Origin: a virus
Lineage: Duplodnaviria; Heunggongvirae; Uroviricota; Caudoviricetes
DNA length: 64,000 bases
Virus record (IMG/VR): IMGVR_UViG_3300035208_001055
Location: 56,494-120,493 of that record
Direction: 5' to 3' (one strand)
Of this stretch, positions 1-64,000 are shown one piece after another. How positions within the stretch are numbered: position 1 is the first letter of the stretch; each line of letters starts with the position of its first letter. A model generated the notes under the pieces. The model made no database searches. It saw only the letters and a program-made list of their open reading frames with translations, and was not told the origin of the DNA. Both the position numbers and the translations under genes were made by a program.

Positions 1-7755: not shown

Positions 7756-8151
7756 TTATTTTAAGTTGTCTAGCATCTTGTCAATCTCATCTTGCGACGG
7801 AATCTTCCAGTTTTTCTTGACGTACTTTCTCCAATTCGGTGGCTGGAAAAGTTTGTCGTACTCTTCTTGCGTGGCGGCGACAAGAATCCAGATACCGATG
7901 CCCGCCCGCTCCCACTCGGGCCACTTAGCTTTTTGGGGTCTGGTGAAAGCGTACTTCTTTGGATTCTTCACGTCGATCCATCGTTCGCCCCACTTTCGAT
8001 GGAAACAATACAGGTCTGGGATGCCAAACTGGTAGGCATTGCCAATCATAATCTCAACATGCCATCCTCGCACTTCGAGGTAGGTAATGAGATCGCGCCG
8101 AATAAACCACTCGGGTCCGTGGTCAGGTCGTTTGATTCGTTGTGTTGGCAT
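7756..8151 (-). CDS. VRR-NUC domain nuclease (PD-(D/E)xK fold)
   Basis: GIPDLYCF...ERWIDVK matches the VRR-NUC signature G.PDL...(E)hiEVK. Confidence 0.55.
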   Translation of the reverse strand: MPTQRIKRPDHGPEWFIRRDLITYLEVRGWHVEIMIGNAYQFGIPDLYCFHRKWGERWIDVKNPKKYAFTRPQKAKWPEWERAGIGIWILVAATQEEYDKLFQPPNWRKYVKKNWKIPSQDEIDKMLDNLK

Positions 8152-8154
8152 CAG

Positions 8155-8310
8155 TCGTCTGCATCCAGGTCAAGAATATCAAACCCTTCTTTCAATCTTT
8201 CACCATAGTCCTCAGTACGACGTGGCTTACGGCGGTCCCATGAAGTGCGGCCTTCGTCAAGATCGTCTTGATCTTCGTCCGTCCAGTCTTTAGGCAGATC
8301 ACTTGGCATA
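8155..8310 (-). CDS. Small acidic hypothetical protein (~51 aa; below ORF-track cutoff)
   Basis: My own translation from the ATG at 8308: MPSDLPKDWTDEDQDDLDEGRTSWDRRKPRRTEDYGERLKEGFDILDLDADD. Its stop abuts the VRR-NUC start. Confidence 0.2.
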
Positions 8311-8559
8311 CTACACCTCGGCATGTTCGGTGGCTAGTTCTTGGTAGAGATCGAAAAGGTCCTTTTCGATCCGTTTGATGCGGCGTCCAATTTTCGGAGT
8401 CCACTTGTGGCATGGATGGCGGGCTATAACATCGCTGAATAGCTCGGCAATAAGACAAGTTCGATCTACTATCTCATGGAATCCTAGAGTCCCAGGTCGA
8501 AAATGCTTGTTCACTTGTTTCATTTGTTTACTCATTAGCACCACTCCCCGTCTTGCCAC
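8311..8559 (-). CDS. Hypothetical protein
   Basis: 82-aa ORF with protein-like composition. Preferred over the overlapping 8192..8458 ORF, which is R/T/C-rich. Confidence 0.3.
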   Translation of the reverse strand: MARRGVVLMSKQMKQVNKHFRPGTLGFHEIVDRTCLIAELFSDVIARHPCHKWTPKIGRRIKRIEKDLFDLYQELATEHAEV

Positions 8560-8846
8560 ACCACCATCTTCAACAGTCCAGCGCCTTCTTGTTCAACTCG
8601 CGTAATTCGCACGTGGCGATTAGTCTGTGTCCGATGAAGACGCCTCGCGTAGTGGTAGGCATCGGCTTTCAGGATTATTGCCACAACCTCCGGGTCTCCA
8701 ATGGCCACGGGCCTCTTACGCCAGAAGAAACGCAAAAACTTTCTTGGCAAGTAGGTCCACTTAAACACCGGCTGGAAGCAACGATCAGGAACCCATATTC
8801 CTGTGGTCGGGTCCTCCACTTCAACTTGGTAGCGATTGAATAGCAT
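8535..8846 (-). CDS. Hypothetical protein
   Basis: 103-aa ORF. Confidence 0.3.
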   Translation of the reverse strand: MLFNRYQVEVEDPTTGIWVPDRCFQPVFKWTYLPRKFLRFFWRKRPVAIGDPEVVAIILKADAYHYARRLHRTQTNRHVRITRVEQEGAGLLKMVVWQDGEWC

Positions 8847-8856
8847 TGATTAGCCT

Positions 8857-11403
8857 CTATGTCTCATTTAGGATCGGCGCTCGTATCTTCATCGTCTTCG
8901 CACCGCCCTTCTTCTCGGCCCAGTTTTGCATTCCTTGATTCCATGTCATACCAATAAGCGGGACCTGTGAACGAAATGATTCAACAACATCGTGAACGAT
9001 AGTAGCCACGGGGTCCACGGCGTCGGGGAGTGTCGGTATCATTAGTTCGTCGTGAATGTTTAACGGAGCAACAACAAACTCATGCACACCAGCCGGTTGC
9101 AAGTCCCAGATACGGCGTTCGAGAACCTTTGTAATCTGGGCACCGGGAGATTGAATTTCGTGATTAGCTGCGGCGCGCATGTTTGTCGCCTGCATGGCAA
9201 ACGCAGCCCCATACAAAGCCGACTGAACGGCACCCACAGCAAACTGCACTCGATCACGACGGCACACCTTAATCTTGTCGCCAATGATCTTCCAATGTTT
9301 CGGCGGACGGTGAGCCAACTGAAAGATTGTCTTAGCAATCTTATTTTCCAGCGTAAAGTAACGACGAAACCCCAAGAAGGACTCGATATAGTCGGCCGGT
9401 TCCGCCCACACAACAGCCTTACCCAGTCCTTCGGGCTGCGTCATCGAACAGAACAACTTGAAAGTCTTCTCACGCGCCTTCCGAACGCCAGGGAACTTGC
9501 GAAAGAATCCCTGCTCCGCTTTTTGGGCCACGTTAGGGTCAATGTGATATTTCTTCACGAGCGTATTCCAGTCGCCACCATAGATCATGGCGAACACGCC
9601 TTGTTTGCCTTTCGTATAGTAGTCAGGTTCCTTACCGTCGGACGCAAGAATATCCTCGTAAGTCTTGCCAGGGTACATTTCCATCGCAAAGAGACCGTGC
9701 AATTTCTTTGTCGCTCGCCCGGACCCGTCGCAATTCTCACACAACCCAACACACTTAGGACAGTCGGAAACCGGTGCTTTAGCTCCTTCTTTATGATGCT
9801 TTTTGCAGATCGTTTTGCCGCCGCCAAAACATTTGTGGCACTCAACTTTGGTCGTCAATGCCGACCGTAACCCCGGATCATTATACACGGCGTCCGCCAA
9901 CGTCACTTCAAACGAGTCAAAGTCACCGCCGCAAAGAATGTATCCCGACCACGCCAGAGGGAACATGCAACGCACATCAGTCGTATGCTTGATGCCTTGT
10001 GGATTCAAACCATCGCCACCAGACATACGAGTTGACAATGTGCCAATCACAATGAAACTGGCGTGAAACTTCCCGGCTCGCAGAAGTTTTTGATAGAGTT
10101 CCACTTCCTTCATAGCGATGCGGACGTTTAGAATCTCCTTCGCACGAGCAGCCGCAGGGTGCGGTCCAATAGGAAGCGTACCTAAACCACCACACCGAGG
10201 GCACTCGGAATTGGGGCCAAGATCAAGACAAAGAGTGCAAGGTTCTGGTTCTTTGATCTCCCAGCCAGAGATGGCTTCAATATGAGCCTTCTTGGTGCTG
10301 GTCTCAATATCAACGAGCGTCAATTCAACAGCATCCATTGCGGCCATCACATAGGCTTTGACATCCTTCGGCTTGTTGACATTGACTGGCGAACTAGCGA
10401 CAACGGCCCGTGACTTCGCCGCCAACTCTGCGATACCGTCGATATTGATGACAAAGCCACGCCAGCGAATCGCGGCCACCATACAGGCCAAAACTGAGTC
10501 ATCGTCGCCCGGCGTCGGATCACCAAAGTAGTGGTCGAGTTCACGGGTATAGACAATATCATCTTGAGCGTACTCACGGGCATCCGCTCGTGAAGCCCAG
10601 TGTTCAATGTTCTCTTTGATGATGCCGGGCCAAGCCTGACCAGCGGGGCGGTGTTTTCCGTCTGATCCTTTCTTCGTCACGACCCATTGCTCAAAGGGAC
10701 TTGATACAGCCAACGCCGTTGGTGCATAGCCAACTTCTATTGGACGGCGTTTAGGTTCGACATCCTTGTAGTGAAACTTAGGCTTTTTCTTCAGCAGATA
10801 TTCTGCTAAGAACTTCAAGCCGCCAGCCGGGTTAAACTTGAGAACCACATCTTTGAAATCAGGATCAATCTCGCCACGCCGGTCGTGTCGGTCGAAGACC
10901 TGCCACTTTGGCGCTTCGGGATCGTAAGACTTGGCAAAGTAGATGTTGTCGAATTTAATCCGCTGCTCCAATTCGGCAGCCAACACATACGCCAGCACAG
11001 TGGGCACACGTTTAATACGAACATCGTCACGTCCCATGAGAGACTGCATGGGACCTTTTCGAGCGTGCAACATAAGGTCCAGAGCACTGAATGGCTTTAG
11101 ACATGGACCTTCCTGGCCTTTCGGTTCCAACAAAGCAATCTCTTCAATATGTTCTTCGGGTATCCAATTCGGATCACAAAGTTTGAAGACAGTGTATATC
11201 TTACAAAGATGGAACCAGTCGAACGCAAGATTGAACCCGACGACAGTGTGTAATGCGACCCACTCAATCAACGTCAGAGTTTCATGGATAGGTCGTCGCC
11301 AGATTTCGTGCAGGGTAATCGGCCCGTCTTCCTCAGCATACTGTAACAACACAGCCATACCATGCAAACCGCAAGTTTCAGTGTCGATGTAGACTTTACT
11401 CAT
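8857..11403 (-). CDS. Family A DNA polymerase with N-terminal 3'-5' exonuclease domain and Cys-rich insertions
   Basis: Exo I VYIDTETCG. Motif A GGDFDSFEVTLA, motif B KGKQGVFAMIYGG, motif C IHDELM. Inserted CTLCLDLGPNSECPRCGG and CHKC...CPKCVGLCENCDGSG. Confidence 0.85.
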   Translation of the reverse strand: MSKVYIDTETCGLHGMAVLLQYAEEDGPITLHEIWRRPIHETLTLIEWVALHTVVGFNLAFDWFHLCKIYTVFKLCDPNWIPEEHIEEIALLEPKGQEGPCLKPFSALDLMLHARKGPMQSLMGRDDVRIKRVPTVLAYVLAAELEQRIKFDNIYFAKSYDPEAPKWQVFDRHDRRGEIDPDFKDVVLKFNPAGGLKFLAEYLLKKKPKFHYKDVEPKRRPIEVGYAPTALAVSSPFEQWVVTKKGSDGKHRPAGQAWPGIIKENIEHWASRADAREYAQDDIVYTRELDHYFGDPTPGDDDSVLACMVAAIRWRGFVINIDGIAELAAKSRAVVASSPVNVNKPKDVKAYVMAAMDAVELTLVDIETSTKKAHIEAISGWEIKEPEPCTLCLDLGPNSECPRCGGLGTLPIGPHPAAARAKEILNVRIAMKEVELYQKLLRAGKFHASFIVIGTLSTRMSGGDGLNPQGIKHTTDVRCMFPLAWSGYILCGGDFDSFEVTLADAVYNDPGLRSALTTKVECHKCFGGGKTICKKHHKEGAKAPVSDCPKCVGLCENCDGSGRATKKLHGLFAMEMYPGKTYEDILASDGKEPDYYTKGKQGVFAMIYGGDWNTLVKKYHIDPNVAQKAEQGFFRKFPGVRKAREKTFKLFCSMTQPEGLGKAVVWAEPADYIESFLGFRRYFTLENKIAKTIFQLAHRPPKHWKIIGDKIKVCRRDRVQFAVGAVQSALYGAAFAMQATNMRAAANHEIQSPGAQITKVLERRIWDLQPAGVHEFVVAPLNIHDELMIPTLPDAVDPVATIVHDVVESFRSQVPLIGMTWNQGMQNWAEKKGGAKTMKIRAPILNET

Positions 11404-11546
11404 TGTTTCTCTCGCCGACATTGTTCAAAAGGAGCCGCCTCAGAATCGCATGTGACCCTCGCGCACCACCGCGAGTTATCATTACCGGTCAGGTGTTACC
11501 GATCCTCGTCACCGGCCACACGGTTATAGGTTCACTGAGACGGCTC

Positions 11547-11900
11547 TCAAAATACATTGTAACTCCATCCTTTGCCACGAATTGTTGCGTGCGTGACTGG
11601 CGTGCTCTCAAGATTACCATTCTTGAAGACAAGCGACACTCTCAAAAGCATCCCAATCCAATTATTGATCTGCGTTTTCTTGTCCCCCGAGAATGAATGA
11701 GTCAACACACCAAGAACAGGTTGCCGCAAACGTTGATCCGTTCCGGTGACTTCGACGACAGCCTTTTCAGGAATCGTGATTTTCAACTCGAAAATCTGAT
11801 CGCTCTCCGTCTCAATCGTTATGATTGTTCCGGCTTTCTGTTTCGTGATGTCGATGCCAACTTCACTCATTGGCATCTTCGATGTGGGTTTCGATGTCAC
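11547..11900 (-). CDS. Hypothetical protein
   Basis: 117-aa ORF. Confidence 0.3.
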   Translation of the reverse strand: MTSKPTSKMPMSEVGIDITKQKAGTIITIETESDQIFELKITIPEKAVVEVTGTDQRLRQPVLGVLTHSFSGDKKTQINNWIGMLLRVSLVFKNGNLESTPVTHATIRGKGWSYNVF

Positions 11901-12708
11901 GTTTCAACTCCTCAGTTGTAATGCTACCCGCACACCAAGCTAGGATACGTGTGGGCAGACCACTTATCGGCGGTTTCCGTCCCCACAGGTAACTAATCAT
12001 ATCAGAAATCTCGGCTTTCGTCCGGCGTGCATGACGTGGATTACGCTTCCGGGCTTGGAATAATTCGTTCTTAACCCTTTTCCGTTCTTCGGGTGGTTTT
12101 AATTTCGAGTCAAGTATTCGCTTTGCAATACTAATCACAGTGAGAGGATCAGACACCCAGGGTATCAATTCATTGAGATCAGATTGCGCGAGGCGTCCTG
12201 ACTCGAAATGTTTTTGCACCTCCACGGGCATCTGTAAAAGCAGAACGCGCCTACGCACCCACTCCATGTCACGCCTAATCTCCCGTGCAATTTCCTTAAT
12301 GCTTTCACCGTGGGGGAACAACTTCTGAATGCCTCGTGCTTCCTCAACAATGTTCAAGTCTTTCCGCTCAAGATTTTCGATGTAGTTGATTTTGTCGGCT
12401 TCAAACTTGGAAAGGTCATCCGGCATCACTTTGCACGGCACCGATGTCCAACGAAGTTGTTTTACTGCCGCCATCCGTCGAAAACCAGCAAGTAACTTGT
12501 AATTGAATCCAGGTTGCTGCGTCCAAGGTTGTATAATCAAAGGGTACATTAACCCCAAAGGATGCCCGCCATTATCTGAGATACTTTGCGCCAGTGATCT
12601 AACTGCCTCCGGTAAAAATATGTCCCGAACATTGAAACCGGAGTCTATCCAAATCTCACTGATTGGAACGAGATACGTTTTATACTGAGAGAGTTCTTCG
12701 AGCATCAA
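11863..12708 (-). CDS. ParB-like nuclease domain protein
   Basis: ParB/Srx N-terminal box YKLLAGFRRMAAVKQL (GxRR..A). 281 aa. Confidence 0.55.
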   Translation of the reverse strand: MMLEELSQYKTYLVPISEIWIDSGFNVRDIFLPEAVRSLAQSISDNGGHPLGLMYPLIIQPWTQQPGFNYKLLAGFRRMAAVKQLRWTSVPCKVMPDDLSKFEADKINYIENLERKDLNIVEEARGIQKLFPHGESIKEIAREIRRDMEWVRRRVLLLQMPVEVQKHFESGRLAQSDLNELIPWVSDPLTVISIAKRILDSKLKPPEERKRVKNELFQARKRNPRHARRTKAEISDMISYLWGRKPPISGLPTRILAWCAGSITTEELKRDIETHIEDANE

Positions 12709-13664
12709 TGTACTTTCAACTCACGCAACTGTGGCACGGCCAGACCTTTGATCCAGTCAAATACTCCAATCGGCTTCCCCGGAGCGACCAATACAAAGCT
12801 ATTCACTTGTTCGGCCCACGTCCCGGTGTTGTAAACACTGGTTCCAACCGTTCCAGCAATATGCGTGTGGCCGGAGACGACCGCATGATAATCTCCACGC
12901 ACTCGTAGTCCGCACAAGTCACGATTCATGGCTTCATAACGTCCGCCCTTCCCCATCAATCGCTGGGCGAGACCCGACAGCCACTCCATCCACCCAAGAT
13001 AGGCTTTCTCAACGGTCAGATGTTTATGCAACATCGGCCCACCGTGACGGTCTTCTTTCAGACCAGTATAGATAGCGGTCGCGCGCCCAATGCCGGGAGT
13101 GTCACTGGAACAATAGGAGTCAACTTGATGTCCGTGTAGGAAATGAATATGTTGGCCATCCACTGTTTCCGTGTGAACTTCACGCATAGTTTTGAAAAAT
13201 GGGTGCTTTAGCCACGGTTCTTTTTCTCCAAGAAAATACCGAAGATCGGAGTCATGGTTCCCCAGGACATAGATGGCCTCCATCTCAGCCAACGTATCGA
13301 GAAGTTTCCTATGGTACACAATCACCCTGCTCAAATTCGCCTGCCAAAAATCAAACAAGTCGCCAACAATGATGAGTTTACCATTCGACTCGCAAACGTA
13401 ACGGAGGAAGCCAAGAAACTCATCAAGACGATGCCCGCTCGACATGTGTGCAAAATTGTCACGTGGTCCACCGTCGCCAAGATGCAGGTCCGAGACCGCA
13501 AAAATCGGACGGCACTCACGAACAATAAACGGTGTCGCAAGTGTCTGTGTTTGCCGAGATTGCACAGTAGTCAGCATTCTGTTCTCATGCAGGCGTCCAT
13601 CAAACCAACATGCTCCTGACGCGCATTCACGAACTTTCATTTCGGGTTCATCGAGTGTCACCAT
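12705..13664 (-). CDS. Calcineurin-like metallophosphoesterase
   Basis: Motifs AVSDLHLGDG, VGDLFDFW, LGNHDSD and VVSGHTHIAG, in the canonical order. Confidence 0.7.
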   Translation of the reverse strand: MVTLDEPEMKVRECASGACWFDGRLHENRMLTTVQSRQTQTLATPFIVRECRPIFAVSDLHLGDGGPRDNFAHMSSGHRLDEFLGFLRYVCESNGKLIIVGDLFDFWQANLSRVIVYHRKLLDTLAEMEAIYVLGNHDSDLRYFLGEKEPWLKHPFFKTMREVHTETVDGQHIHFLHGHQVDSYCSSDTPGIGRATAIYTGLKEDRHGGPMLHKHLTVEKAYLGWMEWLSGLAQRLMGKGGRYEAMNRDLCGLRVRGDYHAVVSGHTHIAGTVGTSVYNTGTWAEQVNSFVLVAPGKPIGVFDWIKGLAVPQLRELKVH

Positions 13665-13672
13665 GCTTCACC

Positions 13673-13978
13673 TCACAACGCTTGATTGATTTCTTCCTCA
13701 GTCCAAAGAAACTCTTGTCCATCCGAAAGACGGAGGCCGATAAATGCTACGGGACCGGATGACCACGGCTGCGATTGCAGAAATTCGTCGGCGTATCGCC
13801 CGTCCTGTAACTTATGCCGAAACAATGCGTACTCATCGAACCCATTGTAATGTCCGATCACTTCCAATGGACTAGGATATGTTCGATGGCAGCACGGGCA
13901 CGGATCAGGCTGAACTTCATGGGCCTCCAAAAAGGCAACAGCTTCCTTAGTCAGTCCGCATGATTGGTCACAACGCAT
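13673..13978 (-). CDS. Hypothetical protein (CPCCH motif)
   Basis: 101-aa ORF. Confidence 0.3.
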   Translation of the reverse strand: MRCDQSCGLTKEAVAFLEAHEVQPDPCPCCHRTYPSPLEVIGHYNGFDEYALFRHKLQDGRYADEFLQSQPWSSGPVAFIGLRLSDGQEFLWTEEEINQAL

Positions 13979-14013
13979 TGTCGCCTCCCAGTTAAGATTT
14001 CAAGAGTTCAAAG

Positions 14014-14086
14014 TTGCGGGTACAGGACTCGAACCTGTGTGGGCGGCTTATGAGGCCGCTGAGATAGCCACTTCTCGAACCCGCAA
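14014..14086 (-). tRNA. tRNA-Met (anticodon CAT; initiator vs elongator vs Ile-lysidine not resolved)
   Basis: Cloverleaf folded by hand: acceptor TGCGGGT/ACCCGCA, anticodon stem GCGGC/GCCGC, loop CTCATAA, T-arm ACAGG-TTCGAGT-CCTGT. Confidence 0.7.
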
Positions 14087-14155
14087 TAACATCTGGCACC
14101 GCGCCACCCAAGTGAAACGGTGCCGGTACTTTTTCTACCGATGGTAGGCAAGCAG

Positions 14156-14230
14156 TCAAGGTGAGAGGACTCGAACCTCCGACCCCGTGGTCCCAGGCCA
14201 CGTGCTCTAGCCAAACTGAGCTACACCCTG
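14156..14230 (-). tRNA. tRNA-Pro (anticodon TGG)
   Basis: Acceptor CAGGGTG/CACCTTG (one G.U), D-arm GCTC-AGTTTGGCTA-GAGC, anticodon stem CGTGG/CCACG, loop CCTGGGA (unusual C33), T-arm GGAGG-TTCGAGT-CCTCT. Confidence 0.65.
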
Positions 14231-14236
14231 CGCAAG

Positions 14237-14309
14237 AGCCGGTGGAGGGAATCGGACCCCCGACAAGCAGTTTACAAAACTGCGGCTCTGCCAACTGAGC
14301 TACACCGGC
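14237..14309 (-). tRNA. tRNA-Thr (anticodon TGT)
   Basis: Acceptor GCCGGTG/CACCGGC, D-arm GCTC-AGTTGGCA-GAGC, anticodon stem GCAGT/ACTGC, loop TTTGTAA. The T-loop TCCGATT is atypical (C at 55). Confidence 0.6.
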
Positions 14310-14906
14310 TTTTATTTTCTGCCAGAGATAATACTTGGTGAGCAATTTGCGATAAAGGCTTCCAGGCGATTCTCTGACATTTCCTGACGTAATCAACCCA
14401 GACCGTTCAATGGTGTTACCGACATACTGACTGCAAAAGATGCCGCGAACCTCGTAACCCTTCCACCAACCTCGCAGCATGTATGGACGGCCGAGTTGAC
14501 TCTCTGCATACTTCTTCATCTCCGCCAACTGTTTCACGGTGTAGGGTTTCCTTGGACTCATTGAAAACCAAGAAAAATCACGTCGCTTCTGGCTCTGTGT
14601 TTGCAACTCTTTTTCGTACTCGTCCAACCGTATCTTTCGCACGCATGGAGGGACTGCCTCATAGACCCACGGTTCATCATTGCCATCATACAACACAATT
14701 GCTGCGTGCGTGATGTCGCTCCCGGTATTTCTAAGAATTGGCCCAACTAAAAGACCGCCACGCCAAAAGATCACCGAACCATCTCGCGTATTCGTCGGAG
14801 ACGCCGGAGACGGAGGTGACGGTGGTTGTATCTTGTCGCCTGGAATCGGGGTCAACATTGTCAATGCCACCGCCACAGCCAACAAACCGGCAAAGTAATA
14901 TCGCAT
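14310..14906 (-). CDS. Secreted protein (signal peptide; possible permuted papain-like domain); true 3' end unclear
   Basis: N-terminus MRYYFAGLLAVAVALTMLTPIPG (signal peptide). The frame stays open through the three tRNA genes to 13992, so the real stop cannot be placed; I gave the tRNA-free part. Confidence 0.35.
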
Positions 14907-14921
14907 AACATACCTCCTATG

Positions 14922-14995
14922 TTGGACTACTAGGACTCGAACCTAGAACCTCGGCGGTATCAGCGTCGCGCTCTAACCACTTGAGCTATAGTCCA
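14922..14995 (-). tRNA. tRNA-Ile (anticodon GAT)
   Basis: Acceptor TGGACTA/TAGTCCA, D-arm GCTC-AAGTGGTTA-GAGC, anticodon loop CTGATAC (stem has one A.C mismatch), T-arm CTAGG-TTCGAGT-CCTAG. Confidence 0.6.
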
Positions 14996-15063
14996 TTAAC
15001 CGCTGATTCGTCAGACCGGCTCAGCAGTAAGCCTTTATAGGCCCACTTGCCACTGGCAAGGGA

Positions 15064-15237
15064 CTAAAAACCGCACACATACCGGATAGCGTACCACGGC
15101 CAAATCACCGTATTGTATACCAAATCTGACGTGAGTTCGCCGAACGCAGCGTGTGCCCAAAGTAGCACATTCGTTACGCCGCCCGCCCAAAACGCGAGTA
15201 GGAGTGTGACAACATAACTAATCCATTTCCTAACCAT
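15064..15237 (-). CDS. Small membrane protein
   Basis: Internal Met gives MVRKWISYVVTLLLAFWAGGVTNVLLWAHAAF... (about 57 aa, hydrophobic). Confidence 0.2.
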   Translation of the reverse strand: MVRKWISYVVTLLLAFWAGGVTNVLLWAHAAFGELTSDLVYNTVIWPWYAIRYVCGF

Positions 15238-15643
15238 GCGAGGCTCCTTGACGTAAACGAGACTCCTGCATCGTGGCGAAAATAATATCGTCGATGTCAG
15301 GCAATTCTCTGCCTTCCAAATCGAGATTCCGCACAATGAGTTGTCGTATCTCATCGGTCGCCGACGTAAAGGCGGTGGCCAACTTTTCACGAATCCCTTC
15401 AACATCGCGTGCCAGAATTTCCACCTTCTGACAGTCCCCTAGAGCCGTTTGGAAAGCAGGGTGGAGATTGTCGTTGGCGGTATGATTCGCCGTCGCCACA
15501 TCCAACGTGCGCCGTTGTGCTCTCGCATCGCTACGAGCCGCCCGTCCCAATTCATCCAACTTCTCAAGGGCGTCCCTTCCGTTCCAAACCAACGGTAACG
15601 AGTTCCACAGGTCATAGAGACCTGTTTCAATCTTCGTGTTCAT
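15230..15643 (-). CDS. Hypothetical protein
   Basis: 137-aa ORF. Confidence 0.3.
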   Translation of the reverse strand: MNTKIETGLYDLWNSLPLVWNGRDALEKLDELGRAARSDARAQRRTLDVATANHTANDNLHPAFQTALGDCQKVEILARDVEGIREKLATAFTSATDEIRQLIVRNLDLEGRELPDIDDIIFATMQESRLRQGASHG

Positions 15644-16266
15644 CGTGTAAAGACTCCTACAAAAGCCTTGGCTCCGTTCGACCAGTAATCGTTACAGACT
15701 GGTATCCCAAACTTCTTGACACGCAAGCCAAGGAGGCCGTTCAAAAGTAACTCCGGCGTCAATACGTGCGGATGGCACGTGTCGGCCGGTATCCACAGCC
15801 ACTCAAATATCCGCAAGACGCCACCGTCCTCCTTGATATGCTGCCTCGCATTCGCCAGCACCTTCAACGGGTCTTGAACATGCTGAAGTACATTGTAAAT
15901 CCAAACCTCGTCATAGAGCCCACCGGAAGGCAACTCTTCACCAGGCGCACGGACAAAACTGATGTCGTGACGACGATAGCGCCGATAGACGGAGGCAGGC
16001 CAGTTAATCGGGTCAACAACAACGAGCATGTGTGCATTATAACAACGCAACGTCATCGACACGGGGCCTCCGCCGACATCAAGTACAGACTTGCCACGCA
16101 TGTCGAGTTCGCCACCGCTATCGCCGTAGTCGTCAAACACTCCCATCTCGCGTCCGTACATCTCTTGTTTGACAAACTCTCCCCATGCACGCATCCCGAG
16201 GCAGTTACCCCAATAACCAGCCTCACCGGCCTGGGCATCTTCCCATTGTGCTTCATTCGTCGTCAT
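15640..16266 (-). CDS. Class I SAM-dependent methyltransferase
   Basis: Motif I VLDVGGGPV, and an acidic post-I strand LVVVDP. Start moved to MTTNEAQ (ATG 16264-16266); the low-complexity M/T/K stretch upstream is the antisense of the acidic-repeat gene. Confidence 0.55.
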   Translation of the reverse strand: MTTNEAQWEDAQAGEAGYWGNCLGMRAWGEFVKQEMYGREMGVFDDYGDSGGELDMRGKSVLDVGGGPVSMTLRCYNAHMLVVVDPINWPASVYRRYRRHDISFVRAPGEELPSGGLYDEVWIYNVLQHVQDPLKVLANARQHIKEDGGVLRIFEWLWIPADTCHPHVLTPELLLNGLLGLRVKKFGIPVCNDYWSNGAKAFVGVFTR

Positions 16267-16507
16267 CGTCTTCGTCCTCGTCTTCGTCTTCGTCTTCGTC
16301 GTCCCAGTCGTCGATGTCGTCGTCTTCATCTTCGTCCTCGAAGTCTTCGTCATCGTCGTCCCAGTCGTCATCTTCGTCCTCGAAGTCTTCATCATCGTCA
16401 TCCCAGTCCTCGTCGTCGAACTCGTCGAGATCATCTTCGAGGTCATCGTCAAGATCATCGTCATCATCAATGAACGGGTCGTTCAAATTCAGATCGTCAG
16501 CACTCAT
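16253..16507 (-). CDS. Hyper-acidic protein (about 70% Asp/Glu): candidate DNA-mimic / anti-restriction protein
   Basis: MSADDLNLNDPFIDDDDDLDDDLEDDLDEFDDEDWDDDDEDFEDEDDDWDDDDEDFEDEDEDDDIDDWDDEDEDEDEDEDDDDE. Strong SD (AAGGAGAG) 7-13 nt upstream of the ATG. Stop lies 8 nt before the methyltransferase ATG. Confidence 0.5.
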   Translation of the reverse strand: MSADDLNLNDPFIDDDDDLDDDLEDDLDEFDDEDWDDDDEDFEDEDDDWDDDDEDFEDEDEDDDIDDWDDEDEDEDEDEDDDDE

Positions 16508-16575
16508 GGGTTCTCTCCTTCAAAGTGATAAAACAAAAGGTCACAAGTTCCTGTCAATGGCGCTCAGTCGCCTCC

Positions 16576-16980
16576 TCAGTCCAAAGCGATCTCTGGACCG
16601 CAATGCTCCTCAACGTTCTCTTTCTCGAACGGCCCGACAACCGAGCCCGCTTCAGTTTCCTCCGCCGGTTCATCCACCGGTTCCGATTTTGCGTCAATCA
16701 CGTTCATGGCTTGCTTGTCCGCCGGTGTGATAGGTCGCACCCGTGGCTTAACGGCATACCATTGTAACAGCGCCTTGAACACATCATCCGGCCCAAGTGT
16801 CTCAAGTACAGCGACAGGAAACTGCGACTTCGCACCAGCGAAAAAGACGACCCGGTAATTGAGAACCGAACCGTCTGGCAGTGACGCCTTAATCGTCGCC
16901 TCGATCTGAGGGTTGATTTGCTGGTCGCCTAAATCATGCAACTGCCCATCCAAAGGTCCGCCAATCATCAACATTTTCAT
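16576..16980 (-). CDS. Hypothetical protein
   Basis: 134-aa ORF. Confidence 0.3.
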   Translation of the reverse strand: MKMLMIGGPLDGQLHDLGDQQINPQIEATIKASLPDGSVLNYRVVFFAGAKSQFPVAVLETLGPDDVFKALLQWYAVKPRVRPITPADKQAMNVIDAKSEPVDEPAEETEAGSVVGPFEKENVEEHCGPEIALD

Positions 16981-17480
16981 ACAGATTTCTCCTCGCTCGT
17001 TTTGGTATCAAGAATCGGCCAATTTCCATCCTCGCACGTTTCACTACGTATTCTAGCCTTTGCCGCTAGAATACAGCCACATGCCATACATCTCCATCCG
17101 ACACGCCTGTTTGTCGGGCACTTGTCACAGATAGTGATACGTGTTTCATACTCGTCCCTTGTCACCGTTTTGAAGCCATCTATCGCAAACTGCGCCATTG
17201 CCACCGCGAAGTTCCATACTTGTGTTGCAAAAGGTGGCGGCACGGTGGCCGCATTATCACGCAAGTCCTTCAAGTGTGCAATGTCAAATGGTGGACGTGA
17301 TTGTTCGATACGGGTGACTTCTAAATTCGGGTCAGCCAACAATCCCTTAATTTCGTCCTCCGTGAGTCGAGAATCTGTCACCATTTTTACATACTCCACC
17401 ATCTCATCCTGAGTCACCCAACTCGGGATTGTTAGTTTCGTCACGCGAAATCCACGTCGTTTAAGACCCGAAAATGGCAT
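16977..17480 (-). CDS. Hypothetical protein with C-terminal Cys cluster (putative Zn-binding)
   Basis: CDKCPTNRRVGWRCMACGC. Confidence 0.3.
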   Translation of the reverse strand: MPFSGLKRRGFRVTKLTIPSWVTQDEMVEYVKMVTDSRLTEDEIKGLLADPNLEVTRIEQSRPPFDIAHLKDLRDNAATVPPPFATQVWNFAVAMAQFAIDGFKTVTRDEYETRITICDKCPTNRRVGWRCMACGCILAAKARIRSETCEDGNWPILDTKTSEEKSV

Positions 17481-18657
17481 CTATGTAATACTCCCACGTT
17501 TGAAAAAATGTGGCTCCAAATTCAATATCCCACTCCCACGCTGCGTTAAATACCGAACCACTGTTGCCCGACGAACCATTTGGTCCGGGGTAACTGCATG
17601 TGCAACCACTTCCGCTGTCATAACTGTATGACGTATAACCACTGCACCCATTCGTGTACGAACTCGAAGAACTCCATCCGCCTTCCCACCAAATCCCGCA
17701 CATCATCCAGTTATGCGGTTCCCAGGGACTCATGTAGGGGCAACCTGCGCCATCGTCAGGGGACAAAAGCATTGATCCGTACTGAGAGGAGTTGCTTGAG
17801 GTCCACGTATCGGTGTGTTCGGTGTCGAATAACGTCCCTTTGATTGGATGATAGGCGGTTGATAGATTCTCAACTACTGGTTCTATGTCTTGTATCAATT
17901 GAAGCAATTGCCAGATACCGAGATTTGTGCCGCCGCCCGTTTGTGGCGTGAGAACCCATTCGTCATCATCGGAACCCTCTTCAGTGCCCCCGAAAGGCTC
18001 TAAAATAGTTCCGTCCACACCTATAGGTCCGACCGTGGCAAATTCCCATATTCCCGAATCAAAGTAACGTGTCCACATCCAAAATCTGTGTGTTTGTCCT
18101 GGCTCTGCTAATTTTTGATTGACATAAGATTGCCAACCGCTTGGGCTACCTTCACCGTCCCCAGACTCAGCTAACCAACGCGCGCCATTCTTAGCTTGCC
18201 CCGAGCACCATTTGAATGTCCACTCAGCGACCCCCGCTATCTCATCGTAATTTTGCTCATCAGTTGTGTTTGGATAGGCTGACGCCCGCCGCAAGTCATT
18301 AACTTCATCCTCATGCCAGAATTTTGCATCATCCTTGGCAATCGCCCACTCCATCTCATATTGATCGGTTTCAATTGCCGTCTTCAAATCAACGATGTCG
18401 GATTTCATCCACACTTTAGGTGCAGTTGGAATTGTTATTGACGACTCGGGGACAATAGCAACATGCGTCTCGACAATCTGCTTATACGCCTCGAACGTGA
18501 AAGGAAGATTCTCATGTTCAGGCGTTGGATGATCGTGCCGATTTACCGGATACTGAAATGCGCTGCCATCGCACCACACCGGAGGATCAAGGTCCGGCCG
18601 TAATGGTTTCCAGAAAGTTATCTCTGGACGATTCGGGTCATTAGGATCGGCAGGCAT
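17461..18657 (-). CDS. Hypothetical protein (Trp-rich, 398 aa)
   Basis: Long ORF with no motif I recognise. Confidence 0.3.
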   Translation of the reverse strand: MPADPNDPNRPEITFWKPLRPDLDPPVWCDGSAFQYPVNRHDHPTPEHENLPFTFEAYKQIVETHVAIVPESSITIPTAPKVWMKSDIVDLKTAIETDQYEMEWAIAKDDAKFWHEDEVNDLRRASAYPNTTDEQNYDEIAGVAEWTFKWCSGQAKNGARWLAESGDGEGSPSGWQSYVNQKLAEPGQTHRFWMWTRYFDSGIWEFATVGPIGVDGTILEPFGGTEEGSDDDEWVLTPQTGGGTNLGIWQLLQLIQDIEPVVENLSTAYHPIKGTLFDTEHTDTWTSSNSSQYGSMLLSPDDGAGCPYMSPWEPHNWMMCGIWWEGGWSSSSSYTNGCSGYTSYSYDSGSGCTCSYPGPNGSSGNSGSVFNAAWEWDIEFGATFFQTWEYYIDAIFGS

Positions 18658-18659
18658 AC

Positions 18660-18845
18660 TTAGGTGTCCGTCTCGTTCACATGAATCTCATCGTCAGTTG
18701 CAATCGTAAGTCCTATCGCCGGGTCGTGCGGCGGAAAACGAATCACGACGGTGCCGTCCTTGAGTTCCCTAACCATTTCATCCGTGAACTCTAACCGCCG
18801 CACTCTCTCTCCCTCGCGCCATAGTTCTACTACCCACTTGTGCAT
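18660..18845 (-). CDS. Hypothetical small protein
   Basis: 61-aa ORF. Confidence 0.2.
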   Translation of the reverse strand: MHKWVVELWREGERVRRLEFTDEMVRELKDGTVVIRFPPHDPAIGLTIATDDEIHVNETDT

Positions 18846-18859
18846 GGCGCACCTCCATA

Positions 18860-19102
18860 TTAGAGTTCTGGTGTTTTCCCTGTCCTCCGCGCAACTGCCA
18901 GTCCTTGCTTGATCGCCAATTTCTTAGCTCTCATTTGACTGGACTTATTCTTCGCCGTGTAGGTGTACTTCTTTCCAGAACTACCCCACTGATACGCTGG
19001 CTTCCCAGCTTGTGTTGTTCGGTGTATTGGCATTGGGTCCTCCCAAAAGTCCGACCAACAGTGACCACACTGCTGGTCGAGCAACGTTGTTATGAGTGTC
19101 AT
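18860..19102 (-). CDS. Hypothetical small basic protein
   Basis: 80-aa ORF; its stop overlaps the next gene's start. Confidence 0.25.
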   Translation of the reverse strand: MTLITTLLDQQCGHCWSDFWEDPMPIHRTTQAGKPAYQWGSSGKKYTYTAKNKSSQMRAKKLAIKQGLAVARRTGKTPEL

Positions 19103-20454
19103 TCAGATTCGCCTCTTGGAACCCAAATAGGACCGACATCGCGGCCCCCGTCAATCTTATACCTCTTCGGACCTTGCTTCTCATTCGGATGCCGAAGTTT
19201 GCAATTCATCCGCCACGTCACTCCGTGACGCGGATTTGTTCCGTGCAACCATTGTGCCGGTTCACGATAACTTGAGAAACTGTTGTACGCAAAGGAATCG
19301 GTCGCCAACCACGACCCATTCACCATCAACTCACCGTCAATATCCGATAGAACACTGGCCGTGTGGTGATGGCCCACACAAAAGTATCGCACTCGTTGGG
19401 CACCGGCGGCTGCGCCAAGGGCTATCAAACCCTTTTGTCGGCGAACCATGCCGTACCAAGGAATCCCCAGGTTGCTACGTGCGTCGTCACCGTGCGAGAT
19501 ATTGAACCCGACGCCGTTGATCTCAACATTGGCGCTCCACGCATCGGGAATCAAGAAATGGACATTCGACAAATCCTTGCTGTGTAAACGCGCGACCTCA
19601 GCACACAAGTAATCCCAGTTGTCTTGCGCCCCGGCGTAGTCCTTCTTGATCGTTCGCCGCCCGTGGTTTCCGGCGAGATACAAGACATTCACGCGCTCGA
19701 AGTAAGCCGACAAATCACGGAACATCATTGAATGCAATTGACCAATCGCAAGACAATTCCGAAACTGGTTTCGGTAATACGACCGTGGAGTGTGTCCATG
19801 AATCTCACCCGAAGTAAAATCGCCATACGCCAGCACCCACAACACGGGGAAGTAATACTTCGGTGCCAACGTATCCTGCGTAAATTCGATCACGGTGTCA
19901 ACAAGTCGCTCGCCGCGCGAACACGAGATTGGAAAATTGTACTCCTCCAAGCCGCCCACTTCCTCGGCGCGCACAACTTGGTCATGGTGCCCGTCGCTCA
20001 TGTGCAAGACACAGTGTTCCACAATCTTCGACTTGCGAGGATGTTCAGCAACAGGTGGCAACGCCGCATACGGGATAATCCGCTCGTCCATCTCTTTCAC
20101 AATGGCCTTAATAATGCCACGATCACGAGCACCGGCCTTCGTTTTTCGACGTTCCAGAGTCAACTCATCACGCAGACTCACGACTTCAGACTCCAAATCT
20201 TGCACACGCACGTCGGTCGGATCATAGTCAGTCGTCTTGGTCTGCCCCCCTTGCAACTTGACAGGTTGACCGTTGCCATCGTCCGGCCACGGTACGTCCG
20301 TGTGAACTCGATTCGTAGCGATGTCAGAAATAACGGAGCGACTGACCCCGAATTTCGCGGCGACCTTTGGTTGCGTTGTGCCCTGGCTGAGCAACACTTT
20401 GATCTCGCCGACTTTCTCTTTGGTTAGCTTCATAGGTTTTCTATCCTTAATCAA
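19099..20454 (-). CDS. HTH DNA-binding domain fused to calcineurin-like metallophosphoesterase
   Basis: N-terminal VAAKFGVSRSVISDIATNR (HTH-like), a central coiled region, and C-terminal MSDGHHD, YGDFTSGE, LAGNHG and VGHHHTAS. Confidence 0.5.
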   Translation of the reverse strand: MIKDRKPMKLTKEKVGEIKVLLSQGTTQPKVAAKFGVSRSVISDIATNRVHTDVPWPDDGNGQPVKLQGGQTKTTDYDPTDVRVQDLESEVVSLRDELTLERRKTKAGARDRGIIKAIVKEMDERIIPYAALPPVAEHPRKSKIVEHCVLHMSDGHHDQVVRAEEVGGLEEYNFPISCSRGERLVDTVIEFTQDTLAPKYYFPVLWVLAYGDFTSGEIHGHTPRSYYRNQFRNCLAIGQLHSMMFRDLSAYFERVNVLYLAGNHGRRTIKKDYAGAQDNWDYLCAEVARLHSKDLSNVHFLIPDAWSANVEINGVGFNISHGDDARSNLGIPWYGMVRRQKGLIALGAAAGAQRVRYFCVGHHHTASVLSDIDGELMVNGSWLATDSFAYNSFSSYREPAQWLHGTNPRHGVTWRMNCKLRHPNEKQGPKRYKIDGGRDVGPIWVPRGESE

Positions 20455-20492
20455 TGGCCCAAGGATCGAGTGGTTTATCCTTGACCTCGGGG

Positions 20493-21368
20493 TTACGTTT
20501 TGCTTTTCTCCGGTTCCGACGATGCACGTACTTCTTGTACCACTTCTTCACATTGGGTGCATCCATCGAGCGTGTTGTTCGTTTCCAACTGTTGGATCGA
20601 CTCATCATCTACTCCTTCATCTACTCCCTCGATCACTTCCTTACAACGTTGATTTGCGGCCACGGCGTCGGCCTCAATAATCTCGCAACCTTGAAATTGC
20701 CGTCTCAACTTCAATGCCACCATCCCGGTCGAACCGTACCCTGCGAATGGATCAATGATCGTGTCGCCCGGATTTGAATGCGTCTCAATCAGGCGAGCCA
20801 TTAGCGGTTCTGGCTTTTGACAATACCGCTTAGGTCGAAACAACTCCGGTATGTCGGACCAAACGTTCGTCACTCTCTTGAACTCGGACTTGGCCGGATA
20901 CTTTGCGTTGAATCCAGCGTATCCTCGTTTCTCTGCTAGAAGAGGTATGTTGAATGTGAACGACTCCGACATCGTGTACCAAAGAATCTCTTCGCGTGTG
21001 AAAAGGTAGTCGTCCTTTTTTCCGTATGCTCGCTTCTTGCCCCATGTGATCCAGTTTTGATACACAAAACGACGATCCATTGCTTCGATCATACGCAGAA
21101 GCGGACGTTGTTGTGATTTACCAATCCCGCCGAAAAAGACTATCGACCCTGTGGGTTTTAGAACTCTTCGACAAGCTGTGAAAATCCAAAAAAGCCACGC
21201 TACAAAGTCTTCCACACTGTTCCATTGGTTGTCCCACGAATCTTTCACAATCCCATAGTACGGCGGATCAGTAAGCACCAAGTCCACCGAGTTCTCCGGT
21301 AGACTTTCGACAAACTTCAGTGCGTCTGAGTGCTGTATGTATTGCATGGGTCTCACTGCGCGATTCAC
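20493..21368 (-). CDS. DNA methyltransferase, beta class (N6-adenine or N4-cytosine)
   Basis: Motif IV LTDPPYY precedes motif I IIDPFAGYGSTG, which is the beta-class order. Confidence 0.75.
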   Translation of the reverse strand: MNRAVRPMQYIQHSDALKFVESLPENSVDLVLTDPPYYGIVKDSWDNQWNSVEDFVAWLFWIFTACRRVLKPTGSIVFFGGIGKSQQRPLLRMIEAMDRRFVYQNWITWGKKRAYGKKDDYLFTREEILWYTMSESFTFNIPLLAEKRGYAGFNAKYPAKSEFKRVTNVWSDIPELFRPKRYCQKPEPLMARLIETHSNPGDTIIDPFAGYGSTGMVALKLRRQFQGCEIIEADAVAANQRCKEVIEGVDEGVDDESIQQLETNNTLDGCTQCEEVVQEVRASSEPEKSKT

Positions 21369-21431
21369 CGAAAGAGATTAAAGTCGGAAGGGCAATGTTG
21401 CCCTTCCGACTCTCCGTGTTCCAACCAATCA

Positions 21432-22382
21432 CTACTTCACTGACTTATACAGCCAGTTTCCAAAGTCCTTGACCCATTCCGGTGTGACACACGGGGATGG
21501 CGAGCCACGACCAAGGCTACTGTCATTCGGCATGATACCGCCACTTTCCACCGGTATCTGTTCGATCTCGGCGAGTGTCGGTGGAGTGGCCGATGTGTTA
21601 ATCGTCCACTCAATCTTCGCTTCCTTTGCCCACGTCTGAATACGGCGAACAGGCACAATGAAATTGAAACCTTGCGATTGCATGACGCCTTGCGTCAACA
21701 TGCCGATATAAGTTCCATCTGCCTTCAAATAAACGCCGCCACCAGAAGAACCCGGAAATGCCACAGCCGTTACTTGGTCGAAGACCTTCGAGCTAGCGCC
21801 ACGACCGTCGAGCAGTCGCCCAGTTTGACTGAGAACACCTGTCGTATAACTGTTGGCTCCAAATTGCCCAAGAAGACTTCCACAATGACTCACATCCACG
21901 CCCATCGGTGGAATGTAATCATCCTTCGTAGGAAACTTCGCGCACACCGTCGCCGGATACGCATTAAGACGACGCACCATGAGTACGGCAAGGTCCTCAC
22001 CATATTCGGCATCGCTATACTTAATAACCTTGCAATCCAACTTCGTCTCGCCGACACGCCGCCCGTTTTGATAAAGTTCTTGAACAATCTGCGGGTCCTT
22101 GAACTCGATCAAAACTTTTGTATCTCCCTTCGGTGTAATAACTCGACGTACATGACGCAGGTTATCCACGACGTGCGCAGCCGTCCATACGAAAGCAGCG
22201 GTGTCCTCTCCGATTTTTCGGACGACGAGTGTACCCGATCCTTGCGATTGGCCTGACTTGATCGTCACGCTAATTTGCTGCAAGTAGTCAGGAACATCAG
22301 CCACAGGAATGACATCGGCGGCGCTCGCCACGCCGCACAAGCACAGAGCCACGAGACAAGTCATAAGAACACGGAACTTCAT
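21432..22382 (-). CDS. Secreted trypsin-like (S1) serine protease
   Basis: Signal peptide MKFRVLMTCLVALCLCGVASA. His WTAAHVV, Asp GEDLAVL, Ser FPGSSGGGVY. Confidence 0.6.
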   Translation of the reverse strand: MKFRVLMTCLVALCLCGVASAADVIPVADVPDYLQQISVTIKSGQSQGSGTLVVRKIGEDTAAFVWTAAHVVDNLRHVRRVITPKGDTKVLIEFKDPQIVQELYQNGRRVGETKLDCKVIKYSDAEYGEDLAVLMVRRLNAYPATVCAKFPTKDDYIPPMGVDVSHCGSLLGQFGANSYTTGVLSQTGRLLDGRGASSKVFDQVTAVAFPGSSGGGVYLKADGTYIGMLTQGVMQSQGFNFIVPVRRIQTWAKEAKIEWTINTSATPPTLAEIEQIPVESGGIMPNDSSLGRGSPSPCVTPEWVKDFGNWLYKSVK

Positions 22383-22445
22383 GGGTTCATCTCCTAAAAA
22401 GTGTAAACGCAAACACAACACAAACACAAGGTAAACACAAAACAA

Positions 22446-24425
22446 CTAAACAACGACATCGACGGTCACAACGCCGTCCTCAACGCCTTTCGGGTTCTCC
22501 CAGTCAATGTCGCCCATAACCTCGCCCATCGTCAACAACTCAAGGCGGCGGTTTTCCTTAATCACTTCCAAGACTTTCTCATCACTTGGCAAGTGGATCA
22601 AATCAACGATCAAGACGCCTCGGTTCATATCCGCGCCAATGCGGTGGATACGATCTTCTGACTGTGTGCGGCTTTCCGGTTTGTACGTATTCGACCAGTA
22701 GACCGCCATGCGCGATTCCGTCAACGTGAAACTCGATCCGCCAGATTCAGGATGGGCAACCCACGCTACGCGAGGATGCTTCACAGTATCAGCCCAATAA
22801 TCCAAGGGCTTTTCATCTGTGACGATTTTATTCTCGTGTGTGATTGCTTGGAATGCAGTGCCATCGCAACGCACAACATCCCAGCCCTCTTCCTGGCACA
22901 GTCGCACGCACCGATCAACAGCCGCCGTAAATCCGGCGAAAATCACGATACGTCCTTGCTCATCGTTCTCCGCCAACAATTCCTTTAGTGCTGCGTCTTT
23001 TGGACAGGGCACCTCGCGGGTTTTCTTCACGAACTTCGGAACCTCACACGTCCCGCGACACGCAGGGCAGACTACCTCCGTCTTTCGCAGCCGTGCAGCA
23101 ATATCGTCTTGCAACAAGTCAATCGAGCGGTAGGTACAAGTTGGATTTTCCGGGTCGCTCCATTCCGACACCTTTCCCTCGACGCAATGTGTGCAGCGAG
23201 TCGTCCCTTCCTTGACCTCGTAATACTGAAAACCGTCGCTCAACTCACGCAGTAAGGTGGCTCCTGTCAAAGCATTCTGCGCCGACTGAGCAATCGCTTG
23301 TGCGACTCGAACAATACTCGCACTCGGTTTACAGTAAACACGACGGTAACGTTTTTCAGGAAGGTCGAGACAGTCCTTTTTGTGGCGAACAATGGCGAGT
23401 CCATTGAGTCGTTTTTCAACGAGTGCCACTTCATTGATACTCTTTTCCCACGGATGGTAGTCAGTTGGATCGGCGCACTGATCCATGTGATGATTCTGAT
23501 GGTCCTCATATTCACCACACTGCTTACACTTCAACTCGTCGTCACGCCACCCCTCTAATTTCTTGATGGTAACGCCACTCTCGAACGTATGTGGCGATGT
23601 GAATGCAAGTCGCTCGCGGAAGGCTTTATCGCTGCCCTCGGCAAGGAAGCCCGGCCATGCAATCTCAGCCTGCGCCCACCAGTCAACAGGACTTTTAGGC
23701 GACGGCGATCCCGACATGAGAATCACATAGCCATCCGTCACCCCGTATTTTTCACGAATCAAGTCCGCAAGTCGTGCGGCTGCCTTTGTACGTTGCGTTG
23801 TCCATGTCTTCAATTTCGACGATTCATCAAAGATAACTCCGTTAGGAAGAAAGTCGCCTGGCTTCCACTCATCCATTCGTCGGACCAAGCCGTCAAATGT
23901 CATAAACTCCACGCGGATTCGATCAACAGGGAACCCCCAGATCAAAAATTCACGTTGGATATTTTGAAGCGAAGTCTTAGGTCCGACCCACCACCATTCA
24001 ATCTGTCCTGACCGTTCGATGACTTCTTGGGCTGCAAGTGTCTTACCAAGTCCCATCTCAGCGGCGAAGATTTGATAGTGATATGTCAACCCACCGTCGG
24101 CTAAGTCTCGTTGATGCTGCATCAACGGGCGTGCATACTCAAAGTGCTGAATCGGTTGATCGAAATGCGCGTAGGTATTCTCACCAGCCATGAAACGAAT
24201 TGACTGCCAATTTCGGTGACAATCTTCAACAGACCAAACCTTCAGCGGCTTGTCTTCGTCGAAGCCATGCCATTTAGCCCCTCGCATTGCTTTAATGGCG
24301 TCCTTGAAGCAAAAGTCACTTTTCACAAACCAGATTCGACCGTCCTTGACCTCGATGATAACGTCCTGTTGACGTTTTCGACCAAGGTTATCACGCTTAA
24401 ACCAAGTGATCTTCTGCAATGCCAT
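22446..24425 (-). CDS. SNF2-family (SF2) helicase with Zn-finger inserts
   Basis: Motif I EMGLGKT, motif II VIFDESS, motif VI SEDRIHRIG; CKQCGEY...C and CTHC...CPACRGTC. Confidence 0.7.
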   Translation of the reverse strand: MALQKITWFKRDNLGRKRQQDVIIEVKDGRIWFVKSDFCFKDAIKAMRGAKWHGFDEDKPLKVWSVEDCHRNWQSIRFMAGENTYAHFDQPIQHFEYARPLMQHQRDLADGGLTYHYQIFAAEMGLGKTLAAQEVIERSGQIEWWWVGPKTSLQNIQREFLIWGFPVDRIRVEFMTFDGLVRRMDEWKPGDFLPNGVIFDESSKLKTWTTQRTKAAARLADLIREKYGVTDGYVILMSGSPSPKSPVDWWAQAEIAWPGFLAEGSDKAFRERLAFTSPHTFESGVTIKKLEGWRDDELKCKQCGEYEDHQNHHMDQCADPTDYHPWEKSINEVALVEKRLNGLAIVRHKKDCLDLPEKRYRRVYCKPSASIVRVAQAIAQSAQNALTGATLLRELSDGFQYYEVKEGTTRCTHCVEGKVSEWSDPENPTCTYRSIDLLQDDIAARLRKTEVVCPACRGTCEVPKFVKKTREVPCPKDAALKELLAENDEQGRIVIFAGFTAAVDRCVRLCQEEGWDVVRCDGTAFQAITHENKIVTDEKPLDYWADTVKHPRVAWVAHPESGGSSFTLTESRMAVYWSNTYKPESRTQSEDRIHRIGADMNRGVLIVDLIHLPSDEKVLEVIKENRRLELLTMGEVMGDIDWENPKGVEDGVVTVDVVV

Positions 24426-24952
24426 CAGTGACCTCGTTTATCTTCTAACAGGTACGTCACCTGATCGGGAGCCGGACGTTGCCGATAGTCCGTCCACGGA
24501 TTGACGCCTTCTTCTTGAAAAAGTCCCTGTATTTTGTTGAACAAAAAACGAACAGACGAATCAACATCGAGACTCGACCCTGCGATCACTGCTATCTTCC
24601 ACTGTAGTAACGTGCCTGTTACGACAAGTAGCCACACATTCCGCATTGTCGTCTCGACTGATACGAACGGCATATTCGATGCACACTCCATAATCGGCAA
24701 CACATCGACGCCATCGACGACCATCAACAAACTATACGACACATGCGCCAGCAATTTTGGACTCAATTCAACCTTGGCCTTCGGGTCCCGCATTGCCGCT
24801 AGGTAACTAATAAACCGGGCTGCATCGGACATTGTACGACCCGACGCATCCGCAGCGGCAGACGGACTATGGCCCAGCACCCTCAACGCTATACCAAGAA
24901 AGGTTGAGGCGTCCACTTCAGTCCGACAGATGATAATAGCTTCTGGTTTCAT
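24425..24952 (-). CDS. Hypothetical protein
   Basis: Start moved to the internal Met (MKPEAIIICRTE) because the upstream part of the ORF is the translated tRNA-like gene. Confidence 0.3.
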   Translation of the reverse strand: MKPEAIIICRTEVDASTFLGIALRVLGHSPSAAADASGRTMSDAARFISYLAAMRDPKAKVELSPKLLAHVSYSLLMVVDGVDVLPIMECASNMPFVSVETTMRNVWLLVVTGTLLQWKIAVIAGSSLDVDSSVRFLFNKIQGLFQEEGVNPWTDYRQRPAPDQVTYLLEDKRGH

Positions 24953-24972
24953 TTTGATTGTCGTACCGTTAA

Positions 24973-25052
24973 AAAGAACGCTGCCGGGACTCGAACCCGG
25001 AACCCGCAATGGCAATCTGCGCCCGTAAACTGGCCGGTGGTGCCCGCCCAGC
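24973..25052 (-). tRNA. tRNA-like gene with atypical D-region (candidate anticodon TGC), followed by a T-run
   Basis: Acceptor GACGCTG/CAGCGTT, canonical T-arm CCGGG-TTCGAGT-CCCGG, anticodon-like stem CGCAG/TTGCG with loop ATTGCCA. D-region is about 8 nt too long and does not fold canonically. TTTTT follows the 3' end. Confidence 0.35.
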
Positions 25053-25112
25053 GTCCATATCATCCCTCTATACTATCTAACGGTCAAAACTGACCGAATT
25101 TCCACAAAATTC

Positions 25113-25853
25113 TTAACGGATTCTGTCCGTATTCGTGTTTCCGTTATCTGGAACCACGGCGGCTCCCTCGGATTTCACCTTCAAGAACTTGTCGATTTGG
25201 GCCAAAACCTCAACCTTGGGAGGTAGATTTGAGAACGGCGTCGAACACTTCACGGCAACCGGAACATGCCAAGAAAACTTGCTCCTGACAAGACGACTCT
25301 TGAGAGTCACGGGCAGCGGTCCATGCACTTCCATTCCCGTCGTGTTCTCGCCACGTGCCGTCGCGCTGTCGATGTCAGCTTGCGAACACGGGAGAAAGGC
25401 AAAAAGTCGCTTCGATTCGATGCGCGAACTCTTTGTCCCGCAGAAGAACTCCAAGAATTGTCCTGTACTGCGCTCATACACGAGGAAACTCGTGCCATAC
25501 ATGCAGCCACTTTCCTTCTCGGCCGATTGTTTCGCAATTCGGTCAAACTCGGGATTGTGGACATCGTAAATCGTAACGATGTTTGCCTTGTCCTTCAAAT
25601 CCACGGCCTTGGGACGGCGGGCCAGCGGCAGAATATCCACAGAGTCGCCCAAGTCCGTAACCTCTTCCTTCGTGACCGGGATACCATAGTTACCCGGAGG
25701 AATCAACCGGGCGTCAACCATCTCACCCTTCGTGAAAAGTTGAAGTCGTGGAAGAAAATCAGACGACTTTGCAATCGCATCAAAGTCGGCGTTCGAGCCG
25801 ATTTGTGTCGAAGGCAATTGTTCAAAACCAACAGGAACCAAAGAGTCAGACAT
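25113..25853 (-). CDS. Hypothetical protein
   Basis: About 247-aa ORF starting at the internal Met (MSDSLVPVG). Confidence 0.3.
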   Translation of the reverse strand: MSDSLVPVGFEQLPSTQIGSNADFDAIAKSSDFLPRLQLFTKGEMVDARLIPPGNYGIPVTKEEVTDLGDSVDILPLARRPKAVDLKDKANIVTIYDVHNPEFDRIAKQSAEKESGCMYGTSFLVYERSTGQFLEFFCGTKSSRIESKRLFAFLPCSQADIDSATARGENTTGMEVHGPLPVTLKSRLVRSKFSWHVPVAVKCSTPFSNLPPKVEVLAQIDKFLKVKSEGAAVVPDNGNTNTDRIR

Positions 25854-25904
25854 GAAAGTGTCCTCCAAAAGAAAACTGTAAAACACAAAACCAATCCATT
25901 AGAA

Positions 25905-26810
25905 CTACTCCTGCTTCTTGCGATCACGGTGCTGTTTAAGTACCTGACCACGCATACGTTGTCGAATCCGCGTTCTGAATTTTTCCACGCTGTCAGAGTC
26001 TAAGTGTACCACCCATCGTAAGGCGCAAAGCCAACCGTCCAACGGGGTCGTACAATTCAAACTAGCAAGCCACAGTGGACCACTTTGTGGTCTCTCCAAT
26101 TCTGGTAACAACTCTCGCAGGCCCCGAAGTCGCGGTTGCGCGTCCACCTCGCCCGCGTAAAATCTCTCTAACCGCCCATCCAACTTCGCCGTGCGATATT
26201 GTCGTAAAACTGTCTGTACGAGAGCGCGAAATTCTTTCAGTGGGAGTGTCTTTGCGTCCGGTAGATATTGACCCCACATTGTATACGGTAGTCGTGACAG
26301 CCAGTATGCGGCCTCTAAAGACATCTCCCCAAGATCGGCGGCGCGTCGGTATACCTTATACCTCGCCAACTTTGCCAATCCCAGCATCTTACGAATCCAA
26401 TATGGGTTCTTATGCAGTAGTTGGCATAACTCTGCTTGGCTCATCCCTTCCTTCTCGTGGAGAATCTTACGTATCTGCCGTGCAAAATCGGATGGTGCTG
26501 TTTGGAGTCGTTGTGCATTAGTTACAATCTGTATAGCCAACACCTCGTAATTTGTCAAATCACGAATCGCACAATGTATCTCGGTCTTCTGGGCATCTCT
26601 CGAAGCTGCAACCCGACACCTCCCATCGACCACTTCAAACATTCCCGATGTCTTTTGCGATGGACGCACACAAATACCATTCAATACGCCATACTTTGCA
26701 ATTGAATCTCGTAGTTCTAGGTACTCGATAGTCGTGCGATCCACCGGTCGTAACACAACTGGGGGGTCGATTAACTTCGTCAACGGTATGGCACGGAAGT
26801 CATCTGACAT
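25905..26810 (-). CDS. ParB-like protein (ParB/Srx N-domain + HTH)
   Basis: EVVDGRCRVAASRDA (GxRR..A box) and an HTH MSQAELCQLLHKNPYWIRKMLGLAKL. Confidence 0.55.
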   Translation of the reverse strand: MSDDFRAIPLTKLIDPPVVLRPVDRTTIEYLELRDSIAKYGVLNGICVRPSQKTSGMFEVVDGRCRVAASRDAQKTEIHCAIRDLTNYEVLAIQIVTNAQRLQTAPSDFARQIRKILHEKEGMSQAELCQLLHKNPYWIRKMLGLAKLARYKVYRRAADLGEMSLEAAYWLSRLPYTMWGQYLPDAKTLPLKEFRALVQTVLRQYRTAKLDGRLERFYAGEVDAQPRLRGLRELLPELERPQSGPLWLASLNCTTPLDGWLCALRWVVHLDSDSVEKFRTRIRQRMRGQVLKQHRDRKKQE

Positions 26811-26832
26811 AAGGCGGCGCGCCGGGTTTTAC

Positions 26833-26947
26833 CTCTCCTACCATACTGTCGGTTTCGAGGGGTGGTTTGTCCCATAAAATTCTCCAAAATTTTTAAGAAA
26901 AAGATTGGGACAAATCTACCCTCGAAACCGACAGTATGGTAGGAGAG
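26833..26947. promoter_or_regulatory. 29-bp perfect inverted repeat enclosing an AT-rich core with a nested 9-bp inverted repeat (candidate origin / divergent operator)
   Basis: Left arm 26833-26861 CTCTCCTACCATACTGTCGGTTTCGAGGG; right arm 26919-26947 is its exact reverse complement. Inner TTTGTCCCA (26866-26874) / TGGGACAAA (26906-26914) flank a 31-bp AT-rich centre. Confidence 0.5.
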
Positions 26948-26972
26948 ACGCACTATTTCCGAGAGAAACCAC

Positions 26973-29657
26973 ATGCCAACAGTTTCCCAAGCATTTCGGC
27001 GCTTCCTGGCGTCCGTTCAGAACCAGCTTCCCGGCGCAGACTTAATTGCCCGGTATCTACAGTACGGTCCTGAAAATCTGGAAACACAAGTCAATACCTG
27101 TTCCGACGATGGCGACCCTGTTGAGGGTCGGCGTCATACTTGGACCGATGGCGAATCGACTTGGTTTACGATCCGCATTCCAAAGAATGCGATGCTCACG
27201 CCCGAATGGGAAGACTATGAACTTCACTGGGCACCCGAGGAACACGCCGATGCTATCGGCTCCACGGGATGGGATTGGAAAAAACTACGGTCACGGTGGG
27301 TCGGATTCGACGTGGATGATCTTATATCACATGCCAAGGGTATTGGTGTCACAGACGAAGAAATGACTCACATCAAAGAAGTTGTACAGCAACTTCCGTA
27401 TGTTGAGGCTCGCCGCAGCACGAGAGGCGGTGGTCTGCACCTCTATGTCTTATTCGACGACGAAGGTGTTCCCACAGCCAACCACACCGAACATGCCGCT
27501 CTTGCCCGCTGCATTCTAGGCATGATGACCGCTGAAGTCGGTTTCGACTTCGCTGCTGCCGTTGATTGTTGTGGTGGCAATATGTGGATTTGGAGCCGAC
27601 GAACCACCACTGAGAATCGCGGATTGGAATTGATTAAACCGTCTACCAAACGGCTCAGTGTCAAGGACTTGCCCAGTAATTGGCGGGATCACATCGCCGT
27701 CGTTACCCGTCAAGCCACAAAAATCAAGTTACAGGGTGTGACCGGCGATACGCTGAGTCCTTTTGATGAGTTGACGGCTTCCCGCCGACTCGTCCCACTT
27801 GACGAGAAACACAAACTTGCCATTGAATTATTGATGGACACCGGGTTCTCGACAATCTGGGTCCCTGACCATCATCTCTTACAGACGCACACCAAGGCCC
27901 TTGAAAAAGTTGCCGACGACGCGCAAGCCCGGTCCAAATTAGGATTCGTTGGTCACTTCCAAACAAACAGCCCCGGAAAGAATCCAGGGGAGCCAAACTG
28001 CTTCCTCTTTCCAACACTGAATGGCGGGTGGCGAGTATACCGCTTCTCATTGGGCATAGCTGAAGCTGAGACATGGGCACAAGACGGTGCGGGTTGGACT
28101 ACCTGTTATTTCAACAGACTCCCTGATCTTGATACCGCATGTCGTGCTTACGGTGGTCTTCCTACCGAAGGAAAACCAAACTACATGTTTCCCGATAGTG
28201 AGTCGGCTGTAAAAGCGGCTCTGGCACTAGGTCAAAAACTCGACATCCCCGACGACTTAAAAGGACGACCCGTTGAACTTCGTGTTCACAATGGTTTCCT
28301 AATCACCTATCTCAAGAAAAGCAAAGACGACCCAGAAACCATCAAAGGTTGGAATCTGAAAAAAGGTCAGTGGATTCAGGATTCAAAAAAGAAACTGACA
28401 CCAGACGACAAAAGTGATCTCGGGGATAATGACTACGACAATGTTGTTCGTTCACTGCGGTCATTAAATGGTGAAATAGTCGGATGGACGTATCAATCGA
28501 CTCAAGGCGATTGGAATGAAACAAACGCAGGCACCATCAAAATGATCCTTCAAGGAAAAGGACAAGCAAAAACCGAGGCCGAAGTTATCATGGGGAAGTG
28601 TGCCGTTCATCCGTGGCAGATCATGTGTCTTCCGTTCGCCGATGAGTTCCCAGGAGGACGCAGATGGAACCGTCAAGCACCGCAACTCAAGTACAAACCT
28701 GCGCTCACTGAGGATGAGACCCAAGCAGCCCACCCGCACTGGGATTTAATTCTCAACCATGTTGGCACCGAATTGACACCGGCGCTGAAAGATTCTCACT
28801 GGGCGCAAAAATATGGCGTCCTCACAGGCGGGCAATATCTTCTTCTTTGGATTGCGGCTGCTTTCCGCGAACCGCTTCAACACACACCTTATTTATTCCT
28901 TCATGGCAACGAAAATTGTGGTAAGTCCATTTTTTATGAGGCCATCGCCTTACTTGTCACTAAGGGCGTTGTTAGTGCGAATAAAGCACTGACAACCCCT
29001 GGCGATTTCAACGGTGAACTCGCTGGGGCCGTTTTCTGTTATGTTGAAGAGATTGATCTTTCCCACCACAAAGTCGCGCTCCCACGCATCAAGGAATATG
29101 TCATGGCAGAGACACTTCCAATCCGACAGATGCGTATGGACCTCTATCATCAACCAAACACGACACACTGGATGCACATGGCGAATTTCCTCGAATACTG
29201 TCCAATTTTCAGAGGTGATAGTCGTATTACCGCGATCCGTGTTCCCGACCTCTTGAAAGAGCAGGAGATTCCCAAAGGTCAATTTCTTGAACTCTTGAAA
29301 AAAGAAGCCCCACAATTTCTTCACACGATCTTTAACGTGTCGATACCGCCATCGCCTACTCGGTTGAGAGTCCCGATTATCGAGACGCAAAGCAAACTAG
29401 CTGCCATCGAACACAACCAAACATTCCTCGAAGAATTTATTGCAACCTACTGCAAAGAGGAACAAGGTGCTCGTACACCGTTGCCAATCTTCTACGAGGC
29501 ATTCCGAAAATGGCTGCCCGATGACTCCATACGTGCAGAATGGACACTGCCACGAATTTGCTCTTGTATAAAAGGCACAACTCTTTCCAGAGGTAAGAGT
29601 CAACGGTATCTCGACAATCTAGTCTTGTGTTACCCAAAAGAAGAAGGGAAGCAATGA
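26973..29657 (+). CDS. Primase-polymerase (AEP) fused to D5/SF3-type NTPase helicase (replication initiator)
   Basis: AEP motif I VGFDVDD, motif II STRGGGLHLYVLF, and a C-terminal Walker A LHGNENCGKS. 894 aa. Confidence 0.75.
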   Translation: MPTVSQAFRRFLASVQNQLPGADLIARYLQYGPENLETQVNTCSDDGDPVEGRRHTWTDGESTWFTIRIPKNAMLTPEWEDYELHWAPEEHADAIGSTGWDWKKLRSRWVGFDVDDLISHAKGIGVTDEEMTHIKEVVQQLPYVEARRSTRGGGLHLYVLFDDEGVPTANHTEHAALARCILGMMTAEVGFDFAAAVDCCGGNMWIWSRRTTTENRGLELIKPSTKRLSVKDLPSNWRDHIAVVTRQATKIKLQGVTGDTLSPFDELTASRRLVPLDEKHKLAIELLMDTGFSTIWVPDHHLLQTHTKALEKVADDAQARSKLGFVGHFQTNSPGKNPGEPNCFLFPTLNGGWRVYRFSLGIAEAETWAQDGAGWTTCYFNRLPDLDTACRAYGGLPTEGKPNYMFPDSESAVKAALALGQKLDIPDDLKGRPVELRVHNGFLITYLKKSKDDPETIKGWNLKKGQWIQDSKKKLTPDDKSDLGDNDYDNVVRSLRSLNGEIVGWTYQSTQGDWNETNAGTIKMILQGKGQAKTEAEVIMGKCAVHPWQIMCLPFADEFPGGRRWNRQAPQLKYKPALTEDETQAAHPHWDLILNHVGTELTPALKDSHWAQKYGVLTGGQYLLLWIAAAFREPLQHTPYLFLHGNENCGKSIFYEAIALLVTKGVVSANKALTTPGDFNGELAGAVFCYVEEIDLSHHKVALPRIKEYVMAETLPIRQMRMDLYHQPNTTHWMHMANFLEYCPIFRGDSRITAIRVPDLLKEQEIPKGQFLELLKKEAPQFLHTIFNVSIPPSPTRLRVPIIETQSKLAAIEHNQTFLEEFIATYCKEEQGARTPLPIFYEAFRKWLPDDSIRAEWTLPRICSCIKGTTLSRGKSQRYLDNLVLCYPKEEGKQ

Positions 29658-29822
29658 ACATCCGAATTTACCAATACGATGGTCAAGTTTCAAACACCCC
29701 AATGCTCCACGCTACGTGCGTTGCGGAATTTGATATTGCTGCAAGAGATTGGAAACGCCAGCGGCGACAATTGCTACACGATCACGAGGGTGACTTCTAC
29801 ACAGTCAATGAGAGGAAAGAAA

Positions 29823-30335
29823 ATGTCACGCAACTTCTATGCAGTCGGTGATGTCAACAGTACAAAACGCGGGTCGGGAGCCAGAGCGAATCACGGGAAG
29901 GTCTCTTTGACATTGGTGCCCTTCCACGTGCTCGCAGGCGTTGCTCGTGTCTTCATGGGCGGCAAATTAAAATACGCTGCGTGGAATTGGGCGAAAGGGA
30001 TGCCCTGGTCAACGGCAACGGACTGCCTCTTTCGCCACCTCTTCAAATGGTGGTATCTCGGTGAAGACATCGACCCGGAGAGTGGTGAGCATCACTTGGA
30101 TCATGCTATCTGCAATCTTCTAATGCTGCGGCACTATCTCACCGCCTATAAGGAAGGCGATGATCGTCCTCCGACCGACATCACGGGATTTAATGATGCA
30201 CTTGTCGATTTCACTCGCTGTTTTGACGAGGAAGAATACCTACGACGCAACCCGTCGATCAAGCAACTCATTGAAGAACGCAGCAAACCGAGACCGAAAA
30301 CAAAGGCAACGAAGAAAACGAAAAAGGCAAAATGA
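29823..30335 (+). CDS. Phage dNTP-pool protein, dATP/dGTP diphosphohydrolase N-domain-like (tentative)
   Basis: LVPFHVLAGVARVFMGGKLKYAAWNWAKGMPWS...LGEDIDPESGEHHLDHAICNLLMLRHY. I recall this pattern from a phage family but could not check it. Start at the ATG with a GAGG SD. Confidence 0.3.
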   Translation: MSRNFYAVGDVNSTKRGSGARANHGKVSLTLVPFHVLAGVARVFMGGKLKYAAWNWAKGMPWSTATDCLFRHLFKWWYLGEDIDPESGEHHLDHAICNLLMLRHYLTAYKEGDDRPPTDITGFNDALVDFTRCFDEEEYLRRNPSIKQLIEERSKPRPKTKATKKTKKAK

Positions 30336-30952
30336 TGAGTACCATCTACCCCGGCTTCACACATCTCAGCGGCAATCTCCTTGCGGCCATCGACTTCGAG
30401 ACCACGGGACGCCGACCGGGGTACAGTGAGATCATCCAAATTGCCATTCAACCCTTGAATGAGCATCTGCAACCGAACCCAGATGTCCCACCTTTCTACC
30501 ACAACATTCGACCCGAGTATCCTGAACGCTGTGAAAAGGGCGCAGGCTTTGTCCACGGAATTGACATGGATATGTTGTTGCTCCACGCTCCGAGTCAGGA
30601 ACGTGTTCAGGAGTTATTGATTGAGTGGATTGGAAGATTAGAACTTCCACAAAACAAGGTTATCGTACCGTTAGCCCATAATTGGGCGTTCGAGTCGTCG
30701 TTTCTCAAAGGTTGGCTCGGCCCTGATTTGACTGACCAACTATTCCACAGTCATGGCCGCGATTCCATGCTGTTAGCCATCTCGCTCAATGACCGTGCCT
30801 TCTTTCGAGGAGAACAGTTGCCCTTCTCAAAAGTCAGTCTGCCTTACCTGTGCAAACAACTTGGCATCCCGCACGACCACGCACACGATGCGCTCGACGA
30901 CTGTAAGGCCACGGCCGAACTCTATCGAACCCTTCTGATGTATGGACTCTAA
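30332..30952 (+). CDS. DEDDh 3'-5' exonuclease (DnaQ-like)
   Basis: Exo I AAIDFETTG, Exo II LAHNWAFE, Exo III HDHAHDALDD. Confidence 0.7.
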   Translation: MMSTIYPGFTHLSGNLLAAIDFETTGRRPGYSEIIQIAIQPLNEHLQPNPDVPPFYHNIRPEYPERCEKGAGFVHGIDMDMLLLHAPSQERVQELLIEWIGRLELPQNKVIVPLAHNWAFESSFLKGWLGPDLTDQLFHSHGRDSMLLAISLNDRAFFRGEQLPFSKVSLPYLCKQLGIPHDHAHDALDDCKATAELYRTLLMYGL

Positions 30953-31301
30953 CCCCCTAATTGAACAGGTTCTCGATACTCTGCCGCCCTTCGTCGAAGG
31001 CCGCGACCGGCGTTTTCATTTCGAGTCAGACGGCGCACTCGTCTACGAACGCGAGGAAGGCGATTGGGAGCCTCCGAGACATATAGAGGGTTTCGAGACG
31101 GACCCAACCAATCCCTGGCGTCTACAGTCACACTGGGACGCCTGCCCGGCCCGCCTGTACACCGCCGTCCGGTTCCCCGAGTGCGGTTGCATTGGCATCA
31201 TTGCCCGGTGCAATGAACCAGACGCCAACTTCACGAAACAAGTCAAATTAGAAGCGTGTAAACAGTGTCCCTTGTATCGAGAGGTGCGACATGGCATGTG
31301 A
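30942..31301 (+). CDS. Cys-rich small protein (paralog A)
   Basis: EGFETDPTNPWRLQSHWDACP...CGCIGIIARC...LEACKQCP; paralogous to the next ORF. Confidence 0.35.
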   Translation: MDSNPLIEQVLDTLPPFVEGRDRRFHFESDGALVYEREEGDWEPPRHIEGFETDPTNPWRLQSHWDACPARLYTAVRFPECGCIGIIARCNEPDANFTKQVKLEACKQCPLYREVRHGM

Positions 31302-31713
31302 TGACTGCCCCGAATACATTGTAGCCGCCGAGACCACGGGCGTGGCGATTCTCGTCTACTCCGGTGGTCCTCCGACCGCCATCTTCGAGAGCGTCAAGTA
31401 TGCTCTTTCCGGTGACGATCCGAAGGTCATTCGGAAATGGTCGAAGCCAACCGTTCACAAAGATGGTTCAATCGAGTATGCTCCAAATGAAGCTGAGCCG
31501 CCCGAGATCGAGGGGTACTCTCGTGACCCCAACAATCCCAGACGGCTCAAACCTTGCTGGCCACCTTGCGCGTGGCGTACTCTCCGCGTTTGGCGTGCGG
31601 ATAATGGTTCAGTGAAAATCACTTGTGGATGCGTGAATCCAACATCTGGTTACAAGCCGCATGAAGATGTCACGCTTGAAAACTGTAAGACCTGTGCTCG
31701 GCGCACCATCTAA
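31291..31713 (+). CDS. Cys-rich small protein (paralog B)
   Basis: EGYSRDPNNPRRLKPCWPPC...CGCVNPTSG...LENCKTCARR; shares the motif order with paralog A. Confidence 0.35.
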   Translation: MACDDCPEYIVAAETTGVAILVYSGGPPTAIFESVKYALSGDDPKVIRKWSKPTVHKDGSIEYAPNEAEPPEIEGYSRDPNNPRRLKPCWPPCAWRTLRVWRADNGSVKITCGCVNPTSGYKPHEDVTLENCKTCARRTI

Positions 31714-32285
31714 TTCTGGGCGACCGTAGATAATCCACTTCGATGGCCGTTGTCGTTCGTTACTAATTTGAACACCTTGCAATCTGCAAAGTCCACAAGT
31801 TTGCAACGCGAAACAAATACGCCAAATTGACGCAACTCTCTCCTTGTCGCTGCGGTCAATAAGTCATTCAACTTATCGGCCGCAATCATGTCAAGCAAGT
31901 CTTGTAGTGTGTGCTGTGCAATCACACTTACGACGGCTGCCTGTGTGATGTCATTGATCGTCGTATCGACATCCCAGTTTACGCGCCCGATGGCGTGAAC
32001 AACATCGCGTATCCGATAGACTACGACTGTTCCCACCACAACTTTCTTGTTGTCTCGCGTAGTCAAAACTTGTGTCGGTAGATTGAGCGTCTGTCGTGCC
32101 GTGACGATTACCTCAACCTCTGTGACAAGTGGCCAATACACATGGAGTCCAGCCAACATCGGCTTGACTTTGTGGCCATGACGCCACTTCACACCGCCGT
32201 GCGTTGCTCTAACAATCAAGACTCGCGGTATGAACCGCAAGATCGCTTCAAAAATCTGACCTAACCAAGCAAACGCCGTCTCCAT
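31710..32285 (-). CDS. SPFH/Band-7 domain protein
   Basis: QTLNLPTQVLTTRDNKKVVVGTVVVYRIRDVVHA matches the SPFH core (q.i.TkDn..v.vd.vv.yri.d). Confidence 0.45.
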   Translation of the reverse strand: METAFAWLGQIFEAILRFIPRVLIVRATHGGVKWRHGHKVKPMLAGLHVYWPLVTEVEVIVTARQTLNLPTQVLTTRDNKKVVVGTVVVYRIRDVVHAIGRVNWDVDTTINDITQAAVVSVIAQHTLQDLLDMIAADKLNDLLTAATRRELRQFGVFVSRCKLVDFADCKVFKLVTNDNGHRSGLSTVAQN

Positions 32286-32318
32286 AACTCACCTCGCTTT
32301 GTTTGAGACAGAAGACAC

Positions 32319-32400
32319 GGTGCCAAATTAGGCACCACGTCTTTGTTCATTTGACCTACGGTGCCAAATTAGGCACCACGTCTTTGTTCATTTGACCTAC
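32319..32400. repeat. Two exact tandem copies of a 41-bp unit, each containing a 6-bp-stem palindrome
   Basis: GGTGCCAAATTAGGCACCACGTCTTTGTTCATTTGACCTAC x2 (32319-32359, 32360-32400). GGTGCC/GGCACC is an internal inverted repeat. Confidence 0.6.
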
Positions 32401-32585
32401 CGTGACCCGCGATGACGGGGCAACTTGCGAAGAGTCTTCGCCAAATTGACCTGCCGTTGGGTCTGAAGAGTTATACCTACCGGCGGATTATCAATGTAAG
32501 CCGCCACCGACTTCCCTGCCGCCTTTGCCTTCCGTGTCAACGCCCCTGGATGCTGAATAGCACCTTGTATCCACTTCTTTGCCAT
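32397..32585 (-). CDS. Hypothetical small basic protein
   Basis: 62-aa ORF just upstream of the tandem repeat. Confidence 0.3.
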   Translation of the reverse strand: MAKKWIQGAIQHPGALTRKAKAAGKSVAAYIDNPPVGITLQTQRQVNLAKTLRKLPRHRGSR

Positions 32586-32633
32586 TGTCGTACCTCACTG
32601 TAAGAACCTATTCAAAGTCTGGAACATCAAACA

Positions 32634-35552
32634 TTAGGTCTCCTCCTTCAAGAAGGCCGTTCCAGCGCCAAAAATCTCGCCTTCTTCATCGTACTCGAAA
32701 TCGAACTCAATATCCTTGTCGGAATGTTCTTGATCCCAAATCGACACATCAGATCGAATCGACAAGTAATCAACACCGTTCTTCAACACGTCGGATAAAT
32801 CCTGACCTTCTGGGTAGCTCGCGTCCGCGACCTTGGCCTTAATGCGATCCACCGTCAAGAATCCATCCTCATTGATGCCACGGAAAAAGGAACTCAAAGT
32901 AGTCCAACGATCCGGTTGCTCACCCTTGCTGTCCACAATTCTTGTCTTATGAAGATCAAGAATGATATGGCCAGGAAGATTCGGTGGGTATGCTGGATTC
33001 GACGGCGAAGCAAGAACCAAGTCCAGGTTCAGGTTGGGCTTAACCGTGTGCTGTACTTCCGCGTAATTTGGCAAGACGCCAATTGACTGCGCATTGTAGC
33101 CCACGTCAGTCGGATGACGGTCGCCCCAATCACTGTGTTGTGTAAACACAACATTAGGACCGCCAACAATCACCATATCGCCACCGCCCCAATTTTCAAA
33201 GTAGCCAATAGGTAAAGTACCTGTAGCCCCCATCCCCTCGCCGTCGCCGCCTGCATCACCTGATGCAATCTCATCAGGCGGTGGCCACGTCAGCCAGATT
33301 GGTAGACCCGCAGGCCAGAACCAATTGTACTTCGTCATCTGTCCGGCGCGAATTGGCACGAGACAGGTAAAGTCAATCTGATTCGAGTCGGAATTGTAAA
33401 CAGCTTCCTCCACCAACACCTTAATTGTCCCGGTCGAAATGAAAGACTGGTCGAAATCCAATGTCACGCAGTCAAACGTTTCGAGATTCAGTTTATTCAA
33501 AAACGTGCTAAAGCGTATACGTTTCCAGGTCGAAGATTTCCGAATCAACCAGAATGTCGAGGCTTTATAAATCGTGTCTGGTTGATTGTAGATGTAGAAG
33601 TCGTACTCCTCTTCCACCACACCGTAGCGTTTCACGTTATGCCGAAGAATGATCGTTTTCTCACTCTTATCCTTTTCCCGATCCGTTTGACCGGGGGACC
33701 AACTCATTCGCCACAAGACTTTCATCTTTGTCACAATATCCTCGGTGGCTGTCAACTCTGTTTCAATCCCCGTCTCAGCATCAATATCACTCTCTGTGAT
33801 TGTGTCAACAGATGCCGGTTCCTCGGGTAGATATTGAATATAAAACTTCCCATTGTTAAGCCACAAAGCACATCTCGCTTGGAACGCGATGTCTTGAAGA
33901 ACTTCAACAGTATTCTTCCGATCCAAGATTGGAAAGTTTGCCGGAAATGGTGCCAACTTCGTTCGCACGTATTCAAACGAAACTGTGTCGTATGTCAAGT
34001 CCGTATAATGCTCGATCAGATAGATCAGGATGTCAATAATGTCCGGCCCGACACTCGATTGAAAAGTGACATAGAGATCGTCGGTCCAACCTTGCTCAGA
34101 GTATGAACTCAGTGGCCGTGTTGTCGTAATCTGGACTGTTGAGATAGCACCGTATGTAACATTGCTGATCGTGTAATAGGCCGATGGGACATCTACCAAA
34201 CGACGTTCCCCTGGAAACTCTTTGTAGGCTTTCACCGCGAGTACAGTACCAGGAATGATTGACACGATGTAAGTAATCGGTTCGTTGCTTGATATGCGTA
34301 CTGTCGCGCCTGGCTCCGCCCAAAACTGTTGCATCACAGCCGTGGATGAAATATCCGAAGCACGGCCACCTCCCCCGGCTGGAATCACAAATCCGTGTGC
34401 CCGACACTTACAATTTTCAACACTCACCGCCACACAGGTGCAAGCCACGTCGTAACTATAATCGTAGTCTACATTTTCCGGTGGCATCTCGCCACAGCCC
34501 TCGTCTTTACTGTCTGCCTGCGTGTCAGCTTCGTCCTCACCATCGGGCCAGTATCGACTTGAAATGTAGAAATTCGTTCCACTGAAATAACCAGTAAACT
34601 GCGCTCCATTGATGTCTAGTGTCAACGTCTGATTTTGTGGGAAGTCTTCACCGCCAAGAATCGGCAAAGGATTGGCACCAAGTCCACGGTTTTCGGCGTC
34701 CGCCAACTGGCTCGCTCGCTGCGATGCCGCGCAACTTGCTCGCATAGCCGCGCCTGCGACGATCCTTGCCATTTGATGATACAATTCATTGATCTGGTCA
34801 TTGATAATTTGTCCAGCCTCATTATCATTGCCATAACCATTGCAGTACGCAGCGCAATTCAACACGCCTAACTGTGCCGAAATCAAAGCCAAAGAAACAC
34901 CGATGCTAGTGTCGCTATTGGAACCTGTCTTGAATAGCGGAACACCGGCCGAGGCTCCTATGCCCGCCAAACAGCCAACACCAGCTAAGGTCGCGCCGCC
35001 AACAGCTTCGTTAATCTGAAGTGCCGGGCAATCTAAGACCGTGCCAAAAATCACCGGCCACGGTCGCCCCACCATCGCGGCCGGTAGCCATGTGAATTGA
35101 CCTTCTTCTGGGCTAAACCCGACTTCTTTATCTTCCAACTGTGAAATGATCGTAAACTTCACCGTCCGATCATGTTCACTCCACGAAATCGGCGAGCTAA
35201 TTTTTCCGGCGAACAAGAGAAACTTATCGGTCAGATCGAGCCCATCAAACCACTGATAGACGCGGGCTGTCCGCTTATGGATGTCGTGGGTATCAAAAAT
35301 CGTCTTGATGCTTCCATCCGTGTCATCAAGAACAACTTCAATTTGTTGAGACGTTGTATTGGCTGAGATGCCGACCGCGTTATCGAGTCCGCCTAACTCG
35401 ATTATCTTCCCCGGAGTATCAAGATCAATGTCACGGTCGCCATACCATTTCGGAGAAATACCATCGGCCCAGTCTACTTCGAGAAGTAGAACGGGTTCGG
35501 TTCCGTGGGTCTGTGCCAGCTTCGCAAGTCCTGCTGCTGATATAGTTCGCAT
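32634..35552 (-). CDS. Large tail protein (putative tail tip / host-specificity protein)
   Basis: 972-aa ORF at the distal end of the tail module, downstream of the fibers; no catalytic motif recognised. Confidence 0.45.
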   Translation of the reverse strand: MRTISAAGLAKLAQTHGTEPVLLLEVDWADGISPKWYGDRDIDLDTPGKIIELGGLDNAVGISANTTSQQIEVVLDDTDGSIKTIFDTHDIHKRTARVYQWFDGLDLTDKFLLFAGKISSPISWSEHDRTVKFTIISQLEDKEVGFSPEEGQFTWLPAAMVGRPWPVIFGTVLDCPALQINEAVGGATLAGVGCLAGIGASAGVPLFKTGSNSDTSIGVSLALISAQLGVLNCAAYCNGYGNDNEAGQIINDQINELYHQMARIVAGAAMRASCAASQRASQLADAENRGLGANPLPILGGEDFPQNQTLTLDINGAQFTGYFSGTNFYISSRYWPDGEDEADTQADSKDEGCGEMPPENVDYDYSYDVACTCVAVSVENCKCRAHGFVIPAGGGGRASDISSTAVMQQFWAEPGATVRISSNEPITYIVSIIPGTVLAVKAYKEFPGERRLVDVPSAYYTISNVTYGAISTVQITTTRPLSSYSEQGWTDDLYVTFQSSVGPDIIDILIYLIEHYTDLTYDTVSFEYVRTKLAPFPANFPILDRKNTVEVLQDIAFQARCALWLNNGKFYIQYLPEEPASVDTITESDIDAETGIETELTATEDIVTKMKVLWRMSWSPGQTDREKDKSEKTIILRHNVKRYGVVEEEYDFYIYNQPDTIYKASTFWLIRKSSTWKRIRFSTFLNKLNLETFDCVTLDFDQSFISTGTIKVLVEEAVYNSDSNQIDFTCLVPIRAGQMTKYNWFWPAGLPIWLTWPPPDEIASGDAGGDGEGMGATGTLPIGYFENWGGGDMVIVGGPNVVFTQHSDWGDRHPTDVGYNAQSIGVLPNYAEVQHTVKPNLNLDLVLASPSNPAYPPNLPGHIILDLHKTRIVDSKGEQPDRWTTLSSFFRGINEDGFLTVDRIKAKVADASYPEGQDLSDVLKNGVDYLSIRSDVSIWDQEHSDKDIEFDFEYDEEGEIFGAGTAFLKEET

Positions 35553-35953
35553 TATACCTGCTCCTCTCCCTCAAATTCAATGTCAATCACTTGCGTCTCG
35601 CCACGAGGCATGGGATTGATCGCCGGTGCTGCACGTTCTGTTGTTTCAAATTCAAATGGATTATTCAAAAAGTTGCCAATCCAGACGCGATCATTGTGAT
35701 CGACTATCCGAATCTTCGACGCAAAGTACGAAAAAATAAACGCCCTCAACTCCAAACCCTTTGGACGACTCAATTTGAAATTCCACTTGAGTTTCCGACG
35801 CCCGCCACGTGTCTTCACATAAGTGTACCGAGTGCCATCCATCGCCAACTTACGAGTTACCGTCACAAGCAGCGCTTCTTGATCGCTGAATTGCGGATTG
35901 GGAAGCGCAGTTGTCGTCTGCAACAGAGGGTATGGAGCTTCAAGTCGAAACAT
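35552..35953 (-). CDS. Hypothetical tail-module protein
   Basis: 133-aa ORF coupled to its neighbours. Confidence 0.3.
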   Translation of the reverse strand: MFRLEAPYPLLQTTTALPNPQFSDQEALLVTVTRKLAMDGTRYTYVKTRGGRRKLKWNFKLSRPKGLELRAFIFSYFASKIRIVDHNDRVWIGNFLNNPFEFETTERAAPAINPMPRGETQVIDIEFEGEEQV

Positions 35954-35962
35954 TGATTACCT

Positions 35963-37450
35963 CTACAATTCTGCGTCGGCGATCCATTGGAACCACTGAA
36001 CGTCGTAGATATTGAAATCACCGGCACCAGACGCGATCCCAAAACCATTCATTCCAACTTCAATAATCTGCAACGCGCGATTCGCGTTGAACACTTGAAC
36101 CGTGTTATACTCGCCACTATGCCCAGCCTCACCGTTATAGGGCGAGTATAAAGTCGGCGACACACTTATTCGTTTGGTCGTAGCATACCGAACCATGAAA
36201 TTCTCGACCCACCATGCGTCACGACTACAACTACCAAAGGCACCTGTTCGTGTTGCAGTGGCAGGTGCAATATCGACATTGTAACTCTTCTCATAGTACC
36301 GTTGACAGAGTGCTAATTCGTCGCCATAGAAACGAGGTTTCCAGTCTTGTTCATAGTCAGCGGCCTGTGGATACAATCCGACTTCTGCAACGTCCAATGT
36401 TGTATCCTTCGCCACCACATTCTCGGTCCAAATGAAAACAATAGCATTGTTACATAAAGCACTTATAGTCCCAGACAAACGGACATCAGTTGCCACACCT
36501 GCCGTGAGCACAGTTGAACCGATGGCTGTTACCACCAAATTCGATCCTAAAAAGAAGTTGCCCGGAGTGTAAAGTACACTCGTCCAACTATTCACAACAT
36601 CACTTGTAACGGTATCTGCCGTCCCCGTCCATTCGAGAACCGCGTAGCGAACGGTCTGTGTCACACTCGAAGTGAGAGTTGCTTGAAAACCGACGATGCC
36701 ATCTCGCAGTGATTTTGAATTGTTGTATTCAACAATCTGCAAGAGTCCCATACGCTGTGCCAATGTTTGATGTTGCTTCATCCTACACTGCCACGCAGAA
36801 TATGCAGCGCCAGCTATTCGTGCGACCTGCACGGAGTTACTTTGTGTGAGTACCGCCCAACGATCCGGTCCATACGTGTCGTCCGTTCGAGATGTCAATG
36901 TAGCCGGAGTTTGTCGCTGAAAGAAATCAAAGCCACCATTGATAAGGCGACTGGCCGTAGCCTCTTGGCCCTTTGCTACCCAAGCTAACTTACCGGTGCC
37001 ATCAGTTTCCAGAACCTCACCCGAAACGCCATCCTTAATTGGGAACAGGAAGGGTGGAATCTCAAATTGGTCGCCCGTCGTAAAACGACGTTCTGCTCCC
37101 GCTTCGATTACGATAGGCTTGTAATGTGGATAGACTCGTTCTGTTTGCTCGCTGAGACTTACAACATCAGCGGTATCCACGTTAATAACATTTGTGTCGG
37201 CCGAGGCCAACACTTGAAGATACTGACGTGAAACACGTAGCTTCCCATCACTGGCCCCGAGGGCGTCCGCAAATTGTCTGGAAACTCTAATCGCGCCAAC
37301 ACCAGGGCCAACTCCATTCACGTACTGACGAGTGGCACGAAGTTTTCCGACGCCGGGGCCAACAGTATTAACGTACTGGCGTGTGGCGCGCAGTTTACCT
37401 GCACCGTCACCGAGCGAATCTGCGTATTGTCGTGTTACACGGAGTGCCAT
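35963..37450 (-). CDS. Tail fiber protein with N-terminal RVTRQY repeat module
   Basis: Five ~19-aa repeats ([17 protein letters not shown] / [17 protein letters not shown] ...), also present at the N-terminus of the 38590..41241 product. Confidence 0.5.
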   Translation of the reverse strand: MALRVTRQYADSLGDGAGKLRATRQYVNTVGPGVGKLRATRQYVNGVGPGVGAIRVSRQFADALGASDGKLRVSRQYLQVLASADTNVINVDTADVVSLSEQTERVYPHYKPIVIEAGAERRFTTGDQFEIPPFLFPIKDGVSGEVLETDGTGKLAWVAKGQEATASRLINGGFDFFQRQTPATLTSRTDDTYGPDRWAVLTQSNSVQVARIAGAAYSAWQCRMKQHQTLAQRMGLLQIVEYNNSKSLRDGIVGFQATLTSSVTQTVRYAVLEWTGTADTVTSDVVNSWTSVLYTPGNFFLGSNLVVTAIGSTVLTAGVATDVRLSGTISALCNNAIVFIWTENVVAKDTTLDVAEVGLYPQAADYEQDWKPRFYGDELALCQRYYEKSYNVDIAPATATRTGAFGSCSRDAWWVENFMVRYATTKRISVSPTLYSPYNGEAGHSGEYNTVQVFNANRALQIIEVGMNGFGIASGAGDFNIYDVQWFQWIADAEL

Positions 37451-37523
37451 TCGTCTACCTCTGTCAATGTGGCAGGCGAGTAGATCGAATGTCTCGATCT
37501 ACTCGCACCGCCCACAAATCTTG

Positions 37524-38618
37524 CTACAATCGAATTGGAGGCATGATGTTCAACTGTAGTTCAGTTGTACTGAGTGCCTTTCCAAGTCGTTCGAGATATT
37601 CGCCCGAGCCATCGGGAGGTGTTGCGGTAATTTCACCGGCTGTCGTTTCACTCAAAAAGTAAATCGAGCCAGCCGACAACCCGCCAGTTGTTCCAGCCAC
37701 AGCGTCCCACTGGGTCGTGGTCGCCGTCAACACACCACCAAAACGAACGTTCCCACTCTCAGTTGTCGGAATTGACACATCAGAGACAAGTCCCAACACC
37801 TCAGTCGTCCCCACGGCATCAGCCTTGGCTTTGTCAATGTGTCCATTAGACTTGACATAAACCGGAGCGCAAATCACAATCGAACCGGCATTGTCATTTA
37901 CCTTGGCAACGTCGTCAACTCCGCTGGCACCTGTTGGTCCGGTAGGTCCAGTAGGTCCGGTAGCCCCATCTGGACCTGTCGGGCCGGTGGCCCCATCCGG
38001 GCCTGTTGGGCCTGTGGCTCCATCTGGTCCTGTTGGGCCTGTGGCTCCGTCTGGTCCTGTTGGGCCAGTGGCCCCAGTTTCACCCTGCGGACCTGTGGGG
38101 CCAGTCGCACCGTCCGGTCCTGTCGGGCCAGTGGCACCGTCTGGGCCTGTCGCCCCGTCCGGGCCTGTCGGGCCAGTGGCCCCATCTGGACCTGTCGGGC
38201 CAGTGGCCCCGTCTGGGCCGGTGGGACCTGTTGCCCCAGCGGGACCAGTTGGGCCAGTGGCCCCGGTCTCGCCCTGCGGCCCTGTGGGGCCAGTAGCCCC
38301 ATCCGGTCCTGTTGGGCCGGTGGCACCGTCCGGGCCTGTCGCCCCGTCCGGGCCTGTCGGGCCAGTGGCCCCATCCGGGCCGGTGGGACCTGTCGCCCCA
38401 TCTGGACCAGTTGGGCCGGTGGCCCCGGCGGGACCTGTTGGGCCAGTGGCCCCGGTCTCGCCCTGCGGCCCTGTGGGGCCAGTAGCCCCGTATGCCGGGT
38501 CAATGAAGTCCCCGTCCTGAATCCTCTCAATAAGCCCGTCAGTACCGAGCACCAGCGGTTTCTTTAACGCCATCTTAGCACCCTTTCTCTTAAAGACGAA
38601 TCGGTTCTTCAACCTCAA
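37524..38618 (-). CDS. Collagen-like triple-helix repeat protein (fiber component)
   Basis: About 70 uninterrupted G-X-Y triplets ([10 protein letters not shown]...). C-terminal globular domain ends ...[16 protein letters not shown]...PIRL. Confidence 0.7.
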
Positions 38619-41241
38619 TGTCTAACGTTTGTGTGGACGTAGCGCGCGCCGCACGCACCACGTAGCCACTGGTTGGAGCCGTCGTCACTAGACGCCCGGC
38701 CGTTGCGGCTGATATAAAATACATCTCACCCGGAGTCAATAAATCGGTCCCAGTGATGAGTGTCCAATTTGTTCTTGTAACTCGGCCTTCTGTCAGGTAA
38801 TATCCTGTGTGCCCGGCGCTTACATCCGCGTACAGCAAACCAATCGCGCCGGAGGCAGGTAAAACGTCCGCCTTTGCAGCATCAATGTGTCCATTTGATT
38901 TCACATAGACAGGAGTGCCAGCAAGCATCGTACTATCGGCCTCAGCATTAAACGCATCATCCGGCATCTCTTCTGGCGGTTCTGGTTCAGCAGGATTCAA
39001 CGATTCGTAATCATGTCGAATCCGCCGCAGAGGAGTACCTGGAATCCACGGGATTGCCTGTGGCGACCATGTTTCATCCAACGCGCCTTCAAAGTTGAAA
39101 CTCGCTGAGTAATTATTGAAACTATCTTCAATGATCGGGTCTTCAGGCGTTACAATGATGCCTCGCCAGTAACGTTGTTCCCAGTCGATCATACCGACTT
39201 CAACGCCGAGATGATCCGTGAAGAAATCGAGAAGGTCCTGTGCCTCGTCCCGCGTGAGTCCTGAGAAATTCAAAACATGTGTTTGGACTTTTGGCCATAT
39301 TGGGTCAGCAAAACTAATTGTCGTACCACCACGGGTCTCACGTAGGATTCGATTGAAAACAAGTTGATCGCGGTTCCCAAGGTTCGGAGAACACAGTGTC
39401 ACGGAATCCGTCACAACGCCCGTCGCTGGATAGACCAGTTGGAATGGGGCTGTGATACCGGGCATCGGTCCCGTCAGTGTTTCCGGTGGTGGTGTCGGTG
39501 CGCCTGCTGCTCCGGTGCCAACGAACGGATGGTAGACCCAAATACAGTCTTCCAGCCGATTGTACCATGCAAGTGACTCACTCAACTCAATTGAATCCGA
39601 CGCCGCAAGATTCCGAACAAGGCTACATGTAGCTTCGTCTGTGAGTTCAAGTTCATCTTCCGTCAGAATCGACGGAACGACAGTTGCTTCCTCTGTCAGT
39701 GAGATTGTGTCGTCAGCATCTAAAACGATGCTATTGTACGCTGCATCCGACAGACTAATCGTATCTGTCGCGTAGACGGCTATAGCATCAGCGCGTATGC
39801 GTATACAAGTTGCTTCTTCCGCAAACGAAAGATGGTCTTCGACCAGCTTTGGTTCAAACTTAACAACCGAAGCAGTCGCCTCATCTCGGAGTCCTTCATA
39901 CGTGATGATCGGTTCAAGTGTGACGGGATCATACGTGGTCCGAATCGTCTGCAAAGAGTCCGACGCATCAAGCCGTTGGAAACCGGGCCACACAGATTCA
40001 GTCAAGGTCGTGATCTGATCTTGAGCATGTCGGTAACGCACGCAACTGGCCACCGCCACGTCACTGAGGCTCAGTACATCGTCAACGGCATGGATAATTT
40101 CAACATCAACGTCTTCACTTAGTGTGAGTGTATCGGCGACAGCACGGCAATGCTCGCCAATAGACTCTTCACTCAGACTCAAGGTGTCTGATGCCTCGCA
40201 AATTCTTTCGACACTCGAAACGACAACTTCACCCAGTGTCAAAGACTCAGTGACATTACGCTCGAACACGCTAGTCAAGGAGGCTACTTCACCCAGGGTG
40301 ATTACATCAGAACAAATCCCAGGACGATCCGCCGTGGCTACTGCCAACTCAGATAAACTCAGCGTATCGACTGCGAATTTTGTAACATCAACATCGGCTA
40401 CTTCCGACAACGAGAGAGTGTCATCACACGTCCGCTCTTTGACAACGACGCCATCTGCTATGTCACTCAGACTAAGATTATCGGATGTATTTTTGTAGAG
40501 AACAAGATCATACGTGACGATTGCGTCAACTACAGTCAACGTATCCGACGCAAAGCACATGCGGTCAATTGTTGCAACAGCCGACTCAGAAAGCGAAAGT
40601 GTATCTATTGCAAGTTTCGCTAGGCTACAAATAGCCTCATCTGTTAGACTCAGCGTGTCAGTGACAGTAGGATATACGAAGCGATGCTGCAACACACCTT
40701 CAGCAAACGTGATCGTATCCGAGGCGCTAAGCGCACGATCAATTGTCATCTGCGCCAAATCAGACAGACTCAACGAATCTGTCACTGCCACAGATAACCC
40801 AGTGGCGCTTGCAACTTCAGTCAGACTGAGAGAATCCGATGCTTGCCGATTGTAGATACTGCCGCCAAGTCCGACACTCTCACTAAGAGTCAGAGTATCA
40901 CTCGTGGATACTCCCGCGTGCTCAATCAGGCACTCGGCTAATTCACTCACAGTCAGAAGATCAGTTACACTCGCCGAGATGCCTTCTTCGACGACAGCGA
41001 GAACGTCAACATACTGACGAGAAACACGAATCGCACCGGCAGCGCCACCCAGTGTTTCCGCAAATTGACGTGAGACTCGAATCTGACCAATCACGCCGCC
41101 GACCGCATTTACATACTCGCGTGTAGTGCGGAGTTGACCGTCAGGACTCCCGACAGCATTAACATACTGACGGGTGGCGCGCAGTTTCCCCGCGCCATCG
41201 CCAAGCGAATCTACGTATTGTCGGGTTACTCGGAGCGACAT
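38590..41241 (-). CDS. Large tail fiber protein with internal SLSE repeats
   Basis: N-terminal RVTRQY repeats; at least 18 degenerate ~17-aa repeats (..DTLSLSE..); C-terminal domain shared with the collagen-like protein ([16 protein letters not shown]...PIRL). Confidence 0.55.
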
Positions 41242-41258
41242 TCTCTCACCTCACGTCG

Positions 41259-42284
41259 CTAACCGATCTTAATACCAAATTGCGCCGCATTCAAATCAGC
41301 CGTGGCCCAGGCGGCAGCGGTATTAGGATCAGTCTCTAACACCCTCTTAAACGTCACATAACTAGGGGTTCCCACGGACTGTGCCGTGTCATCGCTCTCT
41401 GTTGCCCCCGACTTGCACGGAATCTTGACGCTAAAATTATCTGCGTCTGTTTCTCGACAATCAACCCACGCAATCACGCCATTGATTGTCGTCAATGTTG
41501 TCGCGCCAAAGTTGTAGAGGTCTTTTTGATCCGTCGTGTCGTCCTCTACATAGTCTGTGTCATCATTTGCTATGGCGTCATCGACGCACGTATAGTTGTC
41601 TCCAGCGCTCGGTGAAAGTTGAGTCGAGTCACCGGCCGCATTTGGTCGCAAGGATTCAATCTTAACATTCCCGAGAAAGTCGTTGTTTGCGGCTCCCGAT
41701 GCGTCGCAAATATAAAAATCGTCGTAGTATGAATAGTTCAGCGACGTGGCCGTAATACGAACCCGGTCATGGTAGGCATTTGAGCCAGATTTCGTATCGA
41801 GACCCGTGCCGCTTCCCACCGTCACTCCACCGATGCGAACTTCATACGTACCTGTACTATCGTTGCATTTGATCTTAAACTCAACAAAGTACCAAATACC
41901 AGGACGCATACTCGCACCTGACGTTGTGCCCAATAACGTGCTGTCACGATAAACAGCGATTTCACCAGTGGCACGGAAACGAAAATTCACGCCCGCCGTC
42001 GCTCCATCATACAAAACCATAAATGCGCCTTCATCATACATGCGCGGGAATTTCACAGCTACGCCGATAATCAACGTATCGTTGGTCGTCAAGGCGGGTG
42101 TTTGGATATATGTAGAGCCGTCGTATGCCCAATACATACAGTAGCCGGTCCCAAATCGGCCGGTACTTATTCCCGAGTAGCCAGCTTGCGGTATACCAAC
42201 CCCGTACTTTCGTCCGAGTACGCCGGTCGGCAGAAAGTTGCCAGATGTCCCGTAATCTTCAAAACCATCGAGCCACAGAAGCAT
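41259..42284 (-). CDS. Tail fiber/receptor-binding paralog 1
   Basis: MLLWLDGFEDYGTSG ... AAQFGIKIG. Start moved to the internal Met so it tiles with paralog 2. Confidence 0.5.
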   Translation of the reverse strand: MLLWLDGFEDYGTSGNFLPTGVLGRKYGVGIPQAGYSGISTGRFGTGYCMYWAYDGSTYIQTPALTTNDTLIIGVAVKFPRMYDEGAFMVLYDGATAGVNFRFRATGEIAVYRDSTLLGTTSGASMRPGIWYFVEFKIKCNDSTGTYEVRIGGVTVGSGTGLDTKSGSNAYHDRVRITATSLNYSYYDDFYICDASGAANNDFLGNVKIESLRPNAAGDSTQLSPSAGDNYTCVDDAIANDDTDYVEDDTTDQKDLYNFGATTLTTINGVIAWVDCRETDADNFSVKIPCKSGATESDDTAQSVGTPSYVTFKRVLETDPNTAAAWATADLNAAQFGIKIG

Positions 42285-42294
42285 ATCGCACCTC

Positions 42295-43314
42295 CTAACC
42301 AACTTTGACACCAAACTGCGCAGCATTCAAATCCGTCAATGTCCACGTTGTTGATGTATTTGGATCAGTTTCTAACACACGTTGTTTCGTCACATAACTC
42401 GTCGTTCCAATAGACTGAGCCGAGTCATCATTCTCCGTCGCGCCTGACTTACATGGAGTCTTCAAACTAAACGCAGTGGCGTCCGATTGCCGACAATCTG
42501 TGCAAACCACGACGCCTTTGATGCTGTTCAATGTTGACGCGCCATAATTGTAAAGGTCCTTATGATCGGTTGTGGCATCGCTCACGTAATCCGTGTCGTC
42601 ATTGGCGACAGCCTCATCGACACACGCATAATTACTTCCGGCGCTCGGTGTAAACTCAGTCGTATCACCCGCCGAGTCCGGTCTCATTGTGACAACTTTT
42701 ACATTACCAAGAAAATCATTGTTCAAAGAACCTGATGTGTCGCACACGTAGAAGTCGTCGTAATATGTATGATTACGAGCGCCACAGACGATACGAACCC
42801 GATCATGGTAGGCATTTGAGCCAGCTTTCGTATCCAGACCAGAGCCACTTCCAACCGTCACACCGCCAACGCGAACTTCATACGTACCTGTGCTATCGTC
42901 GCATTTCACTTTGATTTCAATGTAATACCATTTTGTCTGACGTATGTTAGCGCCATTCGTTGTTCCGAGTAAAGTGCCGCCACGATAAATCTCAATCTCC
43001 CCGACAGGTGTGATCCAAAAATTCACTCCCCAAGTCGCACCGTCAAGTAGACTGAGAAATTGATAATTATAGTTGTAATACTTGGGGAATTTTATTGCCA
43101 AGCCAACAACTATTGTTGCGTCGGTTGTCAACGCCGGAGTCTGAATATAAACTCCGCTGTTCCATGTCATGTAGAAACAGTATCCGCCGAAACGTCCAGT
43201 GGAGATGCCGTAAGTGCCGTCAAGATTAGTGGTATACTTGCGCGACATCACGCCCGAAGGCGTGGGCGTGCCCGAGGTTCCATAGTTTTCAAAGCCATCA
43301 GCCCAAAGAAGCAT
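42295..43314 (-). CDS. Tail fiber/receptor-binding paralog 2
   Basis: MLLWADGFENYGTSG ... AAQFGVKVG. Confidence 0.5.
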   Translation of the reverse strand: MLLWADGFENYGTSGTPTPSGVMSRKYTTNLDGTYGISTGRFGGYCFYMTWNSGVYIQTPALTTDATIVVGLAIKFPKYYNYNYQFLSLLDGATWGVNFWITPVGEIEIYRGGTLLGTTNGANIRQTKWYYIEIKVKCDDSTGTYEVRVGGVTVGSGSGLDTKAGSNAYHDRVRIVCGARNHTYYDDFYVCDTSGSLNNDFLGNVKVVTMRPDSAGDTTEFTPSAGSNYACVDEAVANDDTDYVSDATTDHKDLYNYGASTLNSIKGVVVCTDCRQSDATAFSLKTPCKSGATENDDSAQSIGTTSYVTKQRVLETDPNTSTTWTLTDLNAAQFGVKVG

Positions 43315-43324
43315 AGTCCACCTC

Positions 43325-44356
43325 CTATCCTACCTTAACGCCAAACTGTGCGGCGTTCAAATTCGTTGGAGTCCATGCCGCCGACGTATTTGGGTCCGTT
43401 TCCAAGAGACGTTGTTTCGTTATGAAACTCGATGTCTGCACGGGAATCGCGGTGCCGTCACTTTCTGTGTCACCAGATTTGCACACAATCTTCAAATCCA
43501 TGTTATCGGCGTCCGTCTCACGGCAATCCGTGCAAACGGCGACACCGGCAATTGTTGTGAGCGATGTGTTTTCATAATTGTACAAATCTTTGTTGTCTGT
43601 TGTCCCGCTCTCCACGTAATCAGTATTATCGTTCAACGCAACCTCATCGACACAGGTATAGTTGCTTCCCGCACTCGGGGTAAACTGAGACGAGTCGCCG
43701 TCCGAATTAGGTCGCAATGTCACAACACGCATGTTTCCGAGAAAATCATTATTTGCTGACCCCGAGCCGTCAAGACAATATAAGTCGTCGAAATACGGAT
43801 TGCAAAGCGAACCACATCCAAAAATCCAGAACGTAGTGTGATAGGCATTTGAACCGGCCTTTGTATCGACACCTGTTGCGCTCAAAACACTCACGCCGCC
43901 AACATGAACTTCATACGTCCCCGTCGTATCGTTGCAAAGCACCTTTAGTTCCACGTAGTACCACGTGTTGATTTGTAAACCTAGACCGCTAGTTGTCCCC
44001 AACACAGTCGTTCCTCGGTACACGGCCAATTCACCGGCCGATGTCAAGCGTAAATTCACTCCAAGGGTTTCGCCATCATAAAATCGCACGAGTCCATCCG
44101 TATTAACCAAAGCACCAAACTTCAACGCCACTCCGACAACCATTGTTGCGTCAGTTGTCAAAGGTCCAGGCGAAAAACATCCCGCCGTGTCGGCAATCAA
44201 TTGTATTGCATACCCACTGAGGCGACCAGTCTCAACCTCGAAACGTGTGTCCTCATACATGATACGAGGATACCTGCGTGTCATTACGCCCGCAGGTTGC
44301 GGCGCGACACCTGTGCTTGTGCCGTAATTATCAAAACCATCTATCCACAGAAGCAT
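43325..44356 (-). CDS. Tail fiber/receptor-binding paralog 3
   Basis: MLLWIDGFDNYGTS ... AAQFGVKVG. Confidence 0.5.
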   Translation of the reverse strand: MLLWIDGFDNYGTSTGVAPQPAGVMTRRYPRIMYEDTRFEVETGRLSGYAIQLIADTAGCFSPGPLTTDATMVVGVALKFGALVNTDGLVRFYDGETLGVNLRLTSAGELAVYRGTTVLGTTSGLGLQINTWYYVELKVLCNDTTGTYEVHVGGVSVLSATGVDTKAGSNAYHTTFWIFGCGSLCNPYFDDLYCLDGSGSANNDFLGNMRVVTLRPNSDGDSSQFTPSAGSNYTCVDEVALNDNTDYVESGTTDNKDLYNYENTSLTTIAGVAVCTDCRETDADNMDLKIVCKSGDTESDGTAIPVQTSSFITKQRLLETDPNTSAAWTPTNLNAAQFGVKVG

Positions 44357-44445
44357 GGCAGCACCTCGTTAAAAAGAGAAAACAGGCCGAGCCGAGCCGA
44401 AACTCGGCCCGACCTTGGCGAGGGAGAGACCCTTGCAATTCCTTG

Positions 44446-45057
44446 TTACGCACTGACTGTATACGTGACCTTCAACTGGTCATTGTCCGCAACAGTCACG
44501 GTGCCCGAACTAAACTGGGCTCCGTTCCACAGAGTACCGCCACCGGCGGCATCATTCTTTGTGGCAGGAGCAGTACCGCCACCAACCAACGCAATGCCAT
44601 ACACCGATCCACTGGCACTAATTGTGAACACGACTGGTGAGGCATTGGTAATCGACTGGCTCGCCGATGCACCTTCTGTCCACTCTTGACGAGTTGCCTC
44701 ATCATAGTCGTCCCACTCGTCCCAGGCATTGGTGCCGTTGATTTGTGCATACGTATCACCAGCCGCAGGCGTCGGTGAACCGGCCCCATCAATCAGCAAC
44801 AGATACCACGTGGCGATCTGGGTTGCAGCGTGGAACATGACATCCAGCAACTTGTTCTTGCCTTGGTTGGTAATCAGATTGGGTGCCTCATAGCGACCAA
44901 TCATTTCACCATTGCGCCAATGTTCCACAACAAAACGACCCTTCGGATTGATTAAATCACGAAGGCGAAACCGTTGTGTAACAGCTTCATCGGAACTCGC
45001 GGCGGGTACTAACTCACACGCCGCGCCCTCTCGGATCGACAAACGATCAACACTCAT
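44446..45057 (-). CDS. Hypothetical tail protein
   Basis: 203-aa ORF immediately after the tape measure gene. Confidence 0.3.
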   Translation of the reverse strand: MSVDRLSIREGAACELVPAASSDEAVTQRFRLRDLINPKGRFVVEHWRNGEMIGRYEAPNLITNQGKNKLLDVMFHAATQIATWYLLLIDGAGSPTPAAGDTYAQINGTNAWDEWDDYDEATRQEWTEGASASQSITNASPVVFTISASGSVYGIALVGGGTAPATKNDAAGGGTLWNGAQFSSGTVTVADNDQLKVTYTVSA

Positions 45058-45069
45058 GGGTAATCTCCT

Positions 45070-48000
45070 CTACTTTAGAGTTACTACACCGCGCCGTACA
45101 AGCCGATTTAGTTCGGACGCGATAGACTTGGCCGTTTGGCGACCCGTATCGCCGCCTTGGACCGTGACGTTAATATCACCGATGCTCGTTGTTACGTTGC
45201 CACCGTCATTACGATAGACGGGTTGAACACCGGCGTTCATCGCAATCAACTGAGAAGCAAACTTTTGTGTTGCTCCCGCGTTCATTACAAATTCACCTTT
45301 TGAAAGCCAAGCTGGTATCACATCCGTGCCAGCCGGGCCACCGGCCGCGAGGTATCGACCAATCCTGCCACCTCGGGCCGCGTACTCCGTCCCTGTCGCC
45401 GATGGAGTCTTCACAGAGCGTGAAGCACTTGCAAGACTCCACATCTGCGCCGCCGCAGCGCTAATCTGATTCACCAATCCACTCATATCAAGTTGTGCGA
45501 CTTGCGACAACGAACTTGCCGCAGCGGCAGCCGCCGACTTGCCTTGGTCTATGGGTTGAACAGCCTGTGTCGCCGAGTTCTTCAACTCCTGAAGAATCCG
45601 CTGTATCTCTTGGGCTTCCGTGGCCTTAGCTTTCGCGCGAGGCAACTCTTGCTGTAACTGCATTGCCTTCTTAGCTGCATCCGCTTGCGCGCCTGCGTCC
45701 TGCATAAACTGGTCGTACTGTGCCTTCAACTCCTTTGGAGGCTTCACCGAATCCAGATACTTCTCATACGACTTCTTGAGTTGCAGGAAATCCTTTTCAG
45801 TGGTCTTTTCGGGCGCGATCTTCGTGAAGGCTTGTGCAGCCCGCATAAATTCGCTACCTTGACGTGCCATCTGGCGAGACAAGTCTTCGCGGTCTTCCTT
45901 CCACCGTGGATTAAACAGGTCCGAAAGTTTTGGCCCACCTTGAGCAATCTCTTGAATTTTCTTTCCCGCTTCCGCGAGACTTTCTTTCGCATTTTTATTC
46001 GTTCGGATCAACGACTTGTTATAATCAGCAATCTGGCCAATCAACTCTTCGTAGCCCGATATAGCTTCCATGCCGCTTGCCATCTCACGGCTATAGATGC
46101 CATATCGTTGCTCCGCCGGAAGTCCAGCGAGTTCCTTCCGTAGACGTTCAGGCAACTGCGTCTCCGCTGTCTTAATCGCAATCGTGATCGGACCAACACC
46201 CGTCTCAATTTGATCGTGTAACGCCTTGATTGCCGCTGGCAACGCCATCAACTCACGTATCTGTGTCTTTGAAACACCGCCTTCCATTGCCAGTTGCACA
46301 CGTTGTTGCAACTTGTCAACCGAAAGCATCTGAGATATGTCAGTTGGGGGAGCCAATTTCAACAGACGTGAAAGATTTTCTTGCAGTCGTTCGCGTTGTT
46401 GTTGCAGTTTCAACGGGTCTTTCGGACCTTCCTTGTCGAAAGATTGAAGATCAGACAAAATCTGCTTCATCAGAACACGGCTATCGTCAAGGTCCTTCTG
46501 CTTTTGAGCCGCCTCACGGGCTGTCTTCATAGAGGCTTGTGCCATGATAGCCGAGAGTTTTTTTTGTGCCCCATTCTTTTGTAACATGATCGAAAGAATG
46601 TTCCGCTCGGCGTCTTCTTGAAGACGTGTATCCCCCGTAGCTTGTGCCTGTTGAGCGGCCTCTTGAGCGAATGCGTCTGCACGTTGTTGAATAGCCTGTG
46701 CCGCCGCAACGTCCTCGGGCGTCTTCGCCTCCCGCATCTTCGCAACAGCCTCGTTCGTCAATTGCCGCGAACGACCCTGCGCAGCAATAGTCTTCTCATA
46801 GGCGTCCTTGTTTCGTTGTTGGAACGTGAAAACAGCGTCAGCATACGCCGCTTCGCCATTGACCTGTTCCTCGTGTGCGTGGCGTGATGCGTCCGCCTGC
46901 GCCTTGGCGGCATTTCGATAAGCCGAGACGACCCGTTCCTGCGACTCAATCAGCGAAGACATCGTTTCGCGTGCGTCGTCTATCAGAACCTTGTTATCTT
47001 CTTTCAGTTTATCGAGGAGGTCAAAGTGCTTCTTACGAATCTCCGACATCCCATTTTCCCACTCCTTCAACTCATCGCGTTGCTGTTTCTTCAAGTCATC
47101 AATGCGTTGTTGTCGTTTCGCGGCGTCATCGCGGAGTTCGTCAATCAATGCTTGCCTGCGCTCTTGGGCATTCTTTCGGATTGCGGCAAGTTCCATCGCA
47201 CTCAAGTAAGTAGATGCACCTGCGTAGGTCATGGCTGCCACTGTAATGGCACCCAAAGCGATTCCTAGTGGGCCGAGTCCAGCGGTCGCAGCCATTGCGG
47301 CAATAGCCAAAGCGCCCAATACCGGAATCAATATCATTGCCGCCGAAGCAAGACCTTGGATCGCAGCCGCCATTCGATCAGCGCCGCCAATCCACTGCAT
47401 CATGTTTCCAAGAGTCTCAACAATCATGTTACCGAAATCACGTGTCAGTGTGACTCGGAGAGAGTTGATGTTCGATGTCAGCTTTTCAGCAGGCATCTTT
47501 GTGAATTGTTCATATATCTGGTCCAGCGTATCGGCCGTTGTCTTTGCCATGACCTCCTGGGCCGCTTTATACTTCTCAGCCTCATCTCGACCCAAACTCA
47601 AAACAGCCGTCATGGCGCGAATGTTTCGCACATTCTCACCAATCTCACCAGCCATCCCGTGAGATGCCTTCGTAATTCCTTCAAAGGAACCAATGAGACC
47701 TTTAGCAGCGATCATCTGTTCTGGGTCCGTGAAACCCATACTTCGCATCGTCTTCTTCATCTCTTCCGAAGGTTTGATGATCGCAACCATTGCCTGACGC
47801 AAACCGGTTGCGGCTTTATGAGCGTCAAGACCACCAATCGTCATCGACACGTAGGCAGAGTTGACTTCATCCAAGGAGACCTTCAACTGAGCGGCAATTG
47901 GGATCACTTGGCCAATCGTGTCGGACAACTCCTTTCCACGAACGCGCCCCAACTCAATCGTTCGGAAGAATTTCGCAGCCACGGTCGCTGCTTGATCCGA

Positions 48001-48789
48001 AGACATGCCATACGCATTGAGAGTTCCAGTCAACAACTCGACGGAGCTACCTAAATCCATAACAGCGACGCGCGACAACTTCATCGCTGCCTGCATGATA
48101 TTGTTGCGTTCCGTCACAGTGGTAAACTGATCGGAAATTGTCTCATACAAACCCTCCGCCACTTGTGGCAGGGGAATGTTGAATTTCTTCGACATCTCTG
48201 CAACTTCGTCAGAGAGGGTTTGGAATGACGCCGTAACCGGAGCGATAGTCGAAATCTCAGCGATCTGTCGCTGGAAATCAATCGCTGATTCTGTGGCATC
48301 TGAAAGTGCCTGCCGCACCTGCGAAAAAGCACGCACGATCATCTGTGTGACGACAATACGACCAAGCATCGAAAGCGAGATAGAGAAATTCTTCGCCGCA
48401 TTGTTTGCCCGGTTGAGTGCTTCTTCACCCTTCATCCCGGTCATACGGAGTTGGTCGCCGACGACAGAAACTTTTCCGCCGTATTGACTTGTCAAGGCGA
48501 TGGCACTTTGTATGCGGGACAATGTTTCAGGCGTTGCCACGGACGCAGAAGCAGCCGAAGTCGCGGTCGCAGCGCCGCCCACGGTTGGAAGTGTCATCTT
48601 GGACGCCAACGTAGCCATCTCCCGCATCGTGGCTAGGGCCGTCTGTGCAGTCGAGTTCCACGACTGCATAGCGCCCGCGTGCGCGGAGAAAGACGAGGCC
48701 GACGATTGAAGTTGACTATCCAACTTCTGAAGCGCAGACAGCGCATCTTGTACGTCGAATCCAAGTTTATTGACAATTTCGTCAGCCAT
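45070..48789 (-). CDS. Tail tape measure protein
   Basis: 1239 aa, Ala/Gln-rich with coiled-coil character and a central hydrophobic segment (AAMILIPVLGALAIAAMAATAGLGPLGIALGAITVAAM), placed between the chaperones and the distal tail genes. Confidence 0.75.
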   Translation of the reverse strand: MADEIVNKLGFDVQDALSALQKLDSQLQSSASSFSAHAGAMQSWNSTAQTALATMREMATLASKMTLPTVGGAATATSAASASVATPETLSRIQSAIALTSQYGGKVSVVGDQLRMTGMKGEEALNRANNAAKNFSISLSMLGRIVVTQMIVRAFSQVRQALSDATESAIDFQRQIAEISTIAPVTASFQTLSDEVAEMSKKFNIPLPQVAEGLYETISDQFTTVTERNNIMQAAMKLSRVAVMDLGSSVELLTGTLNAYGMSSDQAATVAAKFFRTIELGRVRGKELSDTIGQVIPIAAQLKVSLDEVNSAYVSMTIGGLDAHKAATGLRQAMVAIIKPSEEMKKTMRSMGFTDPEQMIAAKGLIGSFEGITKASHGMAGEIGENVRNIRAMTAVLSLGRDEAEKYKAAQEVMAKTTADTLDQIYEQFTKMPAEKLTSNINSLRVTLTRDFGNMIVETLGNMMQWIGGADRMAAAIQGLASAAMILIPVLGALAIAAMAATAGLGPLGIALGAITVAAMTYAGASTYLSAMELAAIRKNAQERRQALIDELRDDAAKRQQRIDDLKKQQRDELKEWENGMSEIRKKHFDLLDKLKEDNKVLIDDARETMSSLIESQERVVSAYRNAAKAQADASRHAHEEQVNGEAAYADAVFTFQQRNKDAYEKTIAAQGRSRQLTNEAVAKMREAKTPEDVAAAQAIQQRADAFAQEAAQQAQATGDTRLQEDAERNILSIMLQKNGAQKKLSAIMAQASMKTAREAAQKQKDLDDSRVLMKQILSDLQSFDKEGPKDPLKLQQQRERLQENLSRLLKLAPPTDISQMLSVDKLQQRVQLAMEGGVSKTQIRELMALPAAIKALHDQIETGVGPITIAIKTAETQLPERLRKELAGLPAEQRYGIYSREMASGMEAISGYEELIGQIADYNKSLIRTNKNAKESLAEAGKKIQEIAQGGPKLSDLFNPRWKEDREDLSRQMARQGSEFMRAAQAFTKIAPEKTTEKDFLQLKKSYEKYLDSVKPPKELKAQYDQFMQDAGAQADAAKKAMQLQQELPRAKAKATEAQEIQRILQELKNSATQAVQPIDQGKSAAAAAASSLSQVAQLDMSGLVNQISAAAAQMWSLASASRSVKTPSATGTEYAARGGRIGRYLAAGGPAGTDVIPAWLSKGEFVMNAGATQKFASQLIAMNAGVQPVYRNDGGNVTTSIGDINVTVQGGDTGRQTAKSIASELNRLVRRGVVTLK

Positions 48790-48830
48790 GCGTCACCACA
48801 CTACTATGTGCTACCACGTACTACCACGTA

Positions 48831-49325
48831 CTACCTGACAACTTGTTTACGAATGAATGGTGCTACTTTTGGTAGACTTGCCATCTTCGTTGCATGAAGA
48901 AAAGCTGCTCTCGCCTTTACTTGAAACTCATAGGGACCTGGATTCGTGAGATGAAAACCCCAGTCATTGGCGTTATAATACTCATTCACGAGGAGCCACG
49001 GGAGCGTTGTTCCATACGTAAACACGTACAATCCCCTCTCCATCTCACTTGGGTCGAGTCCTTCCCCCGTGCTCATTGCAAGTCCCGTGCCCGCCCTGTT
49101 AAATGGTGCCGACCCTCCACTCGTCGCAACAGTATGGTCAATCAATTGGCCCACTTTTACAAACGTAGCACGCGAAGCACCACTCCACAATGGAACCTCG
49201 ACAGTCGTGACCATCAACCATGCTTCAAGTCCCTGTGCTACAATCTCCCGCATCTGTTTGTCGAGTGCTTTTTTATACGCATCGAAGTCCAGTTTAGGGC
49301 AAAAGTATTTGAACGTGAATTTCAC
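48831..49325 (-). CDS. Hypothetical tail-module protein
   Basis: 164-aa ORF. Confidence 0.3.
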   Translation of the reverse strand: MKFTFKYFCPKLDFDAYKKALDKQMREIVAQGLEAWLMVTTVEVPLWSGASRATFVKVGQLIDHTVATSGGSAPFNRAGTGLAMSTGEGLDPSEMERGLYVFTYGTTLPWLLVNEYYNANDWGFHLTNPGPYEFQVKARAAFLHATKMASLPKVAPFIRKQVVR

Positions 49326-49533
49326 AGTTAGAGTCCTTAACGCGACTTAGGCAGTGGCGGTGGCGTTGCGCCAGTTGGATTTGCTCCGGCTAACTTCATC
49401 TGCCAATCCTCATCGTCGTGAATACCAGTCTGATAGCAAGCAATCATCAAAGCCTGCGTATCCGTGCCGCAATCCTCCCAGTGTTCTTTGACACCGGGAG
49501 GATGTACGCCAAAGTAACGACAGGCTTGCCAGA

Positions 49534-50040
49534 TTACGTACTCGCCTGTTCGGAAACTTGGCCAGAGGTGTCTACTGGCATTTTCCCCTGACCAGCAAGA
49601 AAAACCTCGCGGGCTTTCCGCAGTTTCGCTTCATCAAGAGCATTGGCTTCCATCACCAGAGCAAGCACTCGATTGACTTCGATGTCACTCAAGTTGCTAT
49701 CACGCAGGTCCTTTTCCCAATTCTGCCATGTCTTGGGATTATTCGGATCGACGGTATCCCATTCGATCCCGCTCGGGACCAGCGAATGAATGACCATGTA
49801 GCCGAGACGTTTCTTAGCCCATTCGCCAAGAACTTGCTGGTACGTCGGGTCATTGTCCATCGGCACGAAACCGTCTCGGGTTTGTTTTCCCGGCGGTTTG
49901 GGTTGAGGGCACAAGGCGTTAAACGCTTCCATGTCAGGTAGGCCACGTGCCACAAAAACGATGTTCTGATCCTCGCCACGAGGTAGAACCAAAGTAACTT
50001 CGGTTGACAAAGTTTTCGGATCAATTCCACCAATTCTCAT
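49534..50040 (-). CDS. Putative tail assembly chaperone (possible frameshift-extended product)
   Basis: 168-aa ORF. The -1 frame stays open for another ~65 codons (to 49337) after a GGGGAAAA run near the ORF end. Confidence 0.35.
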   Translation of the reverse strand: MRIGGIDPKTLSTEVTLVLPRGEDQNIVFVARGLPDMEAFNALCPQPKPPGKQTRDGFVPMDNDPTYQQVLGEWAKKRLGYMVIHSLVPSGIEWDTVDPNNPKTWQNWEKDLRDSNLSDIEVNRVLALVMEANALDEAKLRKAREVFLAGQGKMPVDTSGQVSEQAST

Positions 50041-50114
50041 TGTTCATCTCCCTCAAGAGTGAAAGACACCGATGCCAGGACTCCATCCTGGCATCGGCTT
50101 GAAAAGTAACACTA

Positions 50115-50852
50115 CTACTCGCGTGTCACTGTTGGTTCGACAACATTGCACTTACCAGTAAGTGCGATGGTTGCTTCCTTGAAATTGATTTCCTTGGTCT
50201 CAGCACGGAAGTCTGGGAACAAAGTAATCTCAGTCTGTGACGTTCCGCAAGGCGGATTATGCTCGACCTCCACGTCGATAGCATACGGTTCGCACTGGTC
50301 AGACGAGGAACTGACCCATTCCGCAGCCTCACCGATGCCCTTGAGCGCGTCCATCGGGCTAATCGTTTCCGATGTGCCCGTCGTGATATGCTCATAGGTG
50401 CATTCCAACTTGACATCCAGTGGGACTTCATTGCCTTCACGCACGGTATCAAGATCACCACGGTCGAGCATATACTCGTAGGTGCGGTGTTCGGTGTAGG
50501 TAAGATTACCGTCACCAATCTTGATTTCGAGAATTTGAGGCATGAAAGTCACAACACCGTCCTCAGCATACGTGCCAGCACCAAGCGCGGGCGTAAAGAC
50601 CACGTTGGTTGTTGGACTTGTCGATGCTGGTGTCCGAGCCGTCACTGTGTGAATCGTAGTAGAAGCTGTCTCGCCAGCGACGGTGAAACGAGCACCAACA
50701 GGAATCAGATCAGTGTCGGCCGTATTCAAAACGATTGAGTCAACGTCCATATCAACATCGGTCGCAACTGGCGGAGTCGCTGTCAAAGCAGCCACGCCAC
50801 TCAGACCGTCCTTGAACCGGATCGTACAATCGCGTAGTTCAATTCTTGCCAT
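50115..50852 (-). CDS. Putative major tail (tube) protein
   Basis: 245 aa; position between the head-tail joining genes and the chaperones. Confidence 0.35.
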   Translation of the reverse strand: MARIELRDCTIRFKDGLSGVAALTATPPVATDVDMDVDSIVLNTADTDLIPVGARFTVAGETASTTIHTVTARTPASTSPTTNVVFTPALGAGTYAEDGVVTFMPQILEIKIGDGNLTYTEHRTYEYMLDRGDLDTVREGNEVPLDVKLECTYEHITTGTSETISPMDALKGIGEAAEWVSSSSDQCEPYAIDVEVEHNPPCGTSQTEITLFPDFRAETKEINFKEATIALTGKCNVVEPTVTRE

Positions 50853-50878
50853 GTTTATGTTCTCCTTGTTAGGGGTTG

Positions 50879-51370
50879 TTAAGTATTATTCTGCAACTCC
50901 ATTTCATACCAACAGTCAACCATTGACTGCCGTAACCCTTCGGTCGGGCTAATCTGACCAAAGTGCATCACACGGACTGCATCATTTGATCCATTCAACG
51001 CCGACAAGCATCCGAGCAAGGTTCCATCATCCTCCGGTAAGTTTCCATACCGATACGTTGCGATAGCTCCATCCAACGCTTCCTGAAACAAGCCTGCAAT
51101 ACGCTGTGGAGCATAACGATTATCTGTTCCCATTTGACTGAGAATCAAGATACGCACACCCACCTTCGTATGGTAATAATTGTGCGAGACCTCACGAATG
51201 TAAGGTCCTGTTATCGCAATCTCCACGTGGTCTGGTTGTTTTAAGATCGCATCCGTTCGAGTATCAACACCTTCGGTCATGGCCGGTATCGAGTTGTCTG
51301 AGGCAACTTGCTTCAGATACTTCGATAAGGAAGCGAATATCCAACGAGCCCAATTAGGATTTGCCGACAT
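50879..51370 (-). CDS. Head-tail joining/completion protein (by position)
   Basis: 163-aa ORF. Confidence 0.3.
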   Translation of the reverse strand: MSANPNWARWIFASLSKYLKQVASDNSIPAMTEGVDTRTDAILKQPDHVEIAITGPYIREVSHNYYHTKVGVRILILSQMGTDNRYAPQRIAGLFQEALDGAIATYRYGNLPEDDGTLLGCLSALNGSNDAVRVMHFGQISPTEGLRQSMVDCWYEMELQNNT

Positions 51371-51888
51371 TACGCCACCTCACTGTCTACGTCAGACGTT
51401 ACCATAATCGCATCAGCGGCGTCAACAGATTGTTGTAGCCCTGTTTCAAGTTCGGTTTCGCCCAAGAGAACGTGACCCGTGATAACCCATCCGGTATCAA
51501 ACTCCAATTCTTCAATTTTCTCAAATTGAAACTTGCCTCCATTCCACACCAACCAGTCTTCTAAACTAATCGTCAGGTCTCTGACATCACGACGATCCAC
51601 AATAAACACACGACGACTTCGATCATAACCGCCACCGGCCATCAACTGTTTGATCGCAGGTGTTGATGCAAGGTCTTTTAGTAACTCGCGGGTCATTGTC
51701 GCCGGTAAGATAATCGCACGGTACACTCGATAAGATAAAGTGTTCGTCGTCACTTCCCCGGTTTCATCGTCCACTGCCGAATTTAACAGTCGATAGATGA
51801 CAATAGGCCCGCCGTACTGGCGCTTTAACGAGTAAAGCGCTACTTGCATCTGCCGTTTCAGAAAGTATTCGTGTGGCGAGGTTGCCAT
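51370..51888 (-). CDS. Head-tail joining/completion protein (by position)
   Basis: 172-aa ORF; its stop overlaps the next start. Confidence 0.3.
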   Translation of the reverse strand: MATSPHEYFLKRQMQVALYSLKRQYGGPIVIYRLLNSAVDDETGEVTTNTLSYRVYRAIILPATMTRELLKDLASTPAIKQLMAGGGYDRSRRVFIVDRRDVRDLTISLEDWLVWNGGKFQFEKIEELEFDTGWVITGHVLLGETELETGLQQSVDAADAIMVTSDVDSEVA

Positions 51889-51891
51889 TGT

Positions 51892-52179
51892 TTACTCTGG
51901 TGTCCGTGTCTTCTGAGTCCAACGTTCGTCCAAAGTCTGTTCCAGCCGCCGCATGATGAGAGTGTTCTTTGTTATGACGTGTGTACACTTCTTCACGAGC
52001 GGCAACAGAACTTTTCGCTGTTCGTCTTCCAGCTTATTGATTCGACTAGAAAGACGACACTCACGCATCCAGCCTTGAGCCAGCAAAAATGCCAGGACCA
52101 AAACCAATGGTCCGTATTGCTTCACTACTTGTAAAGCTATGTCCCAATCCATTGCGCACCTCCCGGTTGATAACTTCAC
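51892..52179 (-). CDS. Small membrane-anchored protein
   Basis: 95 aa with a hydrophobic segment YGPLVLVLAFLLAQGWM. Confidence 0.3.
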   Translation of the reverse strand: MKLSTGRCAMDWDIALQVVKQYGPLVLVLAFLLAQGWMRECRLSSRINKLEDEQRKVLLPLVKKCTHVITKNTLIMRRLEQTLDERWTQKTRTPE

Positions 52180-52244
52180 TGAAGACCCGCCCTCCCCAGG
52201 TTATTCTGGGGAGGGCAGACCATTACAAAACAGCAACCGTTTGG

Positions 52245-53678
52245 TTAGCCAAGCAGAACCACGGCCAAATCCGTATCCAACACAGCAACACCAGCCAGGA
52301 TGTCAAGGTTGACAACCGTGCCACCCTCCTGAATGTCGTACTGCATTGTCACACGCATGGCGATACCGTTGTAAGCGCCAACATGAGACATGACGCCCAT
52401 CTGAGCACTCGGAGTGGCCAGAGGACGTGTGACGAGCGCCAAAGCGTCCCGATGGAAAGCGAGATTGAACACGCCAGCGGGGCCAGGGAAAGCCGCTTGA
52501 TTGTCAATGATGGCGTTGGCACCAACAGTGCCTTCCAATGGACGATCAAGAATCACAGACTGTTCGCCAGTCGCCGACAGCCAACTTTCGATCACGGTGT
52601 AAACCTTGCGAGCAGTGCTCACACCAAACGCAACCAACTGACCAACTGCCGGAGCAACGGTCCAACCATCGAGAACAACCGCTTCACTATAGCCAGTGAG
52701 ATAGTTGCCCTTGACAGCACATGCTTCATAGTTCGTCAGAACTGCAAGAGCATCCGTCGCGTACTTGTTGGCCTCGTTCAAAGTCACCGCTGTCGTCGCG
52801 CCACCGCCAGTTGTGCAAGCAGTGATGTAGGTCGGCTGATCGTTGCCAGCCACAGTCAGGTACTCACCGTCCACAGCCACACGAGCCAGGGTGCAGGCTT
52901 GCGAGCCACTGCCACCAGCCGCAAGAGCGCTAGTGATAGTGCCTTCCGTGTACTGACCGTACATAGACGACTTGCTGACGCTGTTCACGTTCTGATCCAT
53001 ATAGGTCGTGAAGCCAAGGATGTGGCCAAGAACGGCCGTTTCCAAAGCTGTCCCACCATCACCGCGCTCGTTCGCCTTAACGAACATGTCGGTCTTGAGC
53101 AGAGCAGTTTCACTCGAAGGAGCCAGAACCAAAACACGCCCGTCAGTCGGAGCCTTGTTGTTGCTCAGAATTTCGCGCACTTCCAACACGTAGTCCTTCG
53201 CGTTCGTGCCCGTCAAACCTTGCAGTTTGCCAGATCGCTTAGCGGGGGTGAGGATGAAATTGTGAACACGGCCAAGCACGGCGCGGTCGATAGCGCGAGC
53301 AATCGACTGCATACCAGGACGCAGATAGATGTCAACGAGGTCTTGGAAAGCCTTGCTGGCTTCGCCGTCCTTGATGACGAAGGAGGTGTAGAACCACTGG
53401 TCGAGCGCCACTGGCACATTCGTCGCGCTTGCGTCTTGCTGTGTCAGTGTCGTGCCGTCCTTCTTACGGCTAATACGGAACGTTCCGGGCTTCCGGGTAT
53501 TCACCACGTCGCCGAAGTTCCGAATCTCGTCCTCGAAATCTCGGTGAACGAGACTTGCGATGACCATGTTCTCTTCCAGAATCGCCAAACCTTCCTGTGC
53601 CCATTGCTCAGGAATATAGGCGTCGTTGTCGTTTGCAAAACAGCCAACTTGGCCCTTGCACATGTAAAAAGACTTCAT
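52245..53678 (-). CDS. Major capsid protein
   Basis: 477 aa immediately downstream of the scaffold-like gene. N-terminal ...FANDNDAYIPEQWAQEGLAILEEN resembles capsid protein N-termini. Confidence 0.55.
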   Translation of the reverse strand: MKSFYMCKGQVGCFANDNDAYIPEQWAQEGLAILEENMVIASLVHRDFEDEIRNFGDVVNTRKPGTFRISRKKDGTTLTQQDASATNVPVALDQWFYTSFVIKDGEASKAFQDLVDIYLRPGMQSIARAIDRAVLGRVHNFILTPAKRSGKLQGLTGTNAKDYVLEVREILSNNKAPTDGRVLVLAPSSETALLKTDMFVKANERGDGGTALETAVLGHILGFTTYMDQNVNSVSKSSMYGQYTEGTITSALAAGGSGSQACTLARVAVDGEYLTVAGNDQPTYITACTTGGGATTAVTLNEANKYATDALAVLTNYEACAVKGNYLTGYSEAVVLDGWTVAPAVGQLVAFGVSTARKVYTVIESWLSATGEQSVILDRPLEGTVGANAIIDNQAAFPGPAGVFNLAFHRDALALVTRPLATPSAQMGVMSHVGAYNGIAMRVTMQYDIQEGGTVVNLDILAGVAVLDTDLAVVLLG

Positions 53679-53753
53679 TGTGTTTTCTCCACAAAAGATG
53701 GGTTTTCAACCTGGGTGCAAAACTTATTGCACCCTTCGTCAACCCCCGATTTG

Positions 53754-54671
53754 TTAGCGCCGTCCCTTACGACGTAAGCCGAGTTTTTCGGGGTCTTTTT
53801 CTCGGAGTTCACGATATTGCTGTGGGGTCAATTTCCTCACATCAACTCGTCCGCTACCCGGCGCGCCGCCGGTGTTCATACCGCCCCCGATACCACTGAC
53901 AACATTGACTTTGAACAAGTTGCCATAAATATCCGGTAATTCTGACATCCTTTTCACAGCCTCATGCGGAGTCAGAACCAATGTGACGCCCTCGCCAGTC
54001 TGAGGATCAACACCAGACATCTCAACCTTCGGCTGGTATGTCTCCCTCGGCTTGCCGGTCGTCTCATCCACATCCTGCACCAATTTTGTTTGTCCTCGCA
54101 ATAGCGTGACAATCTGCTCCGGGCGACATGCACCGTGAACAACGGCTGCATCTTGCAGCGAGCGTTCAATCGAACTTTCACGGTACAGGTTTTCCCAGTA
54201 GCCCTTCTGCCTCTCCAACTCGCCGATCTTCTGACTGAGAGTTTCTTCAACTCTCTTCTTCTCCAACGTCAGCATTTCTTCCTTCGTTCGCAACTCACCT
54301 CGCACAGCCGCAAGATTCTCTTCCAGCGTCTTCCGTGTCGCTTCCGTCATAGTCTTGTCTTCGAGGGCAGTTGCCAACTTCTGCTCCATCTGTGTCAAGG
54401 CCGCTTGGTGCTTCCGCTTGTCATCAGCGAGAAAACGATTAACGTCGTCTTGCGTGAACTTCGCAGCAGCCTTCGCAGCAGCGTCCCTCGCAGCGGCTTC
54501 CTTTGCAGCAGCATCCGCAGCCGCAGCCCTTGCCGCATCCGATGCAATACGGGCCGCTTCCGCAGCCGCAGCAGCGTCATCCGCGCCCTCAAAACAAGAC
54601 ACTTGACCACGAGACCAATACGACCGATTCATCAAACTTTTCATCATAGTTCCTCCTGGCGTCTTCCGCAC
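53754..54671 (-). CDS. Scaffolding protein
   Basis: Ala-rich low-complexity stretch (AAAAAEAARIASDAARAAAADAAAKEAAARDAAAKAAAK) followed by a coiled coil; directly upstream of the capsid gene. Confidence 0.5.
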   Translation of the reverse strand: MRKTPGGTMMKSLMNRSYWSRGQVSCFEGADDAAAAAEAARIASDAARAAAADAAAKEAAARDAAAKAAAKFTQDDVNRFLADDKRKHQAALTQMEQKLATALEDKTMTEATRKTLEENLAAVRGELRTKEEMLTLEKKRVEETLSQKIGELERQKGYWENLYRESSIERSLQDAAVVHGACRPEQIVTLLRGQTKLVQDVDETTGKPRETYQPKVEMSGVDPQTGEGVTLVLTPHEAVKRMSELPDIYGNLFKVNVVSGIGGGMNTGGAPGSGRVDVRKLTPQQYRELREKDPEKLGLRRKGRR

Positions 54672-54771
54672 ATTGCCTTGCTAGGAGCACCAGTTTCCTA
54701 GCGAGTCAAGCCCAGTTTCGTAGTGCCAACTGGTATGCAAGCACAGCTACCCGCTGTGTCATGCAGGGTGT

Positions 54772-55296
54772 TTACGACACCCTAGTAATCTTTACCGCAT
54801 CTCCGTCACGCAAGTATGGTCGAATCAATCGCCACGCAACAGCATTTGGAATCATGTTAATCAAATGCTCAATGGGCGTTTGTCCGCGTTCATACGTTGT
54901 CTTCACTCCGCCATACGTCTGACCCGTAACCGCGAGAACTTCCAACTCCAACTCCGGGTCCTTGTTGTCGAGCAGGCTGTGGGCGATTTCATACTGAGCA
55001 ATTCGGATGTCTTCCGGCACAGTTGTATCAGCACCACGTGGAAATTCATTGGGTTGTGTTGCCTCGGCCGCTTGAATCGTTTCGATGTCGGCATCGGGGT
55101 CCGCTTCCAATACGGTATACACAGGGTGTTTGTTTCCCTTAAAATTGAGTCCGTCAATCAGGCGGCGTGCCGAGATAAGTGCATTCGTCTTGTCTGTCGC
55201 TGACGCCGATGACCAAGCAAATTCATGCAAGCGAGTGACAAAGTATTCCTCTGCCTCAACAAGCGTCCCATAGTATGTTGCATTAAGCGCCATCAA
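54772..55296 (-). CDS. Hypothetical head-module protein
   Basis: 174-aa ORF. Confidence 0.3.
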   Translation of the reverse strand: MMALNATYYGTLVEAEEYFVTRLHEFAWSSASATDKTNALISARRLIDGLNFKGNKHPVYTVLEADPDADIETIQAAEATQPNEFPRGADTTVPEDIRIAQYEIAHSLLDNKDPELELEVLAVTGQTYGGVKTTYERGQTPIEHLINMIPNAVAWRLIRPYLRDGDAVKITRVS

Positions 55297-55301
55297 TCAC
55301 C

Positions 55302-56453
55302 TCACGGATAGAAACGAAGCCAATCCAAATTCTTACGATCCTCGTGAACTTCGTACCACCCTTTTCCATGTAAATCAGAAAGCATCTCAAAATATTCCTG
55401 ATACTTGTAACGTACCCTGTCCATCGAGTAATTTGCCATCGTGCGTTGATGCGTATACCACGTGTCAATTTCGCCAATATGTTTTGCTGCCCAAATGAAT
55501 TGATCTAACGTATGACATCGAAATCCTGTTTTTCCATGTTCAACTGTTTCTGGGAAAACACCAAAGTCTGTTGTGATAACAGGCGTACCGCACATCTGCG
55601 CTTCAACCGCCACTGTTCCAAAGGGTTCAATATACAAAGTAGGAACAAATGCTGCTTTTGCATTTTGAAGCAACGCATCCCGTTCCTTGCCGATTACCGG
55701 CCCAACATACTGGATATGATCGCCGGTGTAGGTGCTTCCATCACTACAAGTAATCTTGTTGCCCTCTTGTTTGGCACCTTGGCCCGCCATAATCAATTGT
55801 GCGCCAATGCGTCGAGTTGTTTCGACTGCAATCTCAAGTCCCTTACGGCGGACCATTCTTCCAAGATATAGGTAGTAATCTTGTTTCTCGGCCTTGTAGG
55901 TGTATTCATCCGGGTCAAGATAATTAGGAATCACCACATCATACAAATGTCCATCAGGGTCAAAACCACCTTGAGCACCCCAAATCTTGTGCATGTGGGC
56001 ATAAGATTCAAAAACTCGGTAATTCGCAAAAGGACCATTATATCCGATGCCATACTCAACAGTCAAAACGTCCTTATCCAACAACTGCACAATAGGTTGA
56101 TTCAAGCGTCCCATAATGACGCAAACGAAATCACCCTTCCGCTGTCTCTTTTTGATTTCCGAGGCCGACCGTTCGTTAAGCAGTTTCCAGTATTCCGCTT
56201 TACCCGTCCAGTCGGCACTGTAAAGTTTGTTGATGTCGAAAGGTCCGAACCAACCCTCTTGTTCCTTCGCCGACAAAACAACCACGTCCTCAGCCCACTC
56301 AGATACTTCGCTATTCTCGGCTCCATAATGGATCACTTCGTGACCGAGGCTGTTCATCATCCTAATGAAACGAAGAATCTTGATTGTGAAAGCGCACGCC
56401 GTGTGGCGTTTGCTTGTTTGTGTATGAGGTAAACCAACAACATGAAATCTCAT
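55302..56453 (-). CDS. Glycosyltransferase, GT4-like (GT-B fold)
   Basis: C-terminal EPFGTVAVEAQMCGTPVITTDFGVFPETVEHGKTGFRC (E-x7-E GT1/GT4 signature). Confidence 0.7.
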   Translation of the reverse strand: MRFHVVGLPHTQTSKRHTACAFTIKILRFIRMMNSLGHEVIHYGAENSEVSEWAEDVVVLSAKEQEGWFGPFDINKLYSADWTGKAEYWKLLNERSASEIKKRQRKGDFVCVIMGRLNQPIVQLLDKDVLTVEYGIGYNGPFANYRVFESYAHMHKIWGAQGGFDPDGHLYDVVIPNYLDPDEYTYKAEKQDYYLYLGRMVRRKGLEIAVETTRRIGAQLIMAGQGAKQEGNKITCSDGSTYTGDHIQYVGPVIGKERDALLQNAKAAFVPTLYIEPFGTVAVEAQMCGTPVITTDFGVFPETVEHGKTGFRCHTLDQFIWAAKHIGEIDTWYTHQRTMANYSMDRVRYKYQEYFEMLSDLHGKGWYEVHEDRKNLDWLRFYP

Positions 56454-56536
56454 AAATTTTTCTCCCTCGTTACACCGCTTTCGCGGATTGTCGGGTCGGC
56501 AGAATCGCCAAATTCTGCCGACCTGTTTTACTTATC

Positions 56537-57745
<1,209 letters not shown>

Positions 57746-57760
57746 AGTTATCAGCCCTTA

Positions 57761-58078
57761 TTAGAAAGCAATCCACGTGACTATCGTACCAGCATCAGTG
57801 CTGACCAGCCACAGCTTGTTCAAATCATCAACAAACAACATTGGACTTGCCTGTCCGGCCTTGATCGCAAAACCAAGAACAGAGGCAGTCTTCCCGAGTG
57901 ATACGATAGCAGCAGCAATCGTCTCGTCAATTTTCAAATACAACCCCTTCCGCAGTGGAAGTGAGGCGGCTTGAATTTGAACCGGTGTCGTCCCAACAGT
58001 GACTCTGCCCGTCCAAAAGTCGGGCAGGGATTCTCTATCAATCTGCATTGTTATTCTCCGTTTGACGACCATCACCAC
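57761..58078 (-). CDS. Hypothetical protein
   Basis: 105-aa ORF. Confidence 0.3.
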   Translation of the reverse strand: MVMVVKRRITMQIDRESLPDFWTGRVTVGTTPVQIQAASLPLRKGLYLKIDETIAAAIVSLGKTASVLGFAIKAGQASPMLFVDDLNKLWLVSTDAGTIVTWIAF

Positions 58079-59837
58079 GAACCCGTGGCATTGTCGTCGG
58101 TTGTAAGTCTGTGTTTCGGCTCAATTCCTTTTCATCAGAGCCACCTTGATCGTCAACGGCTAAATCCTTCACACCACGAGCCGCCGGATTCCCACCACCT
58201 GTCACACCTTGAACAGCCGCGATCCGTTTTGCACGTTCCGTGCTTTCTTTCTCCGCAATTTCTGCTTCGCCCTCATCAAATCCTGCGGCGACCGATGCCG
58301 TCTGGCTGCCACAAAGTCCGGCGTTCTTTAAGTCAACTAGGGTCTTGGGGTCACTTGTTGTATAGTTGGCACTGTCGATCTCTTTTTCAATCTTTGCAAT
58401 AGTCTCAAGATCAACCTTTCCAGCCAGCAAAGAAGCGACAACCAACTTGCTCAATTCCTTCTTAACCGTTCGTCCCGGCACAGCATTTACCAACGCCGCT
58501 AACTTTTCAGCCTCGTGAATCCTGTCTGTGTCTGTCTTCAGACTATAACGATCAGGATACTTTATCGTGGCGACCAGTTGTTGTTTCGAGTCACGGTTCT
58601 CATACGCAGCCCAATACTTCGCAACCTGTCGTTCCGCGTTCTCCAAAACCAAGCCAATGAATGACAACCCGGCTTCCAACCCCTGATTATCCATCTCCTT
58701 CGAGTCGGCCGATGCACGTGCGCCAATGTTGGTCACGGCAAGGTTAATCAACTTTCGGATGTCGGCTTCCAACTTGACTTGTAATGCCTGCGAAGCTGTT
58801 AGGGTCTCCGATGACGGATTGATAAATGATGGCGGGTCCATGTCAAGACCATAGACGCGCCCATGCACAACGCCGACTTTTACCGCCTCATCTGCCGCTC
58901 CCTGACCGCCAGCACTCGATGTTCCATCCTCTGTTGCCACTCGTTTCAAATGTGCGCCAATTGCTCGAAGATCACGTTGTTCAACTAGGAAGGGGAAATT
59001 CGCCTTCAAAGCATAATTCACATCACTCGACACAAGATTCAACAAAGCGATCTGATAATAGGCTACGTCTTTCAAAAGACTGTCACCAATATCAAGCACG
59101 ATAAAGGGAATTTGTTTCAACTCAAGACGTGTTGGCTCCGTCGCCGGGAGACCTTCTGAGTCAATCATCTCGCCCTTCATGTTGTAGAATTGAAGCATGA
59201 CATCTCCTGTGTCAGCGTCAATCCACATCAAACGATAACGTTGTCCTGTCAATGTTGGAAGATATGTGTCCTGATCGAACTCAAGAGTTGTGTCTCGCAA
59301 CAAAACCGACTGAAACTGTGAAGGCTTGTCAGCGCCAACCATTCGCCAGTTGAGAATATCCTCGACCGCATATTGGTATAGGTATGGCTGTGTTGTGGGG
59401 GCCTCAGCCAGTGTTCGTGCATTTTCGATCACCGGGGCGTCAACATAGATGCCAACTCGACCCATTACCAGCAAGTCCGTCAAGACTTTCATTCCGAGAA
59501 ACGCATTCATTGTAGAACCGTTTCGGTCAACACCGTCACGCTCCCCGTTGATTGCCTTCTGGTACGCATCACTCCCGCCACGACGGAGAATATCACGCAT
59601 ACGCTGAAAAATCGCGTTGCGAATATCGTTCACCGCTGCCCGAGCGAATGTCGGAATCGGCGTGTTGTCTCGGCGGAAATTAAAATCTGTTGTTTCTTCG
59701 CGCGTGGTAAACTGTTTCAAGTATGTGTAACGGTAGTCTGACCCACCGGCATACGTCTTACGCCACAACTCCCAGTCATTGATCCCCGTCGTTAAGACGG
59801 GATGGCGACTGTCGATAATGCGAACAGGATCACTCAT
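58038..59837 (-). CDS. Portal protein (by position and size)
   Basis: 599 aa immediately downstream of the terminase large subunit. Confidence 0.5.
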   Translation of the reverse strand: MSDPVRIIDSRHPVLTTGINDWELWRKTYAGGSDYRYTYLKQFTTREETTDFNFRRDNTPIPTFARAAVNDIRNAIFQRMRDILRRGGSDAYQKAINGERDGVDRNGSTMNAFLGMKVLTDLLVMGRVGIYVDAPVIENARTLAEAPTTQPYLYQYAVEDILNWRMVGADKPSQFQSVLLRDTTLEFDQDTYLPTLTGQRYRLMWIDADTGDVMLQFYNMKGEMIDSEGLPATEPTRLELKQIPFIVLDIGDSLLKDVAYYQIALLNLVSSDVNYALKANFPFLVEQRDLRAIGAHLKRVATEDGTSSAGGQGAADEAVKVGVVHGRVYGLDMDPPSFINPSSETLTASQALQVKLEADIRKLINLAVTNIGARASADSKEMDNQGLEAGLSFIGLVLENAERQVAKYWAAYENRDSKQQLVATIKYPDRYSLKTDTDRIHEAEKLAALVNAVPGRTVKKELSKLVVASLLAGKVDLETIAKIEKEIDSANYTTSDPKTLVDLKNAGLCGSQTASVAAGFDEGEAEIAEKESTERAKRIAAVQGVTGGGNPAARGVKDLAVDDQGGSDEKELSRNTDLQPTTMPRVRGDGRQTENNNAD

Positions 59838-59839
59838 GC

Positions 59840-61510
59840 TTACACCGATTTTGTAATGTCTTGGTTCGTTTGAATTGCAGCAGCAAAACGTAGGCCAACG
59901 TCTGAATAAAGTAAAGAGTGTGCATAGTGATCGGGTCCCATGTTTTTGTAAACCATGTGCAACCCACCATGCTCATCTTTCTCGTATGTTCGGACCATCG
60001 CCTTCAAGTGTTCTCTGTATTCCAACGAAATGTCAGCCGGAAGAAAAATACGCGGTGGTTTTGTCTTGAAACGTCCTAGCGTGCAAGAAAACCAATTCGA
60101 CCTGTCAATCTGTGCAATTGGAGCGCCACTGTCCGGGTCTACAATTGTCATTTCACGTGCTTGATTTCCGTCTCGATACCTTGTAAGCCAAACAAACTTG
60201 GGATAACGACGGGCAAAGTTTCGGGCTTCATTGATATTCGGGTCAGCATCAACAACACACGCAAGCACTTGCCACTCCCGCATCAACTCGTCAAGAATGT
60301 TCCAATCCTCTTCGCCAAAATGCCCATACCACACTAATTTTCCAGTGGCCGCTGCGTTTGGGTCGCTATCGAGTGTTGGGAGAAACCACTCTGTCACACT
60401 GATGTAACCAATGACCCCCGGATCAACTCCCATCGTTATCAAACGCTCGAATGGACGTGTTGGCCGCTTATCATTGATGGTGTAATTTCGGACACAATCC
60501 GTCAACATCTCATCAGTGATCTGTGCCCCCTCGCCTAAAAATGGTTTTCCAAGTCGAGAGTTGTTGAAAACTGTCGCTGCGGCTTCGTCGCCCATGCTAC
60601 CGAGATGAGCTACAACCAACTCTCCCGGCGTGACCGTATAACTGTAAAGCTGATTGATCGCAAAACCGCGTACATCAGGATTACAGTTAAAATTAGTTCG
60701 TTCCCACGTCGCATCACTCAGGAAGAGTGGTTTGTCAGCGTGATTGATTCGTCCCTTGCATTCTTTACACTTCAAAAACGATTCATGGCATCGCGGGTCA
60801 TAGTGTGACTCACCGATAATCTCGACACAATCTGGCCAAATGAACTCGGTACGTTTACTGCAACAAGGACACTTGAAAATGAAATGTTCTTGCGTCGAAC
60901 CAAGAAACGCCTTGTGTACTCCAACGTTTGGAAGTGTCGGTGTTGAAATTCCCCAGATATGTTTTTCAAGTTGACCTGCTTGGCGATCCATCGCCATCAG
61001 AATTGCTTTTTCTTCCATCTCATCCATTTCGTCCAAGATCACATCGGACACTGGAATGGACTTTAGATTGCTGTCGCCCCTTGAACCTCGAATGTAAAGT
61101 GTGTTCGCCCCGGCTCTCTTTATCTCAACCGAATCTGTTTCGGTGAACATCTGTTTGATATGCGGACTCAAGTACAACGCAACATTGAATCGAGCCTTAC
61201 TGAAGTCACTCGCGTTTTTCTGCGTTGGAAGAACATACAACACGTCGCGGTGGTGTTGATCCAAAACAAACAGTGCGCGGTTAATGCAAACCTCTGTCAC
61301 GCCCATCTGGGCGGCTTTCATCGCATAATTATGCGTTGCTGTCGAATCAAGAATCTCGCGTACCCACGGATGATACTTCCACCCATACGGTCCTGGGAAA
61401 GGTGGCCCCATAATACGACGACTAGCCGACCAACGGGAACACGTCGTCAGGTTCAACGCTTCCAACCCCTCATCAAACAGACGCCAGACTTCTGTACATT
61501 TATCACTCAT
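59840..61510 (-). CDS. Terminase large subunit, lambda GpA-like
   Basis: Deviant Walker A MKAAQMGVTE (compare lambda gpA KSARVGYS) and Walker B VILDEMDE. Start moved to MSDKCTEVW. Confidence 0.65.
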   Translation of the reverse strand: MSDKCTEVWRLFDEGLEALNLTTCSRWSASRRIMGPPFPGPYGWKYHPWVREILDSTATHNYAMKAAQMGVTEVCINRALFVLDQHHRDVLYVLPTQKNASDFSKARFNVALYLSPHIKQMFTETDSVEIKRAGANTLYIRGSRGDSNLKSIPVSDVILDEMDEMEEKAILMAMDRQAGQLEKHIWGISTPTLPNVGVHKAFLGSTQEHFIFKCPCCSKRTEFIWPDCVEIIGESHYDPRCHESFLKCKECKGRINHADKPLFLSDATWERTNFNCNPDVRGFAINQLYSYTVTPGELVVAHLGSMGDEAAATVFNNSRLGKPFLGEGAQITDEMLTDCVRNYTINDKRPTRPFERLITMGVDPGVIGYISVTEWFLPTLDSDPNAAATGKLVWYGHFGEEDWNILDELMREWQVLACVVDADPNINEARNFARRYPKFVWLTRYRDGNQAREMTIVDPDSGAPIAQIDRSNWFSCTLGRFKTKPPRIFLPADISLEYREHLKAMVRTYEKDEHGGLHMVYKNMGPDHYAHSLLYSDVGLRFAAAIQTNQDITKSV

Positions 61511-61787
61511 GGCGGATTGCTGTTTGTCTCTCCTCGCGGACCCCAATAATTGCGCCTAGACGTGCGTGCAATCGTTTCAATTGCTGAATCGGGTCGCCAG
61601 GAAGATCAAGAACAGTGTACCGAAACAACAACTCCAACTGACTGCCACACGACACCATCGCAGCCTTCCACAGCATCTCGCCTTCGGCTGCGCATGTAAT
61701 TGACTCAAATGTCCGGGCAACCGGTGTTGGCAATTCGTCATCAGGGCAATTTCGACATCTTCGCTTTGACTTGAATCGCACTGCCAT
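61503..61787 (-). CDS. Hypothetical protein (possible small terminase subunit or Zn-finger protein)
   Basis: 94 aa, CRNCP motif; its stop overlaps the terminase start. Confidence 0.25.
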   Translation of the reverse strand: MAVRFKSKRRCRNCPDDELPTPVARTFESITCAAEGEMLWKAAMVSCGSQLELLFRYTVLDLPGDPIQQLKRLHARLGAIIGVREERQTAIRHE

Positions 61788-62011
61788 TGTTACGCCTCAG
61801 AACTCAAGAAGCAAAGGTTGTAGGTTGCAATGATTGGAGAGTAGAGGAACCGGTTCGCAACAGCCAAACAGGAGAGAAGTACATCGCCACAAAGAACGTC
61901 GCCAGCGACTTCATCGCGCTACCTACAACCCTTGCTTCTTTAGTTCTCGAAACACTCTCATGGAAGAGTATATCGAGAACCAGCCTCGCTACGAGGCTAG
62001 TTCAGATTTCG

Positions 62012-62434
62012 TTACTTCGTCGCCGGGACAGGGGCGTCTTGGATCACAGAAGTGTCTTCAGGCTTCACGGCGTCCGAAAGTTTCGAGGCAATAAATGCCC
62101 GACCCGCTTCCGTCTTCAGTTTCTCAACCAGTACCTTGTCGAACACGGAGTTCAACTCTGTGAGAATCGCGTCCTCGCCGGAAACCGACAAGTCAGCCAA
62201 CGCCTTGATCTTCGTGGCCATTCCCGCAATGTCGGCAACAGAATAGTCGATCAAGAAATCAGGAATCCGCACCAAGCCATACGACCGAAGAACAGCGGCC
62301 AACTTCGCGGCACCGCGCCGACGGTCAACCACGGCAGCGTCCTTCTGAAACAACCACTTCGCGCCGAGAAAGCCGACCAGAGCCAGCAACACAAGCATCA
62401 CAACAGTTTGCATCGGAATCAACATGAGTATCAC
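62012..62434 (-). CDS. Membrane protein (holin-like candidate)
   Basis: N-terminal TM LIPMQTVVMLVLLALVGFLG. Confidence 0.3.
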   Translation of the reverse strand: MILMLIPMQTVVMLVLLALVGFLGAKWLFQKDAAVVDRRRGAAKLAAVLRSYGLVRIPDFLIDYSVADIAGMATKIKALADLSVSGEDAILTELNSVFDKVLVEKLKTEAGRAFIASKLSDAVKPEDTSVIQDAPVPATK

Positions 62435-62471
62435 CTTTTACCTTTAATAGTTTGTAGTACACAAGAACGGA

Positions 62472-63176
62472 CTAACCCTTGTCCTTCGACACGGCGCGCC
62501 ACTCCACAAGAACACCAATACCTCCCGCAACCAGAAGTACGCCAAGCATCAACCACAATGGCGGCAAGTTCCCTTCCACGGCCGGGGCGTCGGGTGCGAC
62601 AGGTTTCGCATTATTATCAAGTGGCTGTGGCGCTGGATCACTGCCATCAGGCGTGACATCCGGGGCCGGATCGGGGTTTGGCGTTGGACACGGCCTGCTG
62701 TTATTCCGCCTGTAAGGCAAAATGTAACCACGCTGCGTCTTATTTACGCCATTCGCCAAGGAAGCATAAAGTCCCTCCGCCGTAAATGGCAGACTCGTGC
62801 CCGACGCCTCATAGGCAACAACACCTTGGCTATCTTGCAACCTGACAGTCGGCAAGCCCTTCACATTCGGGGCATACCGTTCCTTATACATCACCGAATC
62901 CGATGTCACCGGAATAAAATGTACCTGATCCTTCAGTTTCTTCAAACCGGTGTTTGTATCAAACCATCCAACAATGGTTTGATATTGTGTGTTCTGGGAA
63001 TTTCCCACAACACTAATGTACCACTTACCTGCGTCTTGGGGCAGGTTTACGACTCTCTCCTCAGCCAACACACCATTGATCGTGTCACCACTGATCGTTT
63101 GAGCAAAACAAGAGGTGGGAGCCGCGAGAAAGATGCTCACAAGGAGCACACAGAACGCGAGCAACAGATTTTTCAT
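62472..63176 (-). CDS. Secreted protein with C-terminal membrane anchor
   Basis: Signal peptide MKNLLLAFCVLLVSIFLAAPTSCFA, a Pro-rich linker, and a C-terminal TM LWLMLGVLLVAGGIGVLV. Confidence 0.3.
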   Translation of the reverse strand: MKNLLLAFCVLLVSIFLAAPTSCFAQTISGDTINGVLAEERVVNLPQDAGKWYISVVGNSQNTQYQTIVGWFDTNTGLKKLKDQVHFIPVTSDSVMYKERYAPNVKGLPTVRLQDSQGVVAYEASGTSLPFTAEGLYASLANGVNKTQRGYILPYRRNNSRPCPTPNPDPAPDVTPDGSDPAPQPLDNNAKPVAPDAPAVEGNLPPLWLMLGVLLVAGGIGVLVEWRAVSKDKG

Positions 63177-63220
63177 AGCTTTTCCTCTACTGTGAGAAAC
63201 AGGGACAACTTCCTACAACA

Positions 63221-63811
63221 CTACCGTGGGAGTGGGGCTGCCGGTGCATATAATGGAGTCACGGCCCATCCATCACTTGCCTTCCATTCAGCGATCAACG
63301 CCGCCCGAGGCACCCACTTATACTTTGAGACTTCGTTGTTATTGAGTAGGCACGCCCATTTGTCGTCAAGATGAACCAAGGCCACCATGTGAACACCGCC
63401 CATGACTGTAATCCCACAACCACGCCGGGTTCGACACGCCCACTCAAGAAACTTCACATCGCCGCTGGTCGTGTATGCGTAGCGGACTCCCGCACGATCA
63501 AACTTCCCAGACAATCCCGCCGGTGTCTCGCCGCTATCATACATCTTCCGCCATTTCGCGGCCAGTGCATTCCGTCCTTGCCACCGCATCAAACTAATCA
63601 TGGTCGCATGAACACACGACCCCTCACTTTGACGACCCACCCAGTTACTCTGTCGTAATTCGAGAGGTAAATTCACAACAGGTCTTTCGACACTGTAAAT
63701 TGGAGTCGCCGGTTGATCTGGTAAAAGTGGCGTGTCAATAACAATCCCGCCATTGTAGCACACGAACACCGCGCACGCCATCAAAACTACTGCCAGTATC
63801 TTCTCGCTCAT
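63221..63811 (-). CDS. Membrane-anchored putative Cys/His peptidase (possible endolysin-type peptidase)
   Basis: N-terminal TM, then QSEGSCVHATMISLMRW (Cys) and GGVHMVALVHLDD (His/Asp), a papain/C39-like order. Confidence 0.3.
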   Translation of the reverse strand: MSEKILAVVLMACAVFVCYNGGIVIDTPLLPDQPATPIYSVERPVVNLPLELRQSNWVGRQSEGSCVHATMISLMRWQGRNALAAKWRKMYDSGETPAGLSGKFDRAGVRYAYTTSGDVKFLEWACRTRRGCGITVMGGVHMVALVHLDDKWACLLNNNEVSKYKWVPRAALIAEWKASDGWAVTPLYAPAAPLPR

Positions 63812-64000
63812 TTGATTCTCCGTGGCTTACACACCACTCCGTTCCAGCGTAGGTGTCGAAGAAGGTGATTCGGGTTCCATCGGCTTGCGTTGCTCGATGG
63901 AAAAACGCCTATCACCGCCAAAGCCGCAGCTAACCACTCCGAGCAAAAAATCTTGTTCAAATCTTGTGGACGAAACAATGACTCAACGTAAGAAAGCCCA

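Follow-up and report, generated by a model that had tools for sequence, protein, structure and literature searches.

The window analyzed here, by which we mean the whole 64-kb stretch of phage DNA, contains a small hyperacidic open reading frame (ORF) located between a gene for a 134-amino-acid (aa) protein and a methyltransferase gene that it overlaps (Table 1). The encoded 84-aa protein, MSADDLNLNDPFIDDDDDLDDDLEDDLDEFDDEDWDDDDEDFEDEDDDWDDDDEDFEDEDEDDDIDDWDDEDEDEDEDEDDDDE, has 48 Asp and 16 Glu residues (64/84, 76%), no Lys, Arg, or His, and a computed net charge of approximately -64. The other residues include 4 Phe, 3 Trp, 5 Leu, and 2 Ile; hydrophobic residues number only 14 of 84, and there is no hydrophobic segment. 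The N terminus is already D/E-rich within the first ~10 residues (MSADDLNLNDPFIDDDDD...), with runs of D/E beginning at residue 4. In all six frames of the whole window, this ORF was the sole stretch with at least 50% D/E per 40 aa. An earlier note on this DNA, made from the sequence alone, gave the correct length and a slightly lower D/E content (about 70%), and the strong Shine-Dalgarno (SD) sequence that it described is indeed present, whereas the span that it assigned to the feature (15640-16507) covers two genes, the acidic ORF and the methyltransferase. The ORF contains a tandem repeat (Table 1), and a shifted self-similar array spans 16250-16474. The independent JGI gene call on the identical contig has the same ORF and the same overlap, and the exact 84-aa protein is recorded on five contigs, which excludes an assembly artifact. 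No sigma-70-like promoter or terminator was scored in the flanks of the ORF, including the spacer upstream, and no Rfam family or inverted repeat was found in the region.

Table 1. Features at and around the hyperacidic ORF, with positions in the 64-kb window
Feature	Position	Strand	Details
Hyperacidic ORF	16253..16507	minus	84 aa; ATG start, TGA stop (16253-16255)
Shine-Dalgarno AAGGAG	16515..16520	minus	7 nt 5' of the acidic-ORF ATG
Tandem repeat	16322..16439	minus	42-nt (14-aa) unit, ~2.8 copies, units of DWDDDDEDFEDEDD type; TRF period 42, 81-93% matches
Antisense poly-Ser ORF	16185..16730	plus	Mirror of the acidic ORF
Overlap of acidic ORF and methyltransferase	16253..16266	minus	14 nt, ATGACGACGAATGA; contains methyltransferase ATG and acidic-ORF TGA; methyltransferase in +1 frame
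GAGG, possible methyltransferase SD	16276..16279	minus	Lies within the acidic ORF, 9 nt 5' of the methyltransferase ATG
Class I SAM-dependent methyltransferase	15640..16266	minus	208 aa; Pfam Methyltransf_23/11/12/25; phrog_3603 (function not assigned)
137-aa ORF	15230..15643	minus	Shares 4 nt (ATGA) with the end of the methyltransferase gene; part of the same co-directional run of genes
tRNA cluster	14013..14995	minus	Met-CAT, Pro-TGG, Thr-TGT, Ile-GAT; downstream of the acidic ORF and methyltransferase
Spacer between 134-aa gene and acidic ORF	16508..16575	minus	68 nt; 70/73 nt identical in near relative L069
134-aa protein gene	16576..16980	minus	No family match; upstream synteny marker of the acidic-ORF lineage
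DNA methyltransferase	20493-21368		The phage's true DNA methyltransferase; phrog_67, E 8e-51
Small very basic protein	7172-7474		Net charge +16, pI 11.9
Small very basic protein	8192-8458		Net charge +11

The identity of the neighboring gene as a SAM methyltransferase, also proposed in the earlier note, is borne out by its Pfam matches; its nearest PDB and NCBIfam relatives are UbiG, CmoB, and CmoM, all of them weak matches. Alignment with homologues places its start at MTTNEAQW..., with the ATG at 16264-16266, inside the acidic ORF, so that the 8-nt gap previously reported between the two genes is wrong and is replaced by an overlap. We also considered whether the enzyme is a DNA methylase and rejected this, as it is a generic class I (UbiG/CmoB/CmoM-like) protein with no DNA-methylase family match and no (D/N/S)PP(Y/F/W) motif visible in its 208 aa.

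The acidic ORF is mirrored on the opposite strand by a poly-Ser ORF. Such a mirror arises automatically: GAN codons appear as NTC on the opposite strand, and a shift of frame turns these into TCN, a Ser codon. Among 16 distinct versions of the ORF, the acidic frame is open in all 16, each with an ATG, while the antisense Ser frame is interrupted by one to five stops in 13. Between the window and near relative L069, 14 of the 17 changes in the ORF fall at third codon positions and none at second positions; this test cannot tell the acidic frame from the Ser frame, because the third positions of the two coincide, and the frames were therefore distinguished by the stops and missing starts in the Ser frame. 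Frame conservation in related phages, the check suggested by the earlier note, thus agrees with its view that the acidic frame is coding and the poly-Ser frame an artifact. At the level of sequence comparison, these patterns show the acidic ORF to be a genuine protein-coding gene.

The 16 versions range from 63 to 99 aa, with 57 to 81% D/E, 0 to 5 basic residues, and 7 to 13 F/W/Y residues, and nearly all have a GGAG-type SD at the matching place. Their carriers form one tailed phage/prophage lineage whose relatives are located in Planctomycetota (Thermoguttaceae) genome bins. Small hyperacidic ORFs unrelated to this family made up 15 of 147 pattern matches in IMG/VR, scattered through viral metagenomes. 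The D:E ratio varies from 21:23 to 49:4 across versions while charge is maintained, so that conservation does not lie in the DNA repeats as such. In the acidic cores of 15 nonredundant versions, 170 of the 206 non-D/E residues (83%) are Phe (70), Leu (47), Tyr (29), or Trp (24), none of which is a mutational neighbor of D/E codons, and the one-substitution neighbors of D/E codons (A, G, V, N, H, K, and Q) account for only 27 of 206. These profiles show selection, as read from the family's sequences, to maintain charge density, scarcity of basic residues, and bulky hydrophobic punctuation, while sequence and exact length drift. The ORF might alternatively be a functionless by-product, a slippage-prone GAY/GAR repeat that is open by chance, as its internal tandem repeats and the differing lengths of close relatives (74, 76, and 78 aa in L044, L045, and L043, respectively) could indicate. 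We consider this highly improbable, since the ORF, its start codon, SD, and composition are kept among relatives whose methyltransferases are only 58 to 67% identical, basic residues and D/E-codon neighbors are excluded, and second positions are unchanged between the window and L069.

Fourteen versions are accompanied by the methyltransferase, and in every one of them the methyltransferase ATG lies within the last 11 to 23 nt of the acidic ORF and in the same relative frame. GAGG occurs 3 to 12 nt 5' of this ATG in 9 of the 10 acidic-ORF loci examined, including very E-poor versions, and independent initiation of the methyltransferase is therefore possible. The two genes also occur apart. One lineage member (L158) has an intact 86-aa acidic ORF followed by a methyltransferase shrunk to a six-codon stub (MTTTDS, then stop); in another (L228, a Thermoguttaceae MAG), an 85-aa acidic version is followed directly by tRNAs, and the methyltransferase is absent. 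Conversely, methyltransferases 58 to 67% identical from other phage lineages have unrelated upstream genes and no acidic ORF. The tight overlap is best explained as an expression arrangement, with a shared mRNA and the methyltransferase ribosome binding site and ATG embedded in the 3' end of the ORF, rather than as functional dependence, and on the evidence of gene content the link between the two genes is positional. The anti-restriction pairing that the earlier note had implied does not hold up, as the enzyme is generic, each gene also occurs without the other, and the DNA methyltransferase of the phage is encoded elsewhere.

The conserved overlap bears on two further explanations. One is that the acidic ORF acts in cis as a hard-to-translate leader, gating the methyltransferase through ribosome destabilization, sensitive to Mg2+ and ribosome state, combined with termination-reinitiation. 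Runs of D/E near the N terminus cause abortive translation in E. coli through intrinsic ribosome destabilization (10.1101/2021.02.02.429294). In this family, the runs start at residues 4 to 14, where the risk of destabilization in E. coli is highest and is enhanced by low Mg2+; the MgtL leader is a precedent for sensing in this way, and the constant placement of the methyltransferase ATG fits as well. However, ~10 to 20 codons would suffice for a leader, versus the 63 to 99 conserved; L158 and L228 keep the ORF intact with no methyltransferase downstream; methyltransferase homologues of other lineages manage without it; and coupling would require neither the conserved F/W/Y/L residues nor the avoidance of basic ones. 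With independent initiation also possible, we give the leader explanation only a small chance. The runs from residue 4 of the window's ORF are nonetheless of the destabilizing type, so that protein yield could be low, and the bulky residues could alternatively be explained as translation aids. The other explanation makes the acidic protein a substrate or regulatory partner of the adjoining enzyme, for example, through carboxyl methylation of Asp/Glu. Conservation of the overlap in 14 versions would suit such a partnership, but each gene is found without the other, and the enzyme resembles UbiG/CmoB/CmoM and not CheR or PCMT-type protein carboxyl methyltransferases. In both groups, moreover, the methyltransferases carry a net negative charge (-4 to -9) and offer no basic surface to compensate; the idea that acidic-partnered enzymes are more basic was rejected, as the mean charge is -6.0 both with and without the acidic partner. 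A substrate or partner role is thus scarcely probable.

The wider gene order is conserved. A homologue of the 134-aa protein, 47 to 78% identical, lies 5' of the acidic ORF wherever sequence is available, and lineage relatives likewise have a tRNA cluster after the acidic ORF/methyltransferase block. In L226, L227, and L229, however, the region near the exonuclease gene lacks the acidic ORF. The lineage neighbors p134, p95, and p137 matched no family in Pfam, PHROGs, or NCBIfam. With regard to codon demand, the tRNA clusters of the lineage include none for Asp or Glu, those present being for Asn, Pro, Met, Thr, Val, Gln, Ile, and Ser. As a subvariant of the rather unlikely reading given below, that of an unrecognized class of disordered mimics, the acidic ORF, the CmoB/CmoM-like methyltransferase, and the tRNA cluster could work together in protecting the translation machinery or in countering defenses that target tRNA.

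The acidic ORF sits in a replication and DNA-metabolism module, surrounded by exonuclease, helicase, primase, polymerase, and ParB genes. It is located midgenome and not at an obviously early or leading end, unlike ocr in T7. This setting would be compatible with a role in chaperoning or shielding a basic phage protein electrostatically, following histone-chaperone logic, or with a surrogate for the acidic tail of single-stranded DNA-binding (SSB)-type proteins that modulates phage replication or recombination proteins. The phage encodes several small, very basic proteins (two examples are given in Table 1), and the acidic segments found in other phages are mostly in SSB-like proteins adjoining recA. 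On the other hand, no basic gene is adjacent to the acidic ORF, an SSB was not identified in the 64-kb window, and the C termini of the family are D/E runs and not the hydrophobic [I/L]-P-F tip. We regard such a role as unlikely, though not far-fetched.

Homology searches with the 84-aa protein returned nothing. Pfam-A (hmmscan, all families, E ≤ 0.01) gave no family, Ocr and ArdA included; PHROGs and NCBIfam gave none either; and phmmer against 5.8 billion proteins found no match at E ≤ 0.001. Even against its clear syntenic counterpart in one relative (L027), BLASTP produced no alignment. Such searches miss proteins of this kind because composition-corrected scoring nulls them. Nucleotide matches in cultured phages were confined to acidic segments of larger proteins, several of them SSB-type genes adjoining recA, and these matches are compositional only. 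AlphaFold2 gave no secondary structure (mean pLDDT, 55.7; pTM, 0.14) in a single-sequence run, which by itself often gives low confidence. The protein is therefore predicted to be intrinsically disordered; a prediction of disorder was among the checks suggested in the earlier note.

Composition and analogy suggest that the acidic protein is a stand-alone disordered polyanion serving as a flexible, ssDNA- or RNA-like nucleic-acid mimic or decoy, a reading to which we give slightly less than an even chance. The protein would be a flexible chain of Asp/Glu runs, with a bulky residue (Phe, Trp, Tyr, or Leu) recurring at intervals of a few positions. After infection, this polyanion would bind electrostatically to a basic nucleic-acid-binding surface of one or more host, or possibly phage, proteins, with its aromatic and Leu side chains making base-like or anchor contacts, and the bound protein would compete with DNA or RNA for its partner. 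Candidate targets include a restriction or defense nuclease, RNA polymerase, a nucleoid-associated protein, or an SSB- or recombination-type protein. It is also conceivable, though rather unlikely, that the family represents an unrecognized class of free-standing, fully disordered phage mimics with aromatic "pseudo-bases" that neutralize host DNA- or RNA-binding defense or housekeeping proteins without a folded scaffold.

The decoy reading retains part of the earlier note's DNA-mimic proposal, in that the charge fits mimic logic and SPO1 Gp44 offers a precedent, but it parts from the suggested Ocr/ArdA-like family or fold: the protein has no Pfam, PHROG, or NCBIfam match, no predicted fold, and only 14 hydrophobic residues. 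For the same reason, the scarcity of hydrophobic residues, a rigid folded B-DNA shape like that of Ocr/ArdA is ruled out, and an extended peptide carries less charge per unit length than duplex DNA, which makes Ocr-type duplex mimicry unlikely. A strict anti-restriction mimic, occupying the DNA-binding groove of a type I restriction-modification enzyme or a BREX-like system, would nevertheless agree with the extreme acidity, the lack of basic residues, and the conservation of a phage-encoded gene within its lineage, and DNA mimicry by acidic proteins is a well-established means of anti-restriction (PMC3439906, PMC2731889). Against this stand the missing Ocr/ArdA profile match, the lack of a predicted fold compared with the rigid bent-B-DNA shape of Ocr/ArdA, the location in a replication module, and the adjoining methyltransferase, which is not a DNA methylase while a separate DNA methyltransferase gene lies elsewhere; we consider this explanation distinctly unlikely. 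The protein could also act as a cation sink, with its ~64 carboxylates per 84 residues sequestering Mg2+, Ca2+, or polyamines and perturbing host ribosomes, nucleoid, or enzymes, and a polyamine decoy was among the suggestions of the earlier note. This is very unlikely, as millimolar cations are beyond the buffering capacity of a 10-kDa protein present in catalytic amounts, and the conserved bulky aromatic punctuation plays no part in ion binding.

Should the decoy reading prove correct, nucleic-acid mimicry by a phage would need no fold, charge density and a few bulky side chains being enough. To our knowledge, known DNA mimics are almost all folded. The family also points to a blind spot: hyperacidic genes are missed both by composition-corrected searches and by tryptic proteomics, since a protein with no Lys or Arg yields no tryptic peptides, and such genes may be common but uncounted among anti-host and anti-defense genes. 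In addition, the ORF is an extreme natural test case for the translation of poly-acidic nascent chains, and the phages of Planctomycetota, on which there has been very little work, gain a conserved gene specific to one lineage.

Several known systems share features with the acidic protein to different extents. Like the acidic protein, T7 Ocr (gp0.3) and ArdA are small acidic products of mobile elements, and their presumed mode of action is competition with DNA for a DNA-binding protein; Ocr has 34 acidic residues of 116 (PMC4872106). However, both are folded, dimeric proteins that imitate B-form DNA through a rigid shape and the pattern of their charges, Ocr being a helical dimer that copies bent B-form DNA and ArdA having a three-domain fold of ~165 aa, whereas the 84-aa acidic protein has no profile match, no predicted secondary structure or fold, and too few hydrophobic residues for a core, single-sequence AlphaFold2 being a weak test of folding.

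Acidic SSB tails occupy ssDNA-binding clefts and recruit replication or recombination proteins. They also compete with ssDNA (T7 gp2.5 literature), and those of E. coli SSB, T7 gp2.5, and T4 gp32 resemble the acidic protein in their D/E runs with aromatics, their disorder, and their replication-module location. In contrast, SSB tails are part of OB-fold proteins and have a hydrophobic tip with an essential free C-terminal Phe, while the acidic protein is free-standing and its C terminus is a D/E run constrained by the methyltransferase overlap. C termini across the family read ...DEDDDDE, ...DEDED, ...DDDDED, ...DDDDDD, and the like, with only L055 differing (...DDAY), and mimicry of the SSB tip ([D/E]n-I/L-P-F with a free terminal Phe) was rejected on this basis.

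DSS1/Sem1 (~70 residues in DSS1) is also small, acidic, and disordered, and DSS1 suppresses the DNA binding of a partner, the HD-OB1 region of BRCA2 (PMC11329725). It differs in being eukaryotic, much less acidic, and marked by conserved sequence motifs, and no evolutionary relation is implied. MgtL-type leaders act through intrinsic ribosome destabilization and, like the acidic ORF, begin with a D/E-rich nascent chain and precede a gene to which they are coupled, but MgtL has 17 aa and acts in cis only. The length of the acidic ORF, its conserved bulky residues and selected composition, and its persistence without the methyltransferase led us to reject an MgtL-like short ORF serving only the downstream gene. 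Another phage protein with no assigned function is the "Asp-rich protein" of cluster D mycobacteriophages (e.g., Gumball gp60, 312 aa; also annotated as "CDC45-like"), whose GAC/GAT-rich gene gives a 71 to 75% nucleotide match over ~200 nt; in that protein of ~310 aa, the acidic stretch makes up a single segment, and the similarity is compositional, not demonstrable homology.

By analogy, the closest documented counterpart of the acidic protein is the disordered acidic ssDNA-mimic domain of Gp44 from Bacillus phage SPO1. Residues 56 to 122 of Gp44 are 57% D/E with no basic residues, are disordered, and include two repeats; they are ssDNA-like in simulation and bind RNA polymerase β/β' in a two-hybrid assay (PMC8208478). 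Both proteins are phage encoded, have ~65 to 85 D/E-dominated residues (57% in Gp44 and 76% here) with no Arg, Lys, or His, and carry internal repeats, and both are random coils because of charge repulsion, as predicted for the acidic protein and simulated for Gp44. The acidic protein therefore has the marks of a Gp44-type disordered mimic: more than half D/E, no basic residues, internal repeats, and predicted disorder. The likeness to Gp44 is one of composition, repeats, and disorder, the F/W/Y/L punctuation having been analyzed in the acidic-ORF family alone, and homology cannot be shown because the sequence is of low complexity. Gp44 is, however, a 27-kDa three-part protein in which an N-terminal DNA-binding domain and a C-terminal region are needed for activity, whereas the acidic ORF encodes the acidic segment alone. 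Our best reading is that the acidic ORF encodes a free-standing, probably disordered polyanion that may act as a decoy.

The acidic ORF is a genuine, lineage-conserved, and compositionally selected polyanion with bulky hydrophobic punctuation, and it lies in the replication module of a tailed-phage genome portion whose genes are mostly on the minus strand. The earlier note described its position and extreme acidity correctly, the D/E content being measured here at 76%. K, R, and H are all absent, the net charge is about -64, and across all six frames of the 64 kb this is the only stretch with at least 50% D/E over 40 residues. A Shine-Dalgarno sequence (AAGGAG) stands 7 nt ahead of the ATG, the coding DNA contains a 42-nt (14-aa) tandem repeat, and the exact protein is on record on five contigs.

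Features of the window, with positions numbered along it
Feature	Position	Strand	Description
Replication/DNA-metabolism module	~1-31 kb		ligase, DNA polymerase, two ParB-like proteins, phosphoesterase, four tRNAs, exonuclease, DNA methyltransferase, helicase, primase
ParB-like genes	11863-12708 and 25905-26810	-	two distinct genes
Listed 304-aa ORF	13992-14906	-	crosses three tRNA genes (14013-14309)
Probable true gene within it	~14310-14906		C92 (YaeF/YiiX-type) permuted papain-like amidase (Pfam E 4e-6)
tRNA cluster	14013-14995		just downstream of the methyltransferase
p137	15230..15643	-	137 aa
Methyltransferase	15640..16266	-	class I SAM enzyme, 208 aa
Antisense poly-Ser ORF	16185..16730	+	mirror of the acidic frame
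Acidic ORF	16253..16507	-	84 aa; 48 D + 16 E (76%), 4 F, 3 W, 5 L, 2 I
p134	16576..16980	-	134 aa
398-aa protein	17461-18657	-	lineage conserved; net charge ~-40; C-terminal part Cys/Trp/Gly/Ser-rich
DNA methyltransferase	20493-21368	-	phrog_67, E 8e-51; just upstream of the exonuclease gene
Structural module	~32-62 kb		terminase, portal, tape measure, tail fibres
402-aa ORF	56537-57745	-	collagen-like tail-fibre family matches in several repeated stretches, e.g., phrog_819, E 7.5e-76

The ORF belongs to a co-directional chain in which p134 is followed after 68 nt by the acidic ORF, which overlaps the methyltransferase gene by 14 nt (ATGACGACGAATGA); the latter overlaps p137 by 4 nt. The 8-nt gap previously claimed between the acidic ORF stop and the methyltransferase ATG was wrong, as homologue alignment places that start at ATG 16264-16266 (MTTNEAQW...), inside the acidic ORF, and the JGI gene caller made the same calls for both genes on an identical contig. 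The overlap is constant across the lineage loci that have both genes, with the methyltransferase ATG built from a GAT-Gnn codon pair 11 to 23 nt before the acidic ORF stop. We read the overlap as shared expression signals, i.e., co-transcription and possible translational coupling, and not as shared function. Elsewhere in the module, the listed 304-aa ORF is an artefact over the part that crosses tRNA genes, and the 398-aa protein matched no family in Pfam or PHROG.

The poly-Ser frame is a necessary mirror of the acidic one, because GAN reverse-complements to NTC, read as TCN (Ser) after a shift of one. Compared with its near relative L069, the window shows 17 codon differences, 14 of them at position 3 and none at position 2 (11 synonymous changes and 3 D/E swaps), but both frames share their third codon positions, which leaves this excess unable to discriminate between them. 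Three observations do separate the frames, all in favour of the acidic one. It is open in all 16 distinct versions, from an ATG with a GGAG-type motif ahead, whereas 13 versions have 1 to 5 stop codons in the Ser frame, which mostly lacks a start covering the Ser run; it is co-directional with its neighbours; and its stop is interlocked with the methyltransferase start in every relative having both genes. The earlier note had set the poly-Ser ORF aside as an artefact and proposed looking for conservation of the acidic frame in related phages; the artefact reading holds, and the acidic frame is kept in every version.

No close relative was found among 50,697 cultured-phage records, and relatives were recovered from IMG/VR and JGI metagenomes through searches guided by neighbouring genes, on contigs from samples labelled peat, bog, salt marsh, lake, and subsurface sediment. 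Close methyltransferase homologues (58 to 67% identical) divide about evenly into those directly preceded by a hyperacidic ORF and those that are not. A p134 homologue is present at every acidic-ORF locus with flanking sequence to inspect, often with a 95-aa protein between, while at loci lacking the ORF the upstream genes are unrelated and neither marker is present. By these comparisons, presence of the acidic ORF tracks phage lineage and not methyltransferase phylogeny alone. Genes with 60 to 71% identity to the exonuclease of the block lie in five Planctomycetota genome bins (Thermoguttaceae, Planctomycetia, and Planctomycetaceae), one of them a 4.2-Mb chromosome, which, as judged by binning and similarity, points to a probable planctomycete host and to some relatives probably being prophages. 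That a single phage has two ParB-like genes, and that relatives lie within Planctomycetota chromosomes, raises the question of plasmid maintenance or integration. A further copy of the acidic ORF, in a Planctomycetaceae MAG (CAWBLA010000006.1, ~9160-9345), is disrupted by two apparent frameshifts into three fragments, each in a different frame (MPADDPRYVESPEEWE / DEDEDEDFEDEDDPYFDDPDEDEDDDE / DDDWDDEDEDEEYEE, the last ending in a stop) and is followed by tRNA-Asn; it is either a decaying gene in a prophage remnant or the product of assembly indel errors.

The 16 versions span 63 to 99 aa, with 57 to 81% D/E, 7 to 13 aromatic residues, 0 to 5 basic residues, and longest unbroken D/E runs of 5 to 16 residues; standard scoring yielded no alignment between versions. 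A functionless repeat is one rival explanation, and repeat number does vary between close relatives (74, 76, and 78 aa). The D:E ratio ranges from 21:23 to 49:4; what selection acts on is therefore charge rather than a DNA repeat. Across 15 non-redundant versions, the acidic cores hold 206 non-acidic residues, of which 170 are F, L, Y, or W and 27 are A, G, V, N, H, K, or Q, all one substitution from D/E codons; F and L are two substitutions away and W two or three. The bulky punctuation is therefore selected and is not mutational noise. A single-sequence AlphaFold2 model had no secondary structure (pLDDT 55.7, pTM 0.14), and the protein is probably disordered.

In a further rival explanation, the ORF would be a cis-acting leader whose translation gates that of the methyltransferase. 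In E. coli, translation aborts at N-terminal D/E runs through intrinsic ribosome destabilization, an effect enhanced by low Mg2+ and counteracted by nascent-chain length and bulky residues (10.1101/2021.02.02.429294), and the acidic ORF has runs of this destabilizing kind; on a second reading, aromatic punctuation would keep the D/E chain translatable. Against a leader, the ORF is far longer than needed and excludes basic residues, and the methyltransferase has its own GAGG, found 3 to 12 nt upstream of its ATG in 9 of the 10 loci examined, including those with very Glu-poor versions. The ORF also persists in two lineage members where the methyltransferase is gone. In L158 (840-1110, minus strand), an intact Leu-punctuated 86-aa acidic ORF still overlaps a 6-codon methyltransferase stub (ATG ACG ACG ACT GAT TCC TAG, encoding MTTTDS and a stop), followed by a different gene; in L228, a tRNA cluster begins 77 nt beyond an 85-aa version.

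The methyltransferase matches Methyltransf_23/11/12/25 and phrog_3603 (function not assigned), with weak similarity to UbiG, CmoB, and CmoM; it matched no DNA-methylase family, no (D/N/S)PP(Y/F/W) motif can be seen in it, and the recognisable DNA methyltransferase of the phage is a separate gene. The acidic protein as its substrate is another rival explanation. Methyltransferases with and without an acidic partner are alike net acidic (-4 to -9), which argues against a simple electrostatic complex of the two. The tRNA clusters just downstream, in the window and in five related contigs (L037, L044, L055, L057, and L058), repeatedly include Pro(UGG), Thr(UGU), and Val(UAC), isoacceptors that carry (m)cmo5U34 in E. 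coli, and CmoB and CmoM are tRNA U34-modifying enzymes. We speculate that tRNAs encoded by the phage itself might be substrates of the methyltransferase.

Hyperacidic ORFs with aromatic punctuation may reach beyond this lineage. Of 147 pattern-containing ORFs in viral metagenomes, 15 stood alone, were no longer than 130 aa, and had a D/E content of 50% or more; among these 15 only that of L158 adjoins a methyltransferase of the window type. Three IMG/VR contigs outside the lineage (L106, L111, and L146) carry a different hyperacidic ORF, ~93 aa from its ATG, with DDDWDD and SDSDEESDEDE repeats and a tRNA-Glu(TTC) gene within ~45 nt downstream.

The acidic protein is a compositional extreme clearly under selection, and its function is argued by analogy. 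It could be a flexible nucleic-acid mimic that would occupy basic nucleic-acid-binding surfaces, with F, W, Y, and L residues as anchors on them. We hold this general decoy model tentatively, at somewhat less than an even chance, and consider its specific anti-restriction version unlikely; rival proposals are that the protein chaperones or shields a basic phage protein or serves as a cation or polyamine sink. The earlier interpretation is partly supported: the acidic frame is the coding one, and the extreme charge fits a mimic or decoy logic, but the protein does not belong to the Ocr or ArdA family, as neither profile nor fold tests placed it there. In cultured phages, the only nucleotide matches are to acidic stretches within larger proteins, and several of these belong to SSB-type genes beside recA. 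In Bacillus phage Goe26 (L231), Achromobacter phage Motura (L232), and Xanthomonas phage PhiXhv-12 (L072), GAY-rich DNA matches lie in 333- to 504-aa proteins, one annotated as SSB, whose genes lie immediately upstream of recA or at a distance of two short ORFs from it. On this evidence, long acidic segments seem to recur in SSB-like proteins of large phages. Acidic SSB tails and DSS1 are further analogies for the acidic protein. The closest documented case is SPO1 Gp44 residues 56-122, which are 57% D/E with no basic residue, contain two repeats, are disordered, resemble ssDNA in simulation, and bind RNAP beta/beta' by two-hybrid assay (PMC8208478); the acidic ORF would most resemble such a disordered acidic mimic domain standing alone.

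Follow-up and report, generated by a model that had tools for sequence, protein, structure and literature searches.

Mirror-image arms between two diverging replication operons of an uncultured tailed phage form a candidate pair of outward-facing promoter modules

What does a long inverted repeat do in the short gap from which two sets of phage replication genes diverge? The repeat lies in a 64-kb stretch of DNA (the window) that belongs to a tailed phage, with genes for a large terminase, a portal, a P22-type coat protein and a tape measure, together with those for a family A DNA polymerase, a ligase and four tRNAs. Nearly all genes of the window are on the minus strand, and the 162-nt gap that the repeat fills is its only clear strand switch, which confirms the location proposed from the sequence alone. 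The gene bordering the gap on the left had been called ParB-like, and indeed the ORF at 25905-26810 (minus strand, 301 aa) matches Pfam ParB_N (E 6.8e-8), TIGR00180 (E 2e-16, above the cut-off) and PHROG ParB-like families; it is followed leftward by a 212-aa unknown protein and a 659-aa helicase. On the right the sole substantial plus-strand cluster (26973-31713), a short rightward operon, is headed by the primase-helicase gene (26973-29657, 894 aa) and further contains a dATP/dGTP diphosphohydrolase-like protein, a DnaQ-like exonuclease and two unknown proteins. Given the gene content on its two flanks, the gap heads two diverging replication operons.

The product of the first rightward gene had been described as a prim-pol/helicase. 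Its assignment as a primase-helicase holds, based on DUF5906 (E 1e-9), the PHROG family 'DNA primase' and a C-terminal D5/P4-type SF3 helicase region, and the P4-family primase C-terminal model TIGR01613 gave E 2.7e-7, below the cut-off of that model; the prim-pol N-terminal domain found no match, residues 1-600 being without a Pfam or PDB sequence match. No DNA-binding domain could be recognised by sequence in the protein. Its start codon is backed by homologues that begin with ATGCC. The nearest cultured phages match just 14-17% of the primase at 27-29% identity, and a megablast of positions 24000-30000 against cultured-phage records gave no match. Assemblies that bear the names Thermoguttaceae or Planctomycetota contain homologues of the primase and of a 257-aa protein, in some cases on contigs of megabase size, and judged by these sequences the hosts of the phages are probably Planctomycetota.

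The gap had been read as a pair of nested repeats, and the underlying sequence facts are correct: the 29-nt perfect repeat 26833-26861/26919-26947 occurs twice and no more in the window when up to three mismatches are allowed, a number reached in 0 of 100 shuffles, and the inner 9-mers are TTTGTCCCA at 26866-26874 and TGGGACAAA at 26906-26914. The division into two separate repeats did not stand, the arms being better described as one 42-nt inverted repeat (26833-26874/26906-26947; 39/42 positions complementary) around a 31-nt spacer, with a 4-nt block, GTGG (26862-26865) against TCTA (26915-26918), as the sole interruption of the pairing. Taken alone, the inner 9-mer pair is within chance expectation (0.78 expected; at least two in 20 of 100 shuffles). 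By a simple ungapped score the repeat ranks top among the inverted repeats of the 64-kb window, with a score of 30, as compared to 19 for the runner-up and 11-13 for the best repeat in each of five shuffles, and its predicted single-stranded fold has a free energy of -50.9 kcal/mol as compared to -17.8 ± 3.0 kcal/mol for shuffles (z = -11). The spacer (26875-26905), composed of A/T tracts and 84% A+T, is the most A+T-rich 31-mer of the window (the next reaches 81%), its A+T content being ordinary at the 60-100-nt scale. The outer end of the left arm is located 22 nt from the ATG of the ParB-like gene and that of the right arm, at 26947, 25 nt from the ATG of the primase gene, the primase leader (26948-26972) containing a Shine-Dalgarno-like GAGAG at 26961-26965. 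An assembly artefact can be dismissed, since L088, a close relative from another sample, has the same structure. The repeat is real and biologically meaningful.

We compared 87 loci with primase homologues (35-65% identical) and 12 more obtained by exact-protein look-ups. Gene order is conserved in these loci, with a helicase, orf212, orf257 and, in part of them, the ParB-like gene running leftward and the primase, in part of them the diphosphohydrolase, and the exonuclease running rightward. Of 56 non-identical junctions in front of primase homologues, 39 had a spaced inverted repeat with a score of at least 14 (spacers up to 450 nt), as compared to 3 of 277 control windows of the same size, and for scores of at least 18 the corresponding numbers were 28 of 56 and 0 of 277. 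With spacers limited to 160 nt or less, 21 of 54 non-identical junctions and 2 of 333 same-locus controls reached a score of at least 14; loci that apparently had no repeat turned out to have spacers of 229-389 nt. The arms are 14-95 nt long among the relatives, their sequences are unrelated between distant phages, and the distance from arm to arm ranges from 16 to about 440 nt, with 54-85% A+T in the spacer. For the 35 repeats scoring at least 16 (spacers 16-382 nt) the nearest start codon is at a median distance of 41 nt from the outer end of the left arm and 66 nt from that of the right arm. The locus L032 has its repeat at the strand switch, 1.8 kb away from the primase gene. As the arms track the gene starts despite the varying spacers, they behave as two units, each owned by its operon, rather than as a fixed-distance pair or a hairpin. 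The ParB-like homologue keeps its position in most relatives and is absent from L004, L023, L025 and L029; the repeat is still present in these four, and it is therefore not a site for the ParB-like protein.

The relative L088 is close enough to reveal how selection acts on the arms, its primase being 98% identical to that of the window at the protein level and 89.4% at the DNA level. While 27.9% of the third codon (synonymous) positions differ between the two phages, the outer 20 nt of both arms (26833-26852 and 26928-26947) show 0 differences in 40 positions, which demonstrates purifying selection on the outer arm, and the primase leader shows 0 in 25. The inner arms differ at 4 of 22 positions on the left and 7 of 22 on the right and look near-neutral, and the spacer differs at 15 of 31. 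Three of the substitutions have a mirror image in the opposite arm (left, T>A, C>T and C>T; right, A>T, G>A and G>A), as compared to 0.42 expected (P ~0.009), and the single change in block A, the innermost block, of the left arm is likewise mirrored. The arms of L088 are perfect over the same 42 positions (94% over 50 nt in total). The inner arms thus drift, yet the two copies do so together. The loci L090 and L091 are identical and hence uninformative for polymorphism.

A bipartite motif emerged when the arms of 11 close-clade phages, 22 arms in total and all read outward, were aligned. From the inside out an arm consists of A/T tracts, often phased as TTTTCnGGATTTT, a GGnACAAA block (block A), some 17-22 nt, a hexamer opened by TAT (block B) and a purine run. 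The GG of block A is invariant in 22 of 22 arms, as is the TAT, with TATGGT, TATTAT, TATATT and TACTAT as hexamers; the TATGGT of the window aligns with TATTAT, TATATT or TACTAT of ten related phages. In the window block A is TGGGACAAA, located at 26906-26914 in the right arm and, read on the minus strand, at 26866-26874 in the left arm, whose minus-strand reading corresponds to the 42 nt of the right arm. The hexamer TATGGT is found at 26935-26940 and, on the minus strand, at 26840-26845 (ACCATA on the plus strand) within the outer 20 nt of the left arm, CCGACAGTATGGTAGGAGAG. Identity between the arms ends 5-12 nt past the hexamer, the purine run (GGAGAG) being the point where it stops. Mismatches between the two arms of a phage concentrate between the blocks (L037, L089, L090 and the 4-nt block of the window), and both blocks are conserved across phages whose primases are just 63-66% identical to that of the window. 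On the left side of L092, L094, L096 and L097 the arm terminates in GGAGG 6-12 nt before the ATG, like a Shine-Dalgarno site; on the right side relatives have a separate GGAGT about 9 nt before the primase ATG.

In the reading to which we give roughly an even chance, the repeat consists of twin promoter/operator modules that face outward and whose likeness is maintained by selection on two blocks and by concerted evolution. The arms would be two mirror-image copies, placed back to back, of one cis-regulatory module that comprises a core promoter and an overlapping operator, if any. The right arm (26906-26947, plus strand) would drive the rightward operon with the primase-helicase, the dNTP diphosphohydrolase and the exonuclease, and the left arm (26833-26874, minus strand) the long leftward operon with the ParB-like protein, a gp32-like ssDNA-binding protein, the helicase and onward. 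From the inside out each putative module would be built of A/T tracts, the GGnACAAA block, about 20 nt of freer sequence, TATGGT and the GGAGAG purine run, with predicted start sites near 26947 (plus strand) and 26833 (minus strand), and the A+T-rich 31-nt spacer would serve as an upstream region shared by both promoters. Purifying selection would preserve the functional blocks in both copies, and gene conversion or template switching may let the arms evolve in concert; together these two forces would account for arms that match within a phage and differ between phages. The anatomy of the repeat, its recurrence in the family, the tracking of gene starts, the pattern of selection and the paired changes are observed, whereas the promoter function of the module, the polymerase or factor reading it and the position of the transcription starts are points that we infer. 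The dual operator controlling both modules, one of the two functions proposed in the sequence-only reading, comes close to this, the modification being that each arm would act as the cis-regulatory unit of one operon.

Several properties of the arms are those of promoters. Because the arms end 22 and 25 nt from the start codons, and because this is the only clear strand switch, both promoters must lie inside the repeat, and each arm is thus positioned upstream of the first gene of its operon with a short leader. The TATGGT of both arms has the form TAnnnT of a -10 hexamer, and the outer 22 nt of the arms contain -10-like hexamers more often than controls do, in 13 of 32 independent repeats as compared to 12.9% of random 26-mers from controls that are mostly coding DNA (P = 8e-5). 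The same reading is favoured by the A/T tracts upstream, the conservation of block B, the stop of arm identity at the predicted start site, the recurrence at related junctions, the selection on the outer arm ends and the mirrored substitutions. The canonical -35/-10 spacing of sigma-70 promoters is 16-18 bp. In the window and in L088 a -35-like GGGACA, matching TTGACA at 4 of 6 positions, lies 22 nt upstream of TATGGT and is non-canonical; the -35-like and -10-like elements of the relatives are 17-21 nt apart, and L037, L094 and L098 have an extended -10 (TGn) instead. A consensus scanner called no sigma-70 promoter inside the repeat, and a -35/-10 matrix scan over the distant relatives did not favour the outward strand. 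Using the -10 element only, we counted 17 outward and 14 inward cases (P = 0.8), a weak test since TA-rich hexamers are nearly palindromic. The intergenic gaps of the window do not contain the bipartite motif upstream of any other gene, and as it occurs nowhere else in the 64 kb the arm is not a reiterated phage promoter. A sigma-54 reading of block A was rejected, the window having no GG-N10-GC in alignments checked by eye, and by its sequence block A would be only loosely compatible with an ECF-type reading. The window encodes a weak sigma-70-family-like protein (6326-7120), with no indication that this protein reads the arms. The literature on comparable phage promoter pairs and on promoter motifs of Planctomycetota yielded nothing useful. 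The identity between the blocks exceeds the needs of a promoter, and gene conversion or an unknown bound factor must be credited with it.

Such a factor is central to an alternative in which the arms are chiefly operators, bound by a phage- or host-encoded regulator that switches both replication operons, with core promoters partly overlapping and with regulator and site co-evolving as in immunity regions. This would explain why arm identity extends beyond the positions that RNA polymerase reads, why their sequences are unrelated among distant phages and why close relatives show paired changes; an extra G+C-rich palindrome is enriched at the junction, and the location of relatives inside contigs of up to 2.6 Mb and in assemblies named after Planctomycetota suggests that some are prophages that need repression. 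The case is weakened by the genes at hand, as none of those linked to the junction is a candidate for the regulator, the repeat does not depend on the ParB-like gene, the gene following the latter has a gp32-like OB fold and no helix-turn-helix, and neither an integrase nor a repressor was present among the window proteins tested. Moreover, blocks A and B persist across the diverged primases mentioned above, which fits the general transcription machinery better than a fast-evolving specificity pair, and we consider an operator pair of this kind unlikely. Far less probable is an element that works through its structure, a hairpin or cruciform that would either signal the primase to initiate on displaced single-stranded DNA or form as RNA upon transcriptional read-through. 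In its favour are the very high predicted stability of the hairpin and the paired substitutions, which keep its complementarity, but relatives have spacers of hundreds of nucleotides, the mismatches between arms cluster in one segment and are uncompensated, what is conserved across phages are sequence blocks and not pairing alone, and single arms have no conserved RNA fold. Rfam at gathering thresholds identified only the four tRNAs in the window and no match for the repeat. The bare presence of an inverted repeat, and nothing more, speaks for a bidirectional terminator, a ParB centromere (parS), an invertible promoter switch or a transposon remnant, a set of explanations that we hold to be highly improbable. 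A terminator had already been dismissed in the sequence-only reading, rightly so, as the genes diverge, the loop has 31 nt, a T run is missing and a scanner found no terminator here. For parS, the window has no match to TGTTTCACGTGAAACA at up to three mismatches and the repeat persists without the ParB-like gene. Against a switch speak the unchanged orientation of the spacer in L088, its length of 31 bp, which does not suffice for inversion, and the lack of a recombinase among the flanking proteins tested. A transposon or MITE remnant was rejected on the grounds of a single locus and of flanks, GGGTTTTAC and ACGCACTAT, that lack a target-site duplication.

The other function proposed from the sequence, a replication origin with initiator sites flanking a DNA unwinding element, found no support in skew, repeat copy number or geometry. 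An initiator, which could be the SF3 primase-helicase of the phage or a host factor, would have to load in opposite orientation on the arms while the A+T-rich spacer melts, perhaps aided by negative supercoiling from divergent transcription. In form the locus agrees with this, its inverted repeat enclosing the most A+T-rich 31-mer of the window beside a primase-helicase gene, and relatives add to it: the distant L035 has five DnaA-box-like 9-mers, three of them perfect, in 67 nt just upstream of the primase, where about 1.6 are expected in the whole locus; another subclade has one to four copies of TGATTTGATTT per locus, nearly all around the same junction; and the spacer of L012 contains tandem repeats. 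As these three cases show, origin-like features do occur at the junction in this family. In the window itself, however, GC skew is negative on either side of 26.9 kb without an extremum there, about -0.12 to -0.16 on the left and -0.11 to -0.14 on the right, and merely weakens over the plus-strand genes; it is negative throughout the 64 kb covered, the cumulative skew being monotonic. Phage skew often follows transcription. The search for further copies of the half-site or of the arms found none elsewhere in the 64 kb, so that there are just two, and the junction of the window has no iterons, tandem repeats or direct repeats and no DnaA box within about 1 kb. Finally, the arms of relatives stay by the gene starts at the widely varying spacings and spacer compositions given above, and this variation is a poor fit to a fixed loading geometry. 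A DnaA-box reading of block A was dropped at 6 of 9 matches at most, and GATTT/AAATC, of which the window has a single copy, shows only a 2-fold excess at the junction, with A+T content as a confounder. The junction may house an origin in some lineages, the arms themselves being unlike initiator sites, and we judge an origin built on the arms to be improbable, to the same degree as the operator pair. Somewhat lower still we rate an origin merged with the promoters of the replication genes, in which two SF3-type primase-helicases would load oppositely on the arms and the 31-bp spacer would open with the help of underwinding by divergent transcription, making the locus a phage counterpart of the SV40/papillomavirus core origin.

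Read as twin promoter modules, the repeat can be compared with several known systems. The lambda PR/PRM region with OR is a back-to-back divergent promoter/operator region of the type that heads early or replication operons of phages. As in regions of this type, a short intergenic region launches two diverging operons from dyad-symmetric cis elements, and close relatives are near-identical in the flanks and differ in the control sequences; unlike lambda OR with its set of 17-bp operators, the repeat has two near-identical 42-nt arms that evolve in concert, its -35 spacing is non-canonical and no repressor is known. Bidirectional promoters arising from the symmetry of the -10 element were reportedly described by Warman et al. 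in 2021 (summarised in PMC10268837; see also PMC12825309). In promoters of this kind divergent transcription proceeds from a pseudo-symmetrical sequence, with one shared -10 region and start sites usually 18 bp apart (PMC10268837). Pseudo-symmetry for divergent transcription would be common to those promoters and the repeat, but here two separate full modules are present, with predicted starts about 114 bp apart and up to several hundred bp apart in relatives. The repeat hence differs from known symmetric bidirectional promoters and from classical operator clusters.

The resemblance to replication origins is one of form. SF3-helicase viral core origins are represented by site II of the SV40 large T antigen and the E1 sites of papillomaviruses, and the repeat is similar to them in having inverted, initiator-site-like arms by an A+T-rich stretch next to a gene for an SF3-type (D5/P4-like) helicase; in contrast to these origins it has no short reiterated motifs, and its arms, at no fixed spacing, track the gene starts. 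In phage P4, ori and crr are bound by the alpha primase-helicase through reiterated octamers. The neighbouring protein of the window matches the C-terminal model of the P4-family primases weakly, below the cut-off, but the junction, without iterons or direct repeats, has only two inverted copies to offer. Transcription-activated origins are exemplified by lambda ori with pR, the T7 primary origin and oriC flanked by the gidA and mioC promoters. Promoters, here predicted ones, likewise border on an A+T-rich stretch, and the spacer would become underwound as transcription diverges from it; differences are that the window has no initiator boxes and no skew support and that neither length nor composition of the spacer is conserved.

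If the twin-module reading is true, a family of uncultured tailed phages starts both replication operons from mirror-image copies of one promoter module, and these copies, identical within a genome and drifting between genomes, would be a clean natural case of concerted cis-regulatory evolution. They would also provide a sequence handle on promoters in Planctomycetota, a phylum with poorly characterised transcription signals. The practical value is modest: the arms would mark where the early/replication transcription units begin, with the starts predicted above. Since lineage-specific repeats (DnaA boxes and TGATTTGATTT) gather at the junction, it is the first place to look for the origin of the family. 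We regard the result as a comparative-genomics case with sharp experimental predictions and not as a new kind of system. The exact arm sequence had no match in the viral contigs searched.

The G+C-rich palindrome, GGCGGCGCGCCGGG, is located outside the arms at 26813-26826, in the leader of the ParB-like gene, and may be a separate regulator site. Its core, GGCGCGCC (26816-26823), occurs three times in the window. In the loci of ten relatives of the close clade the last 300 nt before the primase gene contain the hexamers CGCGCC/GGCGCG at about 8 times the density of the remaining sequence, at positions that vary relative to the arms.

The junction between the ParB-like gene and the primase-helicase gene contains a G+C-rich palindrome, GGCGCGCC (positions 26813-26826 of the window), and kin of this palindrome are present at the junctions of relatives from the close clade (L037, L088, L089, L092, L094, and L096-L099). 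Within the 300 nt preceding the primase gene, GGCGCGCC and its relatives (CGCGCC/GGCGCG) reach about eight times the density that they have in the rest of these loci. The position of GGCGCGCC and its kin relative to the arms, i.e. the two halves of the junction inverted repeat, varies among loci, and palindromes of the CGCGCC/GGCGCG type are located within both arms in L092, L094, L096, and L097. The junction palindrome may be the site of a separate regulator.

At the junctions of more distant relatives repeats of other types are found. L035 carries five DnaA-box-like 9-mers within 67 nt (4902-4968) immediately upstream of the primase start codon, with L080 and L082 being arranged likewise; three of the five are perfect TTATCCACA and both orientations are present, a cluster that is an oriC-like signature. 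In one distant subclade, to which it is limited, the motif TGATTTGATTT occurs near the primase start (L011, L013, L015, L019, L021, L031, L032, L033, and others), with one to four inverted or direct copies per locus around the junction, which are iteron-like; no copy of TGATTTGATTT was found in the window. Finally, the 237-nt spacer between the 55-nt arms of L012 contains two sets of tandem direct repeats (309-355 and 387-417), comprising three copies of CTCTATATCTCTCT and two of AAGGCTTTGTCGCGG.

The window encodes a second ParB-family protein (11863-12708, minus strand) with ParB_N and ParB HTH domains, whereas ParB_N is the sole Pfam domain matched by the junction-side ParB-like protein. 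A 264-aa sigma-70-family-like protein (6326-7120, minus strand) matches TIGR02937 (E 2.8e-7) and SigH-like models; the matches are weak and near-full-length, all being under the curated cut-offs, and the protein may be a phage sigma factor. The gene following the primase gene (29679-30335, plus strand) codes for a protein with a dATP/dGTP diphosphohydrolase N-terminal domain (E 3e-28), which in L089 is replaced by a deoxynucleotide monophosphate kinase (5879-6496). Among the ORFs of the window that were scanned, a set well short of all its ORFs, no PurZ-like protein was detected, and thus there is no indication of a diaminopurine genome.

The inverted repeat that ranks second in the window (61799-61825/61921-61947; 27-nt arms, two mismatches, 95-nt spacer) could be connected with packaging or with the beginning of the late operon. 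The large terminase gene (59840-61546, minus strand) follows shortly downstream of it, and the small ORFs in the region of the repeat are of uncertain status. A tandem repeat at 32317-32404 (2.1 copies of a 41-nt unit, 97% identity) is flanked by tail genes on one side and an SPFH/Band 7 gene (31710-32285, minus strand) on the other. Every unit contains the hairpin GGTGCC-TAATTT-GGCACC. The units look like duplicated hairpins of a terminator-like or regulatory type.

Other repeats are part of proteins. Two structural-region proteins (minus-strand ORFs 37524-38618 and 56537-57745) have collagen-like Gly-X-Y repeats, encoded by long arrays (37963-38489 and 56627-57535) whose periods are 9 and 27 nt. 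A methyltransferase-domain ORF (15640-16470, minus strand) has at its N-terminal end an acidic stretch of low complexity that is encoded by TCGTCT-type repeats (16257-16470).

The window also codes for a Ro60/TROVE protein with a vWA domain (2513-4201, minus strand; Pfam E 1.7e-66 and 6e-42). Ro proteins of bacteria and phages usually have a Y RNA close by; Rfam at gathering thresholds detected none. Four tRNA genes (Met, Pro, Thr, Ile) are clustered at 14013-14995 (minus strand). A 304-aa ORF that was listed mechanically (13992-14906) overlaps three of these tRNA genes and is therefore probably not a gene.

Follow-up and report, generated by a model that had tools for sequence, protein, structure and literature searches.

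What do three similar genes do that stand one behind another in the tail region of a tailed phage? A first-pass annotation of the window (the whole 64-kb stretch of DNA analysed here) described them as three tandem paralogs of about 340 amino acids separated by 10-bp gaps, and proposed that they encode diversified receptor-binding or tail-spike adaptor proteins, or else serve as a substrate for recombinational switching. We refer to this gene as F and to its three copies, in gene order, as A, B and C.

43325–44356, minus strand: F copy A, 343 aa, the first paralog of the array, an ORF call
43315–43324, minus strand: A/B spacer, 10 bp, in which the stop codon overlaps the Shine-Dalgarno site (TAGGAGGTGGACTATG)
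42295–43314, minus strand: F copy B, 339 aa
42285–42294, minus strand: B/C spacer, 10 bp, in which the stop codon overlaps the Shine-Dalgarno site (TAGGAGGTGCGATATG)
41259–42284, minus strand: F copy C, 341 aa counted from the MLLW start

The three genes are co-oriented, the pairwise identity of their products along the entire length is 54-64%, 143 alignment columns are invariant, and the two gaps are exactly 10 bp long, in agreement with the initial description. Both spacers contain TAGGAGGTG, and copy A has a GAGGT ribosome-binding site 7 nt upstream of its ATG. In the ORF list, copy C occupies 41259-42326 (355 aa), counted from an in-frame ATG further upstream; starting at this alternative ATG, at 42326, the gene would overlap copy B. 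The ATG at 42284 is directly preceded by AGGAGGT, and the counterpart of copy C in a 99.9%-identical contig (L083) is called as a 341-aa gene. The possibility, raised at the outset, that some of the copies are pseudogenes did not hold, because each of the three is an intact gene with a ribosome-binding site of its own and with positional orthologs that are conserved in other genomes (see below).

The array is embedded among other genes of the same strand.

45070–48789, minus strand: tape measure protein (TMP), 1239 aa, with matches to 12 PHROG families of tape measure proteins (best E 3e-29)
44446–45057, minus strand: gene X, 203 aa, encoding a small, conserved protein rich in beta structure
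44384–44415, minus strand: terminator-like hairpin between X and the first F gene, a 14-pair stem with 9 GC pairs followed by a T-run (GTTTTCTCTT)
38590–41241, minus strand: gene Y, 883 aa, fibre-like and rich in repeats, directly after the array
37524–38618, minus strand: collagen-like fibre protein, 364 aa, matching Pfam Collagen (E 3.5e-30) and PHROG tail-fibre families
35963–37450, minus strand: second fibre-like protein, 495 aa, matching phrog_4492, tail fiber (E 1.3e-14)
35552–35953, minus strand: gene Z, 133 aa, a conserved small tail-module protein
32634–35552, minus strand: gene W, 972 aa, a conserved large tail protein

With the tape measure gene two genes upstream, and the fibre-like and collagen-like proteins directly downstream, the earlier placement of the array in a tail-fibre region is borne out. 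The same arrangement is seen in about 70 related loci, which define a conserved siphophage tail-tip module, TMP-X-F(n)-Y-Z-W, where n is from 1 to 5; throughout these loci the array lies between TMP plus X and the fibre-like genes, inside the tail module, a location in common with tailspike and tail-fibre receptor-binding proteins. Among these loci is one prophage, from a genome bin of Pirellulales. Orthologs of the tape measure protein contain the PF10145 domain. Gene X has homologs in 65 related loci, almost always directly before the F array, and its profile matches chain U ('Structural protein') of PDB structure 26la with E 5e-12; this chain and gp08 of the Pseudomonas podophage KPP25 are 100% identical (tblastn, aligned fragment), and the one paper found on the related phage Cootes is silent on this protein. 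The hairpin that follows X is GC-rich, with a free energy of -24 kcal/mol, and is located about 28 nt before the ATG of copy A; of about 74 related loci, about 24 have a hairpin of different sequence at the same position.

On the other side of the array, gene Y has homologs in 67 loci, where they likewise follow the array. Over its N-terminal 109 residues, Y shares 60% identity with the 495-aa protein, with which it has in common an N-terminal LRVTRQYV repeat module, and over its C-terminal 107 residues it shares 44% identity with the collagen-like protein. Homologs of Z are found in 55 related loci, with E values as low as 5e-70, and those of W in 48 (E = 0). The N-terminus of W matches phrog_2048, 'tail protein', with E 6e-6, and W is a candidate for the hub or central fibre; comparison of Z and W, as profiles and sequences, with PDB and Pfam gave no match.

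The number of F genes is variable. Among 77 sources (76 fetched loci and the window), there is one copy in 46, two in 15, three in seven, four in four, and five in five. Positional orthologs can be recognized between genomes, for example between the five-copy arrays L035 and L044 and between L040 and L060; copies 1 and 2 of the window likewise pair with copies 1 and 2 of locus L001, copy A and L001 copy 1 being 64-65% identical. Each copy is therefore maintained individually. The nearest relatives of copy C are copy B (64%) and L001 copy 2 (65%), so that C is probably a later duplicate of B. Judging by their sequences, the three genes are old, diverged tandem duplicates of one gene. We also considered a fixed heterotrimer of the three paralogs, which is ruled out because one to five copies occur beside the same neighbouring genes. 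No link between the length of Y and the F copy number is apparent by eye.

All three F proteins match phrog_2448, a family without functional annotation, from end to end (E 1.8e-46 for A, 2.7e-42 for B and 5.2e-39 for C; positions 1-333 of the 335 in the profile are covered), and score far beyond chance with the family HMM (486-523 bits, of which 523 is for copy A). The 322 close homologs that were found are all about 340 aa long, and the number of matching 50%-identity metagenome clusters is 23,942 at E<=1e-3 and 8,360 at E<=1e-30. The family has no Pfam model: the Pfam search with the three window copies gave only a sub-threshold match to SO2946-like_C, and PF13385 (Laminin_G_3) exceeds its gathering score in none of them and in one of 59 family members (E 1.6e-6). 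There are no sequence relatives in PDB, even at E<=10, and no near-identical DNA in cultured phages by megablast. Distant members are found in Lu11, Delta, Pam4, phiCbK, a Mesorhizobium phage and a huge phage; those in cultured phages include gp31 of Brevundimonas phage vB_BsubS-Delta, gp35 of Pseudanabaena phage Pam4, and gp315 of phiCbK. The F genes of Mesorhizobium phage Cp1R7A-A1 are in tandem (gp113/114). In unrelated phages, F genes likewise adjoin tail or fibre genes, and the family also occurs with other types of tails (a jumbo myophage, separate fibre cassettes). One database protein of 999 aa consists of five tandem N-terminal domains, a layout typical of multivalent binding modules, and another, P0208 (820 aa), is a fusion of F with Y. 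We found neither proteomic nor sugar-binding data for any family member in the literature and records, the one paper found on Brevundimonas phage Delta reports no proteomics, and literature searches for virion proteomics of Lu11 and phiCbK yielded nothing of direct use.

AlphaFold models of F proteins, with pLDDT of 95.5 and 93.1, are all-beta and consist of two compact globular domains, which in copy B are placed as follows.

42730–43314, minus strand: N-terminal concanavalin-A-like jelly roll of copy B, approximately residues 1-195
42298–42702, minus strand: C-terminal CBM-like sandwich of copy B, approximately residues 205-339

The predicted N-terminal domain is a two-sheet jelly roll of the size common in the concanavalin-A-like lectins/glucanases (about 180-200 residues), and it superposes on members of that fold, being closest to polysaccharide lyases, lectins and carbohydrate-binding modules of phages. 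The predicted C-terminal domain is a galactose-binding-like beta-sandwich and is similar in fold to CBMs. The lectin-like fold about which the first-pass annotation had asked is thus predicted, in that both domains belong to carbohydrate-binding types. The other half of its proposal, a tail-spike adaptor, finds no place in these models: the monomers have no beta-helix, coiled coil, shaft, or separate anchor or docking domain, and do not resemble the elongated trimers with an N-terminal docking domain that make up tailspikes and tail fibres.

The alignment shows where the copies differ. The internal motifs reported as common to all three are indeed among the invariant columns, except for YIQTPALTTDAT, which is present in copies B and C only. 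Conservation is strong at both termini and in the linker between the domains, with 79-86% identity among the copies in residues 1-14 and a C-terminal LNAAQFG(V/I)K(V/I)G. Divergence is concentrated in the loop-rich part of the N-terminal domain, with the peak in residues 15-100, where identity within arrays is 0.34, versus 0.43-0.63 elsewhere; hot spots of insertion and deletion follow residues 14, 30, 178 and 261. Ten SNPs separate the window from the 99.9%-identical contig, and half of them are in F genes, where five are nonsynonymous, all in variable loops, and none synonymous, a sample too small for significance.

On balance, we consider it probable that F proteins are diversified glycan-binding accessory proteins of the tail tip, most likely additional adhesins for the host surface. 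The tail module, the carbohydrate-binding-type predicted folds, the divergence of the N-terminal domain and the intact copies make diversified receptor binding the best-supported part of the original proposal. Expression of the F genes would proceed from the tail operon, with translational coupling, and their products may be accessory parts, present in low copy number, of the tail tip or the fibre apparatus, with polysaccharides of the host surface as ligands; each paralog may have its own specificity, set by the hypervariable loops at residues ~15-100, and the phage would thus carry several adhesins at once, beside three fibre proteins. It is our inference that the proteins enter the virion, as a set, that they bind glycans, that their specificities differ, and that they affect the host range, including the multi-receptor range first proposed. 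Counted in favour of the adhesin assignment were the intact paralogs, the end-to-end match to phrog_2448 with its many homologs, the fold models, the TMP-X-F(n)-Y-Z-W synteny, the positional orthologs and the divergence of residues 15-100, as well as the nonsynonymous SNPs in F, the tail and fibre neighbours in unrelated phages, the five-N-domain protein and the F-Y fusion. Counted against it were the context of phiCbK gp315, the models without an anchoring domain and the enzyme-type top fold matches, and also that no family member is recorded in a virion or as binding sugar and that there is no solved structure.

Receptor-binding paralogs that are encoded side by side, so that one virion addresses several surface glycans, are known from phage CBA120, with its four tailspikes, and from the multi-depolymerase Klebsiella phage K64-1. 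Like them, F is represented by several diverged tandem paralogs in the tail region. The proteins of CBA120 and K64-1 are tailspikes, large trimers with a beta-helix and an N-terminal docking domain, whereas F proteins are small (~340 aa), globular and two-domain, with no recognizable docking module.

The top fold matches of the F models are enzymes (PL20, PL36 and PL14 lyases, and Cip1), not lectins, and the matches of the C-terminal domain include the alginate lyases AlyQ and AlyB, in which a catalytic jelly roll is joined to a CBM32-like module. F proteins could accordingly be depolymerases, either lyases or hydrolases of polysaccharides, in which the concanavalin-A-like domain is catalytic and is followed by a C-terminal CBM; they would be tail-borne or released at lysis, and each paralog would cut a different capsule or exopolysaccharide. 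We regard this as unlikely. The nearest enzymes are jelly-roll lyases with CBMs (PL20 glucuronan lyase 2ZZJ, PL36 Aly36B 6KCV, PL14 vAL-1 3A0N, and PL7 + CBM32 AlyQ 5XNR), and the lyase likeness of F is one of predicted models. Sub-threshold matches to PF14099 (Polysacc_lyase) occur in six of 59 family members, but they are not convincing (best E 1e-3), and none of the three window copies reaches a Pfam lyase threshold. The Pam4 homolog was labelled 'polysaccharide lyase' by its depositors; we take this label to be prediction-based, because annotation in the Pam4 paper relied on BLASTp and HHpred and the paper never mentions a lyase. The candidate catalytic residues Y169, H170 and K135 are kept in close relatives but replaced in distant members, and we found no set of catalytic residues, His/Tyr/Lys or other, that is conserved across the family. 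The residues that are conserved (R41, E133, T162, D186, D187, Y189 and D192) look more like a structural or calcium site, and five tandem N-terminal domains in one protein would be unusual for a catalytic domain.

A different kind of role is suggested by the position of the array directly after TMP and gene X, which is the usual place of core tail-tip genes. F proteins might be structural blocks of the tail tip or baseplate, with lectin-like folds that are mere scaffolds and paralogs that occupy non-equivalent positions in one or more hetero-oligomeric rings. The strong conservation of the N-terminus, linker and C-terminus and the stability of positional orthologs over long divergence are in line with this. 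BppA of Tuc2009, a baseplate accessory carbohydrate-binding protein, is among the closest known systems. There is no sequence similarity between F and the accessory carbohydrate-binding proteins of siphophage baseplates represented by BppU of mycobacteriophage Douge (PDB 8ZDO) and the 'evolved' Dit, with a CBM, of Lactobacillus phage J-1 (PDB 5LY8). In Douge, a 12-mer ring of BppU, the CBM of which is similar, surrounds the distal tail protein (PMC13033339). F models, however, have neither the N-terminal ring domain of BppU nor the N-terminal belt domain of the hexameric Dit; unlike those proteins, F is predicted to begin with a concanavalin-A-like domain, followed by a second, CBM-like one, and it forms sets of one to five tandem paralogs, with a putative attachment to the virion. 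A copy number of 1-5 among phages with the same X, Y, Z and W is hard to square with fixed stoichiometry, and the occurrence of the family in unrelated tail types also argues against a core structural role, which we consider distinctly improbable.

Even less probable, in our view, is that F proteins remain outside the virion and act late in infection, e.g., on the envelope of the infected or neighbouring cells, in progeny release or superinfection exclusion. phiCbK gp315 is compatible with such a role, since it lacks the GenBank note 'virion-associated protein' that its two large neighbours bear and adjoins the lysis cassette as the last gene before those for endolysin, holin and spanin; so is the terminator-like hairpin between X and the array, which about one third of the related loci have as well. 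Against this, the array is tightly coupled and flanked by tail genes on both sides in about 70 loci, a fibre fusion of F with Y exists, and in the model the jelly roll begins with the N-terminus as its first strand, so that there is no separate leader sequence.

At the DNA level, the copies are only 58-66% identical, the longest exact matches are 13-22 nt, and synonymous sites are largely randomised. The repeat has a period of 1030-1036 nt at 60-76% identity, and the ends that had been called near-identical are so as protein only, the first 39 nt being 74-87% identical. No inverted repeats were found in the array, and there is no template repeat or silent cassette, because blastn of the array against the rest of the 64-kb window found no related DNA. 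Neither long near-identical repeats nor a template, of the kind used in programmed variation by shufflons or invertible cassettes, diversity-generating retroelements (DGR) or gene-conversion cassettes, are thus in evidence; gene conversion, recombination cassettes and DGR are ruled out on these grounds. Recombinational switching or cassette exchange, suggested by tandem paralogs with conserved protein ends, can be practically dismissed in view of this low DNA identity and of copies that all have the same orientation, their own start and Shine-Dalgarno site, and positional orthologs that are stable across genomes.

A bolder generalization, which we offer as tentative and rather doubtful, is that PHROG 2448 is a major unrecognised host-recognition module, a self-contained concanavalin-A-like plus CBM 'plug-in adhesin' (or depolymerase), which expands into stable arrays with as many as five copies of distinct function, so that the tail tip displays several glycan specificities at once, and the main determinant of host range in a lineage of siphophages infecting Pirellulales. 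The link to Pirellulales (Planctomycetota) as hosts is plausible, and to our knowledge the biology of phages of this group is almost uncharacterised. The principle itself is not new, because multiple diverged sugar-recognition proteins on one tail are a known strategy to widen or secure host recognition. What is new is a confident, albeit predicted, fold assignment and a conserved genomic context for a huge unannotated family, together with its copy number of one to five with positional orthologs across genomes. Should binding or lyase activity prove true, tens of thousands of 'hypothetical' phage proteins would become annotatable, and the family would represent a set of naturally diversified glycan-recognition modules.

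The array at window positions 41259-44356 consists of three tandem genes, whose products are called F proteins here:

44356-43325, minus strand: F copy A, ORF of 343 aa
43314-42295, minus strand: F copy B, ORF of 339 aa
42326/42284-41259, minus strand: F copy C, ORF of 355 aa, or of 341 aa from the MLLW start

Over their full length the three proteins are 54-64% identical, and 143 alignment columns are invariant; at the DNA level the array repeats with a period of 1030-1036 nt and 60-76% identity. As every copy reaches 486-523 bits with the family HMM, the three tandem ~340-aa paralogs noticed in the first-pass annotation can be regarded as confirmed, far beyond chance. The conserved motifs listed there fall within the invariant columns of this alignment, except for YIQTPALTTDAT, which is found in copies B and C only and not in A. 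The A-B and B-C gaps are exactly 10 bp each, as had been noted, and in both of these spacers the stop codon of the upstream gene overlaps a strong Shine-Dalgarno site (TAGGAGGTG...ATG); GAGGT precedes copy A. Copy C likely starts with MLLW at 42284, because a Shine-Dalgarno site is present there and a 341-aa gene is called on the 99.9%-identical metagenomic contig L083.

The first-pass annotation had also offered the array as a possible substrate for recombinational switching, and this proposal is rejected: nucleotide identity between the copies is low (58-66%), their longest exact DNA matches span 13-22 nt, inverted repeats are absent, and no related DNA is found elsewhere in the 64-kb window. 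Identical residues are specified by the same codon at only 43-51% of their codons. The conserved ends of F proteins are a matter of purifying selection on the protein, not of gene conversion.

All three copies match phrog_2448 (function unknown) along the whole length of that profile, have no above-threshold match in Pfam, and have no relative among PDB sequences even at E<=10. At E<=1e-5, 322 relatives came up in a word-indexed search, and the best 120 listed are all 318-362 aa long and hypothetical in every source name given; an exhaustive profile search retrieved 23,942 clusters at 50% identity (E<=1e-3), 8,360 of those at E<=1e-30. Two longer relatives depart from the usual layout. Protein P0241 (999 aa) has five tandem ConA-like N-domains in one polypeptide, and P0208 (820 aa) is a full F protein fused to a Y-type fibre protein, which could stem either from a genuine physical association or from loss of a stop codon.

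The window represents a siphophage-type genome with genes on the minus strand, among them those for large terminase, portal, a collagen-like protein, glycosyltransferase, head-tail adaptor and major capsid protein. The head genes are followed by small unannotated proteins and then by the tape measure protein (48789-45070), downstream of which come X (203 aa), the F array, three fibre-like genes, Z (133 aa) and W (972 aa):

44446-45057: gene X, small protein preceding the F array
38590-41241, minus strand: Y, fibre-like and repeat-rich, 883 aa
37524-38618, minus strand: collagen-like fibre protein, 364 aa
35963-37450, minus strand: fibre-like protein, 495 aa

With the tape measure and X upstream and fibre-like genes downstream, the original placement of the array in a tail-fiber region holds. 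Y shares an N-terminal 109-residue module with LRVTRQYV-type repeats with the 495-aa protein (60% identity), and a C-terminal module of ~107 residues with the collagen-like protein (44% identity); such module sharing is the mosaic pattern expected for true fibre proteins. A related phage (locus L001) has a single fibre gene (500 aa) where the window has three.

Several other features of the window deserve mention. On the minus strand at 44384-44415, between X (ending at 44446) and copy A (starting at 44356), is a strong terminator-like hairpin with a T-run behind it; its stem has 14 bp, 9 of them GC pairs, its energy is about -24 kcal/mol, and it stands ~28 nt ahead of the start codon of the first F gene. 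Hairpins with T-runs occupy the equivalent position in ~24 of ~74 related loci, with unrelated sequences, and their recurrence suggests that attenuation of transcription between X and the downstream F and fibre genes is conserved. Just downstream of W is an SPFH/Band 7 domain protein (31710-32285, minus strand; Pfam E 2.9e-19); since L001 also encodes a 186-aa Band_7 protein (18153-18713), two genes downstream of its W ortholog, this protein is apparently a conserved member of the tail module. Within the head module, between portal and head-tail adaptor, the glycosyltransferase (phrog_3408, E 8e-79) and a second collagen-like protein (402 aa), at 55302-56453 and 56537-57745 respectively on the minus strand, hint that the capsids are glycosylated or decorated with collagen. 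Four tRNA genes (Met, Pro, Thr, Ile) are clustered at 14013-14995 (minus strand), and the listed 304-aa ORF at 13992-14906 is probably not a gene, because three of the four overlap it.

The comparison covered 74 distinct viral loci encoding F relatives and additional places retrieved for individual proteins. Nearly all have the order tape measure (~1250 aa), X (160-240), one or several F genes, Y (400-880), Z (~130) and W (~1000), and the X, Y, Z and W proteins of the different loci are homologs. Full-length F genes number one in 46 sources, two in 15, three in 7, four in 4 and five in 5 (77 sources, i.e., 76 fetched loci and the window, a few duplicate loci included); a copy number that varies while the neighbours stay the same speaks against a fixed hetero-oligomer. 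Each of the five copies in locus L044 is closest to the copy of the same rank in L035/L036 (64-90%, vs 37-50% to its own neighbours), and same-rank copies likewise pair in L040 and L060. The counterpart of window copy A is L001 copy 1 (64-65%) and that of copy B is L001 copy 2 (66-67%), and the two copies of L005 match ranks 1 and 2. Copy C is nearest to copy B and L001 copy 2, so the B/C duplication appears to be younger or partly homogenised; lineage-specific duplications are seen in L019 and L025. The long life of these positional orthologs argues that each copy is separately useful.

The X profile finds PDB 26la chain U (E 5e-12), a 171-aa "Structural protein" with the same sequence (100% identity) as gp08 of Pseudomonas podophage KPP25, encoded directly after the head-closure protein gene; X-type proteins are therefore real virion components elsewhere, with a solved structure from the KPP25-like podophages. 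X is also related to a protein of the archaeal Methanosarcina virus MetMV (44.7% identity over 78% of length), which has two X-like places, so that its distribution is unusually wide for a small tail protein. X and F occur independently of one another; KPP25 and MetMV carry X, and neither is among the F hits.

The AlphaFold2 model of copy B with 59 homologs (pLDDT 95.5, pTM 0.92) has two beta domains, in line with the beta-sandwich or lectin-like fold raised in the first-pass annotation, and the fold likenesses of these predicted domains include many lectin and CBM domains. In the model, the conserved N-terminal MLLW-DGF forms the first jelly-roll strand and the conserved C-terminus the last strand; a shaft, a beta-helix and a separate docking domain are absent from both models obtained. 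Whether F proteins are lectins or enzymes is a further question: Pfam Polysacc_lyase is matched weakly by 6 of 59 members (best E 1e-3), and Laminin_G_3 by one. We aligned to the family HMM distant members from Lu11, Brevundimonas phage Delta, Pam4, phiCbK, a Mesorhizobium phage, a 595-kb uncultured phage, and contigs binned to Acidimicrobiales, Fimbriimonas and Nitrospirae. These keep D6-G7-F8, R41, W129, E133, T162, D186, D187, Y189 and D192 in the N-terminal part and, further on, the NNxFLG linker, P212, Y243, D253, P318 and W324, but the candidate lyase catalysts Y169, H170 and K135 are replaced. Since these catalysts are unconserved in distant members, and the five tandem N-domains of P0241 are a layout typical of multivalent binding modules, we rank binding above catalysis, with a depolymerase as the less likely reading.

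Divergence has preferred locations. Among 136 family members, column entropy peaks at residues 15-100, the variable region in the alignment, and insertions cluster after residues 14, 30, 178 and 261; conservation is strongest in residues 1-14, the linker (195-205) and the C-terminus. Within arrays (96 pairs), identity is 0.34 at residues 15-100 vs 0.43-0.63 elsewhere. The same phage is represented by contig L083 (JGI metagenome 3300037067; 99.89% identity), whose positions 4611-7708 correspond to window 41259-44356, and five of its ten differences are in F genes (A T37I, A C181Y, B N52D, B K78E, C S308N), all nonsynonymous and in variable loops. Elsewhere the tape measure gene has one synonymous and two nonsynonymous differences and X one synonymous. 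The pattern in the F genes is suggestive, with numbers too small for significance.

F relatives in cultured phages are always within or beside tail genes:

Pam4 gp35: with baseplate-region genes on one side and a 1290-aa protein on the other
Brevundimonas phage Delta gp31: among "minor tail proteins"
phiCbK gp315: last gene before the lysis cassette, without the "virion-associated" note borne by gp317 and gp319
Lu11 gp243: downstream of a tail fibre gene
Mesorhizobium phage Cp1R7A-A1: two tandem copies directly after two putative tail fibre genes

Tandem or near-tandem arrays are also found in L090 (4778-8924, a Nitrospirae-binned contig; three copies), L091 (8992-11380, the 595-kb uncultured phage LR756511; two copies) and L092 (7941-10050, a Mesorhizobium phage; two copies). 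L091 and L092, each with 6 kb or more of flank on either side, have no X, Z or W match, and L090 extends just ~1.1 kb past its array. These loci are not evidently related to the window lineage, and tandem expansion is therefore recurrent in the family, not confined to one lineage.

Bacterial genomes were scanned as well, and four Planctomycetota genome bins contain F genes. The complete module from tape measure to W lies at ~1.875-1.896 Mb of the 2.58-Mb Pirellulales contig CAWJUD010000002.1 (L084, the same locus as L077), with bacterial-type genes downstream (radical SAM, peptidase U32, alpha/beta hydrolase) and, upstream within the locus, phage-size genes without Pfam hits; a 5.7-Mb Pirellulales contig (L087) has a frameshifted F remnant. 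From these prophages, Pirellulales are likely hosts of the window phage lineage.

Diversified receptor-binding proteins, as suggested in the first reading, are the best-supported explanation of the F array, which we hold with somewhat better than even confidence. A depolymerase variant comes second, at a low probability; a purely structural role is improbable, and a role outside the virion more improbable still. In kind, the array adds one more case of carbohydrate-recognition paralogs in phage tails; what makes it of interest is the size of the family, its complete lack of characterisation, the stable arrays of one to five copies, and the link to Planctomycetota.
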